DNA of 64,000 bases. Origin: Basidiobolus meristosporus CBS 931.73. Taxonomy: Eukaryota; Fungi; Basidiobolomycota. Below the pieces are notes generated by a model. It worked only from the letters and a program-made list of their open reading frames with translations, had not been told where the DNA came from and searched no databases. Position numbers and translations under genes: made by a program. The stretch covers positions 5,058 through 69,057 of the forward strand of contig MCFE01000473.1 in NCBI GenBank assembly GCA_002104905.1, given 5' to 3'. Positions 1 through 64,000 of the stretch are shown piece by piece. Every line of letters begins with the position of its first letter. Position 1 is the stretch's first letter.

Positions 1-250
1 CTCCTCTGTTGGTATTGAGGCTGACTCTGAGCGCCTCAACAAGTTGATCTCTGAATTGGAAGGTAAGAACATCGAGGAGCTTATTGCCGAAGGAAAGGAA
101 AAGCTTGCCTCTGTTCCTTCTGGTGGTGCCGCTGCTGCTCCTGCTGGTGCTGCTGCTGCCGGTGGTGCCGAAGCCGCTCCTGCTGCTGCCAAGGAAGAAG
201 AAGCCAAGGAAGAGTCTGATGACGATATGGGCTTCGGTCTTTTCGATTAA
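1..250 (+). CDS. RPP2: 60S acidic ribosomal protein P2, 3' part (5' end lies outside the window)
   Basis: Frame reads [42 protein letters not shown], then an Ala-rich hinge and the canonical C-terminus [13 protein letters not shown]; stop TAA at 248-250. Confidence 0.97.
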
Positions 251-661
251 AGGATTCAGAATCCATGAATGCATATTTTAATCAAAATATCCATCGAATT
301 CGACATTAAGGCTGTACCTCAGCTGTTGTATGCATAATAAACTCAAAACACCTACCTAATCGTTCGGTTATCAGTTAATGTTATTTGCCTTGAAAAGCAG
401 AAGTCGCGTAGCAAGAGGGCATACTAGCACTATTGTCAAGTGGAGTTTCCTGCCATGGAGGTCATGTTACTGATTTATTTAATACTTACTATTGGTACAT
501 CATGATATTTTGATGAGATAAATGAGAAACGGAGAAGGTCCATACATTCATAATGCTGGGGGATTAAATTAAAGCGATACGAATGGATGAACAAACTTGG
601 TGCGAAAAGATCTAAAAATATACTATTGCAGCACTGAATTAAGGGATATTCTAACGAGGGC

Positions 662-1717
662 TTAAGCACTAGGCCTGTTCTCTTCAATCTTCAATGTGAA
701 GTCGTCGTTCGCTGTGTTCTCCATGTTCTCCATTTGCGTGTCAACTGGCTGGTAAGCAGCTGGCTTCTTGGAATCATCAAGCCCGTACATGTAGCTAGAG
801 TAAATGACCAAGGAGGAGCCGAAGACGAAGAGAAGCGTGATGTGGAAATCAAATAGATAGATGGAAAAGATGCTGGAAACAATGATAGAGATGCTGGTTG
901 CAAATCCTTTCAGAATATTGTCAGCATACTTCACCACGATGGCCACAATAATGCCGCCGCATGCTTGACAGGCAATGGCCATAACGGTGTAGATGTTGTA
1001 TCCATACCAGAAACCGTTGTTGATCACACTATCTCCGTCCATCCACAAAACTCCCAGGAAGACGGCTGGGAATAACGAGAAGAAGGACAATTGAATGTTA
1101 CGCACCCAAATCGAAGCCCGAGTTCCTTTGAGGATCTTTTCGAAGTAGACACCTGCTAGGCCGGAGATCATGCAAGCGCACACAACTGTGATGAGGCCCA
1201 GAAGTCTTTGATTGCTCTTGTCCTCGGTGCTTTCCGAGGTCTTGGTTGGGAATTGAACCAAGACAACACCGATGGTGAGCAAGACCAGGGCGAGCCACTT
1301 TTTCATACTCAAGCTTCTGCGGAGAATGATGACAGTGCAGAGGGCGGTGGTGAGGATTTTAAGTTGGTAGGTAACTTGGAAAGTGGCGGCGTCCAATAGA
1401 GTGACGGCGACGTATTGAAGGTTATTCTGGAGAGTATATAGCCCAGCGGGAATCATCAACTTCCACGCATCTCGCCCGAAGATTTCCGACATGACCTCCC
1501 GATAATTAACGTGCCCCTTAGTATTAAGTTCGTCACGGGCATGCATGACAAGGCAGATAATTAATTTAGTCAGTTCAGAGAGCGTCACAGCCGTGGATGT
1601 AGCGTAGTGGGGTGTTGTGTCTCTAGACTGGGTCATCACCAGCACCAGAGCACTATTTTGGATGACCAAAATAATTAAGCTCAGGTACTTCATGGGGATC
1701 ATTTCTAGGAGCTTCAT
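662..1717 (-). CDS. UDP-galactose / nucleotide-sugar transporter (SLC35A2 / gms1-like), about 351 aa, CDS intronless
   Basis: Motifs KYLSLIILVIQNSALVLVM, PAGLYTLQNNLQYVA, FQVTYQLKILTTA, SGLAGVYFEKILKG, GGIIVAIVVKYADNILKGFATS. The ATG at 1717 directly follows a CTAAC..TTTCCTCCAG acceptor, so the ORF-track extension to 1741 is intronic. Confidence 0.93.
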   Translation of the reverse strand: MKLLEMIPMKYLSLIILVIQNSALVLVMTQSRDTTPHYATSTAVTLSELTKLIICLVMHARDELNTKGHVNYREVMSEIFGRDAWKLMIPAGLYTLQNNLQYVAVTLLDAATFQVTYQLKILTTALCTVIILRRSLSMKKWLALVLLTIGVVLVQFPTKTSESTEDKSNQRLLGLITVVCACMISGLAGVYFEKILKGTRASIWVRNIQLSFFSLFPAVFLGVLWMDGDSVINNGFWYGYNIYTVMAIACQACGGIIVAIVVKYADNILKGFATSISIIVSSIFSIYLFDFHITLLFVFGSSLVIYSSYMYGLDDSKKPAAYQPVDTQMENMENTANDDFTLKIEENRPSA

Positions 1718-2318
1718 CTGGAGGAAAGAGAGGTTAGGCAAACTGAATTGTGGTTCGACAACGAAGCGGGAGCTTTGCCTTCTGTGGAAATAGAAATACC
1801 TTCAGGACTGAGCAATTTCACCGCAAAACTCTATTCGGCTCAGACAGAGTGCCAGAAGAGATTAGAGAAAAAAGCGAAGTCGGAGTGAGAGAAAAATGGG
1901 AGTTAAATGGTGAGTCAGGTTCCAGAAAAGGTGGACTATTTTCAGCTCAATTGATGTAGAAGACACTTGCCTTTGTACACTATAGGCTCACAATACCAAC
2001 AAAATATCCACAAATATCCCTATCTAAAATTAGAACATTCTCAGCTCGGACTTATTGGTCAGCGCATTGTGAGCTTCTTGACACACAGTATAACCAAAAA
2101 CGAGCCTCACGCCAGCCTGAGTTACATGTGCAACAGCAACAACGGGCTCTGAGTGGTAAATTCAGAAATAAATTAAGGTCTAGCTTGAGTGGCTTTTATT
2201 CAATTCTAAAGTGTTACAACTCCTTGGGTGTTCTTGGCCAGGGATATTAGTCAATCGATGCCCATGAGGCGTCATGAGAGTATGTTCAATATTGTGCGGG
2301 TATTTGCCAGACATCAAA

Positions 2319-2844
2319 TTACTGTTGCATGGCGTCAACAGGTTTGGCGGAGCGATCCTTGCGTTCAAGGAGGGCTTTGCGATCCTTATCGAGCTTGACG
2401 CTTGTGACGACAACCTTGGAGGGATGAACGCCAATGGCAGTGGTGGCGCCGTTGACCTTCTCACGGGTGAGGCGCTCGATGTGAATGACCCATTTCTTAC
2501 GATACACTTGGACAACCTTGCCTTCACGGCCTTTGTAAGTGCCGCGGACCACTTGGACCTCATCATCCTTGCGGACAGGGATAGAGCGGGCGTGGTACTT
2601 CTCTCTTAATTCCTTGGAAAGGGGGGCAGACATGATCTTTCTACGAATGCTGGAGGGGGCGGCGAAGTGGGCCTTGCGGCTCTTGCGGCGAGAAGCGCTG
2701 ACGTCTGCAAATGATCGAGGGGTGTTTAGTTGAACGTCCAAGTGTACTCGAGGGCTGGTATGCCAGCATATGACGAGAGCAAGGCTGCGGTGGGATGGAT
2801 GTTATGCTATGCTTTATTGGATATTTACCTTTGCTGAACTTCAT
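2319..2844 (-). CDS. RPL26: 60S ribosomal protein L26 (uL24); exons 2844-2829 and 2704-2319
   Basis: ATG AAG TTC AGC AAA G|GTAAAT...TTTGCAG|AC GTC splices to [24 protein letters not shown]...[33 protein letters not shown]. Confidence 0.97.
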
Positions 2845-3567
2845 GTTTATACACTGCACAAATATTGGTATGTCTGAAAGAGAGGGGCTCCATCTTTAAT
2901 CAAGTGGATATTTGTTGCGATTTTCAGGTCACGTGCGGGGTCGGTTGGCGCCTATGGGCAAATAATCCTGGGACGGTGGAATCAGAATTGGAGAAACAGT
3001 ATCGGCCATGAAGCATCCGTGGAGTTTGAAATGAGGCATCAGCAATTAACGAGTATATGCACAATGAGGCAGTCCTCGGTTAATCGCCGAGGACCCGCCT
3101 GCAATGTACGCCAAACCAAAGCATGCCACGAACAAGTTTGAATCAAACCACTGCGAGCGGCCACATAGATTAGGTTAGAGCGGGCCGAGGCTGATGGCTC
3201 GTCGATCGTCTATTCTTGTCTGATTGTAGCCAATCAGTGTGATGGTTCGTAGCTGAACGGTGGTTTCCATGAGGTTCGACAGAATTTTCCTCAATCACAA
3301 GTTGTCAAATCACTAGATACTTTGCCATGGACAAGATCCTGGCTATGAATCGAGAGCAAACTTGACCAATTAAAGCTTCCATTCTGTACTATACAGAAAA
3401 TCCGTAGTAGCTTTCGGCTTCACAGGAGTGAGCTTCTGTATTCACTATATAAGGTTTCTCGACTCATTCCACCAAAGAACCCCAATACGACTCTGTACCA
3501 GAGAGCTGGCCCATCGTCTCCATTTTTTGCTTTACACCTCAAAGTTACCAAATCTAATTCAAGAATC

Positions 3568-4957
3568 ATGGGAGAGGTAGGTGGAGTATTGTTGTTTCAT
3601 GAGGTTGTTCGAAGCCTACAACTAACATCCACTAGTTTGAAGAGCTTATGAGGCTAGCTGCACAACACACCCGAGAAGTCGATAAGGAGCTGGAGCGAAA
3701 GAAGAAGCGACAGCAACTGGAAGAAGAGAGGAGGAAAAAGGGGGAGGAGAGAAGAAGACAGGAGGAGAAAGCTTCTTCTGCCGCCCAGCTAGCAGAGAGG
3801 AGAAAAAATGATTTAAAGCTGGAAAGGGAGAGGGAAGAGCGTAGGAGAGAGAAAGAGCGGGAATTGTTAAGAGAAAAATTAAAGAAAGATAATGCTAGAG
3901 AAAAGGAAGCAAAACCAGCCCCTTACAAAAGGGAAACATTGTTACCGCAACCAAAGCAAAAAGTTCGTTTGACTAGTTCTCTTCAACTTCCTATCTATGT
4001 CATATTAAGTGGTTTCTTACTTAGCCATCGTTGTCGTTCGATGATCTAATTAGCCAGGCTTCTGAAATCCCCACAACATCGCTCAAGCTTATCCCCACTA
4101 GTAGGGGGGAAAAGGGCTCAATGGGTCGCCACTCTAAAGTTTCAAAGAGCGTCCAGGGAAATCGGGCAGAGTTTAGGCGTACGTCTAGTTCCATAGAAGC
4201 AGATAGGAGCCGTTCTAGTCGACCTCAAGTCCATCGTAACCTAAGTGAAGCGAGCACAACGAAGGGTGTACTTAGATCTCGAGATGGTCATCAAAAGGAC
4301 AGTAGAGCAAACGCCTCCATTCCAAATCGTGACGCTCGACTTGATCTATCATCAAGATACACGCAATCTCCTATCTCAAGGGATGGTAAAAGATCCACCA
4401 GCGAACCCAGCACTGCTATCAAGGGAGCAAAAACACCCCCCATCCCCAAGTACTCAAATGACAAGCCCCGCCGCCGCAGTTTGTCACCACCAGGAAGATC
4501 TCGCAAGAGGGCCTCATCCCCGCGCAGACCATCGAGTCGGAAGTCGATTGACGAAAGTGATTTCAACGAGGATTATGTGAAGCAAAATAACATATCGTCC
4601 ATTATAGGCCAACTTTTCGGCTATGATAGATCCAGGTAAGCTGCCCATCTTATTCGGGGTTGATAGTTTATTCACCCGATTTGCAATTCAGGTACGCCAA
4701 TGAAAGGTACTCCGATGACGATATGGAGGCTAGCATCTCAGATCTCAGGAAGGAAGAATCTAGAAGGTATTTGACATAGTGAGCAATACAATACATACAC
4801 CGTAGCATCATCACTTAAGCTCTGTTCAATATCCAGCGCCAAGATAGCACGACTTGAAGATGAGCGTGAGGAGGAACTCGAGAGACTGGAGCAGGAGCGC
4901 CTTAGGGCTCGCAAAAAAGCTAGATTGGGGATGGATAAAAAGAAAAGCCCTCGTTAG
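3568..4957 (+). CDS. SPT2: SPT2-family chromatin protein; exons 3568-3576, 3636-3962, 4025-4635, 4692-4766, 4837-4957
   Basis: Four GT-AG introns of 56-70 nt splice in frame. They join MGEFEELMRLAA, a charged coiled coil, SFDDLISQA, a Ser/Arg-rich linker and the SPT2 C-terminal motif ISSIIGQLFGYDRSRY...DDMEASISDLRKEESRSAKIARLEDEREE. Confidence 0.85.
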
Positions 4958-5199
4958 CGTGTGAAACCTAAGAAGCACCATTGAAAACTCATAGCATTGT
5001 AAATTAAATCAAATACATACTGTCTCCCCAAATACACACTGCCTCCCCAAATACATGCCAGTCCATCAGACGCGTGCTCAATGTATGCAAGGACTTGCTG
5101 CCCAACTTTGCGCATTTGCGCTGGCTAATCATGTAACTGGGAATAGACAAACAATACACCTGTGGAACGAGGAGCTCCTAGCCAGCTGGCTTTCATAGA

Positions 5200-7206
5200 T
5201 GCAGGCTATCCCGTGTTTTGCTATTCCAGGGAGAAAAAGATCACATTGGTGAGACAGGGTGCTCCATACGTTACCAGTGCCGTTGGTGAATAATTGGGCA
5301 GATCTAGAAATTCCACAGCCTGCATACCTCGCAAATAGCGGCATTACGACCACCTCACAGACAGCACAAGATCTGTAAGTGCTATTCAAATTCGCCGTAA
5401 ATCAAGATGCAAATAGAGATAGATCCAGCAATTGCATGGTGTCCAGCAAATCGTTTCCTCGTGAGGAGGACACTGGGCAATGCGTTGTAGAAGGTTACTC
5501 CGATCAGAAGGTACCGATTAAGTACGAGTGCTCGAGTCTGATTTATCGGCACAGATTGTTCTTGATCCTCTCTACTCCAGGTCGTGTTCCGCGACCGAGT
5601 GTTTCAGAATAGGCCATTCGAAGAAGCCGGAGTTTCATCCGATCAACTATTGCTTGGGTATACAAGCGCCGAAATGGAAATGATTGCTTCTCGTCAGCTT
5701 GGAAGACGTAAGCCTCCCCATTTGGGATTGAGAATACAATGCAAGAGAGTTTACGCAATCCGAGATCCATATGAACTTGGTACTGCATACGGATGCTCGC
5801 TTATTCTAAACCAAAAGGCCTCAGCATCTGATCTATCGTCTTACACATGATCAGCTCAACGATTCTGTTTCGTAAAAATTCCACAGATATGGTTCTAAAC
5901 CAGTTCTATATTCCCATGGACTTTGGAATACACTACTGGTTTCCACTCACCGTTAAGGGAGCCATTACACCACAGAAAACCGATAACATACCATTTGAGC
6001 AGCAATCCAGAGTCATTGTTGGCATTATCTTCGGGGAATGTTTAAGACAATACAGCTCTTGCCAGAAAAACCTGCTTTGTGCTGGTGGGGCTCGCAATAG
6101 GAGGTCGCCGTATCGGAACAAAGGACAGAGGGTTACTAAGCTATCTCACTAATGTGCTGCTCGGAGTCTTGGTTGGAGGGTGACCCTGATAAAGAGGCGC
6201 GGCAGCGCATCATCGTGTTATCATCAAATATCACTGCCAATTCTTGTGCTATGTAAACTGGCTAGACTCTTGCAGCATGGTTAATTTTACCAATAACAGC
6301 TGCGTAAAAGGGTGATACATATTCAGCGGATTACTAAAGATGTGCGAGAAGTGGTCTTTTAGGCTGTGGTTGGACGTTTTCTGGGTACACCTTGGATCAC
6401 AGATATTTACGTGCCATCAGCATGAATGTGGTTTGCTGCTCTACATGATTGGCTCTTGGACGCAAGAATACTGTTTGTAAAAGCTTGCGTCGATAAACTA
6501 TTGGTAAGCTTCCCAATTTGCCGATATTGGGGTAACCATTCGCCAACCCAGCTGATACGCTAATCATTGGTATGTACGCTTTCAGATTGGTCCTGTGCTA
6601 TCGAAAGAGACTGATCATCTACCCGGTTTTTCTCAGCGGAAGTAGGCTGCGATCAGAGTTCGATACACAGGAGTATAATTGTTTCGATCAAGAATGCACA
6701 ACTCTTGGATGATGCTTGTGCTAATTTGCTATTTAACAAAAATGGACTCCTCTATGCGCTATTGTGCACCTCCATAGGTATCCAACCGGTTGTGGGTTGA
6801 GTACTTAGCTAAGAGTCGTTTATGGAGGTTCCAGAGTATCGTCGAACCTTGGCTAGCCTGTACCTACTACAAATTACAAGGCTTTGAAACCCAGGAGGCT
6901 GGGCAGTGGAGTGATGTAACGGGGATCACTCAGCTTATGGTTATAATGTTTCTTGTAGCCATTGTCGGGTATTCGCCCCGACAACCAATTACGAGTAGAG
7001 CAACTCCACATTCTCACCGATTCCTACTGCTACTGCTACTGTCACACCTGGCTCGATCTTTGCCTTGATTTTATAGTTAGTCCAGTTGTTTCCATACAAA
7101 AGTTCTATTGGCCCCGACCCTTTACTAGGAGAATTCAGTTGAAAACCAGTTTGTCGGGCTGAAGAAGTATTGGCCAAGAGCCCTCGATCATTGTGATTTC
7201 ATTTAA
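5200..7206 (+). CDS. Candidate multi-exon orphan gene or pseudogene; only the last three exons modelled (6778-6915, 6959-7075, 7129-7206)
   Basis: Donors GTAACG and GTTAGT, TAG acceptors, and 43 and 53 nt introns give an open frame VSNRLWVEYLAKSRLW...KKYWPRALDHCDFI*. More short GT..AG segments lie upstream (e.g. near 5790-5820 and 5872-5903) but could not be joined with confidence. No family recognised; the start is approximate. Confidence 0.3.
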
Positions 7207-7350
7207 ATTAGGTTGTTTCTGTTGGGGAGTGGTGAGGCTGAGTAACAACAGGCCCATTAACTTCTATAAAACTCTGGCATTCCCCTCTGAAGTTCGTATA
7301 TCGCTTCTCCTTGTATATCACAGTAGCGTTATTTTCTTCATATCAAGGTC

Positions 7351-8298
7351 ATGGATCTGCTTGCCACCGACAGTATTCGCCTCCCGGAAATGATAGCTGC
7401 TCCGCATTATATGCAGAGTTCCAAGAATCCATCCGAGGTTTACATGAACATCTCACTATTCCCATTCAACAATATTCAGAAAAGTCTGGCGTCAAAGAGA
7501 TACACATACTGCGTAGTTCCTGAGGGCTATCACGCTCTTTTGGTCCCAGAGAGGGACTACCAGATTCTTACGAAAAAAATTGGCCCAACAGAAGGCCAGC
7601 ACATTCCAGCAAGAGGAAACGTGAAGACCGAGTCTTCAGTGGAAGATAAAGGAGACGCTCAGTCCGAGAAACCGCGTCGACCACCGAACCCATTCTTCTT
7701 GTTCAGGAAGGATAAACAAGCCAGTGTTTTTGCCCAGCACAGAGGGATCTCTAACCTGGAGGTTTCAAAGGTTGTTGGTAGAATGTGGAAAACTGCCAGC
7801 TTTCAAGAAAAAGAGTACTATCAGCGCTTGGCCGAGGAATTCAAGAAGGAGCATCAGGAGAAGTATCCGAATTACAAATACAGCCCGGCGAAGCAGAAGA
7901 GAAAGTGCAAGAAGAACGAGTGTGGATTCAGTAACAAACGCGCTCGATTCGTTCAACTCCCTATGAGTGAAGACTCTAGCCTTAACAGTCTTCTAACTAC
8001 CAGCCACAATATAACCTCGGTGCAGAAACCGCATGATTATGTATCGCCGACAGAGATACCACTGAGTGGGATACCGTCAAATGATTCACAAGAGTTCGAC
8101 ATCTCTACAGATTTGGATTCGCCAATATTTTCGGAATATGCTTTCCCTAGTGCTGAAGTATGGCCGGCTAGTAGTATACCACTCGAGCAGAGCCCTTGCA
8201 GCTTCAATGAGTTACACTTCTCGGACACCAACAAGTTGCTCTACAGCCAAGGATACTATGACCCTCTCTTGATATCACACCAATACTTGCAGAATTAG
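7351..8298 (+). CDS. MATA_HMG / SOX-TCF class HMG-box transcription factor, Mat-Mc-like; candidate mating-type protein, 315 aa, intronless
   Basis: HMG box at ~7669-7890: KPRRPPNPFFLFRKDKQ...ISNLEVSKVVGRMWK...YQRLAEEFKKEHQEKYPNYKYSP, followed by a basic tail. Upstream motif YCVVPEGYHALLVP (7507-7548); Ser/Pro/acidic C-terminus. HMG class is certain; a mating-type role is inference. Confidence 0.9.
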   Translation: MDLLATDSIRLPEMIAAPHYMQSSKNPSEVYMNISLFPFNNIQKSLASKRYTYCVVPEGYHALLVPERDYQILTKKIGPTEGQHIPARGNVKTESSVEDKGDAQSEKPRRPPNPFFLFRKDKQASVFAQHRGISNLEVSKVVGRMWKTASFQEKEYYQRLAEEFKKEHQEKYPNYKYSPAKQKRKCKKNECGFSNKRARFVQLPMSEDSSLNSLLTTSHNITSVQKPHDYVSPTEIPLSGIPSNDSQEFDISTDLDSPIFSEYAFPSAEVWPASSIPLEQSPCSFNELHFSDTNKLLYSQGYYDPLLISHQYLQN

Positions 8299-8539
8299 AT
8301 TTCAAGATCCCATCACTGTAATCCTTAGAAATCTAATTAGATTGCTGTCTATACCGACACTCACTATGTATATATCTTATCTAATTCATTTTGGCACAAT
8401 ACATTGGTTATAAAATATTGATATCTACGTATTTCAATGATTCTAAGCTGGGGAATATCATCAGGGGAACACACTAGTAAATATTTGTAGATGCTTAGTG
8501 ATTATCCGACGACCTGATGGGATTGATAGAAGGGTACAG

Positions 8540-9230
8540 CTAGCATGGGCAATCCATGGATGTGGAGGAAAATGATTTGAAATCATGAACCAAATGTTTG
8601 GACCTCGGTTTTTCCAGGTCTGACTTTCTTATGATTGAATAGAGTAGCGGTGAGAGTCTGGAAAATCGGAACAGGTTGTAACCAAAACACACATATTGGG
8701 TAGCACACACACACTTGCTTACCAGGATATATGAACCCATGACCAATTCAACAGAAAAAGCCACTATAAGATAATGCTCCTCGCAATAAAGGTGAGAAGA
8801 GCTCACTCCACCTGTTGAAGCTGGGCATTACATCTGACGTTAGACAGTGCCTGTGGAGAACTAGAGTAATCAAAGCCGCACGTAAGCTTCAAGCCAACCG
8901 CATTTGTCTATGGCGGACTCGACATTTTGGTATATCACAGATAGAGGAGGGGGAGGTACCTATGGCCAAATGGTTAGCTGAGGAGAGTCTGCTTTGAGTC
9001 TCTAAAAAGCCAGATTTAAATCTTGTTCAGCCAACAGAACACGATCTTCCTGTACCTATGGTCCTCCAGGCGAATCAATTACATACATATTATAAAGGAA
9101 ACTTGGAGGCAGGGAATTCGACATGTTTAGCTATTAGTATAGCAGCAAATACTGGTTCCCTCCAATAGCCCAATTGGAAGCTGGTTTAGCTCCATTGGTT
9201 GGGGTGAGGACTCAATTAACCGAGGCTTTC
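8540..9230 (-). CDS. Possible multi-exon orphan gene (unresolved)
   Basis: On the minus strand a GCTAAC branch site with CCATAG acceptor precedes the exon VPPPPLSVIYQNVESAIDKCGWLEAY (~8958-8882). Further donors (GTATGT, GTAAGC) are spaced like short introns. No complete model and no homology recognised. Confidence 0.2.
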
Positions 9231-10789
9231 GATCATGATCGGAGTAACACATCATCTAGGCAGCAATCGGAGTAGAGTCTCAAGTCTTGTGTTCTATGCA
9301 GAACCAGAAAGAGGCCTCAAAGATCTCCATTCATCATATTGCATATCTTGTCTTAATCACTAAAAGCATATTTATTGAGATGGCATTTATTGATATTTAT
9401 GCAACAATGCAACATCTTCTAGGTTCTAGATTGGCCACCACGTATTACTCCTTATGGTTAAAATAACCAGAAGTTTGGTGAATTCGTAAGGTCTTAGTAA
9501 TTCTAGTGGTAAATCAACCCGGTTTTGGATCGATTTGGATCCCCAAGTGACGAGCCCTGGTGGCAAAATACGATAGTACTTCCGTTTGCACCGGGCACAT
9601 ACGCTGTGGCACTGATGGCAACTTCCGCATTGATTTGTTGGAGCCCGAATCAGATAATTATTTATCACTTCATTGTGATCGAAGCCTTCGAGAAGCGACC
9701 AAACCAGAGTTTTCCCCAAGCGAACATGTTTCAAAATTGTCGGTCATCTTGATCGTTGAGCGTCCATATTTGTGGGGAGTCATGCTTTTGATATCAGTGG
9801 ATTCGCTCATTATGGGCCAATAGAGAATTAAAAGTCCCTCTTTGGCCCGCCCTATATACTGGTTTGAATTCTAATTACTCCTAGAAACAAGTGCCATATA
9901 TCAGGTACCCGGAAATGGTGTGTTCTTGTATTCATTACCCTACATATGTTGGGGAGAATATCCCACAACCGAGACCTGACTTCTCCACACTCAACATTGT
10001 CTCTAGGCGCTTCATGCCAGTTTGGTTCGGTGGTTCAGTATTCCCAGAAGCGAGTCTTCTGCTGGATGCTCATCGCCCCAGTTCCCTCCACCTCAAATGG
10101 CGACAAGCCACTAGAAGCCTCTTAATTTAAACTGAGATTTGATATATCTGAGAGGATGCTTATAAATCAATTGGGCGACTACTTTCTGCTCGATATGTTA
10201 CATACGTACCATCCACTTGACCTTGGTTGGGCTTTTTGAGAACCTGGCCCAATAATGATTACATAAATAGTAGTATTGACTCCTCTAGTCACCCATGTAA
10301 ACTCAATGTGATTCACAATATACCAGAACGTAGTGGCCCAAATCAACACTTGGAGCGTTCCCCGGTCATGTGAGTACGATTTGCTACAAAAAGGTAAATC
10401 CTTAATTGGTTGGAGATCCGATCACATACTTCATAATAAGAGAGACTTACAGTCGGTTTTACAGAGGATTCAGTCGACGTTCCTACGATTTCTGAGAAAG
10501 CCAAGTGTGGTGCATGAGAACGAAACAAATCTCCTAATAGGTATACCTTGTGAACTTCATATGGGTTGGGTGTCCTGAAATGATATGGAGGCCAACGAAA
10601 TGATCAATCACTAGCACAGGACTCAGATGGGTCATTGTGCCTGCTTGTTACTGATTGGGTACCTTTCTTCCCCTTTCATCAGAGCTTTTGTGGGCTTTTG
10701 TGCGATGTACAATAATTGGTCTACTCACAATATTGAGAGGAGAATTAACAAGCGAATTTAGGCATGAGGTATAGGGCAAATGGAAGGAT

Positions 10790-11100
10790 TAGCCGAATGT
10801 GCTCGCCGATCAATTAATTCAGCGCGGTGTTGATACCAAGCTTCGTCTCAAACCAGTATTACCATGGCATATTGGCGTAAGGCGAATACTACGCCAACTA
10901 TGGGGCTTAGCTCCGCTTGATAGTTTATGCATGATATTGATGCCATTGAATCCACGACTTATCAGATTCTTCATCTCTCCATGCGTATACGTAAGATATG
11001 CCCCGATTTTTCGCCTTGTTGGTTGAACGGTCTCAAAGGCCAGCCGCAAAGGCTTATGCTAGCTCATTTGGAATTCGGAAAGGTGGTAACTAGCGGCTGA
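10790..11100 (+). CDS. Candidate multi-exon orphan gene segment; exons ~10793-10876, 10924-10990, 11039-11100 (may extend both ways)
   Basis: Two GTAAG donors with 47 and 48 nt introns splice in frame to LADQLIQRGVDTKLRLKPVLPWHIG-FMHDIDAIESTTYQILHLSMRIR-QPQRLMLAHLEFGK. No family recognised. Confidence 0.3.
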
Positions 11101-12221
11101 TCACTGTCATCTGCAGCGCAGCACAAAAGCAGTTATTACCTTCCCAAGTGAAATCTACCGGTATCTAGCTACCTGATGATTTTAATAATAATGTTATTCG
11201 ATTGAAATATTGTCATAATTATGTCCTCGACAACTCACAAGCCGTTGATGATATCCAGGAACATGAATCCCACATCAATAGTTTATTGGTGGAGCCTAGC
11301 GTAGTGACCCCTTTGTTATAGGTTCGCCTTTTCCAACACAATGGCATCGTACAAAAACGGTTGCAATTATTAGGATGGTACCTTATTGTTCATATCAACT
11401 AATAACACATTTGGGGCAACGTTTTGGAAGCCAATTTTGGCTTGGAATTAATTTCGGAAGATCTCTCTTGCTGATAATTCACAACTGTGGGACAGCTGGG
11501 AAGTTAGAGAAGGCCTCAGACCTTACCCGCGTCTTTCAATGCACTTCCACAGCACAACACAGCAATATATCTGGTCCAACAAAGTTCTAAAAAGAATAGG
11601 AATACTGCACTTCCACTCCACAAGCTATCGTGTGATCAGATCACCTCAGTCCCAAGTATGCCACCAGCATATACTGCCCCGAGTAAAAATGCCATGGGCT
11701 CCTGGTGGTATTACATCCCACTTGTCACAATATTTTGCATATGAGGAGGGTTAACTAATGCCACTCCTACCCCAATTTTTTTGGCCATTGTAAGTAGAAT
11801 CCAAATCGGATTTTTGCTGATTGTGTATGGTACATTATTGATGGTGTTCATTGGCAAGTCACTAGGGTACATAGATCCAGCCAGTTGTGATGTTCTCTTG
11901 GAACAGATTACTGATTTATTTTTTGCATTAAGGGCGGACTTGACATTGGGTGGTGACATGAATGAAACTGAGTTATGTCTGATGAAGAACTCAATGGCAA
12001 TAGGCCATGGAACAACTTAGATAAAACCTGCCACTATCAGCGTAAGGGGCTTTAAGTACACTAGCACAACAGAACAAGTCTGTTACATGCTAATAGAAGC
12101 TTTGGATTGTGAGGTAGACTAAAAGGTACATGGAACCTACCAAATCTCAAGTTGGAAGTTTTTGCAAGGTCAGCTAGGGTAGTGTCCGAGGAGTTCTTCT
12201 CCCACCTAGCTAATTACTACA

Positions 12222-12762
12222 TGTTGTAATTATTTAGTCTACACCTAAACCATTCATATAACGTAAGATTCTACTTTGCTTGTGGCCAAGTTACGAGTTG
12301 TTTACCTATGATTTAGGTCATAAGTAATCAGCTAATTCTTAGAATCGGTGAAGGTCAGGAAGTAATAATATTGTCAAACCCGCCCAAAAGCCCCCAGCTT
12401 TGCACAGTGGTGCCTAGGATTTTCCTTGAAGCATTTTATCATTATTTTTACAAAGTTCCCCTAAAAGTATTAATACCTTACTTGAACTTAATCAAACAAT
12501 AAGTGAATATCATGCAATTTTCCTAGTTCTCCAACTCACCTCCAATACTCTCTAGAGTCTTGCGGCACAATCTCCAGTATTCTCTTGGGATCTAGCTCAC
12601 AAGGCACCTATTCTATAAGCTATAGAAGCCCTGATAATTCAAGATACTCTCAAATTTGCTCAAGGGTCTCCAACTCTACTCAAAGTTTGCTGTGGAACTC
12701 TTCAAGAAGTTAATACGGATTTGGCAGAATCTCCTCAATAATACCAATATCCATTTTCAACA
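12222..12762 (+). mobile_element. Solo LTR, copia-related family, in the gene-rich compartment
   Basis: Starts TGTTGTAAT and ends TTTTCAACA. Shares TTGTAATTATT..CACCTAA and CCCCAGCTTTGCACA blocks with the LTR pieces at 17221 and 20526. No TSD match (CTACA vs TAGTT). Confidence 0.55.
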
Positions 12763-14424
12763 TAGTTAGATAAAAGGCGAGAGCCACATTTCCTTCAGGC
12801 TCCAAGTCCCTTTCAGATCCTATCGCCAACCTGCAACATTTGGGAATTGAAGAGCTACAAACAATTGGCATTGTACATGCTGGAAAGCAACTTTCGAAGT
12901 TACAGCAGAAAGCTCATTGATTAAAATACTGTAAAATTGGATGTCTACATAGGTTTATCAGAAGATCTACCTCCGCCGAGCACCCCTGCAGTTACCCCAC
13001 TGAAATAGTCCTGCAAATATAGACATTGCTACAACGAGCGAAAAAAGCATACCTCAATCGCTTGCTGATGTGCATACAGCCACAGCTCACCCGCCATCAT
13101 AAATCGTCCGCAGCGTACAAAGCTGGTAGTGATTTGACGTATTTTTAAGCGATGCTTGAATATTATGTTTACAATTGCTATCAAATTACGAAGTTCCCAA
13201 CGACTCGGCACCCGATTGGCTACCAAAATACCGAGAACTTTAAAGCTTAACCTTGCAGTTAAATATTATAGTCGAGGTCCAAGAATTGTATACGCATAAT
13301 GATGACACCACGAGTATTCAATGAATCACCTGATCCTGTGGGGAGAAATAGAACACCCTAATCGTTACGGCGAGCTATAGATCAGCTTGCTTTGGTGGTG
13401 CTAGGAGCACTCGCTCCCACCGTACTTCATCAATAAAATCAAAATATAGAAAGCCAGGCACATGCCTTTCACATCTCGAGGAGATTGGCAAGGCCTGCAA
13501 GCTTTTGCATAATTGTTAATGTTGTAATACATTTTTTCATTTGAGCGAACTCGTATTATCGGGATTCCGTTTTTTAATATGGGGCTGAGTGGAGTGGGGT
13601 AAGGTGCTTGGCATCCTGAGGAAATCGGAATCCGAATTTCCGGCGGGTATGCTAAGATTGGAGAATGGCATGAATCCAACCATACTCCATCTTAGGATCA
13701 TGTGTGAATTTTCACTCGTTGGTTCACGACCGATTCTCTATCTTGATAGAATACTCATGTCTCAAGATCGATTGCATTAGGCGAGTTGGTCTCCGTTTGC
13801 GCAAGAATGAAAGAGCTCGGGTTCTGACTAGCCTTGCCATCTTGAAGTCGAATCCTCAAATCGGTCACAGCCCAACTGCTTCATCCTTAGTGTTGGGCCG
13901 TAGGAATCATACGATGTATCCAGGTGGCCTTTCTTGGTTCTAACTATAATAGGCATCAAGTGGTTCTCTACCATGCGCAGTTTAAGCCTCCACCAAGGTA
14001 ATACACTGCCAGCAATGACATCATACTCTCAGCGCCATTGATTTAGTGTGTCCGTCCTTCTTGAGGAAAGATTGCCATACCTAATCATTGGCTAGAAACA
14101 AACATGACGAAAGCTCAACATGAGAAGTGGGATGGCGATAGGTTTTGGAGGGAATGGTAGAACCAGTCACGGAGATATCTTCGGATCTGAGGCGGAATCG
14201 TGAAATGCTCCAGGATGATCGGGAGGTCGGAGTCAGCTCGGACACAGGAACTACTAAACGCCGAGATGAGATTCAACAGAGCGATGGCCTGAGAAGTCCA
14301 ATATAAAAGCCACCATCCACCGACGGATGCTGATACCATTCTTTAATTCGATCCTATTCATCCTTAACCATCTGGTGTAGTTCCTTAACCGTAACCTAAC
14401 TGACTTCCATTCATTTGGTTAAAG

Positions 14425-15639
14425 ATGCAGGTTCCAGAGGTCATTTACACATTGGTTAACACCCCCAAGGGCCCATTGCCAAACACCCCTTCGCATAAAT
14501 ATTCAGTCAGCAAAGGATTGCAAATCCCGTACTCACACCATCTAGTGTCCTATTCGATTACGAGCCCACAAAAAAGCATCATGTCATCTATCTCTACCTA
14601 TACCTCAGTCGATTCGCAGAACTCTGGCATTACCGATCTCCAGATTCCAGAGCGGTTCCTGTTCTCCGCAGTCAAGGAAAAGAAATCCAAAAAAAGCTTT
14701 AACTTTCCTAACCTTTTAAAAGTCAGATCGAGGAGTTCGAAGAAGAAGATCGTGGAACAGCTTCCATTGTTGGACGCGCTGCGAAAGCGGAATCTCCCGA
14801 CATTGGCTGAGCTTTACGGCTCATTTTCGGACAACATGGGGAACGGGGCGAGCGGGAATGTCCGGGCAACATTTTCTCTACGTGACGGGAAAAAATACGC
14901 AGTGAAGACGTACAGGGCCAAGCACGAAGGCCAGAAAAAGAAGCAGTACTTTGAACGTATCAGCAGCGAAATCTACATAGGTGCCTCCCTCTCCCATCGG
15001 AATATCATTCGCACGATTGATGTTATCATGGAGGAAGGCAAGATCCATCAGATCATGGAATTCTGTCCGAACGACCTTATCACCATTGTCCAAGGCGGCC
15101 TAGCATCTGCAGAGCAGCTCGACCAGTATTTCCTCCAGATGATGGAGGGCCTCAGGTATCTCCATCACCGGGGGGTCGCCCATCGAGATGTGAAGTTGGA
15201 GAATCTGTGCGTCAACGAAGAAGGGGTCCTGAAAATCATTGACTTTGGAAGTAGCTTCATCGTAACAAACCCGTTCGATCTGTTTCAAACAAAATCTGCC
15301 ACCTCCTTCGTGGGGACCGATCCATACATAGCACCGGAGATTCAGGACAGAAAGGCTTACGATGCTACCAAGGCTGATATATGGTCAGCTGGAGTGGTCT
15401 ACGTGGTGATGGTACTAAAGCGATTCCCCTGGAAGGCGGCCCTTCCAAGCGAGAAGAGCTATACGAGCTTTCTCCAAAACCGAGATCAGGACGAATTCTT
15501 CCGGCTGCTCCCTGCTGGGTCAATCCCGCTAATCCGGCAAATGCTGGATCCCAACCCAGATACACGTGCCACAATAGATGAGGTGTTTAATGATTCATGG
15601 TTGCAAAGCCTAAGAACCCCATCTTCGCTCGATACATAA
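14425..15639 (+). CDS. HAL/NPR-family (Hal4/Sat4/Hrk1-like) Ser/Thr protein kinase, intronless; true start may be the ATG at 14581
   Basis: Intact motifs GNGASG, YAVK, alphaC ISSEIYIG, HRDVKLEN, DFG, GTDPYIAPE, DIWSAGVV, FPW. Confidence 0.9.
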   Translation: MQVPEVIYTLVNTPKGPLPNTPSHKYSVSKGLQIPYSHHLVSYSITSPQKSIMSSISTYTSVDSQNSGITDLQIPERFLFSAVKEKKSKKSFNFPNLLKVRSRSSKKKIVEQLPLLDALRKRNLPTLAELYGSFSDNMGNGASGNVRATFSLRDGKKYAVKTYRAKHEGQKKKQYFERISSEIYIGASLSHRNIIRTIDVIMEEGKIHQIMEFCPNDLITIVQGGLASAEQLDQYFLQMMEGLRYLHHRGVAHRDVKLENLCVNEEGVLKIIDFGSSFIVTNPFDLFQTKSATSFVGTDPYIAPEIQDRKAYDATKADIWSAGVVYVVMVLKRFPWKAALPSEKSYTSFLQNRDQDEFFRLLPAGSIPLIRQMLDPNPDTRATIDEVFNDSWLQSLRTPSSLDT

Positions 15640-16681
15640 TACATATATATTGATGTAATATACCAACTAACTATCTCATATCTCGTCCCACACAAGCGTT
15701 GAATACCTCGTATGCCTGCAGTATATATCTCACCACTCACGCCTAGAAAATGTAACATACCTCAATAAAGCATTGTTCATCTCTCACAATCCCTGGCCTT
15801 CCTTGGCATTTTATTCTGTGGCAACCGCTGAAGAAAGCCTACGCTCCTTATTGGCGGACATGACAGCAATCTTACCTCGCGTCACACGGGTACGTTACGC
15901 TACGACTGACTTTCAGTAACCTGCATGCAAGTGTGCCAACCAACAACAATGCATCATGGAATTCAGTTCGGAATTAGGAAGGATCTAGCTGGCCGGCATG
16001 GGTGATTCCTGGCACAAGCCATCACTTGAACTCGAGTCATGACAGTGCACCAATAAGCAGCACTTTTCTGATTGCCCAAATTTCAGCAACACCATCTGAT
16101 TGGATGAATGACGCTGTCCATCCCAATATACTGGTTTCACATATATATATCACATATATCTATCAAACTTCATTGTGCCTGCCCTCTAATAATGCCAGGA
16201 TACAGGCAAAGGGATTCACTCATGTATCAACAATACCCCCTGATCATGCAGGCAACCCGAATCCACAGTTATCTGACAGGCACACAACAAATATTGAGCA
16301 GACATGTAGCCAGATTACTTGTACCAATTCTGCTGTAAGCACCAGTTATAATCATATTTATTATGGACTGAACCTCACCTCACTATAGGTATTTCTATGC
16401 TTGCCTTGTACTGTCTTCAGCACCCACATTTGACAATTACTTGTCATTTCCAATGAGATAAATCTAATTTCCATACTTAAATGTGGAGGAAAAACATTGC
16501 TGCTCTATGCAAAATTCTTTAGCATCCATGGGATATTTATTATCAACATTGTCAAGATCTACCTTAACAACAATCTCAAAGGCCAGCCAAATCACAATGG
16601 AGGTGGCTATAGGATACTATCTTTTGTAGCTTAGTTTGACTGCTAGTTGGTCTAGTTTCCTCCCAGAAAATATGTTTGCTT

Positions 16682-16830
16682 TGTTATAAAATTTTTTAAT
16701 TCTAACAAACTATTCACCTAGTTTAGTAACTTAGGTCATTACCTACAAATCTTAGAGATTAATGTCCAAATTCCCTGTTGAAATTTGTTCAGGACAGAAT
16801 GTTAATCACAAATAAGATCTATGTGACTAG
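16682..16830 (+). mobile_element. Partial copia-family LTR (5' part)
   Basis: TGTTATAAA start; TTAGTAACTTAGGTCATTACCTACAAATC...CAAATTCCCTGTTG aligns with 20560-20630. Confidence 0.5.
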
Positions 16831-16904
16831 GTTAGCATAAAGATTTAGATGATAACTTAATGATTACAACACCATTCAACAAGATGTTAATAGGTAATAA
16901 ACCC

Positions 16905-17718
16905 AAATTTAGAGTGTGCAATCTGAAATAAAGCATATAAAATTTAACTATGTTGCATACTGGACCAATATATTGCCCAGTATATGCATTTGTGCTCAAC
17001 TTAATTGAACAAGTAACTAGTAACTCAATGCACATATCAGCTTCATAGTATGTCTAAAAATCATAATGATCTGAGCATAATCTTAATGATCAACTTTGAT
17101 TACCTACACAGGCTTGAATAATGAGCTAAGCATGACTGTTATATTGTAATAATGATATATTTTCTCTGAGCTATTTAATGCTTCTTATTTGAGCAAAATC
17201 GGTTCAACTATGGTCAAGTGTATTGTAATTATTAAGCGGTCACCTAAGTATTCAAGCTAACTTAGTTGTATAGATCTTACTCTGAGATTAGCATTCCATC
17301 CTGGCCAAATCTTATGTTGGGACTTACTCAGAATATTTTCACCAAATTATCAGGTACCTGAGTTATGACCTTTCTCAAAGTTGTACAAAAGAACCCAAAC
17401 TTTGCACACACATTCTTAGGACCTTCCTTAGCAAACTCTACACATTATTGTGCCCAGAGGCTATAAGGCATTATTACAATCTGGTGGTCAAACTCAGCAC
17501 ATTATTCAAGCCCATGCAAGTGACCAAAGATGATGATTAATAATCTGATCAGATCATTCCAGTTTACAGGCATACAATTTAGTAGATATGGCCATTGAAT
17601 CACAAGTTGGTTGTTCAATTAAGTTGAGCACAAATGCATATACCATTGGATAATTCATTAGTCCAGTATGCAAAATAGTTAGACTTAATATGCTTCACTA
17701 TAGATTGCACACTCTTAA
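16905..17718. repeat. Imperfect inverted repeat, arms ~16905-17022 and ~17610-17718, enclosing an LTR fragment
   Basis: ATATGCATTTGTGCTCAACTTAATTGAACAA has its reverse complement TTGTTCAATTAAGTTGAGCACAAATGCATAT at ~17611; similarity extends over ~110 bp. Confidence 0.75.
17221..17478 (+). mobile_element. Partial copia-family LTR
   Basis: TATTGTAATT start (decayed TGTTG); CCCAAACTTTGCACACA..TTCTTAGGACCTTCCTTAG aligns with the LTR at 20526-20857. Confidence 0.55.
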
Positions 17719-17719
17719 T

Positions 17720-19360
17720 AGACTTGTTCTGTTGGATAGTGCCACACAATGCCAGCCTGTTTATAGTGCCAGATTGATTCAGCACTCTATAGGACTATCT
17801 GACACCATACTACCTGAACTTCCAGTCCCAGACCACAGGACACTCCCAGGAAACTGCACTGACAGCCAACTGACCTTGGAGGCACTACTTGTGAGGAATA
17901 CTCAGAGTAGGTATCTTTTATTATATTCAACTCTTTCCCAAGTTTGTTCTTGTACAGGCAAAGATACCTTCTTGTCTTTGCAACTATTGAACACAGCTGC
18001 ATTCTTATCAAGTCCTTGCTGGTGGAGTTTACTGTTGTTTTGACTTTGGAAGCTTTAGTACATTGTCATCTCAAAGGACACTGAACCCAGCACATACTTT
18101 TGTTAAGATGCCAACTAAGTTGGGGATTGTAGCTCAATAGTATTCCCTTGACAAGCTTGAGGCTTTATTCCCCATCACATTAGATTAGAGACAGAACCCA
18201 AATATCCCCAGCAAGCTTTTGCCAGAGGTTATTGCACCTAGTGAATACCTCACACACAAAACACTTGAGAAGTGTTGGACATACCTCTCCCTTGGATTTA
18301 TACACCACCACACTGCTTGAGTTCTTGCCAGATGATTTTAGTATTGCCCAAGTGTCTATGATGAGCCATCATACAGATATTTGGGCACTAGTCAATAATC
18401 TAGTAGAGCTGGGTACCTCAGAGAGTTGACAGCAATGGAAGAATTTGAGTGGAAAGCTGTGGCATGAGTTTTTCATCAAGATACCCAAAGATGTTTGTAA
18501 GAAGACATACAATATAATAATTATTGAAGTCAAGAATGAGCTAAAAGTTGGCAGATTTGATGAGGAAGCTCTGTGCAAACAGTTCTGTATGCAATTTGCA
18601 TGGTACAAACCAGATGCATTTGTTTGTGCCTCAACTTTGGGAACCAAACAGATTTTGAATGGGTTTTTGCCACAAATAACAAATGTACTGCATGATATAT
18701 TAGTAGAGCCAAGTGGCTCCTGCAAGCAATATTCCCAAGATTCATCAAGGCTGCATTTCAAAGCATCAGACAGCAGGCACATGAATACCTTGAGGAATTA
18801 GAAGAGAGCTTCCAGAGAAAGAATACACACTGCAGGCAACTGCATTGGGACTGTGACAGCACACCTTACTGGATTCCTCACTGATTGTTGCAATGCCAAC
18901 ATACTGGTGCACATCAGTCTAACCCACACCAGCATCCTTATCCAGGGGACCACACACCAAAATGACACACATTGGGCCAACACTGGTGGCTCAGAGTAAA
19001 AATACTAGAACTTGCCAAACCACTCTATTTGACACAGGTCCACTGGAGCAGGCCAGATTATGATTACACACAACATCACATTGAACTCAGCCAAGGGCCA
19101 TGCCAGTGTGTCATGCTGCACCTGTACATGCTGTTACACCTGACTATTGGCAAGTTACTTCTGGCAAACTGACCACTAAAAACCCATCACAAATACCTCC
19201 ACCTCAGAGGCCTTTGGCAAGTAAAAGAACTTGTCAGCATGTAGCACCTCAGGCTGGCTTTGTAACATCCTCTTGTGCAATTCAGCATGGCCAAGCTAGA
19301 GCACTGCACTCATCAACCAGGAGGCTAAATACTGAGTCAAGTACACAAGTGACCTAGATG
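17720..19360 (+). repeat. Unclassified dispersed repeat with decayed coding potential
   Basis: 17800-18310 recurs as a reverse complement at 34519-35030, and 17721-17780 recurs at ~63050-63110. No TE domain recognised. Confidence 0.65.
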
Positions 19361-19424
19361 ATCATTAATAAAGAAGTAGTTTAGGAGTGCAGAGTGAATA
19401 ACTACCAGATGCTTCAATAGTAAT

Positions 19425-20857
19425 CCCTGTGCAAGATAGATTCTTATCTGAAATCTTTGAGTTTCAAGAGGAGTAATGCTGACTATAATATATACCATAA
19501 GCCAGATAGAGCAAATCTAGTTCTATTAGCTCTATATGTGAATGACCCTTTTATAGCCACTAATAACCTAGAAACATTAGAAGTGACTAAATCTAGCCTA
19601 TCTAAGAAGTTCAAGATATCCAATCTAGGAGAACTCAGTTACTAATTAGGGATTAAGCCGTCCATAGACTGAAGTACCCAGACTATTACCCTAAGCCAAT
19701 CCAAGTATATTCAAGATATACTAAAGAAGTACCAAATGGAAGACTGTAAACTGGCAGCTACCCCAATGAAAACAAACCTTAACTTGGTCAAAACTCAACC
19801 AAATCAAGAGAGCTTGGTGCCATCTGAAAGCCCTGACTTTCCTTATCAATCTATGGTTGGCGGTCTGATGTATATCATGCTTGGAACGCGTCCAGATATC
19901 TCATATTCAGTGGGAGTTGTCAGCCAACATAATCAGAACTATGGATCTGATCATATTGCAGCAGTTAAGCAGATTTTTAGTTATCTAAAAGGAACTACTG
20001 ATATCTGCTTAAGATACACTTATAAGGATTCAGAATAGGATCTTGTGGGATACTCTGATGCAGATTGAGGACAAAATTTGGAAGACAGAAGATCCACCAG
20101 GGGATACACCTTGCTTTACTGTAAAGGAGCAATTTCATGGAATTCAAGAAAGCAGCCAACTATAGCACTTTCTACCATAGAGGCAGAGTATATGGCAGCC
20201 TATGAAGCTGCAAAAGAAGTAATGTGGCTAAGAAAGCTTCTTACAGATTTAGGCCTATGTCAAAAAATGCCTATTACATTATTTCAAGATAATCAAGGAT
20301 GTATACAATTAGGTAAAAATCCAACTTTTCATGCTAGAACCAAGCAAATAAGTATTAGACATCATCTCATACATGAAGCTATAGGGAATAACTTAGTTAG
20401 ATTAGTTTACTGTCCTACAGATGAAAGATTGCAGACATGTTTACAAAACCATCAGCTAGTGACAAGTTTGAATATCTTAGGTCAAAATTAGGACTAGTCA
20501 GTATGAGCATTTAGCTGAGTGAGAGTGTTGTAAAGACTTGTATTTCCACCTAAATACTCCCCTAACTTAGTCACTTAGAGCATTACCTTCAAATCCTAGA
20601 GAATACTGACCAAATTCCTTGTTGGGATTTACTTGGATTATTTACCCAGAACATGAAAATTCTCAAAGTTGTCCAAACAGCCCCAAGCTTTGCACACATG
20701 TTCTTGGAACCTTTCTTAGTCTATTCTATCTGTTTGTAATGCCAAGATCATGTAAAAGTATAAATACTGCTTTTACATTCAATAAATCATTAAGTGAAAA
20801 CCACATAATCTACTTGGTCTCCCAATCACTTCCAATATCTCAAAGACTCTTACAACA
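19425..20857 (+). mobile_element. Ty1/copia retrotransposon, 3' fragment: RT end, RNase H, PPT and 3' LTR (20526-20857)
   Basis: Motifs LALYVND, YQSMVGGLMYIMLGTRPDI, ISWNSRKQPTIALSTIEAEYMAA, KQISIRHH. The LTR TGTTGTAAAG...CTCTTACAACA follows a purine-rich tract. Confidence 0.92.
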
Positions 20858-22962
20858 AAATCCCTATATGCAATGAGACAACACCCGTTGAAACAAATGC
20901 CCAGGATACTTTATGAAGGCAAGTGAGCCCAGTATTCCATCTACTGGTGAATGATGTAATGTTGTGGCAAGAGAAGTGGCATGTTTCCACTAATATCAGT
21001 AATGGGGGCTTTGAGGATTTATTACTACTTCTTGCCAAATTCATACCATGATGCAACTTACCATGTACATGGTACAAGTGGACAACCATCATGCAGCTGG
21101 CAACCTATGATCAAGCAACTGTCCTGATTCCAGCATGTGTTAACAGTTGCATGGCATTTACATCCAAAAATGCTACCATTGCATCATGTCCAAATTGTCA
21201 GGAATGCACCACCATTGAGGAAAAACATTGTTCCCACTCTAGATATATTCCAGTCATACACCATCTGAGGAAGCTGATGCAGTTCAACAAATATTGCAAA
21301 TCTATACAGTACCACAGTCAGTGTCAATCAAGTGCAAACATAATCAATATATTTGATGGCAAACATTACCAACAGCTAGGAAGCAAGGGCTACTTTGAAG
21401 GTGTGTATGACCATGCCTTTGCTTTAGCACTTGATGGATTCTTGTTAAACAAGCACTCTACCAGCAAATCCTGCTGGCCACTGATTCTCATCAATCTGAA
21501 TCTGCCACCCATCTTATGGTATCAGAGCAATAATCTGATGGTAGTCTCACTGGTATCTGGGCCTATATCACCATCCAACCTTGATGGCTACAAGTATCCA
21601 TTGCTGGATGAATTTTGTATGCTTTCCAGCAGGATAACCATGAAAGGCCATCATGTAAAAGCACATATTATTATCTGCATTGGAGTTACCCCAGCCATCA
21701 GCAAGATAGCAGGTTTTTCCAGGCACAATGGACAGTATTGCTGTCTAATGTGTGAGATCCAGGGGATTAATCCATAACTTGCCAACATTATTATTACCCA
21801 AACACTAGCACCAAGAAAATCATCTTTCCACAGAGAGAACACAGAGAAGTCAGTATGCAATTGCAGCAAAGTTGGCAAGCTATAAGCCATTGGCCAGAAT
21901 ATAGAATCAATAGGAAACCAGAGATACTCAAGATACAGGGTATCTGCTGGAGCAAATGCTTTCCATGGCAAGCAATGCATTTGCTTTTCAGCAATATCCC
22001 TATACTGATGACCAAGTTGTATAAGGGGTATTTCAGGCTAAGTGAGCCCTTTGAGATACTGGAGAAATTTGAAAGACTTGGCAAGATATTACAGAGTATC
22101 TGCTACCCTAAGTACTTCTCATGGGCTCCAATTAATATTCATACACACTTGCAATAATAATACAAATGCAAAGACTGGATGAGCAGGATATATATTTATT
22201 CAAGTGGTGTTCTGAAGCCATTCCTACCAAGAGTACATTGGAAGCATTGGTAGTCATATGTGGACATTGTGGGATTATATATCCAGAAGTCAATCACCAG
22301 TCCCAGCTTGACACATCTACAGCTATTGTGTGAGGAGTTTGTGATGGGATGTGAGTGGCTATACTAAAAACATAAAGCTGAATGAATAGATCTCTGCTGC
22401 TACTGTATCCATCCTCTACTCCATCTTGCATGGTGTGTGGGAAATATTGGGCCTTGCTTCACCTTCTGGGAGTTTCTATGGAGCAGATGTATGGGGAGAT
22501 AGGAAGACAAGTCAAGTTGCTGGTACTACCATATCCTAATCTCATCAAGAATATTACCTTCAAGTCCATCATGGATGTGATGAGTTGTCACATGGAGGAC
22601 AGTCAAGAAGAGTTGGAAAATCTGAGGACAAATGTGCACATGGAGACACCTATGCCTATGGCATTAAGAAGCTAAGCAGCTGCAATGTGTGGGTAATTAG
22701 TTAAGTAATGCAAGGTTAGGTTGGGTGCAACAAGCAACTTATGTTTACCAGGAAAACTCTACCAAGATATGCCAGATTTCCCATGGCCACAAGCCAACTT
22801 CTACACCATTCAGTGCAGAATTCACATAAACAAAAGCCAGAGCACACCTATCAGGGGAACTAGAATCCAGCAGGGAGAAGGAATATATTGGCTAAATATT
22901 GCGAAGTTCTTTGCAGATATTCAGGAGGTATTCATGGCAGAAGTGGGAACTATTAAGCATAT
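20858..22962 (+). mobile_element. CACTA/EnSpm copy A, transposase region (host of copy B; continues at 28748-29207 and ~30395-30430)
   Basis: Tnp2-like motifs FDGKHYQQL, ALALDGF, SCWPLILINLNLPP, IGVTPAISKIAGFSRHNGQYCC, HPLLHLAW...WEF; colinear with copy B at 25970-28070. Confidence 0.9.
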
Positions 22963-23269
22963 TCCTATGAAAAATTATTGAGATGATCCCATCAAAAGGC
23001 CGTCACACAGTTAATGTCCCATGACTAAGAGGTACTGATCTTGTCAGGACACTGTCCAGAGACTGTGAAAAATAATTGAACCCCAGATTTCACAGAACAC
23101 TTTGTCAAAATTTTTCATCACAACAATGTATAAGTGGCTTTTGATTGCTTGCCTGCCAATTTGCTCACTATCTGATCCCGGACACTCTATTGCCTCCTAT
23201 GTTGTGTGAGTTGATTGGCTATTGCCTCTTTTTCACACTCCTTACTTCCTGACTCAACCATTGCTCTCA

Positions 23270-25357
23270 CTTTTCATGCGTAGGAATTGACTAATTTCCA
23301 TTGAAACTTCAGTTGTACATCAATTGCCAATTGTATTGACCTATACAAGTCTCTATACCCTACACTAACATTAAGCCCAACCTCACACTCAACAAGTAAC
23401 TCCATTAAAATCCACCACTCAATAGGTATTTCTGCTGTAAAGCTCTGGTTCCACAACTATGGCAGGAACCTAACGGCTTTATGACACTGTTCATTCACTG
23501 GTTCCCACACATCCTGGTCTTCAGCCAGCACTACAAGGTCTAGCTCCTCATCTGCCAGTCTCTGCAATAAATCCTTGCAATATTCCAGTGTGTTTTCTTG
23601 AGCACTGCTCTTGAAGAAGTGCTGCAACCTCTTGGTGTGCCTATTAATGTTCCAAAACTTCACTGAAGGCATTGTGATAGTCTTTTAAGCTCTTGATGTT
23701 GTAGACTTGTCTGTCAGTGGGATCTCCACTCTGTCAGAAATGGAGGCTGTGGAGGCTTTGGTAGACAAATTGTCTTTTTCAGCAAACTCATCTACCTTGC
23801 TGGAGTGTAGCTCAACTGACTGCACTTCCAACTCTTGTGAAAACAGCTGTTCTCTTGTTAGTAATTCTTCTTGGCTATGATGGGATTCAGTCTGTTCCTG
23901 GCTTGCAGCATTAATTGGCAAGAGCTGCAGTTTTTTTTGCATGCATCCCTGTCTCAGGCTTGGGTAGACATTTTTCCCTTTAACTTTTCCTTTATCACTG
24001 CCAGGTCTTTCACTGCTACTTTGTCTGAGTGCTTTGTGTAAACAAATACGTTTCTCCTCAATAAATTCTGCTCTGACGCATCTGTTTTGGCCTGCTTGTC
24101 CCTTGCTGGCACTCATCTGGCAACCTGACGTTTCTTTTCAGCATGTTTTGAGCTCTCAACCATAGTTGTGATGGGCTCCTGTATAAGCAACTGGTTTTTA
24201 TCTCTGCCAGATCCTTCACTGCTACTTTGACTGGATGCTTCTTGAGTGGTACTACTCTTTTTCCTTGATAATGTTGTGCTGGTGCATTCATGTCTGCCTG
24301 CTTTTCCTTGATTGGCACTCTTCCAGCTGCCTGACATCTCTTTGACACTGGTATGGAGCTTTTGGCCCTGCTTGTAACAGGCTCTTGAGGAAGTTGCTGG
24401 TTTTTAGCCATGGCACCCTTGTTCTTCTGCCTTTGATAGTTTCTGCTATTCTTAAGATACTTTCTTACCATACCAATGCTGGCCCAAAATTCATTTGCCC
24501 GTTTGAATCCAGGATAATGCTCATGGAACAAGTCAAGTGCATTCTGCTTGGCCTTGAGTTCCTGATGGTCCCATGGTATGCTGGCCTTAAGGTGATGGTG
24601 TGCCAGACTTCTGAAGGCCTCTTGTATATTAGCCCACTCTTCACTATTGCACTCAACAGCTTCATGGATCTTCAATGTCATTCGATTTTTAGGCTTTGGT
24701 GTAAACATCACATTGTCTCCTCCCATGCTGTCATAGGTTTTCTGTGGGCTTTATCTTTGGGCACTGTTGTTGTGCTTCAAAGACTGTACAGTGTTCCTCT
24801 GCTGTTACATTGGGAAATGGCTCAATTCTTGGCTGTGACATTGAGCTACTTGAGTTTCTTCTTTGCAGCAAAGATACTGCTTTCTCTACCTGGGATATTA
24901 ATTGCTCTACACGTATTATCTGCTCATTCTGTTTCTGGACTACTTCCTGATTTCTCTGGGCCATTTCATCTATCCTGTCAGCCATTGCACCTAATTGCTT
25001 CATTAATGCTCTGGTATGAGCTGACAACATACTTGCTAATATGGGTGGTGGTGATGTTATTGTGGCCACTTGCTGATCTTCAACAGAGGGTACTGTATTT
25101 GCTACATTCTCCTCTGCCTGAGCATAATAGTCAGCTTATGGCTCCGCAGAGGTTCCCAGTTGCCTACTTGACTGAGAGCCTGAGGAGTCCGCATTATTAC
25201 CTTCAATGGGCACACTGTCCACAGGGCATTTTTTGGATGTACCCCCACTTGTTGCACTGAATGTCAAAGCAAGCTGTTGTCCAACCATTCTTCTGTTGCT
25301 GTCAGTGGTGGGGTTTAGTTGAGAAACAGACAACTTTGCTTTATTTTTTGGTGGCAT
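23270..25357 (-). pseudogene. CACTA accessory gene (ORF X), frameshifted
   Basis: ORF pieces MPPKNKAK..., LMKQLGAMADRIDEMAQRNQE (coiled coil), and LKASIPWDHQELKAKQNALDLFHEHYPGFKRANEFWASIGMVRKYLKN; repeated in copies C and D. Confidence 0.7.
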
Positions 25358-25559
25358 ATATATGGAAGTGAGTCAAACCAAAGGGGTAATAGTGTTACAT
25401 ATACATGTGTATGTGGTGCCACAACTTTATTTATAATGCTTACTATGGCAGGTCATTATTGTATCTTACATTCATGTAGATGCAATGTCTCAAACACAAG
25501 ACTGTCTTAAGTTCACATGAGTAGTGACCAAAAAGTGATATAATAGCATTACATTGTTG

Positions 25560-28510
25560 AAGGTCAAACTGTTTGCCCCATGGACAAGACTACTTTGACT
25601 CAATGCCATAAGAGAAGAGAAAAAAGACCATGTGGCTATTGTGGCAAGCCTCTCAACCATGAAGCACGCAGACAGCATAAGAAGTATTACAAGGACCACA
25701 GCCAGTGTTTTGCTACCCAAATCATATTTAACCATTCATTGGTCACTACCATACCAACACTATCTTGCCAGCCAGTTGATACTTCTATATTGGCACCTGG
25801 CTGTCTTTGTCACCTTATGCAAACTGAGTTAGGTGAGTTTGTGACGCCTTTAGGCTCACCTCAGCATTCTGAATAGGGCATGCAGAGTGATAGCTCTGAC
25901 AAACAAGGTTCACTGATGGATTTTGAGCCTATCTCCCCTAATAACAGTACCATGTATGAGCCCGGTCAAATCCCTATATGCAATGAGACAACACCTGTTG
26001 AAACAAATGCCAAGGATACTTTATGGAGCCAAGTGAGCCTAGTAATCCATCTACTGGTGAATGATGCAATGTTGTGGCTAGAGAAGTGGCGTGTTTCCAC
26101 TAATATTGGTAATGGGGGCTTTGAGGACTTATTACTACTTCTTGCCAAACTCATACCATGATGCAACTTACCATGTACCTGGTACAAATGAACAACCGTC
26201 ATGCGGCTGGCAACATATGATCTAGAGACTGTACTGATTCCAGCATGTGTTAACAGTTGCATGGCATTCACATGCAAAAATGCTACCATTGCAATGTGTC
26301 CAAATTGTCAGGAATCCACCACCATTGAGGGAAAACATTGTTCACACACCAGATATATTCTGGTCATACACTGTCTGAGGAAGCTGATGCAGTCCAACAA
26401 ATATTGCAAAGCTATATAGTACTGCACTCAGTATCAATCAAGCCCAAACATATCCAATATATTTGATGGCAAACATTACAAACAGCTAAGAAGCAAGGGC
26501 TACTTTGAAGGTATGTATGACCATGCCTTTGCATTAGCACTTGAGGGATTCTCATTAAACAAGTACTCTACCAGCAAATCCTGCTGGCCACTAATTCTCA
26601 TCAATCTGAATCTGCTGCCCATTTTGCAGTATCAGAGTAATAATCTGATGGTAGTCTCACTGGTATGTGGGCCTAAATCACCACCCAACCTGGATAGCTA
26701 CCTGTATCCATTGCTGGATGAGTTTTGTATGCGTTCCAGCAGGATAACTGTAAAAGGCCGTCATGTAAAAGTACATATTATTATCTGCATTGGAGATACC
26801 CCAGCCATCAGCAAGATAGTAGGTTTTTCTGGGCACAAAGGATGGTATTGCTGTCAAATGCGTGAGATCCAGGGGATTTACTCCATAACTCACACACATT
26901 ATTATTACCCAAACACCGGCACTAAGAACATCATCTTTCCACATAGAGAACATACAGAAGTAAGCATGCAATTGCAGCAAAGTTGGCAAGCTATAAGCCA
27001 TTGGCCAGAATATGGAATCAATTGGAAACCAGCAATACTTAAGATACAGGGTATCTGTTAGAGCAAAAGCTTTCCACAGCAAGCAATGCATTTGCTTTTC
27101 AACAATATCCCTATAATGATGACCAAGTTGTACATGTGGCATTTCAAGCTAAATGAGCCCTTTGTAATACCGGAGAAATTTGAAAGAATTGGCAAGATAT
27201 TACAGAGCATCCGCTACCCTAAGCACTTCTCACAGTCTCCAATTAATATTCATATGCATATGCAACAATACAAAAGCAAAGACTGGATGAACTGGATATG
27301 TATTTATTCAAGTGGTGTTCTGAAGCCATTCCTACTGAAAGTACAATGGAAGCATTGGGAGTCATATGTGGACATTGTAGGATTATTTGTCCAGAAGCGG
27401 ATCACCAATGCCAACGTGTTGCATCTACAGCTGTTGTGTGAGGAGTTTGTGACAGGATTTGAGTGGCTATACTACAACCATGAAGCTGAATGCGTAGATC
27501 TCTGCTGCTACTGTATCCATTCCCTACTCCATCTTGCATGGTTTGTGGAGAATATCAGGCCTTGCTTCACCTTCTGGGAGTTTCCTATGGAGTGGATGTG
27601 TGGGGAGAAAGGAAGACAAGTCAAGTTGAAGGTACTACCATATCCCAATCTCATCAAGAATATTACCTTCAAGCCTGTCATGGATGTGATGAGTTGGCAC
27701 ATGGAGGACAGTCAAGAAGAGTTGGAAAATCTGAGGACAAATGTGCACCTGGAGACACCTATGCCTATGGCATTAAGAAGCTAAGCAGTCCCAATGCATG
27801 GGTAATCAGTTAAGTAATGTAAAGTTGGGTTGGGTGCAACAAGCAACTAATTTTTATCAGGAAAACTCCACCAAGAAATGCCGGATTTCTTGTGATCACA
27901 AGCCAACTTCTACACCATTCAATACAGAATTCACACAAACAAAAGCCAGAGCGCACCTATAAGGGGGACCAGAATCCAGCAGGGAGAAGGAATATATTGG
28001 CTAAATGCTAAGAAGTTCTTTGCCAATATTCAGGAGGTATTCATGGCAGAAGTGGCAACAACCAAGCATACATTTGCAAGATGTATATGCTACCAGCAGT
28101 ACAAGGCATATGGCAACTTTGCAAGTATCACACTAAAAAGCCGTAAAGTTGAGGTGATAGAAGTATATCAATTGTGGCAGGTGTGCGCATTTGCAGAGGT
28201 TAGTAAGCAGGAGGCCATAGTTTTTTAGATTCAAACTAAATGTGGAATACCCAAGGTAGTGGTAGGTAAGCAAATAAAGAAAGGTGATTCTACAGTGGAA
28301 TATATGAATTGCACAAGGGGAGGTAGCAAAAGGAAATACCTTTTGGTAAATTGGTACGGTAGCATTATACAGAACCAGCGGCAGGCCGTCATACTGCCAA
28401 GAAAAAGCCATCAGAGTCTTGCTGTGAGGCCGTTGAGATACCATCAAGTTTCTTGCCATATAAGGCAATTGGAAGTCCTGGCCAACTGGATCCACTTAAA
28501 ATAGTAATAG
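25560..28510 (+). pseudogene. CACTA Tnp2-family transposase, disrupted
   Basis: N-terminal RPCGYCGKPL, then CVNSCMAF..CPNCQE, FDGKHY, IGDTPAISKIVGFSGHKGWYCC, and DUF4218-like IHSLLHLAWFVENIRPCFTFWEFPMEWMCG. Confidence 0.88.
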
Positions 28511-29207
28511 AGTGCTGAAAGACTGCAACAATGCCATGCAAATATTTTAACAGCACCAATCAAAAATCATCAAGCTTTATCCCTTTATTTGGCTGTAAAA
28601 TTTGCAAAACACCGTCATGATCTTGTTATAAGATTGTCAGGAGGGTCACTAACTCCAAGCTGCTGTTATTATGATGGTCTCTAAACGGGATCTTGACGGA
28701 TGATCTGGATTGAATCCACCTGTGGGACCAAATTATTTTTTGTAAGGTATGTTTGCAAGATGTATATGTTACCAGCAGTACAAGGTATTTAGCTACTTTG
28801 CAAGTATCACACTAAAAAGCTGTAAAGTTGAGGTGATAGAAGTATGTCAATTGCAGCAGGTGTGGGGGGTGATTCTACAGTGAAGTATATGAATTGCACA
28901 AGGGGAGGTGGAAAAAGGAAATACCATTTGGTAAAGTTGTATGGTAGCATTATACAGAACCAGCTGTAGGCCATCATATTGCCAATGTAATGCCATCAGA
29001 GTCTTGCTGTGAGGCTGTTGCAATACTGTCAAGTTTCTTGCTATATAAGGCAATTGGATGTCCTGGCCAATTGGATCCACTTAAAATAGTTATAGAGCGC
29101 TTAAAGACTGCACCAATACCATGCAAATATTGGCACAGCACCAATTAAATCTTGTCATGTTTTATTCCTTTGTTTGGTTGTAAAGTTAGCAAAATACCAT
29201 TGTAATC

Positions 29208-30394
29208 TGTTGTGTTGTATTATGATTAGTTTGGGGCTTGTTCTACAATGTAGAGGCTAATCAATAATATACAACAACTTCCAGTATGCTAATACTGAAA
29301 TAGTTTATTGGGAGTTTGCTATACCAATAGAAGATATAACTTTCACTAATTTCCTCAATCTTAGGCTCAAAATATACTGTAGGCAGTGCCTATCACTTCT
29401 ACAGCAGTGTTCTGACCTTCTGTTGACTTTCTAAGAAAATATTTCCAAGTATGGAAATTTTGAACTCCCCTTTAACCTAAAGGGGTGTGTTGTAGAAGTC
29501 TCTCAAGGGGTCTTGAGACCTAAAGGGGTGTCTAAAGGGGTCTCTTTAGAGTAAAGGGGCTTCTTGTAGTGGTCTCTAAAGTGGACTTTACACTAAAGGG
29601 GTGCCTAAAGGGGCTTCTTTAGAGTAAAGGGGTTTCTTAAAGGGGTCTCTAAAGGGGTCTTTAGACTAAAGGGGTGTCTAAAGGGGTGCCTTTAGAGTAA
29701 AGGGCTTTCTTAGAGGGGACTTTTCTGACAGAAAAGTGGTAGTTTCTTGTAGAACTTAGCTTGGATTCTTGTGAGCTTTGCAGTCTCTCTACTGATGTGG
29801 TACCAATCAAAGTCAGAATACTCAACAGTGCAAGAGATGCAGGGGAAGTCTTATAACCTTTAAACTTGTAATCATAGTGTGGAGATTCTGGAAAGAAAGG
29901 CTCCCTCTTTATTTTTCAGCTGGGGAAGTCATATATATGATATTTCTGAAGGATCAAAGTTTTTGGGTGATTGCGCAAGCAATACACGTGATACAAAGCC
30001 AAAAATAGCAGTGGCGCAGATTGGACATAGGTGCAGCACCTGTGAAAGTTTCACGTGATATGAATGGCTGGTTCAAAAGTTACACGCGATCAAAGTCACC
30101 ATAGTAATCCTAGCAATAAGGCATAGTATACATATTAATTGGACTCTTTTGGTCATAACTCCTTAAGTACTGCTTCAAATGAGCTGTGATTTGAAACATG
30201 AGTTGGCTACTATGTGTTCTGTATGAAATAATATTCTTAGGTGGATTGCTTGCCAGGGTCTGGAGCAGTTGTTCTTCAAAGTTGGAAATTCTTGATCTTT
30301 CACTTGTGTGTTACAATAGCAAAAGCAAAATAAAGAAATGAGTGCAATATTGGTTTAGAGATATTGTAGTAATGGAATACTTTCCATTACCACA
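29208..30394. mobile_element. 1187-bp solo LTR-like insertion (gypsy-type 4-bp TSD) in CACTA copy A
   Basis: TGTTGTG...ATTACCACA with TSD AATC on both sides; second copy at 36122-37187. Confidence 0.85.
29477..29722 (+). repeat. Degenerate TAAAGGGG tandem array inside the large solo LTR
   Basis: 13 GGGG runs plus one GGG counted in ~245 bp; the second copy has only 4 (36447-36510). Confidence 0.85.
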
Positions 30395-30479
30395 AATCCT
30401 TTCACATGACTGTTGGGAGGGTCATTAAAGTTTGGTATTTCATATTTAGATTTCTACAAACCCTATTAATCTCCTGATA

Positions 30480-31090
30480 GTTGAGAACCTCTTAGCAACT
30501 CTAGAAATTTGTAAAACACTCAGGAAAGAGTAATTATTAGCCCACAATAGTCACAAGATGTTTGCTGACAACAAACAGCAGCCAGGTCATGAACTGGATG
30601 ATGGGGATCCAGTATGGATCTTAAGAAGAAATATTGCCACTAGTGTTACAATTCTTGGTATAAAAGCTGTAAAGCAATAGTAAGTTTAGGTAGTATTGTA
30701 TTCACTAAAACTTGAAATGATTTTTATTGAGGTTCCAGCAGCTCCTTACATATATTTTGCCAGATCAATTGCAGACTTATTGTATTTCCTAATGTATATT
30801 GTGGTTGATAACTCATTTGATTGCATTATCATTGCCCAATAAGATCCTACTTGGTATATCTATTCCTGTCTGATAAGGATCTGCTGATTCATTTGCTGAC
30901 TAATGCTACTCATTTGATATATAACACTGATATACTCATAGGCTAAGCATATAACTACTTGAATTGACTAAAAGCCATCTAACTTGAACATTCAAGTGGT
31001 AATTTATAACACTAGTAGCCCTTGTAGCAAGTTGGCACCATTCAAGGCCAACAAAAGAGTAGCTCAAATGTATGCTCATTATTAGTCATC
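30480..31090 (+). mobile_element. Ty3/gypsy integrase C-terminal remnant, interrupted by a solo LTR
   Basis: HKMFADNKQQPGHELDDGDPVWILRRNIAT|SSPCSKLAPFK resembles the KYAD..GDKVWL..RPSKKL..GPF region of gypsy integrases. Confidence 0.55.
30644..31011 (-). mobile_element. Solo LTR of gypsy family G1
   Basis: TGTTACA...TATAACA, homologous to the LTRs at 42030, 46599, 54517 and 59085; 4-bp TSD CTAG on both sides. Confidence 0.92.
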
Positions 31091-31330
31091 CAAAGTGTGA
31101 ATGAAGTAGCAGAGAACCAAATAAAAGCAACTTACAGATTGTTGTGGCAAGCAATTATGTCAAAGTCTTTGACAAAATGCATCATAAGATCTGAGGTGCA
31201 TGTTTTAAGCAGGTTCTTCAATGTCAAAACAACACCATTACCTCTTAGTCATGAGGTGAAGCTTTTTTGACCGCCTTTGATGTGCATATCATGACTATCT
31301 TTCATAGGAATATAACTCAAGCCACAGAGT

Positions 31331-34300
31331 CCCTATGAAAAATTATTGAGATGATCCTGGCAAAAGGCCATCACAAAGTTAAAGTCCCACTACTGAAAGG
31401 TACTGATCTTGTTGGACATTGTCTAGAGACCATTGAAAAATAATTGCACCCCAGATTTCACTAAAAGCTTTATCAAAATTTTGCATCACAACAATATATA
31501 GGTGGCTTTTGATTGGTTCTCTGCCAATTTGCTCACTATCTGATCCTGGACACTCTATTGCCTCCTATGCTTGTATGAAGTGATTGGCTATTGCCTCTTT
31601 CTCACACTCCTTACTTCATGACTCAACTGTTTCTCTTACTTTTCATGAGTACAAATTGATTTATTTCTGTCAAAACTTCAGTTGTACTCCAATTGCCAAT
31701 TGTATGGACCTATACAAATCTCTATACCCTGTACTAACATTAAGCCCAACCTCACATTCAACAAGTAACTCCATCAAATTCCACAACTCAATAAGTATTT
31801 CTGCTGTAACACTCTGGTTCCACAAATTTGGTGAGAACCTAACAGCTTTATGCCACTTCTCATTCACTAGTTCCCACACGTCCTGGTCTTTAGCCAGCAC
31901 TGCAAGGTCTAGCACCACATCTGCCGGTCTTTGCAATAAATCCTTGCAATATTCTAGCGCGTTTTCTTGAGCACTGCTCTTGTAGAAGTGCTACAACCTC
32001 TTGGTGTGCCTATTGATGTTTTAAAACTCCATTGAAGGCATTGTGATAGTCTTTTGAGCTCTTGACATTGTAGCCTTGTCTGTCAATGAGATCTCCACTT
32101 TGATAACAATGGAAGCTGTGGTGGACAAATTGCTTTTTTCAGCAAATTCATCTACCTTGCTGGAGTGAAGCTTAACTGGCTGTGCGTCCAGCTCTTGTGA
32201 AAACAGCTATTTTCTTGGTTGGTACTCTTCTTGCCTATGATGGGATTCAGTCTGTTCCTGACTTGCAGCATTAATTGGCAAGGACTGCATTTTTTTTGCA
32301 TGCATCCCTGTCTCAGGCTTTGGTACACATTTTTCCCGTTACCTTTTCCTTTATCACTGCCAGGTCTTTGACTGCTACTTTGTCTGAATGCTTCTTGTAA
32401 AGAACTACATTTCTCCTGGATAAATTCTGCTCTGATGCATCTGTTTTGGCCTGCTTATCCCTTGCTGGCACTCTTCTGGCAACCTGATGTTTCATTTCCC
32501 CTTGTTGTGAGCTCTCAGCCATAGTTGTGACAGGCTCCTGTAAAAGCGGCTGGTTTTTATCACTGCCAGGTCCTTCACTGCTACTTTGACTGGGTGCTTC
32601 TTGAGTTGTACTATGCTTCTTCCTTGATAAATGTTGTGCTGGTGCATCCAAGTCTGCCTGCTTGTCCCCATTTGGCAAACCTTCAGCTACCTGACATCTC
32701 TTTAACACTTGTCTGGAGCTTTTGGCCCTGCTTGTAACAGGCTCTTGAGGAAGCTGCTGGTTTTTAGCCATGGCACCCTTGTTCTTCTGCCTTCAATAGT
32801 TTCTGATATTTTTAAGATACTTTCTGAGCATATTAATGCTGGCCCAAAATCTGTTTGCACATTTGAATCCAGGATAATGCTTGTGGAACAAGTCAAGTGC
32901 ATTCTGCTTGGCCTCAAGTTCCTGATGGTCCCATGGTATGCTGGCCTTAAGGTGATAGCATGCTAGACTTTGGACAGCCACTTGTATCTTAGCCCACTCC
33001 TCATTATTGCACTCAATGGCCTTATGGATCCTCAATGTCTTCAACTTTTAGGCTTTAGTATAAACATCACATTGACTCCCTTCCATGCTGTGATAGGTTT
33101 TTCTGTGGGCTTTATCTTTGAGCACTGTTGTTGTGCTTGAAGGACTGTACAGTGTTCCTCTGCTGTTACATTGGGAAGTGGCTCAATTCTTGGCTGTGAC
33201 ATTGCACTACTTGAGTTCCTTCTATGCAGCAAAGATATTGCTTTCTCTCCCTGGGATATTGATTGCTCTACTCATATTATCCACTCATCCTTTTTCTGGA
33301 CTGTTTCCTGATTTCTCTGGGCCATTGCACCTTTCCTATCAGCCACTGCACCTAATTGCTTCATTAATGCTTTGGTATATGCCAACAACATACTTGCTAA
33401 TATGGGTGGTAGTGATGTCATTGTGGCCACTTGCTGATCTTCAACTGAGGGTACTGCGTTTGCTACATTCTCATCTGCCTGAGCATAACAGTCAGCTTGT
33501 GGCTCTGCAGAGTGTCTTGATTGCCTACTTGACTGAGAGCCTGAAGAGTTTGCATTATTGCCTTCAGTGGGCACACTGTCCACAGGGCCTTTTTTGGATG
33601 TAGCCCTGCTTGTTGCACTGAATATCAGAGCAAGCTATTGTCCAGCTGTTCTTCTGTTGCCATCAGCGGTAAGGTCTGGTTGAGAACCAGACAGCTTTGC
33701 TTTATTTTTTGGTGGCATACATATGGAAGTGAGTCAAGCCAAAGGGGTAATAGTGTTACATATACATGTGTATGTGGTGCCACAACTTTATTTATAATGC
33801 TTACTATGGCGGGTCATCATTGTATCTTACATTCATGTAGATGCAATGTCTCAAACACAAGACTGTCTTATGCTCACATGAGTATTGACCAAAAAGTGAT
33901 ATAATAGCATTACATTGTTGAAGGTCATACTGTTTGCCCCATGGACAAGACTACTTTGACTCAATGCTGTAAGAGAAGAGAAAAAAGGCCATGTGGCTAT
34001 TGTGGCAAGCCTCTCAGTCATGGAGCACACAGACAGCATAGGAATTTTTGCAAGGATCATGGCCAGTGTTTTGCCACCTAAGTCATATTTGACCATTCAA
34101 TGGTCACTATTGTACAAAATTATCATGCCAGCCAGTTTATACTTCTATATTGGCACCTGGCCATCTTTGTCACCTTGCACAAACTGAATCAGGTGAGTGT
34201 GTGATGCCTTTAGGCTCACCTCAGCCTTCTGTATATGGCACACAGAGTGATAGCTCTGACAAAGAAGGTTCACTGATGGATTTTTGAGCCTATCCCCCCT

Positions 34301-34518
34301 AACAAAAGTACCATATATGAGCCCAATCAAATCCCTATATACAGTTAGAAAACACCCATTGAAATAAATGCCAAGGATACTTTATGGAGCCAAGTGAGCC
34401 CAGTGTTACTTTGACTGATGAATAATGTAATGTTCTGGCCACAGAAGTGGCGTGTTTCCACTAATATCAGTAATGGGGGCTTTAAGGATTTATTACTACT
34501 TCTTGCCAAAACCATACC
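31331..34518. mobile_element. CACTA copy C, left-end fragment (ORF X on -, start of transposase on +)
   Basis: Begins CCCTATGAAAAATTATTGAGATGATCC; colinear with 22963-26160; truncated at ~34518. Confidence 0.88.
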
Positions 34519-35030
34519 AGTGTGGTGGTGTATAGGACCATAAGAGAGATACATCCAACACTTCTCAAGTGTTCTGTGTGTGGGGTGTTCACTGGGTGCA
34601 ATAACCTCTGGCATAAGCTTGCTAGGAATACTTGGGTTCTGTCTCTAATCTAATCTGATGGGGAATAAAGCCACAAGCTTGTCAAGGGAAAACTGTTGCG
34701 CTACAATCCCCAACTTAGTTGGCATCTTAACAAAAGTATGTGCTGGGTTCAGCATCCTTTGAGATGACAATGTACTAAAGCTTCCAAAGTCAAACAACTG
34801 TAAGCTCCACCGGCAGGGACTTGATAAGAATGCAGCTGTGGTCAATAGTTACAATGACAGAAAAGTATCCTTACCTGTACAAGAACAAACTTGGGAAAGA
34901 ATCAAATATAATAAAGGATACCTACACTGAGTATTTCTCACAAGTAGTGCCTCCAAGGTTAGTTGGCAGTCAGCGCAGTTTCTTAGGAGTTTCCTGTGGT
35001 CTGGGGTTGGAAGTTCAGGTAGCAGCAGGT
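34519..35030 (-). repeat. Second copy of the unclassified repeat at 17800-18310
   Basis: Reverse-complement match, e.g. ORF-track peptides MIRMQLWSIVTMTEKYPYLYKNKLGKE vs MIRMQLCSIVAKTRRYLCLYKNKLGKE. Confidence 0.8.
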
Positions 35031-35048
35031 ATTGGTGATCACACTAAT

Positions 35049-38000
35049 TGTCAAGTTAGTATATTCTTAAAAGGGATGATGATTGATTGTTGAGGGATAG
35101 TCTCCCTTATATACTTTTCTTACTGGCTAAGTGATTACTAATCATGGTGTTCCAGAAGGTTCTTGATATCAATAGAAATCTTAATGTCATCATAATGACC
35201 TAAGAATGTTCTAAGTAGGTGCTGGAAGGTTCTAAGAGCCACAGTACATCCAACCAATCAGGAATCAGTACTATGAGACCTGTGTAACATAGGGATACCA
35301 CATATGGTATGGAAATGCTTGGGACAGTGGCACAGGTTGATCATGTGTCACAGGTACTGGTGTGGGTACTTGCCTAATATAGAAGCACTTACTGCTAGTA
35401 ATTGTACACAAAGTGGGGGATAACTTATGCAATAGGGTAAGCAGGTGTGATAGTCAACTGGCTTATGGTATAGTACTGATCTGGTAAGACAAATGGGATA
35501 AAACTAAAATAAGGGTAGTAGAGAAATAGGAAGTAGAAAATATAGGAACAAGCACATCTGTCAGTGGGTGTCACTCTCACCCCCCTACATCCACCCCCCT
35601 CTCAGCTCTGAGCTTGGGTCAAAGCAAACTAATCCTGATATTCAAAGTTCCTATGATTGAATAACTTAAGTCAGTTTCCTGAAACTGGTGCTCTCAACTG
35701 GGTGTTGTCAAGCTCAGATATTTCCAATCACTTTGGAAATGAGGTAGGGGCCAGTCCATTTGTTGTCATACTTCCTACTCCATTGTTTGTCCAAGGTGGA
35801 AGTATAGAGTAATACTGGAACTCCTAGTGATAGCGGTTTTGGTCTTGTTGAGTGTGATTTGTCAAAGGGCACTTTGTTCTTTACTTGTGTATCCTTAAGT
35901 TGTTCAGCAGCTCTGTAAATATTCAAGTCATGGTGGTCAGGTTGCTGTATTCAAGTTGCAAGGAAATCTTCAGTCTGCATATTGGATATCCAATTCAATG
36001 AGTTCCAAGTGACTGTGTTTAACTCAACTGATAGTATGCAATCATGTCCATAGAGTAGCTTGAGTGGCAATAATCCAGTTGTTCTCATGGAAGTAATTTT
36101 ATCTGCCAAGAGTTCAAGATGTATTGTGTTGTATTATTATTAGTTTGGGGCTTGTTCTACAATGTAGAGGCTAATCAAAAATATACAACAACTTTCAGTA
36201 TGCTAATACTGAAATAGTTTATTGGGAGTTTGATATACCAATAGAAGATATAACTTTCACTAATATCCTCAATCTTAGGCTCAAAATATACTATAGGCAG
36301 TGTTTCTCACTTCTACAACAGTGTTCTGACCTTGTGTTGACTAATGAGCTTATTTACACTTATAGTAACTTTTTCTCATATAGAAGTCACTTTCCTTTCT
36401 GACAAAATATTTCCTAATATGAAAACTCTGAACTCCCCTTTAACCTAAAGGGGTGTGTTGCAGAAGTCTCTAAAGGGGTGTCCCTAGAGTAAAGGGGCTT
36501 CTTAGAGGGGACTTTTCCAACAGAAAAGTGGTAGTTTCTTGTAGAACTCAGATTGAATTTTTGTGAGCTTTGAAGTCTCTTAACTGATGTAGTAACAATC
36601 AAAGTCAGAATACTCAACAGTGCAAGTAATGCAGGGGAAGTCTTATAACCTTTAAACTTGTAATTGTAGTGTGGAGATTCTGGAAAGAGAAGCTCTCCTT
36701 CATTTTTCAGCTGTGGAAGTCATATATATGATATTTCTGAAGGATCAAAGTTTTTGGGCAATTGCGCTAGCAATACACGTGATAGAAAGCTTAAACTTTG
36801 CAGTAGTGGAGATCAGTTGTAAGCACAGCACCTGTAAGAATATCATGTGATATGATTGGCTGCTTCAAAATCTACACACAATCAGAGTTACCATAGTAAT
36901 CCTAGCAATAGTGGCCTTGCATATATAATAATTGGACTCTTTTGGTCATTACTCCTTAAGTACTGCTTCAAATGAGCTGTGATATGAAGCATGTGTTGGC
37001 TACTGTGTGCTCTGTATGACATAATATTCTTGGGTGGATTGCTTGTCAGGGTCTGGAGTATTTGTCCTTCAAAGTTGGAATTTCTTGATCTTTCACTTGT
37101 GTGCTACAATAGCAAAAAGCAAAACAAAAAATGAGTGCAATATTGGTTTTGAGATATTGTAGTAATGGAAAGTAATCCATTACTACAGATGTAATTGCTG
37201 TGGCCACAATGTTGTGTTATTCTCACAGGTCTTGACAAGCAAGTTCAACAATGGTCCATGTCTGCTCTCTATCATTCCATTGGCTTGAGGGTGGTAAGCT
37301 GTGGTAAAAGCAATGCATATCTTGTACTTTGAGCACAACTCCTGGATCATTTGGGATGTCATCCCTCCTCTGTCAGCAACAAACTGTAGGATGCAGTCAA
37401 ATCTGCAGATAATGTCTTCAAGTATAAATATCCATATGGTATGACTCTTGTTGTTGGGTAAGGCTTGAGCTTCTGCCCATCCACTAAGATCATATCTGGC
37501 AACAATAGGTACATTTTTGATCCAGCTGTTGGCAAGTGTACAAGGTTGATACCAACCTTTTGCCATAGACAGATTGTGTAAATAGGATGCAGTGGTTCTT
37601 CATAATGCTTGGAGGATCCCTTCTGGCAGGCTATACATGACTCAACAAAGTGTTGGATATCATAGTACATGTTTTCCCAGTAGTACCTCTGAGCTGTGGT
37701 ATTGTAGGTAGCTTCTTGTCCTCTATGCCCTCCTGGTTCTCCTTGGTGGATACTTGTCATGATGATCAGTTGCTCTTGTGAGGTAGTGACTAATCTTCTT
37801 GGCATAAGTCTAGGCTTCACCTGTTTAAAGAGAAGATCATCTTTGAGATAGCAGTGGGGTGCTTTCTTTCTGAATTTTCTAAACTCCTGAATTTCCATCC
37901 AACTAGGTTTCTTGAGTGTCCTTAGATATTCCTTGATCAGACTCCAGGTTGTTCTCTCTTGGTCTTTGATGGCAATCTGTTGGATCTCTGCATCAATCAT

Positions 38001-40326
38001 ATCATCAAAGTTAGGGTCCAAGTCTTCAAATAATTGTGGTCCCTTCCTGGAGAGTGCATCAGCCTCAACATTTGTATTGCCATGGATATGTCTGACCTCA
38101 GAATCAAACATTTTCAGCCATGCCATTCATCAGTTTGTGACATCATCAGGTAGGTCAGGCTTGTCTATCATTCCTATAAGTGGCTTAGCATCTGTCTCCA
38201 GGATGAAATGTGTCATGCAGAGTTGTGACTTCAGCCTCCTCAGCATCTTCACAACTCCTAGTAGCTCTCTCTTAATCTGTGAGTATCTTTGTTCTCTAAG
38301 AGAGGCAGCTCTCATATCTGCAGGCATAGTTGTTGCCATCTTCATCATCTTGGCCAAGTAGTGCTCCAGCTCCTACAGGGCTTGCATCCACTGTCAAAGT
38401 AGATGGACACTCAGTGTTCTGACAGTCAAGAGGTCTTAGAACTGGTGGAGATACTAAGGTTTCTTTGAGTAACTGCATGGGTTCTTCTTGCTCGTCTCCC
38501 TAGATAAATGGAGTATTCTAACTCTGCAGTTGGCAGATTGGTTCTGCTATCTCAGATAATTTTGGGATCCAGATCCTAAAGAACCCACAAGCTGCCACAA
38601 AGCCACAAGCTTGTGTTAGATTTGTGAGGATAGGCCAGTTGCATATTTTTTATGTCTTGGATTCTCCAGGTGAACAACCAAAGGTGTTGCATTCTTGTCC
38701 AACAATGGATATCTCTGATACACAAAAGCTGCTTTTCTCACCACTGATGGTGAGTCCAGCTCCTTCAATGGCTCCTAATATGGCATCATTTTCTGAAATA
38801 TGGTCATAGACAAACTTTCTTACTCCAGGCATAACTTCAGTGGTGTCCTAGAATTTTGGTCCTTTGATGCCTATGTCATCAACAAAGACAGCAAGTTTCT
38901 CAGGTATAAACTGGTACAGCACATTCACCATGCATCTCTGGAGCTGAGCCACAGAATTTGTAGCGCCTTGGCTGAGTCTTGTCATCCTTGACAGTCCAAA
39001 TTATGTTTGGAGTGCAAACATATCTATTGATGTCTCATCAAGGGGATCTGGTCATATCCTGAGCTGAGATTGTATATTCAGTAGATGGAGTGGCCACTAA
39101 AGCTTTCTGCAAAGTCATCAATAAATGGAGGCATAGAAGCATTTTTGATAGTGACAGCATTTGCAGGTTGCATGTCTTGAATGATTTGGAGCTTTCCATT
39201 CTTCTTTTTGGTCAGAAACCATCTGTCAGCATAAGGTCCATGGCAAGGTTCTAGGATACCAGCTTCTATCTTCTTCTGAGGTATGTCATGCTCATCAGCT
39301 TGGAGTCATCTGGGCAGTGGGTAAGGCTTAAATGACCAGGGTGCATGAGGCACTGTATGAATCTTGATGGGTTTTTTAACCAATGTCTTTAAGAGCCCCA
39401 TCTCCTTGTCATTATATGAGAAAACCTTTTCATGCCTTTTCAGGGTTTCTCCAAATAATAAGATCTCCTCTGGTGTTAGGTTTCCATCACCAATGATAAG
39501 TTGCTTAAGTCTCTCAGGTGTTAGTTATATATCTTCTGGTGGTCTGATGTAATCTGCCGGTTGAGATGCATTAGTCAAAGGTGTAAGTGATGGGCTAATC
39601 TTCTGTTCTACTGTCTTGTACTTTGTTTGCACCATAGCTGTCTGCTCCTGTATATCTAATGAGCAGCTCCAAATGTTGAGGTGTATATTGTCAGGCTACT
39701 CATCTTCTTCTATAACAAGGTGTGTCTTCTGGCAAGCAGTATATGTCCTCTTATTGTGGGGTGTCACACCACAGAAGGTTGATTGTAGTCCTGGGTTGGA
39801 TCCTTGGTTGGTATTCCATACTGACCCATTGGAATACTTGGTAGTTTTAGCCTTAGTACTGGTTTCCCATGGTCTACCTAGCAGAAGGTCAAAGTTTGCC
39901 TTCTGGCAGATGAAGAGGGGAAGCCAGACCTTGATTCCTTGTACCTCAATAAGGTACTTGCGCACTACACCATAGAGTGGACTAGATCCTGAGTTTGCAT
40001 CAGTCATCTTCCATCCAATATCTCTATCAACAGACAGTAGCTCCTTGCTCCTAAGTGTCTTCCAGAAGTCAAGCGGCATAACACAACTCTCTGAACCACT
40101 GTCAATATGGCAGTCAACAGGGTCATCATATATATACCCTTTCACCACAGCAGTTGCAACTGAGTAAAAGGTCTTATGTCTGGTAGTGTTGTCATCCTTT
40201 TGGTGATCTTCATGGTTTGTCTGAATTATATGGGTGGCCATATGTTCAACAGCTTGTTGTCCTGTTCTAAGATGCTCATCAAAGGTCTTCCTAACAGATG
40301 GGGATACACTCATGATTTCTCCAACC
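35049..40326 (-). mobile_element. Ty3/gypsy family G2, 5'-truncated: protease, RT, RNase H, integrase, PPT and probable 3' LTR (35049-35573)
   Basis: CHIDSGSESC protease; RT with VFVDDI; LTVDASP RNase H; GTNVEADALSR-like motif (GNTNVEADALSR); H2C2 GHRG..YYWENMYYDIQHFVESCIACQ; YHPQANGMIE; KWTGPY. Purine tract AGGGGGGTGAGAG precedes TGACA. Confidence 0.88.
36122..37187. mobile_element. 1066-bp solo LTR-like insertion (same family as 29208-30394) inside the G2 integrase
   Basis: TATTGTG...ATTACTACA with 4-bp TSD GATG; removing it rejoins the integrase peptide LWPQQLH-L-ELLADKITSMRTTG. Confidence 0.88.
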
Positions 40327-40334
40327 AACAAAGC

Positions 40335-43300
40335 AACAAAACCAAAGAAAATCTGGTTGCTGTAGCTACTGTAAAAAGCCAGGACACTGGGCAAGAGAAT
40401 GCAAGAAGAAACAAGCAGACAAAAAACAGAAACCAGAGCAGGCAAACCATATAACTACTGATGAACAGTTATTTGTAACCATACAAAAGAGTGCAAGTAA
40501 CCAAAGTAATGAATGGTACATGGACTCTGGAGCATCACAGCATATTTGTGGTATATAGGAGTGGTTCAGCAACTTAAAGACTCTTCCTGTAAGCAAGGCT
40601 TATCTAGGAGATAACTGTGCTCTGGAAGCTACCACCAGTGGGTCTATACAACTAAATATGAGCAATAGGTCAGGGGCAACAATAACAAGACTGACTGATG
40701 TACTCTATGTACCTGGGATAGCTAAGAACCAACTTTCAGTTAATAAAGCAACTGCTCAGGGACTGAAGTTTGCTTTTACTAAGATTAGCTGCGCAATATT
40801 GAGTGAAAATGGACAAATATTAGCTTTGGGAATTAGAGATCACAATATATACAAGTTGCAATGCAAGATCACTGTACCTGAGTATGTCAACATTGCTGAA
40901 ACTGATGAAACCAACTGGGAGAGGTGGCATAGGAGGATAGGACACATTGTGGAACAAAAAATGAGCCAATTGGAGAAAAATCAGCTTGTTTTGGGCCTAA
41001 AATATTCAATTCCAATCAACTGAATGTTTGTATGAGTTGTTTGGATGGCAAACAAGCCAGGCAACATTTCAAGAGCTCAGAAGGCATCAATACCACTAAA
41101 ATATTGGCAATTGTACACTCCAACATATGTGGCCCCATGGGAACACTATCCTTTGGAGCCAAGATATTCTTTATGACTTTTATTGGTGACAAAACAAGAT
41201 ATACATGGGTGTACTCCCTCAAAACAAAGGATGAAGCTTCAGAGACATTAGGCACTTCAAGATTATGGTAGAAGCATAGACAGGGTGTAAATTAAAGGTA
41301 CTACAAAGCAATAATGGAGAAGAATACTACTCAAAGGAGTTTGCAAAATACTGCTCATCTATTGGTACACTTCAACAGACCACAGTTCCTTATACTCTAC
41401 AGCAAAATGGAGTAGCAGAATGTGCAAATAGAGCAATAGTAGAGAGGGGAAGATCTATGCTACATGATAAGGGAATGGACTACAAGGCTTGGGCTAAATC
41501 TGTTGCTACCGTGGTATAAGTCAAAACAGATGCCCAACAACAGCACTGCATGATTCTACACCCTTTGAAGCATATACAGGCAACAAACCTGAACTCCAGT
41601 ACCTCATGATCTCTAGTATTAGTGTTTTTTATCACACCCATGACAAAAAACACTCAAAGTTGGAACAAAAGAGCAGGAAAGGGATATTTTTTGGGTATTG
41701 TGAAGATACTAAAGGCTCTAGAGTGTATGATGGCAAGATTCAGAAGCTGATCAAGAGCAGGGATGTTGTATTTGAGCAGAATTCAGATCAGAAAGCCAAA
41801 GAAATCATTGGCTAGCTGCCTAATGATGCAATCAACACTAGTGAAGAAGATACATACCAAATTCAGCCAGATATGGAAGATACTTCTACAAGTTCCAGAT
41901 CAGCGTAGATTATCCCTGCCAGGAGATCTACCAAAATAAGAAATGCCCCTGGATTCTGGTGGCAGTGATCCAATGATCATGAAGAAGCTTATCTTGCCTT
42001 ATGTGCCAAACCTCAGAATCTAGAAGAGGTGTTACAAGTCTTGGTATAAGAGTTGTAGAGGAATAGTGAGTTTAGCTAGTATTGTATTCACTAAAACTTG
42101 AACTGATCTTTATTGTGGTTCCAGCAGCTCTTCATATACATTTGCCAGATCAATTGCTGACTAATTATATTTCCAAATGCAGGTGGTGGCTGATGACTCA
42201 TTTGATTTCATCATCATCACCCAATAAGATCCTCCTTAATATATCTATTTATGTCTGATGAGGATATGCTGATTCATTTGCTGACTAATGCTACTGATTT
42301 GATAGATAATACTGATATACTGATAACCTAAACATATAACTGATTGATTTGACTAAAAACTGATCTAACTTAAACATTCAAGAGGCAGATCATAACATTC
42401 TCCCCTACTAAAGTTGAGAGGGTTCTCCTGAATCTCTTTTCTTGTGATACCAATATCTTGATTATTCTGTATTATCAGCAAGTCTTGCAAGCTTGAGTCT
42501 ATCTCTATGAACTAAATCTTACCAGATATTCCCCTGTTTATCCCCCAGTTAGTAAATTGCAAATGGACATTCTCTGATGATCTTGAATGGTACTGTCCAT
42601 TGTGGCTCAAACTTCTTCTGAGTGTTGTTTCTTAGCAATACAAAGCTGCCAACTGTCAATGCTTTGGGTGCAGTAGTCTTATCAAATCTCTGCTTTATCT
42701 TTTCTGCACTTTGAGATACTTTGGCCTGTGCCTCTTGTCACATTGTTCCAATTGCTGGTGTCTACTGGGCTGACTGAGTTCATCTTCTAAGGCATCTGTA
42801 CACTTGGGTTGTGTGAGATCTCCTGGAATCCTTGGTTCACATCCATACACTAAGTAAACTGGTGATTGTTGGGTAGTGTTGTGCACTCTAACTCTGCAGG
42901 CAAAAAGTGCTTGATCTATATACTCATCCCATCTACTGACAGCTCCATTTGCATACTTGGTCAGCATTTTTCCAAACAATCCATTAAACCGTTCAGTGAC
43001 TCCATTAGTTCTGGGGTGATATGCTGAGGTTTTCAAGTGTTTAATCTGCTGCATTTCCAGGTAAGCCTCTAATGTCTTTGCCATAAAGTTTGCTCCTCTA
43101 TCAGATAAGATCTCCACAGGGCATCCAAACTTCAGCAGGATCTCATGGTAAATAAAACTTGCAACTTCTTGTTCACTGGCTATTGGTACAGCTTTAGCAA
43201 CTGGTCATTTAGTAGCATGGTCAGTTGCTACTAGGGTCCAACAGTTGCATTTCCTGGTGGTTGGCAGTCTTCCAATTAGGTCAATTCCCCATCTCTCAAA

Positions 43301-46300
43301 TGGCTGTACAGGCTCCAAAGGGAAGAGTTTGGCAATTCTTTGTGGCTGGCCTTGATTGATGTGGCAGTTTGGGCATGTTTTTACTAGCTTCTCAATATCT
43401 TGTTTCATTCTGGGCCACCATGCTCTGGCTTTCACAAGGCTATAGGTTCCTTTAATCCCAAGATGTCCATATCCATTGTGTAACTTATGTACTAAATCCA
43501 GGCAAACAACATAAGGACAATAGGCAATAGGGCTTCCATCAACAATTTGGTAGAGTGTTTCATCCTGTACAACAAATTTGCTGGCTTCATCCTGGATTAA
43601 CTTCTTTATCTCTTCATCCTCCTCATAAGGAATGGCTTGGTCCTCCAAGTATTGTGGTAATAAACTAGGCCAATCTGATTCATGCATCAAGTTGAGTTGT
43701 GCCACTTGTTCTAGTCTTGATAAGGCATCAACAACCGTGTTGTTTTTCCCAGGGCAGTAGACAATCTCCAAGTCAAATTGCTGAATGTATTCACTTCATC
43801 TTGTCATTCTTCCTGACAGAACCTTCTGAGTAAATATATACATCAGTGAGGCATGATCAGTCTTTACAGTGCATTTGACTCCTTCAATATAGCATCTCCA
43901 TGTTTTTAGGCAGTGTATTATAGCAAGCATATCCTTCTCATGCACAGGATAGTTTTGTTCTGCCAAGTTCAGTTTCTTGGGCTCAAAGGCAACTGGGTAG
44001 TCCTTTCCCTTGTGTTCTTGGCTTAGTACTCCACCAATTGCATAATCTGAAGCATCTGTGCACAGGGTAAGCTCTTTTCTGAAGTCAGGTATTCTTAAGC
44101 TTGGCAGCTTTGCAAGTTCATTCTTGAGCGTCTGAAATGCAGTCTCTCAGGCTATGTCCCACTTGTAGGTGTTGTCTTTCTTGAGGATATCAGTTAAAGG
44201 AGCTGCAATGCTTGCAAAGGACTTGACAAATCTCCAATAATAGGATGTCATTCCAAGGAATGATCTGAGTTCTGATATGCTATGGGGCTGCTTCAAATTC
44301 TTGATAACCTCAACCTTCTGAGGGTCTAAGGTCACTCCTGTGCTAGTCCCTATGTGTCCCATATGTTCAATGTGTTCCTTGAAGAATTCACACTTGGCTA
44401 GCTTCCCAAAAAGCTTGTTCTCTCTTAGCTTCTTCAAGACCTTTTCAATGTGTAGCAAGTGATCCTCTTCTGTCTTGCTGTATATCAATATGTTATCTAG
44501 GTAGATTATCACAAGCTTGTCTAAGTATTAGTGGAAGATAGTCTGCATCAGGGTCATGAATGTTGCAGGGGCATTAGTGAGGCCAAAACTCATGACTAAG
44601 TACTTGTAATGTCCATATCTGGTCCCAAATGTTGTTTTAGGGATATCTTCTGGTTTCACCCTAATCTGGTTGTATCCTGAGATGAGGTCAATCTTGCTGA
44701 AAATAGTGGCTATATTAAGTTGGTCCAAAAGCTCATCAATCCAAGGTATGGGGTACTTATTCTCAACAGTAACTGAGTTCAGGGCTCTGTAGTCAATGCA
44801 CATTCTAAGTGTTCCAAGCTTCTTTTTCACAAAAAGCACTGGTGCTCCCCAAGGTGACTTGCTGGGTCTGATGTATCCGTGCTCCAATAGCTGATCAATT
44901 TGTCTCTTCATTTCCTCCAATTCCAATGGAATCATTCTGTAAGGTGTCTTGCTCACTTGAGGGCTATCTCCTGTGTCAATGGCACAATCTACGTCTCTGA
45001 CTGGTGGTAGGCTTACAAGCTCATCTGGAAACACGTCTGAATATTTCTTCAAGAGAGTCGGAACCTGCTGGGGTGCTGGGGTAGAGGAATCCTCCTGTAA
45101 TACCGCCGTGAGGAACATCTCGGTACCTTTTCTAAGTGCTCTACAGAACTGGGTCTTGCTAAGTTCACATATCTCACACATACTGGAATTGACCAAGCTG
45201 AAATCCAGCCTGGCAGGTAATAGCTGATAGGTCTTGTTGTCCTTTTGGATCTGAGTAGCCTGGGTTCTCCAGTTGATTGATGGATTACAACAAAATAGCC
45301 AGGTTTTTCCAAGTACAAGGTCAAACTTGCAGTTCCCAAATATATAAGCCTGTAGGTCATCTTCATAGTCATCAATCCTCATTCTTACTGGCAGGTAATA
45401 CAGTTGATTATGTGAGAGTTCCCATCAGCTGAGGAGACTGAAGTTGATTTGGTAGGTTCCAAGTTGATTCCAGCTTTCAAGGCAAATTGTTCTGACATGT
45501 ATTCATGTGATGCTCCTGAGTCAATCATGATTTTGGCAGATACTCCATTGATTACTTCATTTAAGTACAATAACTTCCCTGAGTTTGAGGTCATTTGAGA
45601 CAAGTACTCTTCTGTCATATGGAAGGTGAGTTCTGTGTCTTCTTCAAGCTCATCCTCCACATTACTGTGTTCATAGGACTCAATATGGTTGAAGGTTCTT
45701 GTTGTCTGGTGTCCATATCTTCTCTGGGGGCAATACTCTGAGATATGTCCTAGCTGGTGGCAATTGAAGCAAAGTCCTTTCTTCCTGCATTCTTCTGAGG
45801 TGGGGTACTTCTGCATAGCATCTATTTCCATTGGTACTGCTTCTGACTGTCTTCTTTCATAAGCATTGTAGCCTTTCAGCTTAGTCACTGTAGGCCTCCC
45901 AGCTCCAAACATAGCTGAGTCATAGTCAAAGGCAATCTTGATGGCTTCTTCAATGGTATGAGGTCTTTGATAGTTCACATCCTTGCAAGTTCTTTCTTTC
46001 AACCCATCAATAAAGTATTCAACTTGATCCGGGGGGGTCCAATCTTTCTATTTGTTCAAGTAGACATCTGTACTTGTAGATGTATTCTTGAACCATTCCT
46101 TTCTGTCTGAGTGTCTTTAACTTCCTTCTTAGTAGTGTCTGCTGGTGTGGAGGCTCAAAAGCATCCTGAATTTCCGACACAAACTCATCCCAGGTATAGA
46201 TTGTAGAGCATCCCATCATGGTGGCTAACCTGATCTTGTTGCGGGACCACTGCAAAGCTGTGTCTGCCAGGTAAGAGGCTGCATAATGTAACTTGCTTTC

Positions 46301-48894
46301 TGATAAAATTCCTTTAGCCTTGAAAGCTTCTTCAATCTGAAAGAGCCACATTCCCAGGTTTTCATTGACTCTGCCATGGTACTGGTTGACCTTCACACTA
46401 AAGTTGCTTTTGACAGGGCTTTGCTGGCTCTGAGCCATGGTAGTCATTCCTTGTTGCTGTTGGCTGAGGATCTGGAGTAACTGTTGCAGTTGGGCTAGTA
46501 TTTGCTGCATGGCATTCTTCCATTCTTGATTGTCTGACATCTTGAGGGTGGTTTCTTCTTTCTTCAGGTGGGAGGTTTCTGGTTATTGCTGCTACCAATG
46601 TTACATGTCTGGGTATAAGAGTTGTAGAGGAATAGGGAGTTTAGCTAGTATTGTATTCACTAAAACTTGAACTGATCTTTATTGTGGTTCCAGCAGCTCC
46701 TTATATACATTTTGCCAGACCAATTGCTGACTGATTGTTTTTCCTAATGCAGGTGGTGGCTGATGACTCATTTGATTGAATCATCACCACCCAATAAGAT
46801 CATGCTTAATATATCTATTTCTGTCTGATAAGGATCTGCTGATTCATTTGCTGACTAATGCCACTGATCTGATAGATAATACTGATATACTGTTAACCTA
46901 AACATATAACAAGTTGATTTGACTAAAAACTGATCTAACTTAAACATTCAAGCAGCAGATCATAACACAGGCAATGCAAGGTCCAGATGCTACTATGTGG
47001 CAACAAGCCATGCAAGAGGAGTTTCAATTACTGATCAAAGCAAAAACATGGGAACTGGTAGATTTACCAGATGGGAGAAAGCCAATAGGAAGTAGATGGG
47101 TCTACAAGAGCAAGATAAACTCATATGGTACCATTGATAAGTACAAGGCTATATTGGTGGCTAAAGGCTATTCCCAAATCATTGGAATAGAGTGCAAGGA
47201 AACATCTGCTCCTGTTGCAAGGTTTGATTCCATTAGGACAATTCTAGCCCTGGCAGCTGTACACAGTCTGGATCTACACCAAGTGGATGTCAAAACAGCC
47301 TTTCTAAATGGGAATATGCAAGAAACTATATATATGGAGCAACCAGAAGGATTTACCAATGCAAAAGACCCCCATAAGGTGTGCAAACTTAGAATATTGC
47401 TGTATGGGCTTAAGCAGGCACCTAGAGCATGGTATAACAATATTGACACATATCTAGAGGAAATTGGGTTCTCTCATAGCACTGCAGATCACAGTATATA
47501 GGTGAAACAGCTCAAAAAGGGTGTGACCAACCTAGTTCTTTATATGGATGACGTAATTATAGCTACAAGTGATCAAGAGGCACTTAAACAGATAAAATCA
47601 AATCTCTTCAGCAAGTCTGAGATGAAAGATTGTGAAGAATTGAGCTATTTTCTTGAAATTGAAGTCAAATTTGAAATACCAGACCAAAGTTTGTGCTGAA
47701 TAAGTTGAAGTACATCAGGGACATTCTTAGACACCACAAAATGTAAATTGCAAGCCTGCAGCTACCCTCATGGACAATAACCTGAAATTAAGCAAATCTT
47801 GGCCAGTTATAGATGAAAATGGCTCAAATATGGACCAAAACTCTGCCTATCAATCAGTGATTGGTAGCCTAATGTGCTTGATGGTGCCTATATGTCCAGA
47901 TGTTGCATTGGCAGTTGGAATAGTTAGTCAATGCATGCAGAATTATGAATTGGATCAAATTGTGGCAGTTGGGCAGATATTCAGATATCTACAAAGTACC
48001 ATAAATATGGTACTGGAATACTCTGATGCAGCTAATCGGCAAAAGTTTGATGTTTATAGTGATTCAGGTTAGGGTAGCAATCTGATTGACAGATACTCTA
48101 CCACAGGATATGTATTTCCTTACACTGGTGCAGCTATTACGTGGAATTACAAGAAACAACCAACAGTTGCCTTATCTACAATGGAAGCTTAATATATGGC
48201 TGCATGTCAAGCAACTAAGGAGGCTATATGGCTGCAAAAATTATTCAAAGACTTAGGTTTTGGTTCAGATGAACTAACATGTATAAACAAGGATAATCCA
48301 GGTTGTGTTTCATTAGCTAGAAATTTTATCAATCATTCCAAAACTAAGTACATTGATATACAGCATCACTTTGTGAGGGAAGCTGTAGAAGATAACTCAG
48401 TAGAGTTAGGTTACTGCCCAACCAACAATATGGTGGCAGATATATTGACAAAACCACTAGCTAGGCTACAATTTGAGAATCTCAGGGAAGAATTAGGATT
48501 AAGAAATTACTTAGTTAAGGGGGAGCATTGAAATATTGGACTATTTGGTATCATTCTACAGCTAAAAGTTTACCTACCAATTCTGGGCTAGTCTTTGTCA
48601 CTGTGGGACAAACTTACAGCTCTAACTTTGCCACTTCCTTTAGATCTATGATCTCATGATTATTAACTCATAGTCAGGATCAAATTAGCACTATTACTAA
48701 ACATTATGTATTAACCCTGAAACTGTTACAGAATGCTCAGAATACTGGGATACCCTCCTACACTTAGCGTTATAGCTGTATTACTTCTACAAAGGTATAA
48801 ATACTGAGCTTCTTTATTAATAAACTATAGTTCAGCTATTATCATTATTTCTTGATAAGTTCCTTACATCCAAATCACTTCTTGAACTGTAACA
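40335..48894 (+). mobile_element. Ty1/copia copy A, 5'-truncated, interrupted by gypsy G1; 3' LTR 48526-48894
   Basis: CSYCKKPGHWAREC knuckle, WYMDSGASQH protease, WHRRIGH pre-integrase, VHSNICGP integrase, RT (DVKTAFLNG, LYGLKQAPRAW, LYMDD), RNase H (KTKYIDIQHHFVRE, DILTKPL), PPT AAGGGGGAG. Confidence 0.93.
42030..46967 (-). mobile_element. Full-length Ty3/gypsy G1 element 1; LTRs 42030-42397 and 46599-46967
   Basis: TG..CA LTRs, PBS TGGTAGCAGC (initiator tRNA-Met type), PPT AGGGGAGAA. Single gag-pol with CFNCHQLGHISEYC, IDSGA, RT, RNase H and integrase; no chromodomain. TSD GAGG/CAGG. Confidence 0.95.
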
Positions 48895-50096
48895 TGTGCT
48901 TAATACTGACATGATTAGTAGGATTCCTGGCTAATGAAATGCAACTTTAAATATTCTTATATATAAAATTTGGCTCAACCCAAGTCTTTGAGTAGTTTTC
49001 ATAGCCATAGAGCCTCCTCAGTTGCATGGCAAACAGCCGTATATTCAGCTTCAGTTCTGAATATGGCTGCAATTGGTTGTTTCTTGCAATTCCAAGTAAA
49101 TGCTGCACCAGCATAAAGGAACACATATCCAGTGGTAGAGCATCAGTTAATCAGATCCCTACCCTAATCAGAATCACCATAGCCATCAAATATTTATCTA
49201 TTTGCTGCTTCAGAGTATTCCAGTGCCGTATTTATTGTATCTTGTAGTTGCTTTTGAAAATGTGCTTAACTGCTATAATTTGATCTGTTCCATAATTTTG
49301 CATGAATTCACTAGCTATTCCCACTGCAACTGCAATATCTGGACATGCAGACACCATCAGGTACATCAGACCACCTACCCTGAATGGTAGCAAAAGTGTT
49401 GATACATATTTGAGCTGTTTTTACCTAAAACTGGCAGAGATCTGCTCAATATCAGGTTATTATCCACTGGAGTAGCTGCAGGCTTGCACTTTTCTATTTT
49501 GACAAGTGTAAAATGTCATTGATTTATCTAGACATATTAAGCACCAAATTCTGTGTAGGTATGTCAAGTATGTCTTCAATTCCAATTAAATAGCTCAATG
49601 GGACAAGATATCTCATCTCAAACTTGCTGAAGAGATCACACATTACACTGTAGTCTGCAGTGTAACAAATCAACAATTCTGCTCTTTATATTTGTTGATC
49701 TTGTAGTACCAAGCTCTAGGTGCCTGCTTAAGCCCATACAATAATTCTCTAAATCTGCACATCCTCTGGGGGCCTTTTAGATTAGTAAAAATTTTTGGTT
49801 GCTGCATATACATAGTTTCTTGCAGATCCCCATTTAGAAGGGCTGTATGGACATCCATTAGGTGTAGGTCTTGACTGGGTACAGCTGCCAGGGCTAGACC
49901 TGTCCCAATGGTGTTACACTTGGTACCCAGAGCAAATGTTTTGCCAAAGTCTAGTCTGCGGATATAGGAATAGCCTTTAGCCACCAGTCAAGCCATTACT
50001 AATCAATGGCTTCATTTGAGGTTATTATGGTCTTGTAGACCCATCTATATCCTATTGGCTTTCTTACATTGGTAAGTCTGCTAGTTCCAATGTTTT

Positions 50097-50435
50097 TGTT
50101 TTAAGTGTCTTGACGTATCAGAGGTGATTTGGAAGGAAAAAGTAGATTAGGTAGTTTTTGCTTGATGATTTATTGAATGTAAAAGTAGTACTTATACTTT
50201 AACACAATCTTAGCTAAACAAATATTAGGAATAGTCTTAGCAAGGTCCAAAGAACATTTATGCAAGGTTTAGGGCTGTTTGTAAAACTTATCAAATTTTC
50301 ATGATTTGGGTACCTGATATTTTGGTGAAAATATTTTGAGTAGATCCCAACAAGGATTTAGGTCATTATTCTATAGGATTCTGATGTAATAATCTAAGTG
50401 ATTAAGATAGGTGAAATTTACAAATTTTTACAACA
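50097..50435 (-). mobile_element. Solo LTR, copia family of 20526-20857
   Basis: TGTTTTAAG...TTTACAACA; 5-bp TSD GTTTT on both sides; reverse complement aligns with 20770-20857. Confidence 0.88.
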
Positions 50436-50462
50436 GTTTTTGCCCTGAGCAATGATCACTAC

Positions 50463-50831
50463 TGTTATGATCTGCTGCTTGAATGCTTAAGTTAGATCAG
50501 TTTTTAGTCAAATCAATTAGCTATATGTTGAGGTTATCAGTATATCAGTATTATCTATCAGATCAGTTGCATTAGTCAGCAAATGAATCAGCAGATCCTT
50601 ATCAGACAGAAGTAGATATATTAGGTAGGATCTTATTGGGTGATGATGATGCAATCAAATGAGTCATCAGCCAGAGCCTACATAAGGAAATACAATCATT
50701 CAGCAATTGATCTGGCAAAATGTATACAAAGAGCTGCTGGAATCTCATTAAAAAACAGTTGTGGTTCTATTGAATACAACACTAGCTGAACTCCCTATTC
50801 CTCTACAACTCTTATACCATGACTTTTGACA
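50463..50831 (+). mobile_element. Solo LTR of gypsy family G1
   Basis: Reverse complement of the G1 LTR; 4-bp TSD CTAC on both sides. Confidence 0.92.
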
Positions 50832-51361
50832 CTACTCCTCCTACATGGCTTTTTGCTGCATAGTAACATCTGAACCTTTTATTGCCTGTTCCAGAGTCTG
50901 TGGCTTGACACTTAAGGTAATATAAGCTTCTTCATGATCATTGGATGTCTGCCACCAGGACCCAAGGGCATTTCTTATTCTGGTAGAACTTCTAGCTGGG
51001 ATCATCTGCTCTGATGTAGAACTGGTAGAATCATCTTTTGTATCTGGCTGAACAAGGTATGCATCTTCTTCATTAGTGTTGATTGCATCATCAAGTAACT
51101 GACCAACAATATCAGCGGCTCCTGGATCTGAACTCTCCTCATATACAACATTGCTGAGGCTGATCAGCTTCTGAATTTTGCCATCATAAACACTATACCC
51201 TTCAGCATCCTCACAGTACCGCAGAATGATCCCTTTGAACTCTTTGGTTCTTACTTTGAGTATTTTTTGTCAGGGATGTGGTAGAAAATATTGCTGTAAG
51301 AGATTCTTAGGTGCTGGAGGTCCAGTTTTTTGCCTGTATATGCTTCAAAATAGGTGGTATC

Positions 51362-51692
51362 TGTTGCAATCTAAGAAGTAATCTGGACATAAGAAACTTA
51401 TCAAGATGTAGTGATGATAGTTGAACTGTTGTTTATTCATAAGGAGGATTAGTATTTATACCTTTGTAGAAGCAATACAGCTGCAACACCAAGTAAGGAG
51501 GGTTAATACATAATATTTGGTAAAAAGTGTTAATTTGTTCTTTGCAACAGATGAACAATCCTAGGATACTAGATGTGAAGAAACTGGCAAAGTAGGTGCT
51601 ACAAATAAGTCCTACAGTGACCCAGACTAGTCTAGAATTTCTAAGTAAACTTTTAGCTGCTGAATGATACCATACTGTCCAATATTTCAACA
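51362..51692 (-). mobile_element. Solo LTR, copia family of 48526-48894
   Basis: TGTTGCAAT...ATTTCAACA, homologous to the copia A 3' LTR; degenerate 5-bp TSD (GTATC/GAATT); interrupts copia B integrase. Confidence 0.8.
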
Positions 51693-52395
51693 GAATTACA
51701 TAGTGCCATTGTTGGGCATCTTTTCTTGATGTATTTCATGGAAGCAAAATATTCAGCTCAAAACGTGTAGTCTATACCCTTGTTATACAGTTTAGATCTT
51801 TCCAATTCTACTAGTACTCTATTTGCATGTTCTGCAAATTTATTTTGCTGTGGAGCATGTGTGACAGAGCTCTGTTGGAGTATACTAGTAGAGGGCAATA
51901 TTTTGCAATTTCATTAGAGCAGTATTCCCCTCCATTGCCATTTCAAATACTTTCAATTTACGCCAAGTTTGTTCTTCTGTCATTTTGTTGAAGTGCCTAA
52001 GCATCCCTAAAGCCTCATCATTTGTCTTGAGGAAGTACACCTATATATATATTTTCTTGTCATCAACAAATGTCATAAAGTATCACATGGCTCCATAGAG
52101 CAGTGCTTTCATTGGCCACATATGTCTGGGTGCACAATAGTCAATATTTTGGTAGTGCTGATGCCTCTTGAGCCCCTGAAATGTTGCCTAGCTTATTTGC
52201 CATATGAACATCCCTTACAGGCACTCCATATGATTGGAATTGAGTAGTTTAGATCCAAAACAAGCTGACTTCTCACCAATTGACATATTGTCTGTTCCCA
52301 AGTGTGTCCTAGCTTCCTTTGCCATGTCTCCCAGTTGGTTTTATCAGTTTCAGCAATGTTGATATACTCAGGTACAATAGTTTGGCATTGTAACT

Positions 52396-54516
52396 TGTTG
52401 GAGCTGAAAATTAGTCCTACAGTGACCAAGACTAGTCTAGAATTGTTAAGTAAATTCTTAGTGGCTGAATGATACAGAATGCTCCTATATTTCAACACTC
52501 CCCCTCGACTAAATAATTTCTTAAGCCTAATTCCTCTCTGAGATTCTCAAATTGTGGTCTAGCTAGTGGTTTGTCAGTATATCTGACACTGTTCTGTCAG
52601 TTGGACAAGAAACTAACTCTACTAAGATATTTTCTATAGCTTTCCTCACAAAGTGGTGTTGTATACCTATGTGCATAGTTCTGGCATGATTATTAGGATT
52701 CCTAGCTAATGAAATTCAACTTCTATTATATTTTGATGACTGTTGGTTTATCTGAATCAAAGCCTAAGTCTTTGAGTAGCTATTGGCGGTCATATAGCCT
52801 CCTTAGTTGCTTGTCAAGCAGCCATTTATTTATCTTCAGTTGTAATTTGTGCCACATTTGATTGTTTCTTTCAATTCAAGTAATAGCTACACCAGCATAA
52901 AGTAATACATCACCAGTGGTAAATCATTTGTCAATCAGATCTCTACCCCAATCTGAATCACTACAACCATCAAATTTTTGCCTTTAAGCTGCTCCAGAGT
53001 ATTCCAATACCATTTTCATGGTACCTTGTAGATATCTGAAAATCCAACATACTGCTGAAATATAATCTGATTTGTAATTATGCATGAATTGAGTGACCAC
53101 TCCAACTGCCACTGCAATATCTGGACATGTTGACATCACCAAGTACATCAGGCTAATCAACACTAATTGATAGGGAAAGTCTTGGTCAATATTTGAGCCA
53201 TTTGCACCTAAAACATGCTGAGATTTGCTCAATTTAAATTATCACAAACTTGCTGAGGAGATCCAATTTTATCTGATATAAGTGCCTTCTGGCCACTTGT
53301 AGCTATTTTTAGGTTGTCCACAAAAACCACTAGGATTATCAAACACTTTTCTAGCTGTTTCACATATATACTGTGTTCTACAGTGCTACATATGAACCCA
53401 ATCTCCTCTAGATATGTGTAAATCTAATTACATCATTGAGTCTGCACATGTTGTGGGGGCCTTTTGGATTGGTAAAACCATCAGGTTACTCCATATATGT
53501 AGTTTCTTGCAAATTCCCATTTAGAAAGGGTGTTTTGACATCCATTTAGTGTAGATCTAGAATGTGTACAGCTGCCAGGGCTAGAACTGCCCTAATGGAG
53601 TTAAACCTGGCAACCGGAGCAAATGTTCTCTAAGTGTCCAGTCCCTGGATCTGATAATAGCCTTTAGCCACCAATCTAGCCTTGTACTTATCAGTGGTAC
53701 CATTTGAGGTTATCTTGATCTGGAAGACCCATATACATCCAATTAGCTTTCTCCCACTTGGTAAATCTACCAGTTCCCATCTTATTGCTTTGATCAGTGA
53801 TTGGTACTCCCCCCTCATGGCTTGTTGCTATATAGTAGCATCTGGCCTTTGCATTGCCTGCTCCAGATACTGCATTTTGGCACATAAGGCAAGATAAGCT
53901 TTTACATGATATTGGATGTCTGCTACCTGGATCCAGGGGTGTTTCTTATTCTGGTAGATCTTCCAGCTGAGATAATAAGTTCTGATTTGGAACTGATAGA
54001 ATTATCATCTGTATCTTGCTGAACTCAGTAGGTATTTTCTTCATTAGTGTTGGTTGCATCATCAGGTTGCTGGCCAATGAATTCTGTGGCTTTCTGATTT
54101 GAATTCTCCTCAAATAAAACGTCCGTGCACTTGTCAAGCTTCTGAATTCTGCCATAATACCCTCTATATGTTCTAGTATCAATACAATCCCCAAGAAAGA
54201 TCCCTTTTTTACTCTTTGGTTCCAGCTTTGAGCATTTTTTGTTAGGGGTGTGATACAAGACACCATTGCCTAAGATACTCAGGTTCCAGAGGTCTGGTTT
54301 TTTGTCAGTATGTAGTTCAAACAGTGTAGTGTCACATAGTGTGGTTGTTGGGCATCTATTCCTGATATACACTGCAGTAGCAACAGATCCAGCCCAAAAC
54401 TTGTAGTCCATTCCCTTATAATGGAGCATGGACCTTCCCATCTCTACTATTGTTCTATTTGCAAATTTTGCTACTCCATTTTGCTGTGGAGTATGAGGAA
54501 CTGTGGTCTGTTGAAG
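52396..54516 (-). mobile_element. Ty1/copia copy C fragment: integrase end, RT, RNase H, PPT, partial 3' LTR (52396-52497)
   Basis: HTPQQNGVA, KLEPKSKKGIFLG, WELVDLPSGRKLIGCIWVF..YKARLVAKGY, PPT GAGGGGGAG then TGTTGAAAT. Confidence 0.88.
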
Positions 54517-57500
54517 TGTTACAAGTCTTGGTATAACAGTTGTAGAGGAATAGGGAGTTTAGCTAGTATTGTATTCACTAAAACTTGAACTGATTTTTAT
54601 TGAGGTTCCAGCAGCTCCTTATATACATTTTGCCAGATCAATTGCTGACTAATTGTATTTCCTAATGTAGGTTGTGGCTGGTGACTCATTTGATTGCATC
54701 ATCATCACCCAGTAAGATCCTACTTAATATATCTATATCTGTCTGATAAGGATGTGCTGATTCATTTGCTGACTAATGCTACTGATCTGATAGATAATAC
54801 TGATATACTGATAATATAAACATATACTAATTGATTTGACTAAAAACTGATCTAACATAAACATTCAAGCGGCAGATCATAACATTCTCCCCTACTAAAG
54901 TTGAGAGGGTCCTCCTGAATCTCTTTTCTTGTGATACCAATATCTTAATGGTTCAGTACTATCAACAAGTCTTGCAAGCTTGAGTCTGTCCCTATGCACT
55001 AAGTCATCCCGGATATTGCCTTGTTTGTCCACTAGTTGGTAAGTTGCAAATGGACATGCTCTGATGATCTTGAATGGTCCCGTCCATTGTGGCTCAAACT
55101 TCTTCCGAGTGTTGTTTCTTAGCAATACAAAGTTCCCAACTGTCAATGCTTCTGGTGCTATAGTCTTATCAAATATCTGCTTCATCTTTTCTGCGCTTTG
55201 AGATACTTTGGTCTGTGCCTCTTGACGTCTTTGTTCCAGTTGCTGGTGTCTACTTGGCTGACTGAGTTCATCTTCTAAGGTGTCTGTTAGTTTTGGTTGT
55301 GTGAGATCTCCTGGAATCCTTGGTCCACATCCATAAACTAAGTAAAATGGTGATTGCTAGGTGGTGTTGTGTACTCTGACTCTGCATGCAAAGAGTGCTT
55401 GGTCTATATACTCATCCCATCTACTGACAACTCCATTTGCATACTTGGTCAGCATTTTTCCAAATAATCCATCAAACCGCTCAGTGACTCCATTAGTTCT
55501 GGGGTGATATGTCGAGGTTTTCAGGTGTCTGATCTGCTGCATTTCCAGGTAAGCCTCTAATGTCTTTGCCATAAAGTTTACACCTCTATCAGATAAGATC
55601 TCCACAGGGCATCCAAACTTCATCCGGATCTCATGGTAAATGGAACTTGCAACTTCTTGTTCACTGGCTATTGGTACAGCTTTAGCAACTGGCCATTTAG
55701 TGGCATGGTCAATTGCTACTAGGATCCAACAGTTGCATTTCCTGGTAGTTGGCAGTCTTCCAATAAAGTCAATTCCCCATCTCTCAAATGATCTTACAGG
55801 CTCCAAAGGGAAGAGTTTGGCAATTCTTTGTGGCTGCCTTGATTGATTTGGCAGTTTGGGCATGTTTTTACTACCTTCTCAATGTCTTGTTTCATTCTGG
55901 GCCACCATGCTCTGGCTTTCACAAGGCTATAGGTTCCTTTAATCCCAAGATGTCCATATCCATTGTGTAGCTTATGTATTGAATCCAGGCGAGCAACATA
56001 AGGACAATAGGCAATAGGGCTTCCATCAACAATTTGGTAGAGTGTTTCATTCTGTACAACAAATTTGCTGGCTTCATCACGGATTATCTTCTTGATATCT
56101 TCATCCACCTCATTAGGAATAGCTTTGTCCTCCAAGTACTTTGGTAATAGGCTAGGCCAATCTGATTCATGCACCAAGTTGAGTTGTGCAACTTGATCTA
56201 ATCTTGATGAGGCATCAGCAACTGTGTTGTTTTTTCCAGGACGGTAGACAATCTCCAGGTCAAATTGCTGAATGTATTCACTCCATCTTGTCATTCTTCT
56301 AGAGAGTACCTTCTGAGTAAATATATACTTGAGGGAGGCATGATCAGTCTTCACAGTGCATTTGACTCCTTCAATAGAGCATCTCCATGTCTTCAAACAG
56401 TGTATTATAGCAAGCATCTCCTTCTCATGGACTGGATAGTTTTGTTCTGCTGAGATCAGTTTCTTGGATTCAAAGGCAACAGGGTAGTCCTTTCCCTCGT
56501 GTTCTTGGCTCAGCACTCCACCAATTGCATAATCTGAAGCATCTGTGCACAGAGTGAACTCTTTTCTGAAGTCTGGTATTCTTAAGCTTGGCAGCTTAGC
56601 AAGTTCATTCTTTAGCGTCTAGAAGGCAGTCTCACAAGCTATGTCCCATTTGTAGGTATTGTCTTTCTTGAGGATATCAGTTAAAGGGGCTGCAATACTT
56701 GCAAATGACTTGACAAATCTCCAATAATAGGAAACCATTCCAAGGAAGGATCTGAGTTCTGATATGCTATGGGGCTGCTTCAGATTCTTGATTACTTCCA
56801 CCTTCTTGGGGTCTAAGGTTACTCCTGTGCTAGTCACTATGTGTCCCAGATATTCTACGTGTTCCTTGAAGAATTCACACTTGGCTAGCTTGCCATATAG
56901 CTTGTTCTCTCTTAGTTTCTTCAAGACCTTGTCAATGTTCACCATGTGATCCTTTTCTGTCTTGCTGTATATCAATATGTCATCCAGGTAGATTATCACA
57001 AACTTGTTTAAGTACTCCTGAAAGACAGTCTGCATCAGCGTCATGAATGTTGCAGGGGCATTAGGGAGGCCAAAACTCATGACTAAGTACTTGTAATGTC
57101 CATATCTGGTCCTGAATGCTGTCTTAGGGATATCTTCTGGTTTCACCCTAATCTGGTTGTATCCTGACATGAGGTCAATCTTGCTGAAAATAGTGGCTCC
57201 ATTAAGTTGGTCCAAAAGCTCATCAATCCAAGGTATGGGGTACTTATTCTTGGCAGTAACTGAGTTCAGGGCTCTGTAGTCAATGCACATCCTAAGTGTT
57301 CCATCCTTCTTTTTCACAAAAAGCACTGGTGCTCCCCAAGGTGACTTGCTGGGCCTGATGTATCCTTGCTCCAATAGCTGATCAATTTGTGTCTTCATTT
57401 CCTCCAATTCCAATGGAATCATTCTGTAAGGTGTCTTGCTCACTGGAGGGCTATCTCCTGTGTCAATGGCATGATCCACATCTCTGACTGGTGGTAGGCT

Positions 57501-59452
57501 TACAAACTCATCTGGAAACACGTCTGAATATTTCTTCAAGAGAGTCTGGACCTGCTGGGGTGCTGGGTAGAGGAATCCTCCTGTAATACCGCCATGAGGA
57601 ATATCTTGGTACCTTTTCTAAGTGCTCTACAGAACTGGGTCTTGCTAAGTTCACTTATCTCACACACACTGGAATTGACCAAGTTGAAATCCAGCATGGC
57701 AGGTAATAGCTCATAGGTCTTGTTGTCTGTTTGGATCTAAGTAGCATGGATTCTCCAGTTGATTGATGGATTACAACAAAATAGCCAGGTTTTTCCAAGT
57801 ACAAGGTCAAACTTGCAGTTCCCAAATATATAAGCCTGTAGGTCTTCTTCATAGTCATTGATCTTCATTCTTACTGGCTGGGTAATACGGTTGATTATGT
57901 GGGAGTTCCCATCAGCTGGGGGAACTGAAGTTGATTTGGTAGGTTCCGAGTTGATTCCAGCTTTCAAAGCAAATTGCTCTGACATGTACTCATGCAATGC
58001 TCCTGAGTCAATCATGATCTTGGCAGGTACTCCATTGACTACTCCATTCAAGTACAATAGCTTCCCTGAGTTTGCAGTCATTTGGGACAAGTACTCTTCT
58101 GTCGTATGGAAGGTGAGTTCCAAGTCTTCTTCAAGCTCATCTTCCACATTACTGTGTGCATGGGACTCAATATGGTTGAAGGTTCTTGTTGGCTGGTGTC
58201 CATTTCTTCTCTGAGGGCAGTACTTTGCAATATGTCCCTGCTGGTGGCAATTGAAGCAAAGTCCTCTCTTCTTGCATTCTTCTGAGGAGGGATTCTTCTG
58301 CATAGCGTCTATTTCCATTGGTACTGCTTCTGATTGTCTTCTTTCATAATGATTATAGCCTTTCTGATTAGTCACTGTAGGCTTCCCAACTCCAAACATA
58401 GCTGAGTCATAGTCAATGGCAATCTTGATGGCTTCTTCAATAGTCTGAGGTCTTTGGTAATTGACTTCCTTGCAAGTTCTTTCTTTCAACCCATCAATAA
58501 GGTATTCAACTTGATCCAAGGGGTCCATTCTTTCAATTTGTCCAAGTAGATATCTGTACTCATAGATGTATTCTTGCACCATTCCTTCCTGTCTGAGTGT
58601 CTTTAACTTCCTTCTTAGTAGTGTCTGCTGGTGTGGAGGTTCAAAAGCATCCTGAATTTCCAACACAAACTCATCCTAGGTAGAGATTGTAGAGCATCCC
58701 ATCATAGTAGCTGACCTGATCTTGTTGTGGTACCACTATAAAGCTGCATCTGCCAGGTAAGAAGCTGCATAATGCAACTTGCTCTCTGGAGCAATTCCTT
58801 TAGCTTTAAAAGCTTCTTCAATCTGAAAGAGCCAAGTTCCCAGGTTTTCATTGACTCTGCCATGGTACTGGTTGACCTTCACACTAAAGTTGCTCTTGAC
58901 AGGGCTTTGCTGGCTCTGAGCCATGGTAGTCATTCCTTGTTGCGGTTGGCTGAGGATCTGGAGTAGCTGTTGCTGTTGGGCCAGGATTTGCTGCATGGCA
59001 TTCTTCCATTCTTGATTGTCCAACATCTTGAGGGTGGTTTCTTCTTTCTTCAGGAGAGAGGTTTCTGGTTATTGCTGCTACCAATGTTACAAGTCTTGGT
59101 ATAAGAGTTGTAGAGGAATAGGGAGGTTAGCTAGTATTGTACTCACTAAAACTTGAACTGATTTTTATTGAGGTTCCAGCAGCTCCTTATATACATTTTG
59201 CCAGATCAATTGCTGACTAATTGTATTTCCTAATGTAGGTTGTGGCTGATGACTCATTTGATTGCATCATCATCACCCAATAAGATCATGCTTAATATAT
59301 CTATTTCTGTCTGATAAGGATCTGCTGATTCATTTGCTGACTAATGCTACTGATTTCATAGATAATACTGATATACTGATAACATAAACATATACTAATT
59401 GATTTGACTAAAAACTGATCTAACTTAAACATCCAAGCGGCAGATCATAACA
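54517..59452 (-). mobile_element. Full-length Ty3/gypsy G1 element 2; LTRs 54517-54884 and 59085-59452
   Basis: Same structure as element 1 with a more intact pol ([38 protein letters not shown]). PBS TGGTAGCAGC and PPT present. Flanks (GAAG vs CATG) do not form a TSD. Confidence 0.95.
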
Positions 59453-61779
59453 CATGTATATGTAACAATATTTCCCCTTAGTTTGACTCACTTCCATATA
59501 TATGCTGCCAACAAATAAAGCATATATATGCTACCAAAAATTAAAGCAAAGTTGTCTGGTTCACAACCAAACCCCACTGCTGATGGCAGCAGAAGTACAG
59601 TTGGACAACAGCTTGCTTGGACATTTAGTGCAACATGCAGGGCTACATCCAAAAAACGCCACTTGACGGTGTGCCCACTCAAGGTAATAATGCAGATTCC
59701 TCAGGCTTACAGTGAAGTAGGCAATTGGGAGCCTCTGTGTAGCTGCAAACTGACTTTTATACTCAGGCAGATGACAATGTAGCAAACATGGTACCTTCAG
59801 TTGGAGACCAGCAAGTGGCCATCATAACATCACCACCACCCATATTAGCATATATGTTGTCAACTCATACCAAAGCATTTATGAGGCATTTAGGTGCAGT
59901 GGCTGATAGGATACATGTAATTGCCCAGAGAAATCAGAAATAGTCCAGAAACTGGATGAGGAGATAATATGTGTAGGGAAATCAATATCCCAGGTAGAGA
60001 AAGCAGTATCTTTGCTGCAAAGAAGGAACTCAAGTGGCTCAATGTTACAGCCCAGAATTGAGCCATTTCCCCATGTAACAGCAGAGGAACACCATACAGT
60101 CTTTGAAGCACAACAGCAGTGCCCAAAGATAAAGCCCACAGAAAAACCTATCATAGCATGGGAGGGATATGATGTGGTGTTTATACCAAAGGCTGAAAAT
60201 CAAAAGACATTGAAGATCTGTGAAGCCATTGAGTGCAATAATGAAGAGTGGGCTAATATATAAGAGGCCATCAGAAGTCTAGCATGCCATCAGCTTAAGG
60301 CTGGCATACTACATGACTATTAGGAACTTAAGGCCAAGCAGAATGCCCTTGATGTGTTCAACAAGCTTTATCCTGGACTCAAACAGGCAAATAGATTTTG
60401 GGCCTGTATTGGTATGCCAAGAAAGTTTCTCAATAATAGCATAAACTATCAAAGGCAGGAGTACAAGGGGTGATGGCAAAAACCAGTGGCTACCTCAAGA
60501 GCCATTGCAAGCAGGACCAAAAGCTCCAGACATGCATCAAAGAGACATCAGGTAGCTGGAAGAGTGCCAATTAAGGACAAGCAGGCAGACATGGATGCAC
60601 AACTATAACAATTATCAAGGAAGAAGCATAATACCACACATGAAGCACTCACTCAAGGTAGCAATGAACAACCTGGCACTGATAAAAACCAGCAGCTTTC
60701 TCAGGAGCCTCTCATAACTATGGCTGAGAGCTTGAAACAAGCAGAAAAGCAACATTTAGTTGCCAGAAGAGAGCCAGCAAGGGACAAGCAGGCCTAAACA
60801 GATGCATTGCAGCAGAATTTATCAAGAAGAAAATGTAGTTCATTACAAGAAGCACCCAAACAATGTAGCATTGAAAGACCTTGCAGTGATACAGCAAAGG
60901 TAAAGGAAAAATGTCTATCCAAGCCTGAGACAGGGAAGCATGCAAAAAGAACTGCAGTTCTAGCCAATTAATGCCACAAACCCAGAACAGATTGAATCCC
61001 ATTGTTGACAGAGTGGAGGCCCCACTGACAGATAAGGCTACAAGGTCAAGAACTCAAAAGACTATCACAAAGCCTTCAGTGGAATTTTTCAGCATCATTA
61101 GTTACACCAAGAGGTTGCAGCACTTCTTCAACAGCTGTGTTCACTAAACACACTTGAATATTGCAAGGATTTATTGCACTGACTGCCAGATGAGGTGCTT
61201 GACCTTGCAGTGCTGGCTGAAGACCAGGACATGTGGGAACCAGTGAATGAACTGTGGCATAAAGCTGCTGGGTTCCTGCCAAAGTCATGGAAACAGAGTG
61301 TTACAGCAGATAAGCTTATTGAGTTGTAGATGGTGATGGAGTTACTTGTGGAGTGTGGGGTTGGACTTAATGTTAGTATAGGGTATAGAGACTTGTATAG
61401 GTCAACATAATACAATTTGCAATTGAGGCACAATTGAAGTTTCAATGCAAATAAATCAATATGTATGCATAAAAGTAAGAGAAACAGTTGAGTCAGGAAG
61501 TAAGGAGTGCAAGAATAATAGCAAAGCAATATACACAAATGTAGGAGGTGCTCAAGTGTCTAGGATTAGAAAGTGAGAAAATTGGCAGGGAACCAATCAA
61601 AAGCCACTTGTATATTGTTGTGACAAAAAATTTTGACTAAGTTTTTTGTGAAATCTGGGGTGCAATTAGTTTTCAGCAGTCTCTGCACAGTGTCCTGGTG
61701 GGGTCAGTACCTCTTTGTCACAGGACTTTAAGTCCGTGATGGCCTTTTGACAGGATCATCACAATAATCCCTCATAGGT
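59453..61779. mobile_element. CACTA copy D, inverted left-end fragment (ORF X on +)
   Basis: Reverse-colinear with 22963-25400; terminus reads ACCTATGAGGGATTATTGTGATGATCC on the minus strand. Confidence 0.85.
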
Positions 61780-61799
61780 TCTTGAATATGATACCATCG

Positions 61800-62860
61800 T
61801 GAACTCACAGTAGTACTGATGAAAAAGTACTACTATAGCATTATGATGTTGAGTATAAAGCTGCTTTCCCCATGCTCAAAACTACTTTGGCTGGATGCTG
61901 TAGAAGAAGAGAAAAAAGAACATGTGGCTATTGTGGCATGCCTCTCAGCCACAATGCATGCAGAAGGCATAGAAAGCATTACAACAGTCATGGCCAATAT
62001 CTTGCCACAAAAGCCATATTTGAGCACTTATCAGTCACTGCTGCATAAAAGATATCTTGCTGGACACCTTACACATCTATGATGGCACCAAGCCACACTT
62101 GTCACCATGTGCAAACTGAGTCAGGTGAGTTTGTGATGCCTTAAGTCTCAACTGAGTCATAGAATGGGACCTGTGGAGTAACAACTCTGAAGAAGAAGGC
62201 CCACTGTTGGATTATTAGCTTTTCTCATCTCACAACTGTACTTAGCATGAGCTGGCAGGATACATATATTTAATGAGACAACACCTGCAGAAGCAAATGC
62301 AAAGGACACTTCACACAGTCAAGTGAGCCTAGTAATCCATTTACTGGCAAATCATACAAGCTTGTGGCTAGGGATATGGCATACTTCCACTAGTTTTAGT
62401 AATAAGGGCTTTGATGATTTACTGCTAATTTTGCAAAAATAATTCTTGGATACAACTTACCATGTACATAGTACAAATGAACAACTAACATGTGGCTAAA
62501 TACATATTACACAGAGACCCTCCTGATACTATTATATGCTAACAGTTGCATGGCATTCACACCAGAAAATATTTCCATTGCAAGGTGTCCAAGTTGATAG
62601 GAATCCCCATCATCAGAGGAAAACATTGTTCAGACTGCAGATGTTTACTAGCAATACTCAATCTAAACAAATATATGCAGTCCAACAAACATTGTGACAC
62701 TCTAAATTATACAATTGGTGCTAATTAAGTACCAACATTACCTACACACTTGATGGCAAAAAGTAAAATCAACAAAGAGGTAAACACCCTCCTAAGGGGA
62801 TATATGACTATACCTTTGTCTTAGTACTTGATGGATTCACATTTAGTAAGCAATATTGAA
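61800..62860 (+). mobile_element. More diverged CACTA transposase 5' fragment (copy E)
   Basis: AAGAACATGTGGCTATTGTGGCATGCCTCTCAGCC, AACAGTTGCATGGCATTCAC and TTTGATGGCAAA-like blocks match 25620-26500. Confidence 0.7.
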
Positions 62861-62939
62861 TCAGAAGCAACCTCCAATACAAATTTGGTACGTCCACAGA
62901 TTTTATGCAAGGAGTTTGAAATGGGATCTCAGTAGCTTT

Positions 62940-64000
62940 ACTACATGCATCAAGCTAAATATGTAGATTTCAGCTGCTACTGTTTCTATGGGTTAAGGCT
63001 GACCCACTGCCAAGTCTTCACAGAACAACAACAGTGCCATAAGATAAAAGACTTGTTCTGTTGGATAGTGCTACACAGTGCCAGCCTGTTTATAGTGCCA
63101 GATTGATCTGGTACTATCTGGCACTATAATATCTAACCATGATGCCAGTGGTATGATACAGTTACTGGTAATTTTACTCAATCTTACTAATGATGCTCAG
63201 AGTAGTGCTTTCCTTGCTTTATTTACTCTTCATAATGCTCCAGACACATTTCTCTCAGTGGATGACTTCTTGTATGAGTATACTGTGCATTGAGAAGTAT
63301 CTTAGCTATTTTACCTATTAGACTTGTTCCATTGTACTGTGCCAGGGCACGCAGCGCAATCTGCAGTTGTAAAGAACAATTGAGCGCAATATTATAGCTA
63401 CCAGAAGGCAGGATTGCTCTTGGATGATTTTGCACCATGTGGGATGATCTTGCACACTATGACATAATCTGACACAATGAGGCTGGCATGGATGATCACG
63501 CCGACTTGTGATGTTTGCATCATGTGCACAATTGGATACCGCTATTATGGCAGGTAAAATCTGGTATTTAGATATATTTCTTTAATGTAAATGGAAATAA
63601 ATGTGTATCACACTATAAACTACACTGATAGTTACCATTTTTGTTACCATCACTCCAATTGGATGGTATCTCAGTGGTTCATTGGTTCAAAAGTATCCTG
63701 AAGCTGGCATCCCCCAATTGGCTCATTGACTACTAAACAAGCTACCTGATTTGCCATCAAATATCCCATTTTGCCCATTGAGCAAGTAAATCCCTGATCC
63801 TAGTGATTGGACAAGGTGTCATAGCTAGCACACAAGCAATCAGGTAGGTGCAAAACAGATCCAATAGCTGCACTGGTATTAAAGATGACATATATGTATG
63901 TAAGTGTTTTATTTATAGGGTTCTGTCTCAAATGTGAGACAACCTTGATATCACTTATATCAAAAATTTGATGATCACTGATTTGCAATGGCTTGATTTG
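62940..64000. repeat. Unclassified decayed repeat mosaic
   Basis: 63050-63110 matches 17721-17780; the remainder is CpG-poor with interrupted frames and is not classifiable by eye. Confidence 0.45.

What the first reader, a model, noticed from the sequence alone, without database searches (positions are those of the whole stretch)
7351..8298. Candidate mating-type gene: MATA-HMG protein with a Mat-Mc-like motif outside the HMG box
Seen: an intronless MATA/SOX-class HMG box preceded ~40 aa upstream by YCVVPEGYHALLVP. Knowledge, from memory and needing verification: S. pombe Mat1-Mc has AYFVPDGFTPILIP at about the same position, and its box (RPPNAFILYRKEKHATL...NNSQVSKLVGEMWR...HQKMYPGYKYQP) aligns closely with RPPNPFFLFRKDKQASV...SNLEVSKVVGRMWK...HQEKYPNYKYSP. 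A shared V-P-[ED]-G-[YF]-x-x-[LI]-L-[VI]-P motif outside the DNA-binding domain suggests orthology, not just generic HMG similarity. Inference: this may mark an undescribed MAT locus. If the host is an early-diverging fungus, as the RPL26 [11 protein letters not shown] and SPT2 IIGQLFGYDRSRY motifs hint, the motif would be a very old MAT-HMG signature.
Basis: partly seen in the sequence, partly recalled or inferred. Interest (0 to 1): 0.82.

Follow-up and report, generated by a model that had tools for sequence, protein, structure and literature searches.

The report
Mc-type HMG regulator gene in Basidiobolus
This is an intact, apparently expressed gene for an HMG-box DNA-binding regulator that shares an ancient N-terminal signature with the fission-yeast mating-type protein Mc, but it is one of several such genes in this self-fertile fungus and nothing shows that it marks a mating-type locus.

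Summary
Window 7351-8298 (+) is an uninterrupted 315-aa ORF with one SOX/SRY-like HMG box (residues 106-180). About 50 residues upstream lies YCVVPEGYHALLVP.

The remembered likeness to Mc is real. A profile of the N-terminal element built without the query finds it at residues 35-67 (20 bits). It is the only hit in the window's six frames, and 0 of 5000 shuffles exceed 8 bits.

The element occurs before the box in:
- Schizosaccharomyces and Neolecta Mc;
- the Pneumocystis matMc genes that complement an S. pombe Mc null;
- chytrids;
- Jimgerdemannia (Endogonales);
- all Glomeromycotina "MATA-HMG" hits.

No Pfam model covers it.

The MAT-locus inference is not supported.
- The window is Basidiobolus meristosporus CBS 931.73 (MCFE01000473.1), from a group reported as homothallic.
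- The gene stands alone among housekeeping genes.
- A second isolate, 10-13% diverged, and B. ranarum carry the same gene.
- The genus keeps at least three element-bearing paralogues, one in an SLA2 cluster that this scan noted before on other DNA.
- Glomeromycotina keep about three lineages per genome.

It is a new, under-annotated member of a known family: the public model covers only 72 aa.

The parts
7351..8298 (+). Coding sequence of the 315-aa HMG-box protein (stop codon included). Single exon.
   Evidence: ORF list. In-frame stops upstream of the ATG. The public annotation calls only 72 aa of it (P0003).
7453..7551 (+). N-terminal 'Mc element' (residues 35-67), predicted as helix, two strands and helix. 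The core YCVVPEGYHALLVP is residues 53-66 (7507-7548).
   Evidence: Element HMM built without the query: 20 bits, unique in the window, 0/5000 shuffles above 8 bits. Pro57 is invariant and Gly59 and Leu64 nearly invariant in the family. Model: H39-47, E51-54, E63-66, H67-76 at pLDDT 73-83.
7666..7890 (+). HMG box (residues 106-180) of the sequence-specific SOX/SRY/MATA type.
   Evidence: Pfam PF00505 E 1.6e-18. SRY and SOX17 are the best solved relatives. Foldseek target TM about 0.9 to SOX11/17/SRY, pLDDT above 95.
8083..8295 (+). C-terminal tail, predicted disordered, with acidic/aromatic patches conserved in B. ranarum (DSQEFDISTDLDSP.., YDPLLI.HQY.QN). A possible activation region.
   Evidence: 52% identity over residues 145-315 with the B. 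ranarum orthologue. pLDDT below 50. The activation role is inference.
6343..7350 (+). Probable 5' leader of the transcript, with a 67-nt intron at 6569-6635 (GTATGT...CAG).
   Evidence: Run X3 holds only short, 100%-identical contigs confined to 6343-8293. One skips 6569-6635, and the splice sites are read. Caveats: only 24 nt lie beyond the joint, under the tool's 31-nt rule, and X3 is not on record as RNA.
662..1741 (-). Neighbour: nucleotide-sugar transporter (PF04142), not the TPT family of mucoralean sex loci.
   Evidence: Pfam E 7e-110, with no PF03151 hit. Public gene call.
2319..2741 (-). Neighbour: ribosomal protein L26.
   Evidence: Pfam PF16906 E 2.8e-36.
3568..4957 (+). Neighbour: SPT2 chromatin protein (public gene model with introns).
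   Evidence: PF08243 on the public model at L006 5891-7280, which is window 3568-4957.
14425..15639 (+). Neighbour: Ser/Thr protein kinase. It is linked to the HMG gene in B. ranarum too, but closer and on the opposite strand there.
   Evidence: Pfam Pkinase E 1.1e-55. 48% identity to the B. ranarum neighbour.
19700..64000 (.). Transposon-rich tract (copia-like piece, CACTA/En-Spm transposase, several Ty3-type elements) that starts after the kinase gene.
Evidence: Pfam Transposase_21, RVT_1, Integrase_H2C2, gag and protease hits. ORF at 19736.

Best explanation
The gene encodes a member of the Mc-type subfamily of fungal MATA-class HMG-box transcription factors in Basidiobolus meristosporus.

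Shown:
- It is an intact single-exon ORF.
- It has a small, separately folding N-terminal element of about 35 residues (helix, hairpin around VPEGY, helix), a flexible linker, one sequence-specific HMG box and a disordered C-terminal tail.
- The same three-part layout is found in the Taphrinomycotina mating-type protein Mc and in homologues from chytrids, Endogonales and Glomeromycotina.

Inferred:
- The box binds and bends a SOX/Mc-type site.
- The tethered N-terminal element is a docking surface for a partner regulator. In S. pombe, Mc is reported to work by recruiting the HMG protein Ste11.
- The tail activates transcription.
- The gene most likely takes part in the control of sexual or developmental genes, as most fungal MATA-HMG genes do.

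It is one of at least three element-bearing paralogues kept in the genus. It sits in an ordinary gene neighbourhood in a homothallic lineage, so it is a conserved regulator gene and not a mating-type idiomorph.
For: - ORF and box.
- The element is significant and in register with Mc: phmmer aligns query 40-185 to Mc 27-175; motif and spacing; HMM and shuffles.
- Named carriers: Schizosaccharomyces Mc, Neolecta Mc, Pneumocystis matMc, chytrids, Entrophospora, Jimgerdemannia. All 96 new profile hits carry it.
- Models: the element is folded at pLDDT 73-88, the linkers are below 50, and pTM is 0.39-0.50, so it is tethered and not docked.
- Constraint and expression: a diverged isolate shows 90 substitutions and no indel over 7540-8281 while the flanks have many indels; transcript-like spliced contigs lie on the gene only; canonical intron.
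- Orthologue in B. ranarum with a 90% identical box and the kinase neighbour.
- Paralogues: B. ranarum K7432_006289 and the SLA2-cluster HMG in both species.
- The family tree follows the species groups.
Against: - The query's element is the most divergent in the family: 20 bits against 25-70 for the others, Cys for Phe, His-Ala for Glu/Thr-Pro, and no Gly before the first strand. Of the second small block (D-C-R-L-P-x-Y) only Pro86 survives.
- The HMG-box tree does not place the box inside a Mc clade. In the element-plus-box tree the query is a long branch, weakly sister to chytrids.
- No functional data exist for any Basidiobolus HMG gene.
- The partner-docking role of the element is inference. 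I could not read the Mc/Ste11 paper.
- The expression evidence rests on contigs of a run not recorded as RNA, and on a joint with only 24 nt on one side.
Confidence: 0.75

Rival explanations
1. The gene marks the mating-type (sex) locus of Basidiobolus: an Mc orthologue that determines one mating type, with an alternative idiomorph in other strains.
For: - The Mc-type element and box are shared with bona fide MAT genes of Taphrinomycotina.
- In L005 the same kind of protein sits between a homeodomain gene and a small convergent gene, the Taphrinomycotina fused-MAT layout.
- The gene borders a 45-kb transposon-rich tract.
- The ORF is no better conserved than its 5' leader between isolates: 12-13% against 9%.
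Against: - A second isolate, diverged by 10-13%, has a collinear 12-kb contig with the same gene in place. B. ranarum has it too, with the kinase neighbour.
- There is no second HMG box, homeodomain gene or repeat in the window, and the neighbours are housekeeping genes.
- There is no TPT/RNA-helicase or SLA2 synteny here.
- Several paralogues carry the element.
- Entomophthoromycota are described as exclusively homothallic (PMC3734969).
Confidence: 0.07
2. It is a paralogue that has left sexual regulation and controls some other programme (as Rox1 does in budding yeast). The N-terminal element would be only an inherited remnant.
For: - It has the most degenerate element of the family and has lost the second block.
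- The family is multi-copy in Basidiobolus and Glomeromycotina.
- It has a long C-terminal tail that Mc lacks.
- If X3 is RNA, the transcript-like contigs would come from a culture whose growth stage is not known to me.
Against: - The invariant Pro57 and the nearly invariant Gly59 and Leu64 are kept, and the element is still predicted to fold.
- 11 of 12 HMG-box genes of Podospora act in the sexual cycle (PMC3730723), so a sexual role is the prior for this class.
Confidence: 0.15
3. It is a decaying or silent gene copy without function.
For: The public annotation did not call the full gene. It lies next to a transposon-rich tract.
Against: - The 315-codon ORF is intact.
- There is no indel across 7540-8281 at 12% divergence, while the flanks are full of indels.
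- The orthologue in B. ranarum has an open frame and a 90% identical box.
- Transcript-like spliced contigs lie on the gene.
Confidence: 0.03

Closest known systems
Mat-Mc / matMc, the M-specific HMG-box mating-type protein of Taphrinomycotina (Schizosaccharomyces, Pneumocystis, Neolecta)
   Same: - Single MATA/SOX-type HMG box.
- The N-terminal element (G-x-x-[YF]-F-[VI]-P-x-G-[FY]-x-P-[VIL]-L-[VI]-P in the family; the query's version is degenerate: Y-C-V-V-P-E-G-Y-H-A-L-L-V-P, without the Gly) lies at the same distance from the box: 52 residues here against 56 in S. octosporus Mc.
- phmmer aligns query 40-185 to Mc 27-175.
   Different: - Mc proteins are 170-250 aa and end soon after the box. 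This protein has a 135-residue tail.
- The second block (C-R-[VL]-P-x-Y) is nearly lost here.
- Mc lies at a MAT locus beside Mi and/or a homeodomain gene, whereas this gene lies between SPT2 and a kinase with no partner.
- The box is only about 36% identical.
Glomeromycotina 'MATA-HMG' / 'SexM-like' multigene family
   Same: Same layout of element, second block and box. The family is multi-copy within a genome, and its members are not shown to determine mating type (PMC3834313).
   Different: The AMF proteins keep a near-perfect element (YFIPEGFEPVL[IV]P), often with long Gln-rich inserts between element and box, and they form their own clade (99*) apart from the query.
The SLA2-IDP-linked HMG cluster of Basidiobolus (one gene annotated 'MAT1-2-1, partial')
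   Same: It is in the same genome. One of its genes carries the element (FFFVPNGFVPVLMMD, 28.8 bits). The other has the box most similar to the query's outside its own orthologue, at 56% identity.
   Different: That cluster has two HMG genes around SLA2 and is conserved in B. ranarum. The present gene is solitary, and the two share nothing outside the box or element.
SexM/SexP of the mucoralean sex locus (TPT-HMG-RNA helicase)
   Same: Both are HMG-box regulators in an early-diverging fungus, and a transporter of the drug/metabolite superfamily lies 5.6 kb away.
   Different: - The transporter is a nucleotide-sugar transporter (PF04142), not TPT (PF03151).
- RPL26 and SPT2 lie between it and the HMG gene.
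- No helicase was seen and no idiomorph.
- SexM/SexP sequences could not be fetched, so their boxes were not compared.

Membership tests
Mc-type MATA-HMG subfamily (Mat-Mc and relatives) | One sequence-specific (SOX/SRY/MATA-class) HMG box | tested here: met
   PF00505 E 1.6e-18. SRY and SOX17 are the best solved relatives. Foldseek target TM about 0.9.
Mc-type MATA-HMG subfamily (Mat-Mc and relatives) | N-terminal element ([YF]-F-[VI]-P-x-G-[FY]-x-P-[VIL]-L-[VI]-P with a preceding helix) 45-60 residues or more before the box | tested here: met
   HMM built without the query: 20 bits at residues 35-67, unique in the window, 0/5000 shuffles above 8 bits. Pro57, Gly59 and Leu64 are kept. The spacing is 52 residues against 56 in Mc. 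This is the weakest score in the family.
Mc-type MATA-HMG subfamily (Mat-Mc and relatives) | Second small block [DE]-[CV]-[RK]-[LVF]-P-x-[YFL] between the element and the box | tested here: inconclusive
   Only the nearly invariant Pro (Pro86, in GQHIPARG) is kept. The chytrid members also lack a clear block.
Mc-type MATA-HMG subfamily (Mat-Mc and relatives) | The box groups with Mc in a phylogeny | tested here: inconclusive
   The 83-column box tree is unresolved: the query pairs only with its B. ranarum orthologue (98*) and then with P0012. In the element-plus-box tree the query is on the non-AMF side (99*) but outside the Taphrinomycotina clade, on a long branch.
Mc-type MATA-HMG subfamily (Mat-Mc and relatives) | Mc function: rescue of an S. 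pombe mat1-Mc null, activation of M-specific genes | not testable with these tools
   Shown for Pneumocystis matMc (PMC5821091). No data exist for Basidiobolus.
Mating-type / sex locus (idiomorphic) | Unrelated alternative sequences at the same site in different strains | tested here: not met
   A second isolate has a collinear 12.2-kb contig with the same gene at 87-91% identity. B. ranarum also has the gene. Only two further genomes were seen, and the lineage is reported as homothallic.
Mating-type / sex locus (idiomorphic) | Partner mating-type genes next to it (homeodomain Pi, small Mi, second HMG or alpha-box gene) | tested here: not met
   tblastn finds one HMG box only in 64 kb and no homeodomain match. 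The public gene calls show none. The search for a homeodomain used a single query and is of low sensitivity.
Mucoralean / microsporidian sex-related locus | HMG gene flanked by the TPT transporter and an RNA helicase | tested here: not met
   The transporter is PF04142 with no PF03151 hit, and RPL26 and SPT2 separate it from the HMG gene. No helicase appears among the called genes or scanned ORFs.
Ascomycete MAT locus | Synteny with SLA2 (and APN2) | tested here: not met
   There is no SLA2 in this window. SLA2 lies in another HMG cluster of the same genome.
Pezizomycotina MAT1-2-1 | Conserved intron inside the HMG box (from general knowledge of MAT1-2-1 genes) and the absence of the Mc element (from memory only) | tested here: not met
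   The box is read through without interruption. No MAT1-2-1 sequence could be fetched for a direct comparison.

The most novel reading that the evidence does not exclude
The N-terminal element is an undescribed, separately folding partner-binding module. Together with the box it would define a pan-fungal 'Mc-type' regulator that was already present in the common ancestor of chytrids and Dikarya. On this reading the ancestral fungal sex regulator was a two-module Mc-like protein and not merely 'an HMG protein'. The Basidiobolus gene would then be a working component of the self-fertile sexual programme, acting with its element-bearing paralogues.
Probability: 0.3. Interest if true: 0.7.

Novelty: new member of a known kind. 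Interest (0 to 1): 0.45.

Why it matters
For this locus the result is sobering. A good-looking MAT candidate turns out to be a conserved, solitary member of a multi-copy regulator family in a self-fertile fungus.

Two things are still of use:
- The public annotation of B. meristosporus misses three quarters of the protein, including the element. Surveys of mating genes in early-diverging fungi that rely on such models will overlook it.
- The element gives a marker sharper than the HMG box, whose trees are notoriously unresolved, for tracing Mc-type regulators from chytrids to fission yeast. It also gives a concrete target (Pro57, Gly59, the hairpin) for testing how these proteins recruit partners.

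I found no Pfam model and no mention of the element in the papers I could read. That is not proof that it is undescribed.

Tried and rejected
- **Word-index searches.** The whole protein and its box region found only the B. ranarum orthologue. The exhaustive search was needed.
- **Query protein on record.** The query protein itself is not on record.
- **HMG-box tree.** The 119-row, 83-column tree was too unresolved to decide between Mc, Ste11, Rox1 or SexM/P. The careful search for the family tree did not finish in 300 s, so the quick tree was used.
- **Protein atlas.** The search with residues 28-100 gave no usable hit.
- **Fold search.** Foldseek against the PDB matched only the box. I could not inspect model coordinates, so docking of the element was judged only from pLDDT and pTM.
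- **Synteny.** The chytrid loci share none with the window's flanks. The kinase beside the B. ranarum tandem HMG pair is unrelated to the window's kinase.
- **Repeats and RNA families.** None were found around the gene, and the window holds no tRNA gene.
- **Literature.** The Mc/Ste11 paper (PMC1170025) is not held. The searches for a description of the motif found none.

Full report
**1. The observation**

The ORF at 7351-8298 on the + strand is present exactly as described: 315 codons starting at an ATG. In-frame stops lie shortly upstream of the ATG. Pfam places one HMG box at residues 108-176 with E 1.6e-18. The closest solved structures by sequence are SRY and SOX17. The modelled box superposes on SOX11, SOX17 and SRY with target TM-scores near 0.9 and rmsd 1.1-1.5 A. 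The sequence YCVVPEGYHALLVP is at residues 53-66, and 52 residues separate its proline from the start of the box.

**2. Host and locus**

A 72-aa protein fragment 100% identical to the query (P0003) is encoded on contig MCFE01000473.1 of Basidiobolus meristosporus CBS 931.73 (GCA_002104905.1). The gene order there is 60S acidic ribosomal protein, nucleotide-sugar transporter, RPL26, SPT2, HMG, protein kinase. That locus is identical to the window at all 17,893 compared positions.

The public annotation calls only 72 residues of the box, so the N-terminal element and the C-terminal tail are unannotated.

**3. The motif is real and is shared with Mc**

The exhaustive protein search gave 6509 hits. 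Twelve of the best 150 aligned from query residues 36-56 onward, well upstream of the box. A pattern scan and then an HMM showed that about 50 of the 158 proteins in hand carry a conserved element of about 37 residues before the box. Its consensus is PSLEPLSTKDALSLYEQGKGSAYFIPEGFEPVLVPND.

The HMM was built without the query. It still finds the query at residues 35-67 with 20 bits. This is the only hit in 1597 six-frame segments of the window (next best 5.8 bits), and no shuffle out of 5000 exceeds 8 bits.

Named carriers are:
- Mc of Schizosaccharomyces octosporus, S. osmophilus and S. cryophilus (VPEGYTPLLVP, 56 residues before the box);
- Neolecta irregularis Mc;
- the HMG proteins of six Pneumocystis species;
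- the chytrids Rhizophlyctis rosea, Thoreauomyces humboldtii and Geranomyces variabilis;
- Jimgerdemannia flammicorona (Endogonales);
- many Glomeromycotina.

The Pneumocystis proteins T551_02162 and T552_02831 are the matMc genes that rescue an S. pombe matMc null mutant (PMC5821091). Functionally validated Mc orthologues therefore carry the element.

An unnamed contig (L005) has an element-bearing HMG gene between a homeodomain gene and a small convergent gene. This is the fused MAT layout described for Pneumocystis and Taphrina (PMC4313921).

Its congeners confirm the point.

A second small block ([DE]-[CV]-[RK]-[LVF]-P-x-[YF]) lies between element and box in most members. The query keeps only its proline, Pro86.

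No Pfam model covers the element in any of seven members, even at E 10. The papers I could read on Mc, matMc, MATA-HMG families and AMF HMG genes do not mention it.

**4. Structure and likely mechanism**

With a 36-sequence family alignment the query model gives H39-47, E51-54, E63-66 and H67-76 at pLDDT 73-83. A low-confidence linker follows, then the box at pLDDT above 95 and a disordered tail. The model of S. octosporus Mc, built with 66 sequences, gives pLDDT 78-88 for the element, below 50 for the linkers, and pTM 0.50.

The element thus looks like a small, separately folding or partner-induced module tethered to the box, without a confidently predicted contact to it. Nothing in the PDB matched it.

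I infer a partner-docking role. The published model is that Mc activates M-specific genes by recruiting Ste11 to weak sites (Kjaerulff et al. 1997, seen only as a title in the reference list of PMC5821091; the paper itself is not held). This part is inference.

The C-terminal tail is conserved with B. ranarum in acidic and aromatic patches. It may be an activation region, which is also inference.

**5. Is the gene alive?**

Run X3 comes from the same study as the source genome. It holds only short contigs, all 100% identical and all within 6343-8293. One of them skips 6569-6635, a 67-nt stretch with GTATGT...CAG ends. This pattern fits transcript contigs, and it suggests a leader of about 1 kb with an intron. 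The caveats are that the run is not recorded as RNA and that only 24 nt lie beyond the joint.

Runs X4 and X6, from another isolate filed under the same species label, give a 12.2-kb contig collinear with 5300-10821 at about 87-91% identity. Over 7540-8281, inside the ORF, there are 90 substitutions and no indel. The upstream and downstream flanks carry many indels. That is the signature of a coding constraint.

B. ranarum has an orthologue with a 90% identical box. Its contig ends just 5' of the box, so its element cannot be seen. Its kinase neighbour is 48% identical but lies closer and on the opposite strand.

**6. Is it a MAT locus?**

The evidence says no.
- The two other genomes examined carry the same gene at the same place.
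- The 64-kb window holds one HMG box only. A simple search finds no homeodomain gene, and no direct or inverted repeats flank the gene.
- The neighbours are housekeeping genes. The transporter is PF04142, not the TPT of mucoralean sex loci. There is no helicase and no SLA2.
- The element is not confined to MAT genes. All 96 further profile hits carry it, and Glomeromycotina keep about three old paralogue lineages per genome. AMF HMG genes of this kind are known to be multi-copy (PMC3834313).
- Basidiobolus itself has at least three element-bearing loci:
  - this one;
  - K7432_006289, in a tandem HMG pair in B. ranarum;
  - the HMG gene beside SLA2-IDP in both species.

  The SLA2 cluster also holds the gene annotated 'MAT1-2-1, partial'. 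Its box is the query's nearest paralogue at 56% identity, but it lacks the element. Earlier notes of this scan described that cluster on other DNA of the same genome.
- Entomophthoromycota are described as exclusively homothallic (PMC3734969), although another paper says Basidiobolus species vary (PMC7466969). In a homothallic species no idiomorph is expected.

**7. Phylogeny**

The box alone (83 columns) does not resolve. The query joins its B. ranarum orthologue (98*) and then P0012. The motif label is clustered (15 changes against 36 in shuffles) but is not one clade.

With element plus box (266 columns, quick search) the tree shows:
- a Glomeromycotina clade (99*);
- a Taphrinomycotina Mc clade (95*);
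- a chytrid clade (86), with the query as a weak, long-branch sister.

The second Basidiobolus paralogue is unresolved. The tree broadly follows the species groups, which fits old, vertical inheritance. It does not prove one-to-one orthology of this gene with Mc.

**8. Verdict**

The likeness to Mc is confirmed and extended. The MAT-locus inference is not supported.

The gene is a new, under-annotated member of a known kind: an Mc-type MATA-HMG regulator. The wide conservation of the N-terminal element across four fungal phyla is the most interesting by-product and appears not to be modelled or discussed. I did not test its presence in MAT1-2-1, SexM/P, Ste11 or Rox1, because I could not fetch those sequences.

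Noticed in passing
window 7678-7893 (L006 10001-10216): The public annotation of B. meristosporus CBS 931.73 calls only a 72-aa fragment of the HMG box for this gene. The 315-codon ORF, with its N-terminal element and tail, is unannotated. The neighbouring kinase is called as 352 aa against a 404-codon ORF.
   Followed up: yes
L002 4570-7357 (B. ranarum JASJQH010000272.1): A tandem pair of different HMG genes. The first has the box near its N-terminus (FMTYR type, like the chytrid boxes) and no element. The second (K7432_006289) carries the element. They are followed by an MLKL_N-kinase gene and a Vps10/sortilin gene. For a homothallic species this is as good a sex-locus candidate as the SLA2 cluster.
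   Followed up: partly
L007 (B. meristosporus MCFE01000677.1) and L008 (B. ranarum JASJQH010006900.1): The HMG / SLA2 / IDP / HMG cluster is conserved in both species. The HMG gene next to SLA2 carries the element (FFFVP[ND]G[FY]VPVLMMD). The one next to IDP ('MAT1-2-1, partial') has a 366-codon open frame, far longer than its 111-aa public model.
   Followed up: partly
L005 9049-11029 (Logan SRR33594885 contig): An unnamed organism shows a homeodomain gene, an element-bearing HMG gene and a 74-aa convergent gene side by side. This is the fused matPi/matMc/matMi layout of Pneumocystis and Taphrina, so it is probably an undescribed Taphrinomycotina MAT locus.
   Followed up: no
window 5300-10821 against runs X4, X6: The isolate filed under the same species label as the source differs by 10-13% at the DNA level, with several replaced intergenic pieces (8743-8978, 9734-10152). 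This points to a cryptic species or a mislabelled strain. Transitions dominate, with G>A the most frequent change.
   Followed up: no
window 14425-15639 against L001 3371-4597: The HMG-kinase linkage is kept between B. meristosporus and B. ranarum, but the kinase is inverted and 2.7 kb away in B. ranarum, against 6.1 kb and the same strand here. The 6-kb spacer in the window has no called gene.
   Followed up: partly
window 8260-8295 and L001 640-673: The extreme C-terminus (YDPLLISHQYLQN / YDPLLIPHQYFQN) is conserved between the two species and weakly echoes the PLLVP end of the N-terminal element (0.5 bits only, so probably chance).
   Followed up: no
proteins P0229 and P0255: An AMF-type element-bearing HMG protein is filed under the plant Anthurium amnicola as 'Mc'. 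A 53-aa fragment of a Furculomyces-type HMG protein is filed under an Acinetobacter metagenome bin. Both are likely contaminants in public records.
   Followed up: no
window 19700-64000: About 45 kb of nested transposons follow directly after the kinase gene: copia-like, CACTA Transposase_21 at 21091-21777, and Ty3-type gag/protease/RT/integrase at 37-46 kb and 55-59 kb.
   Followed up: partly
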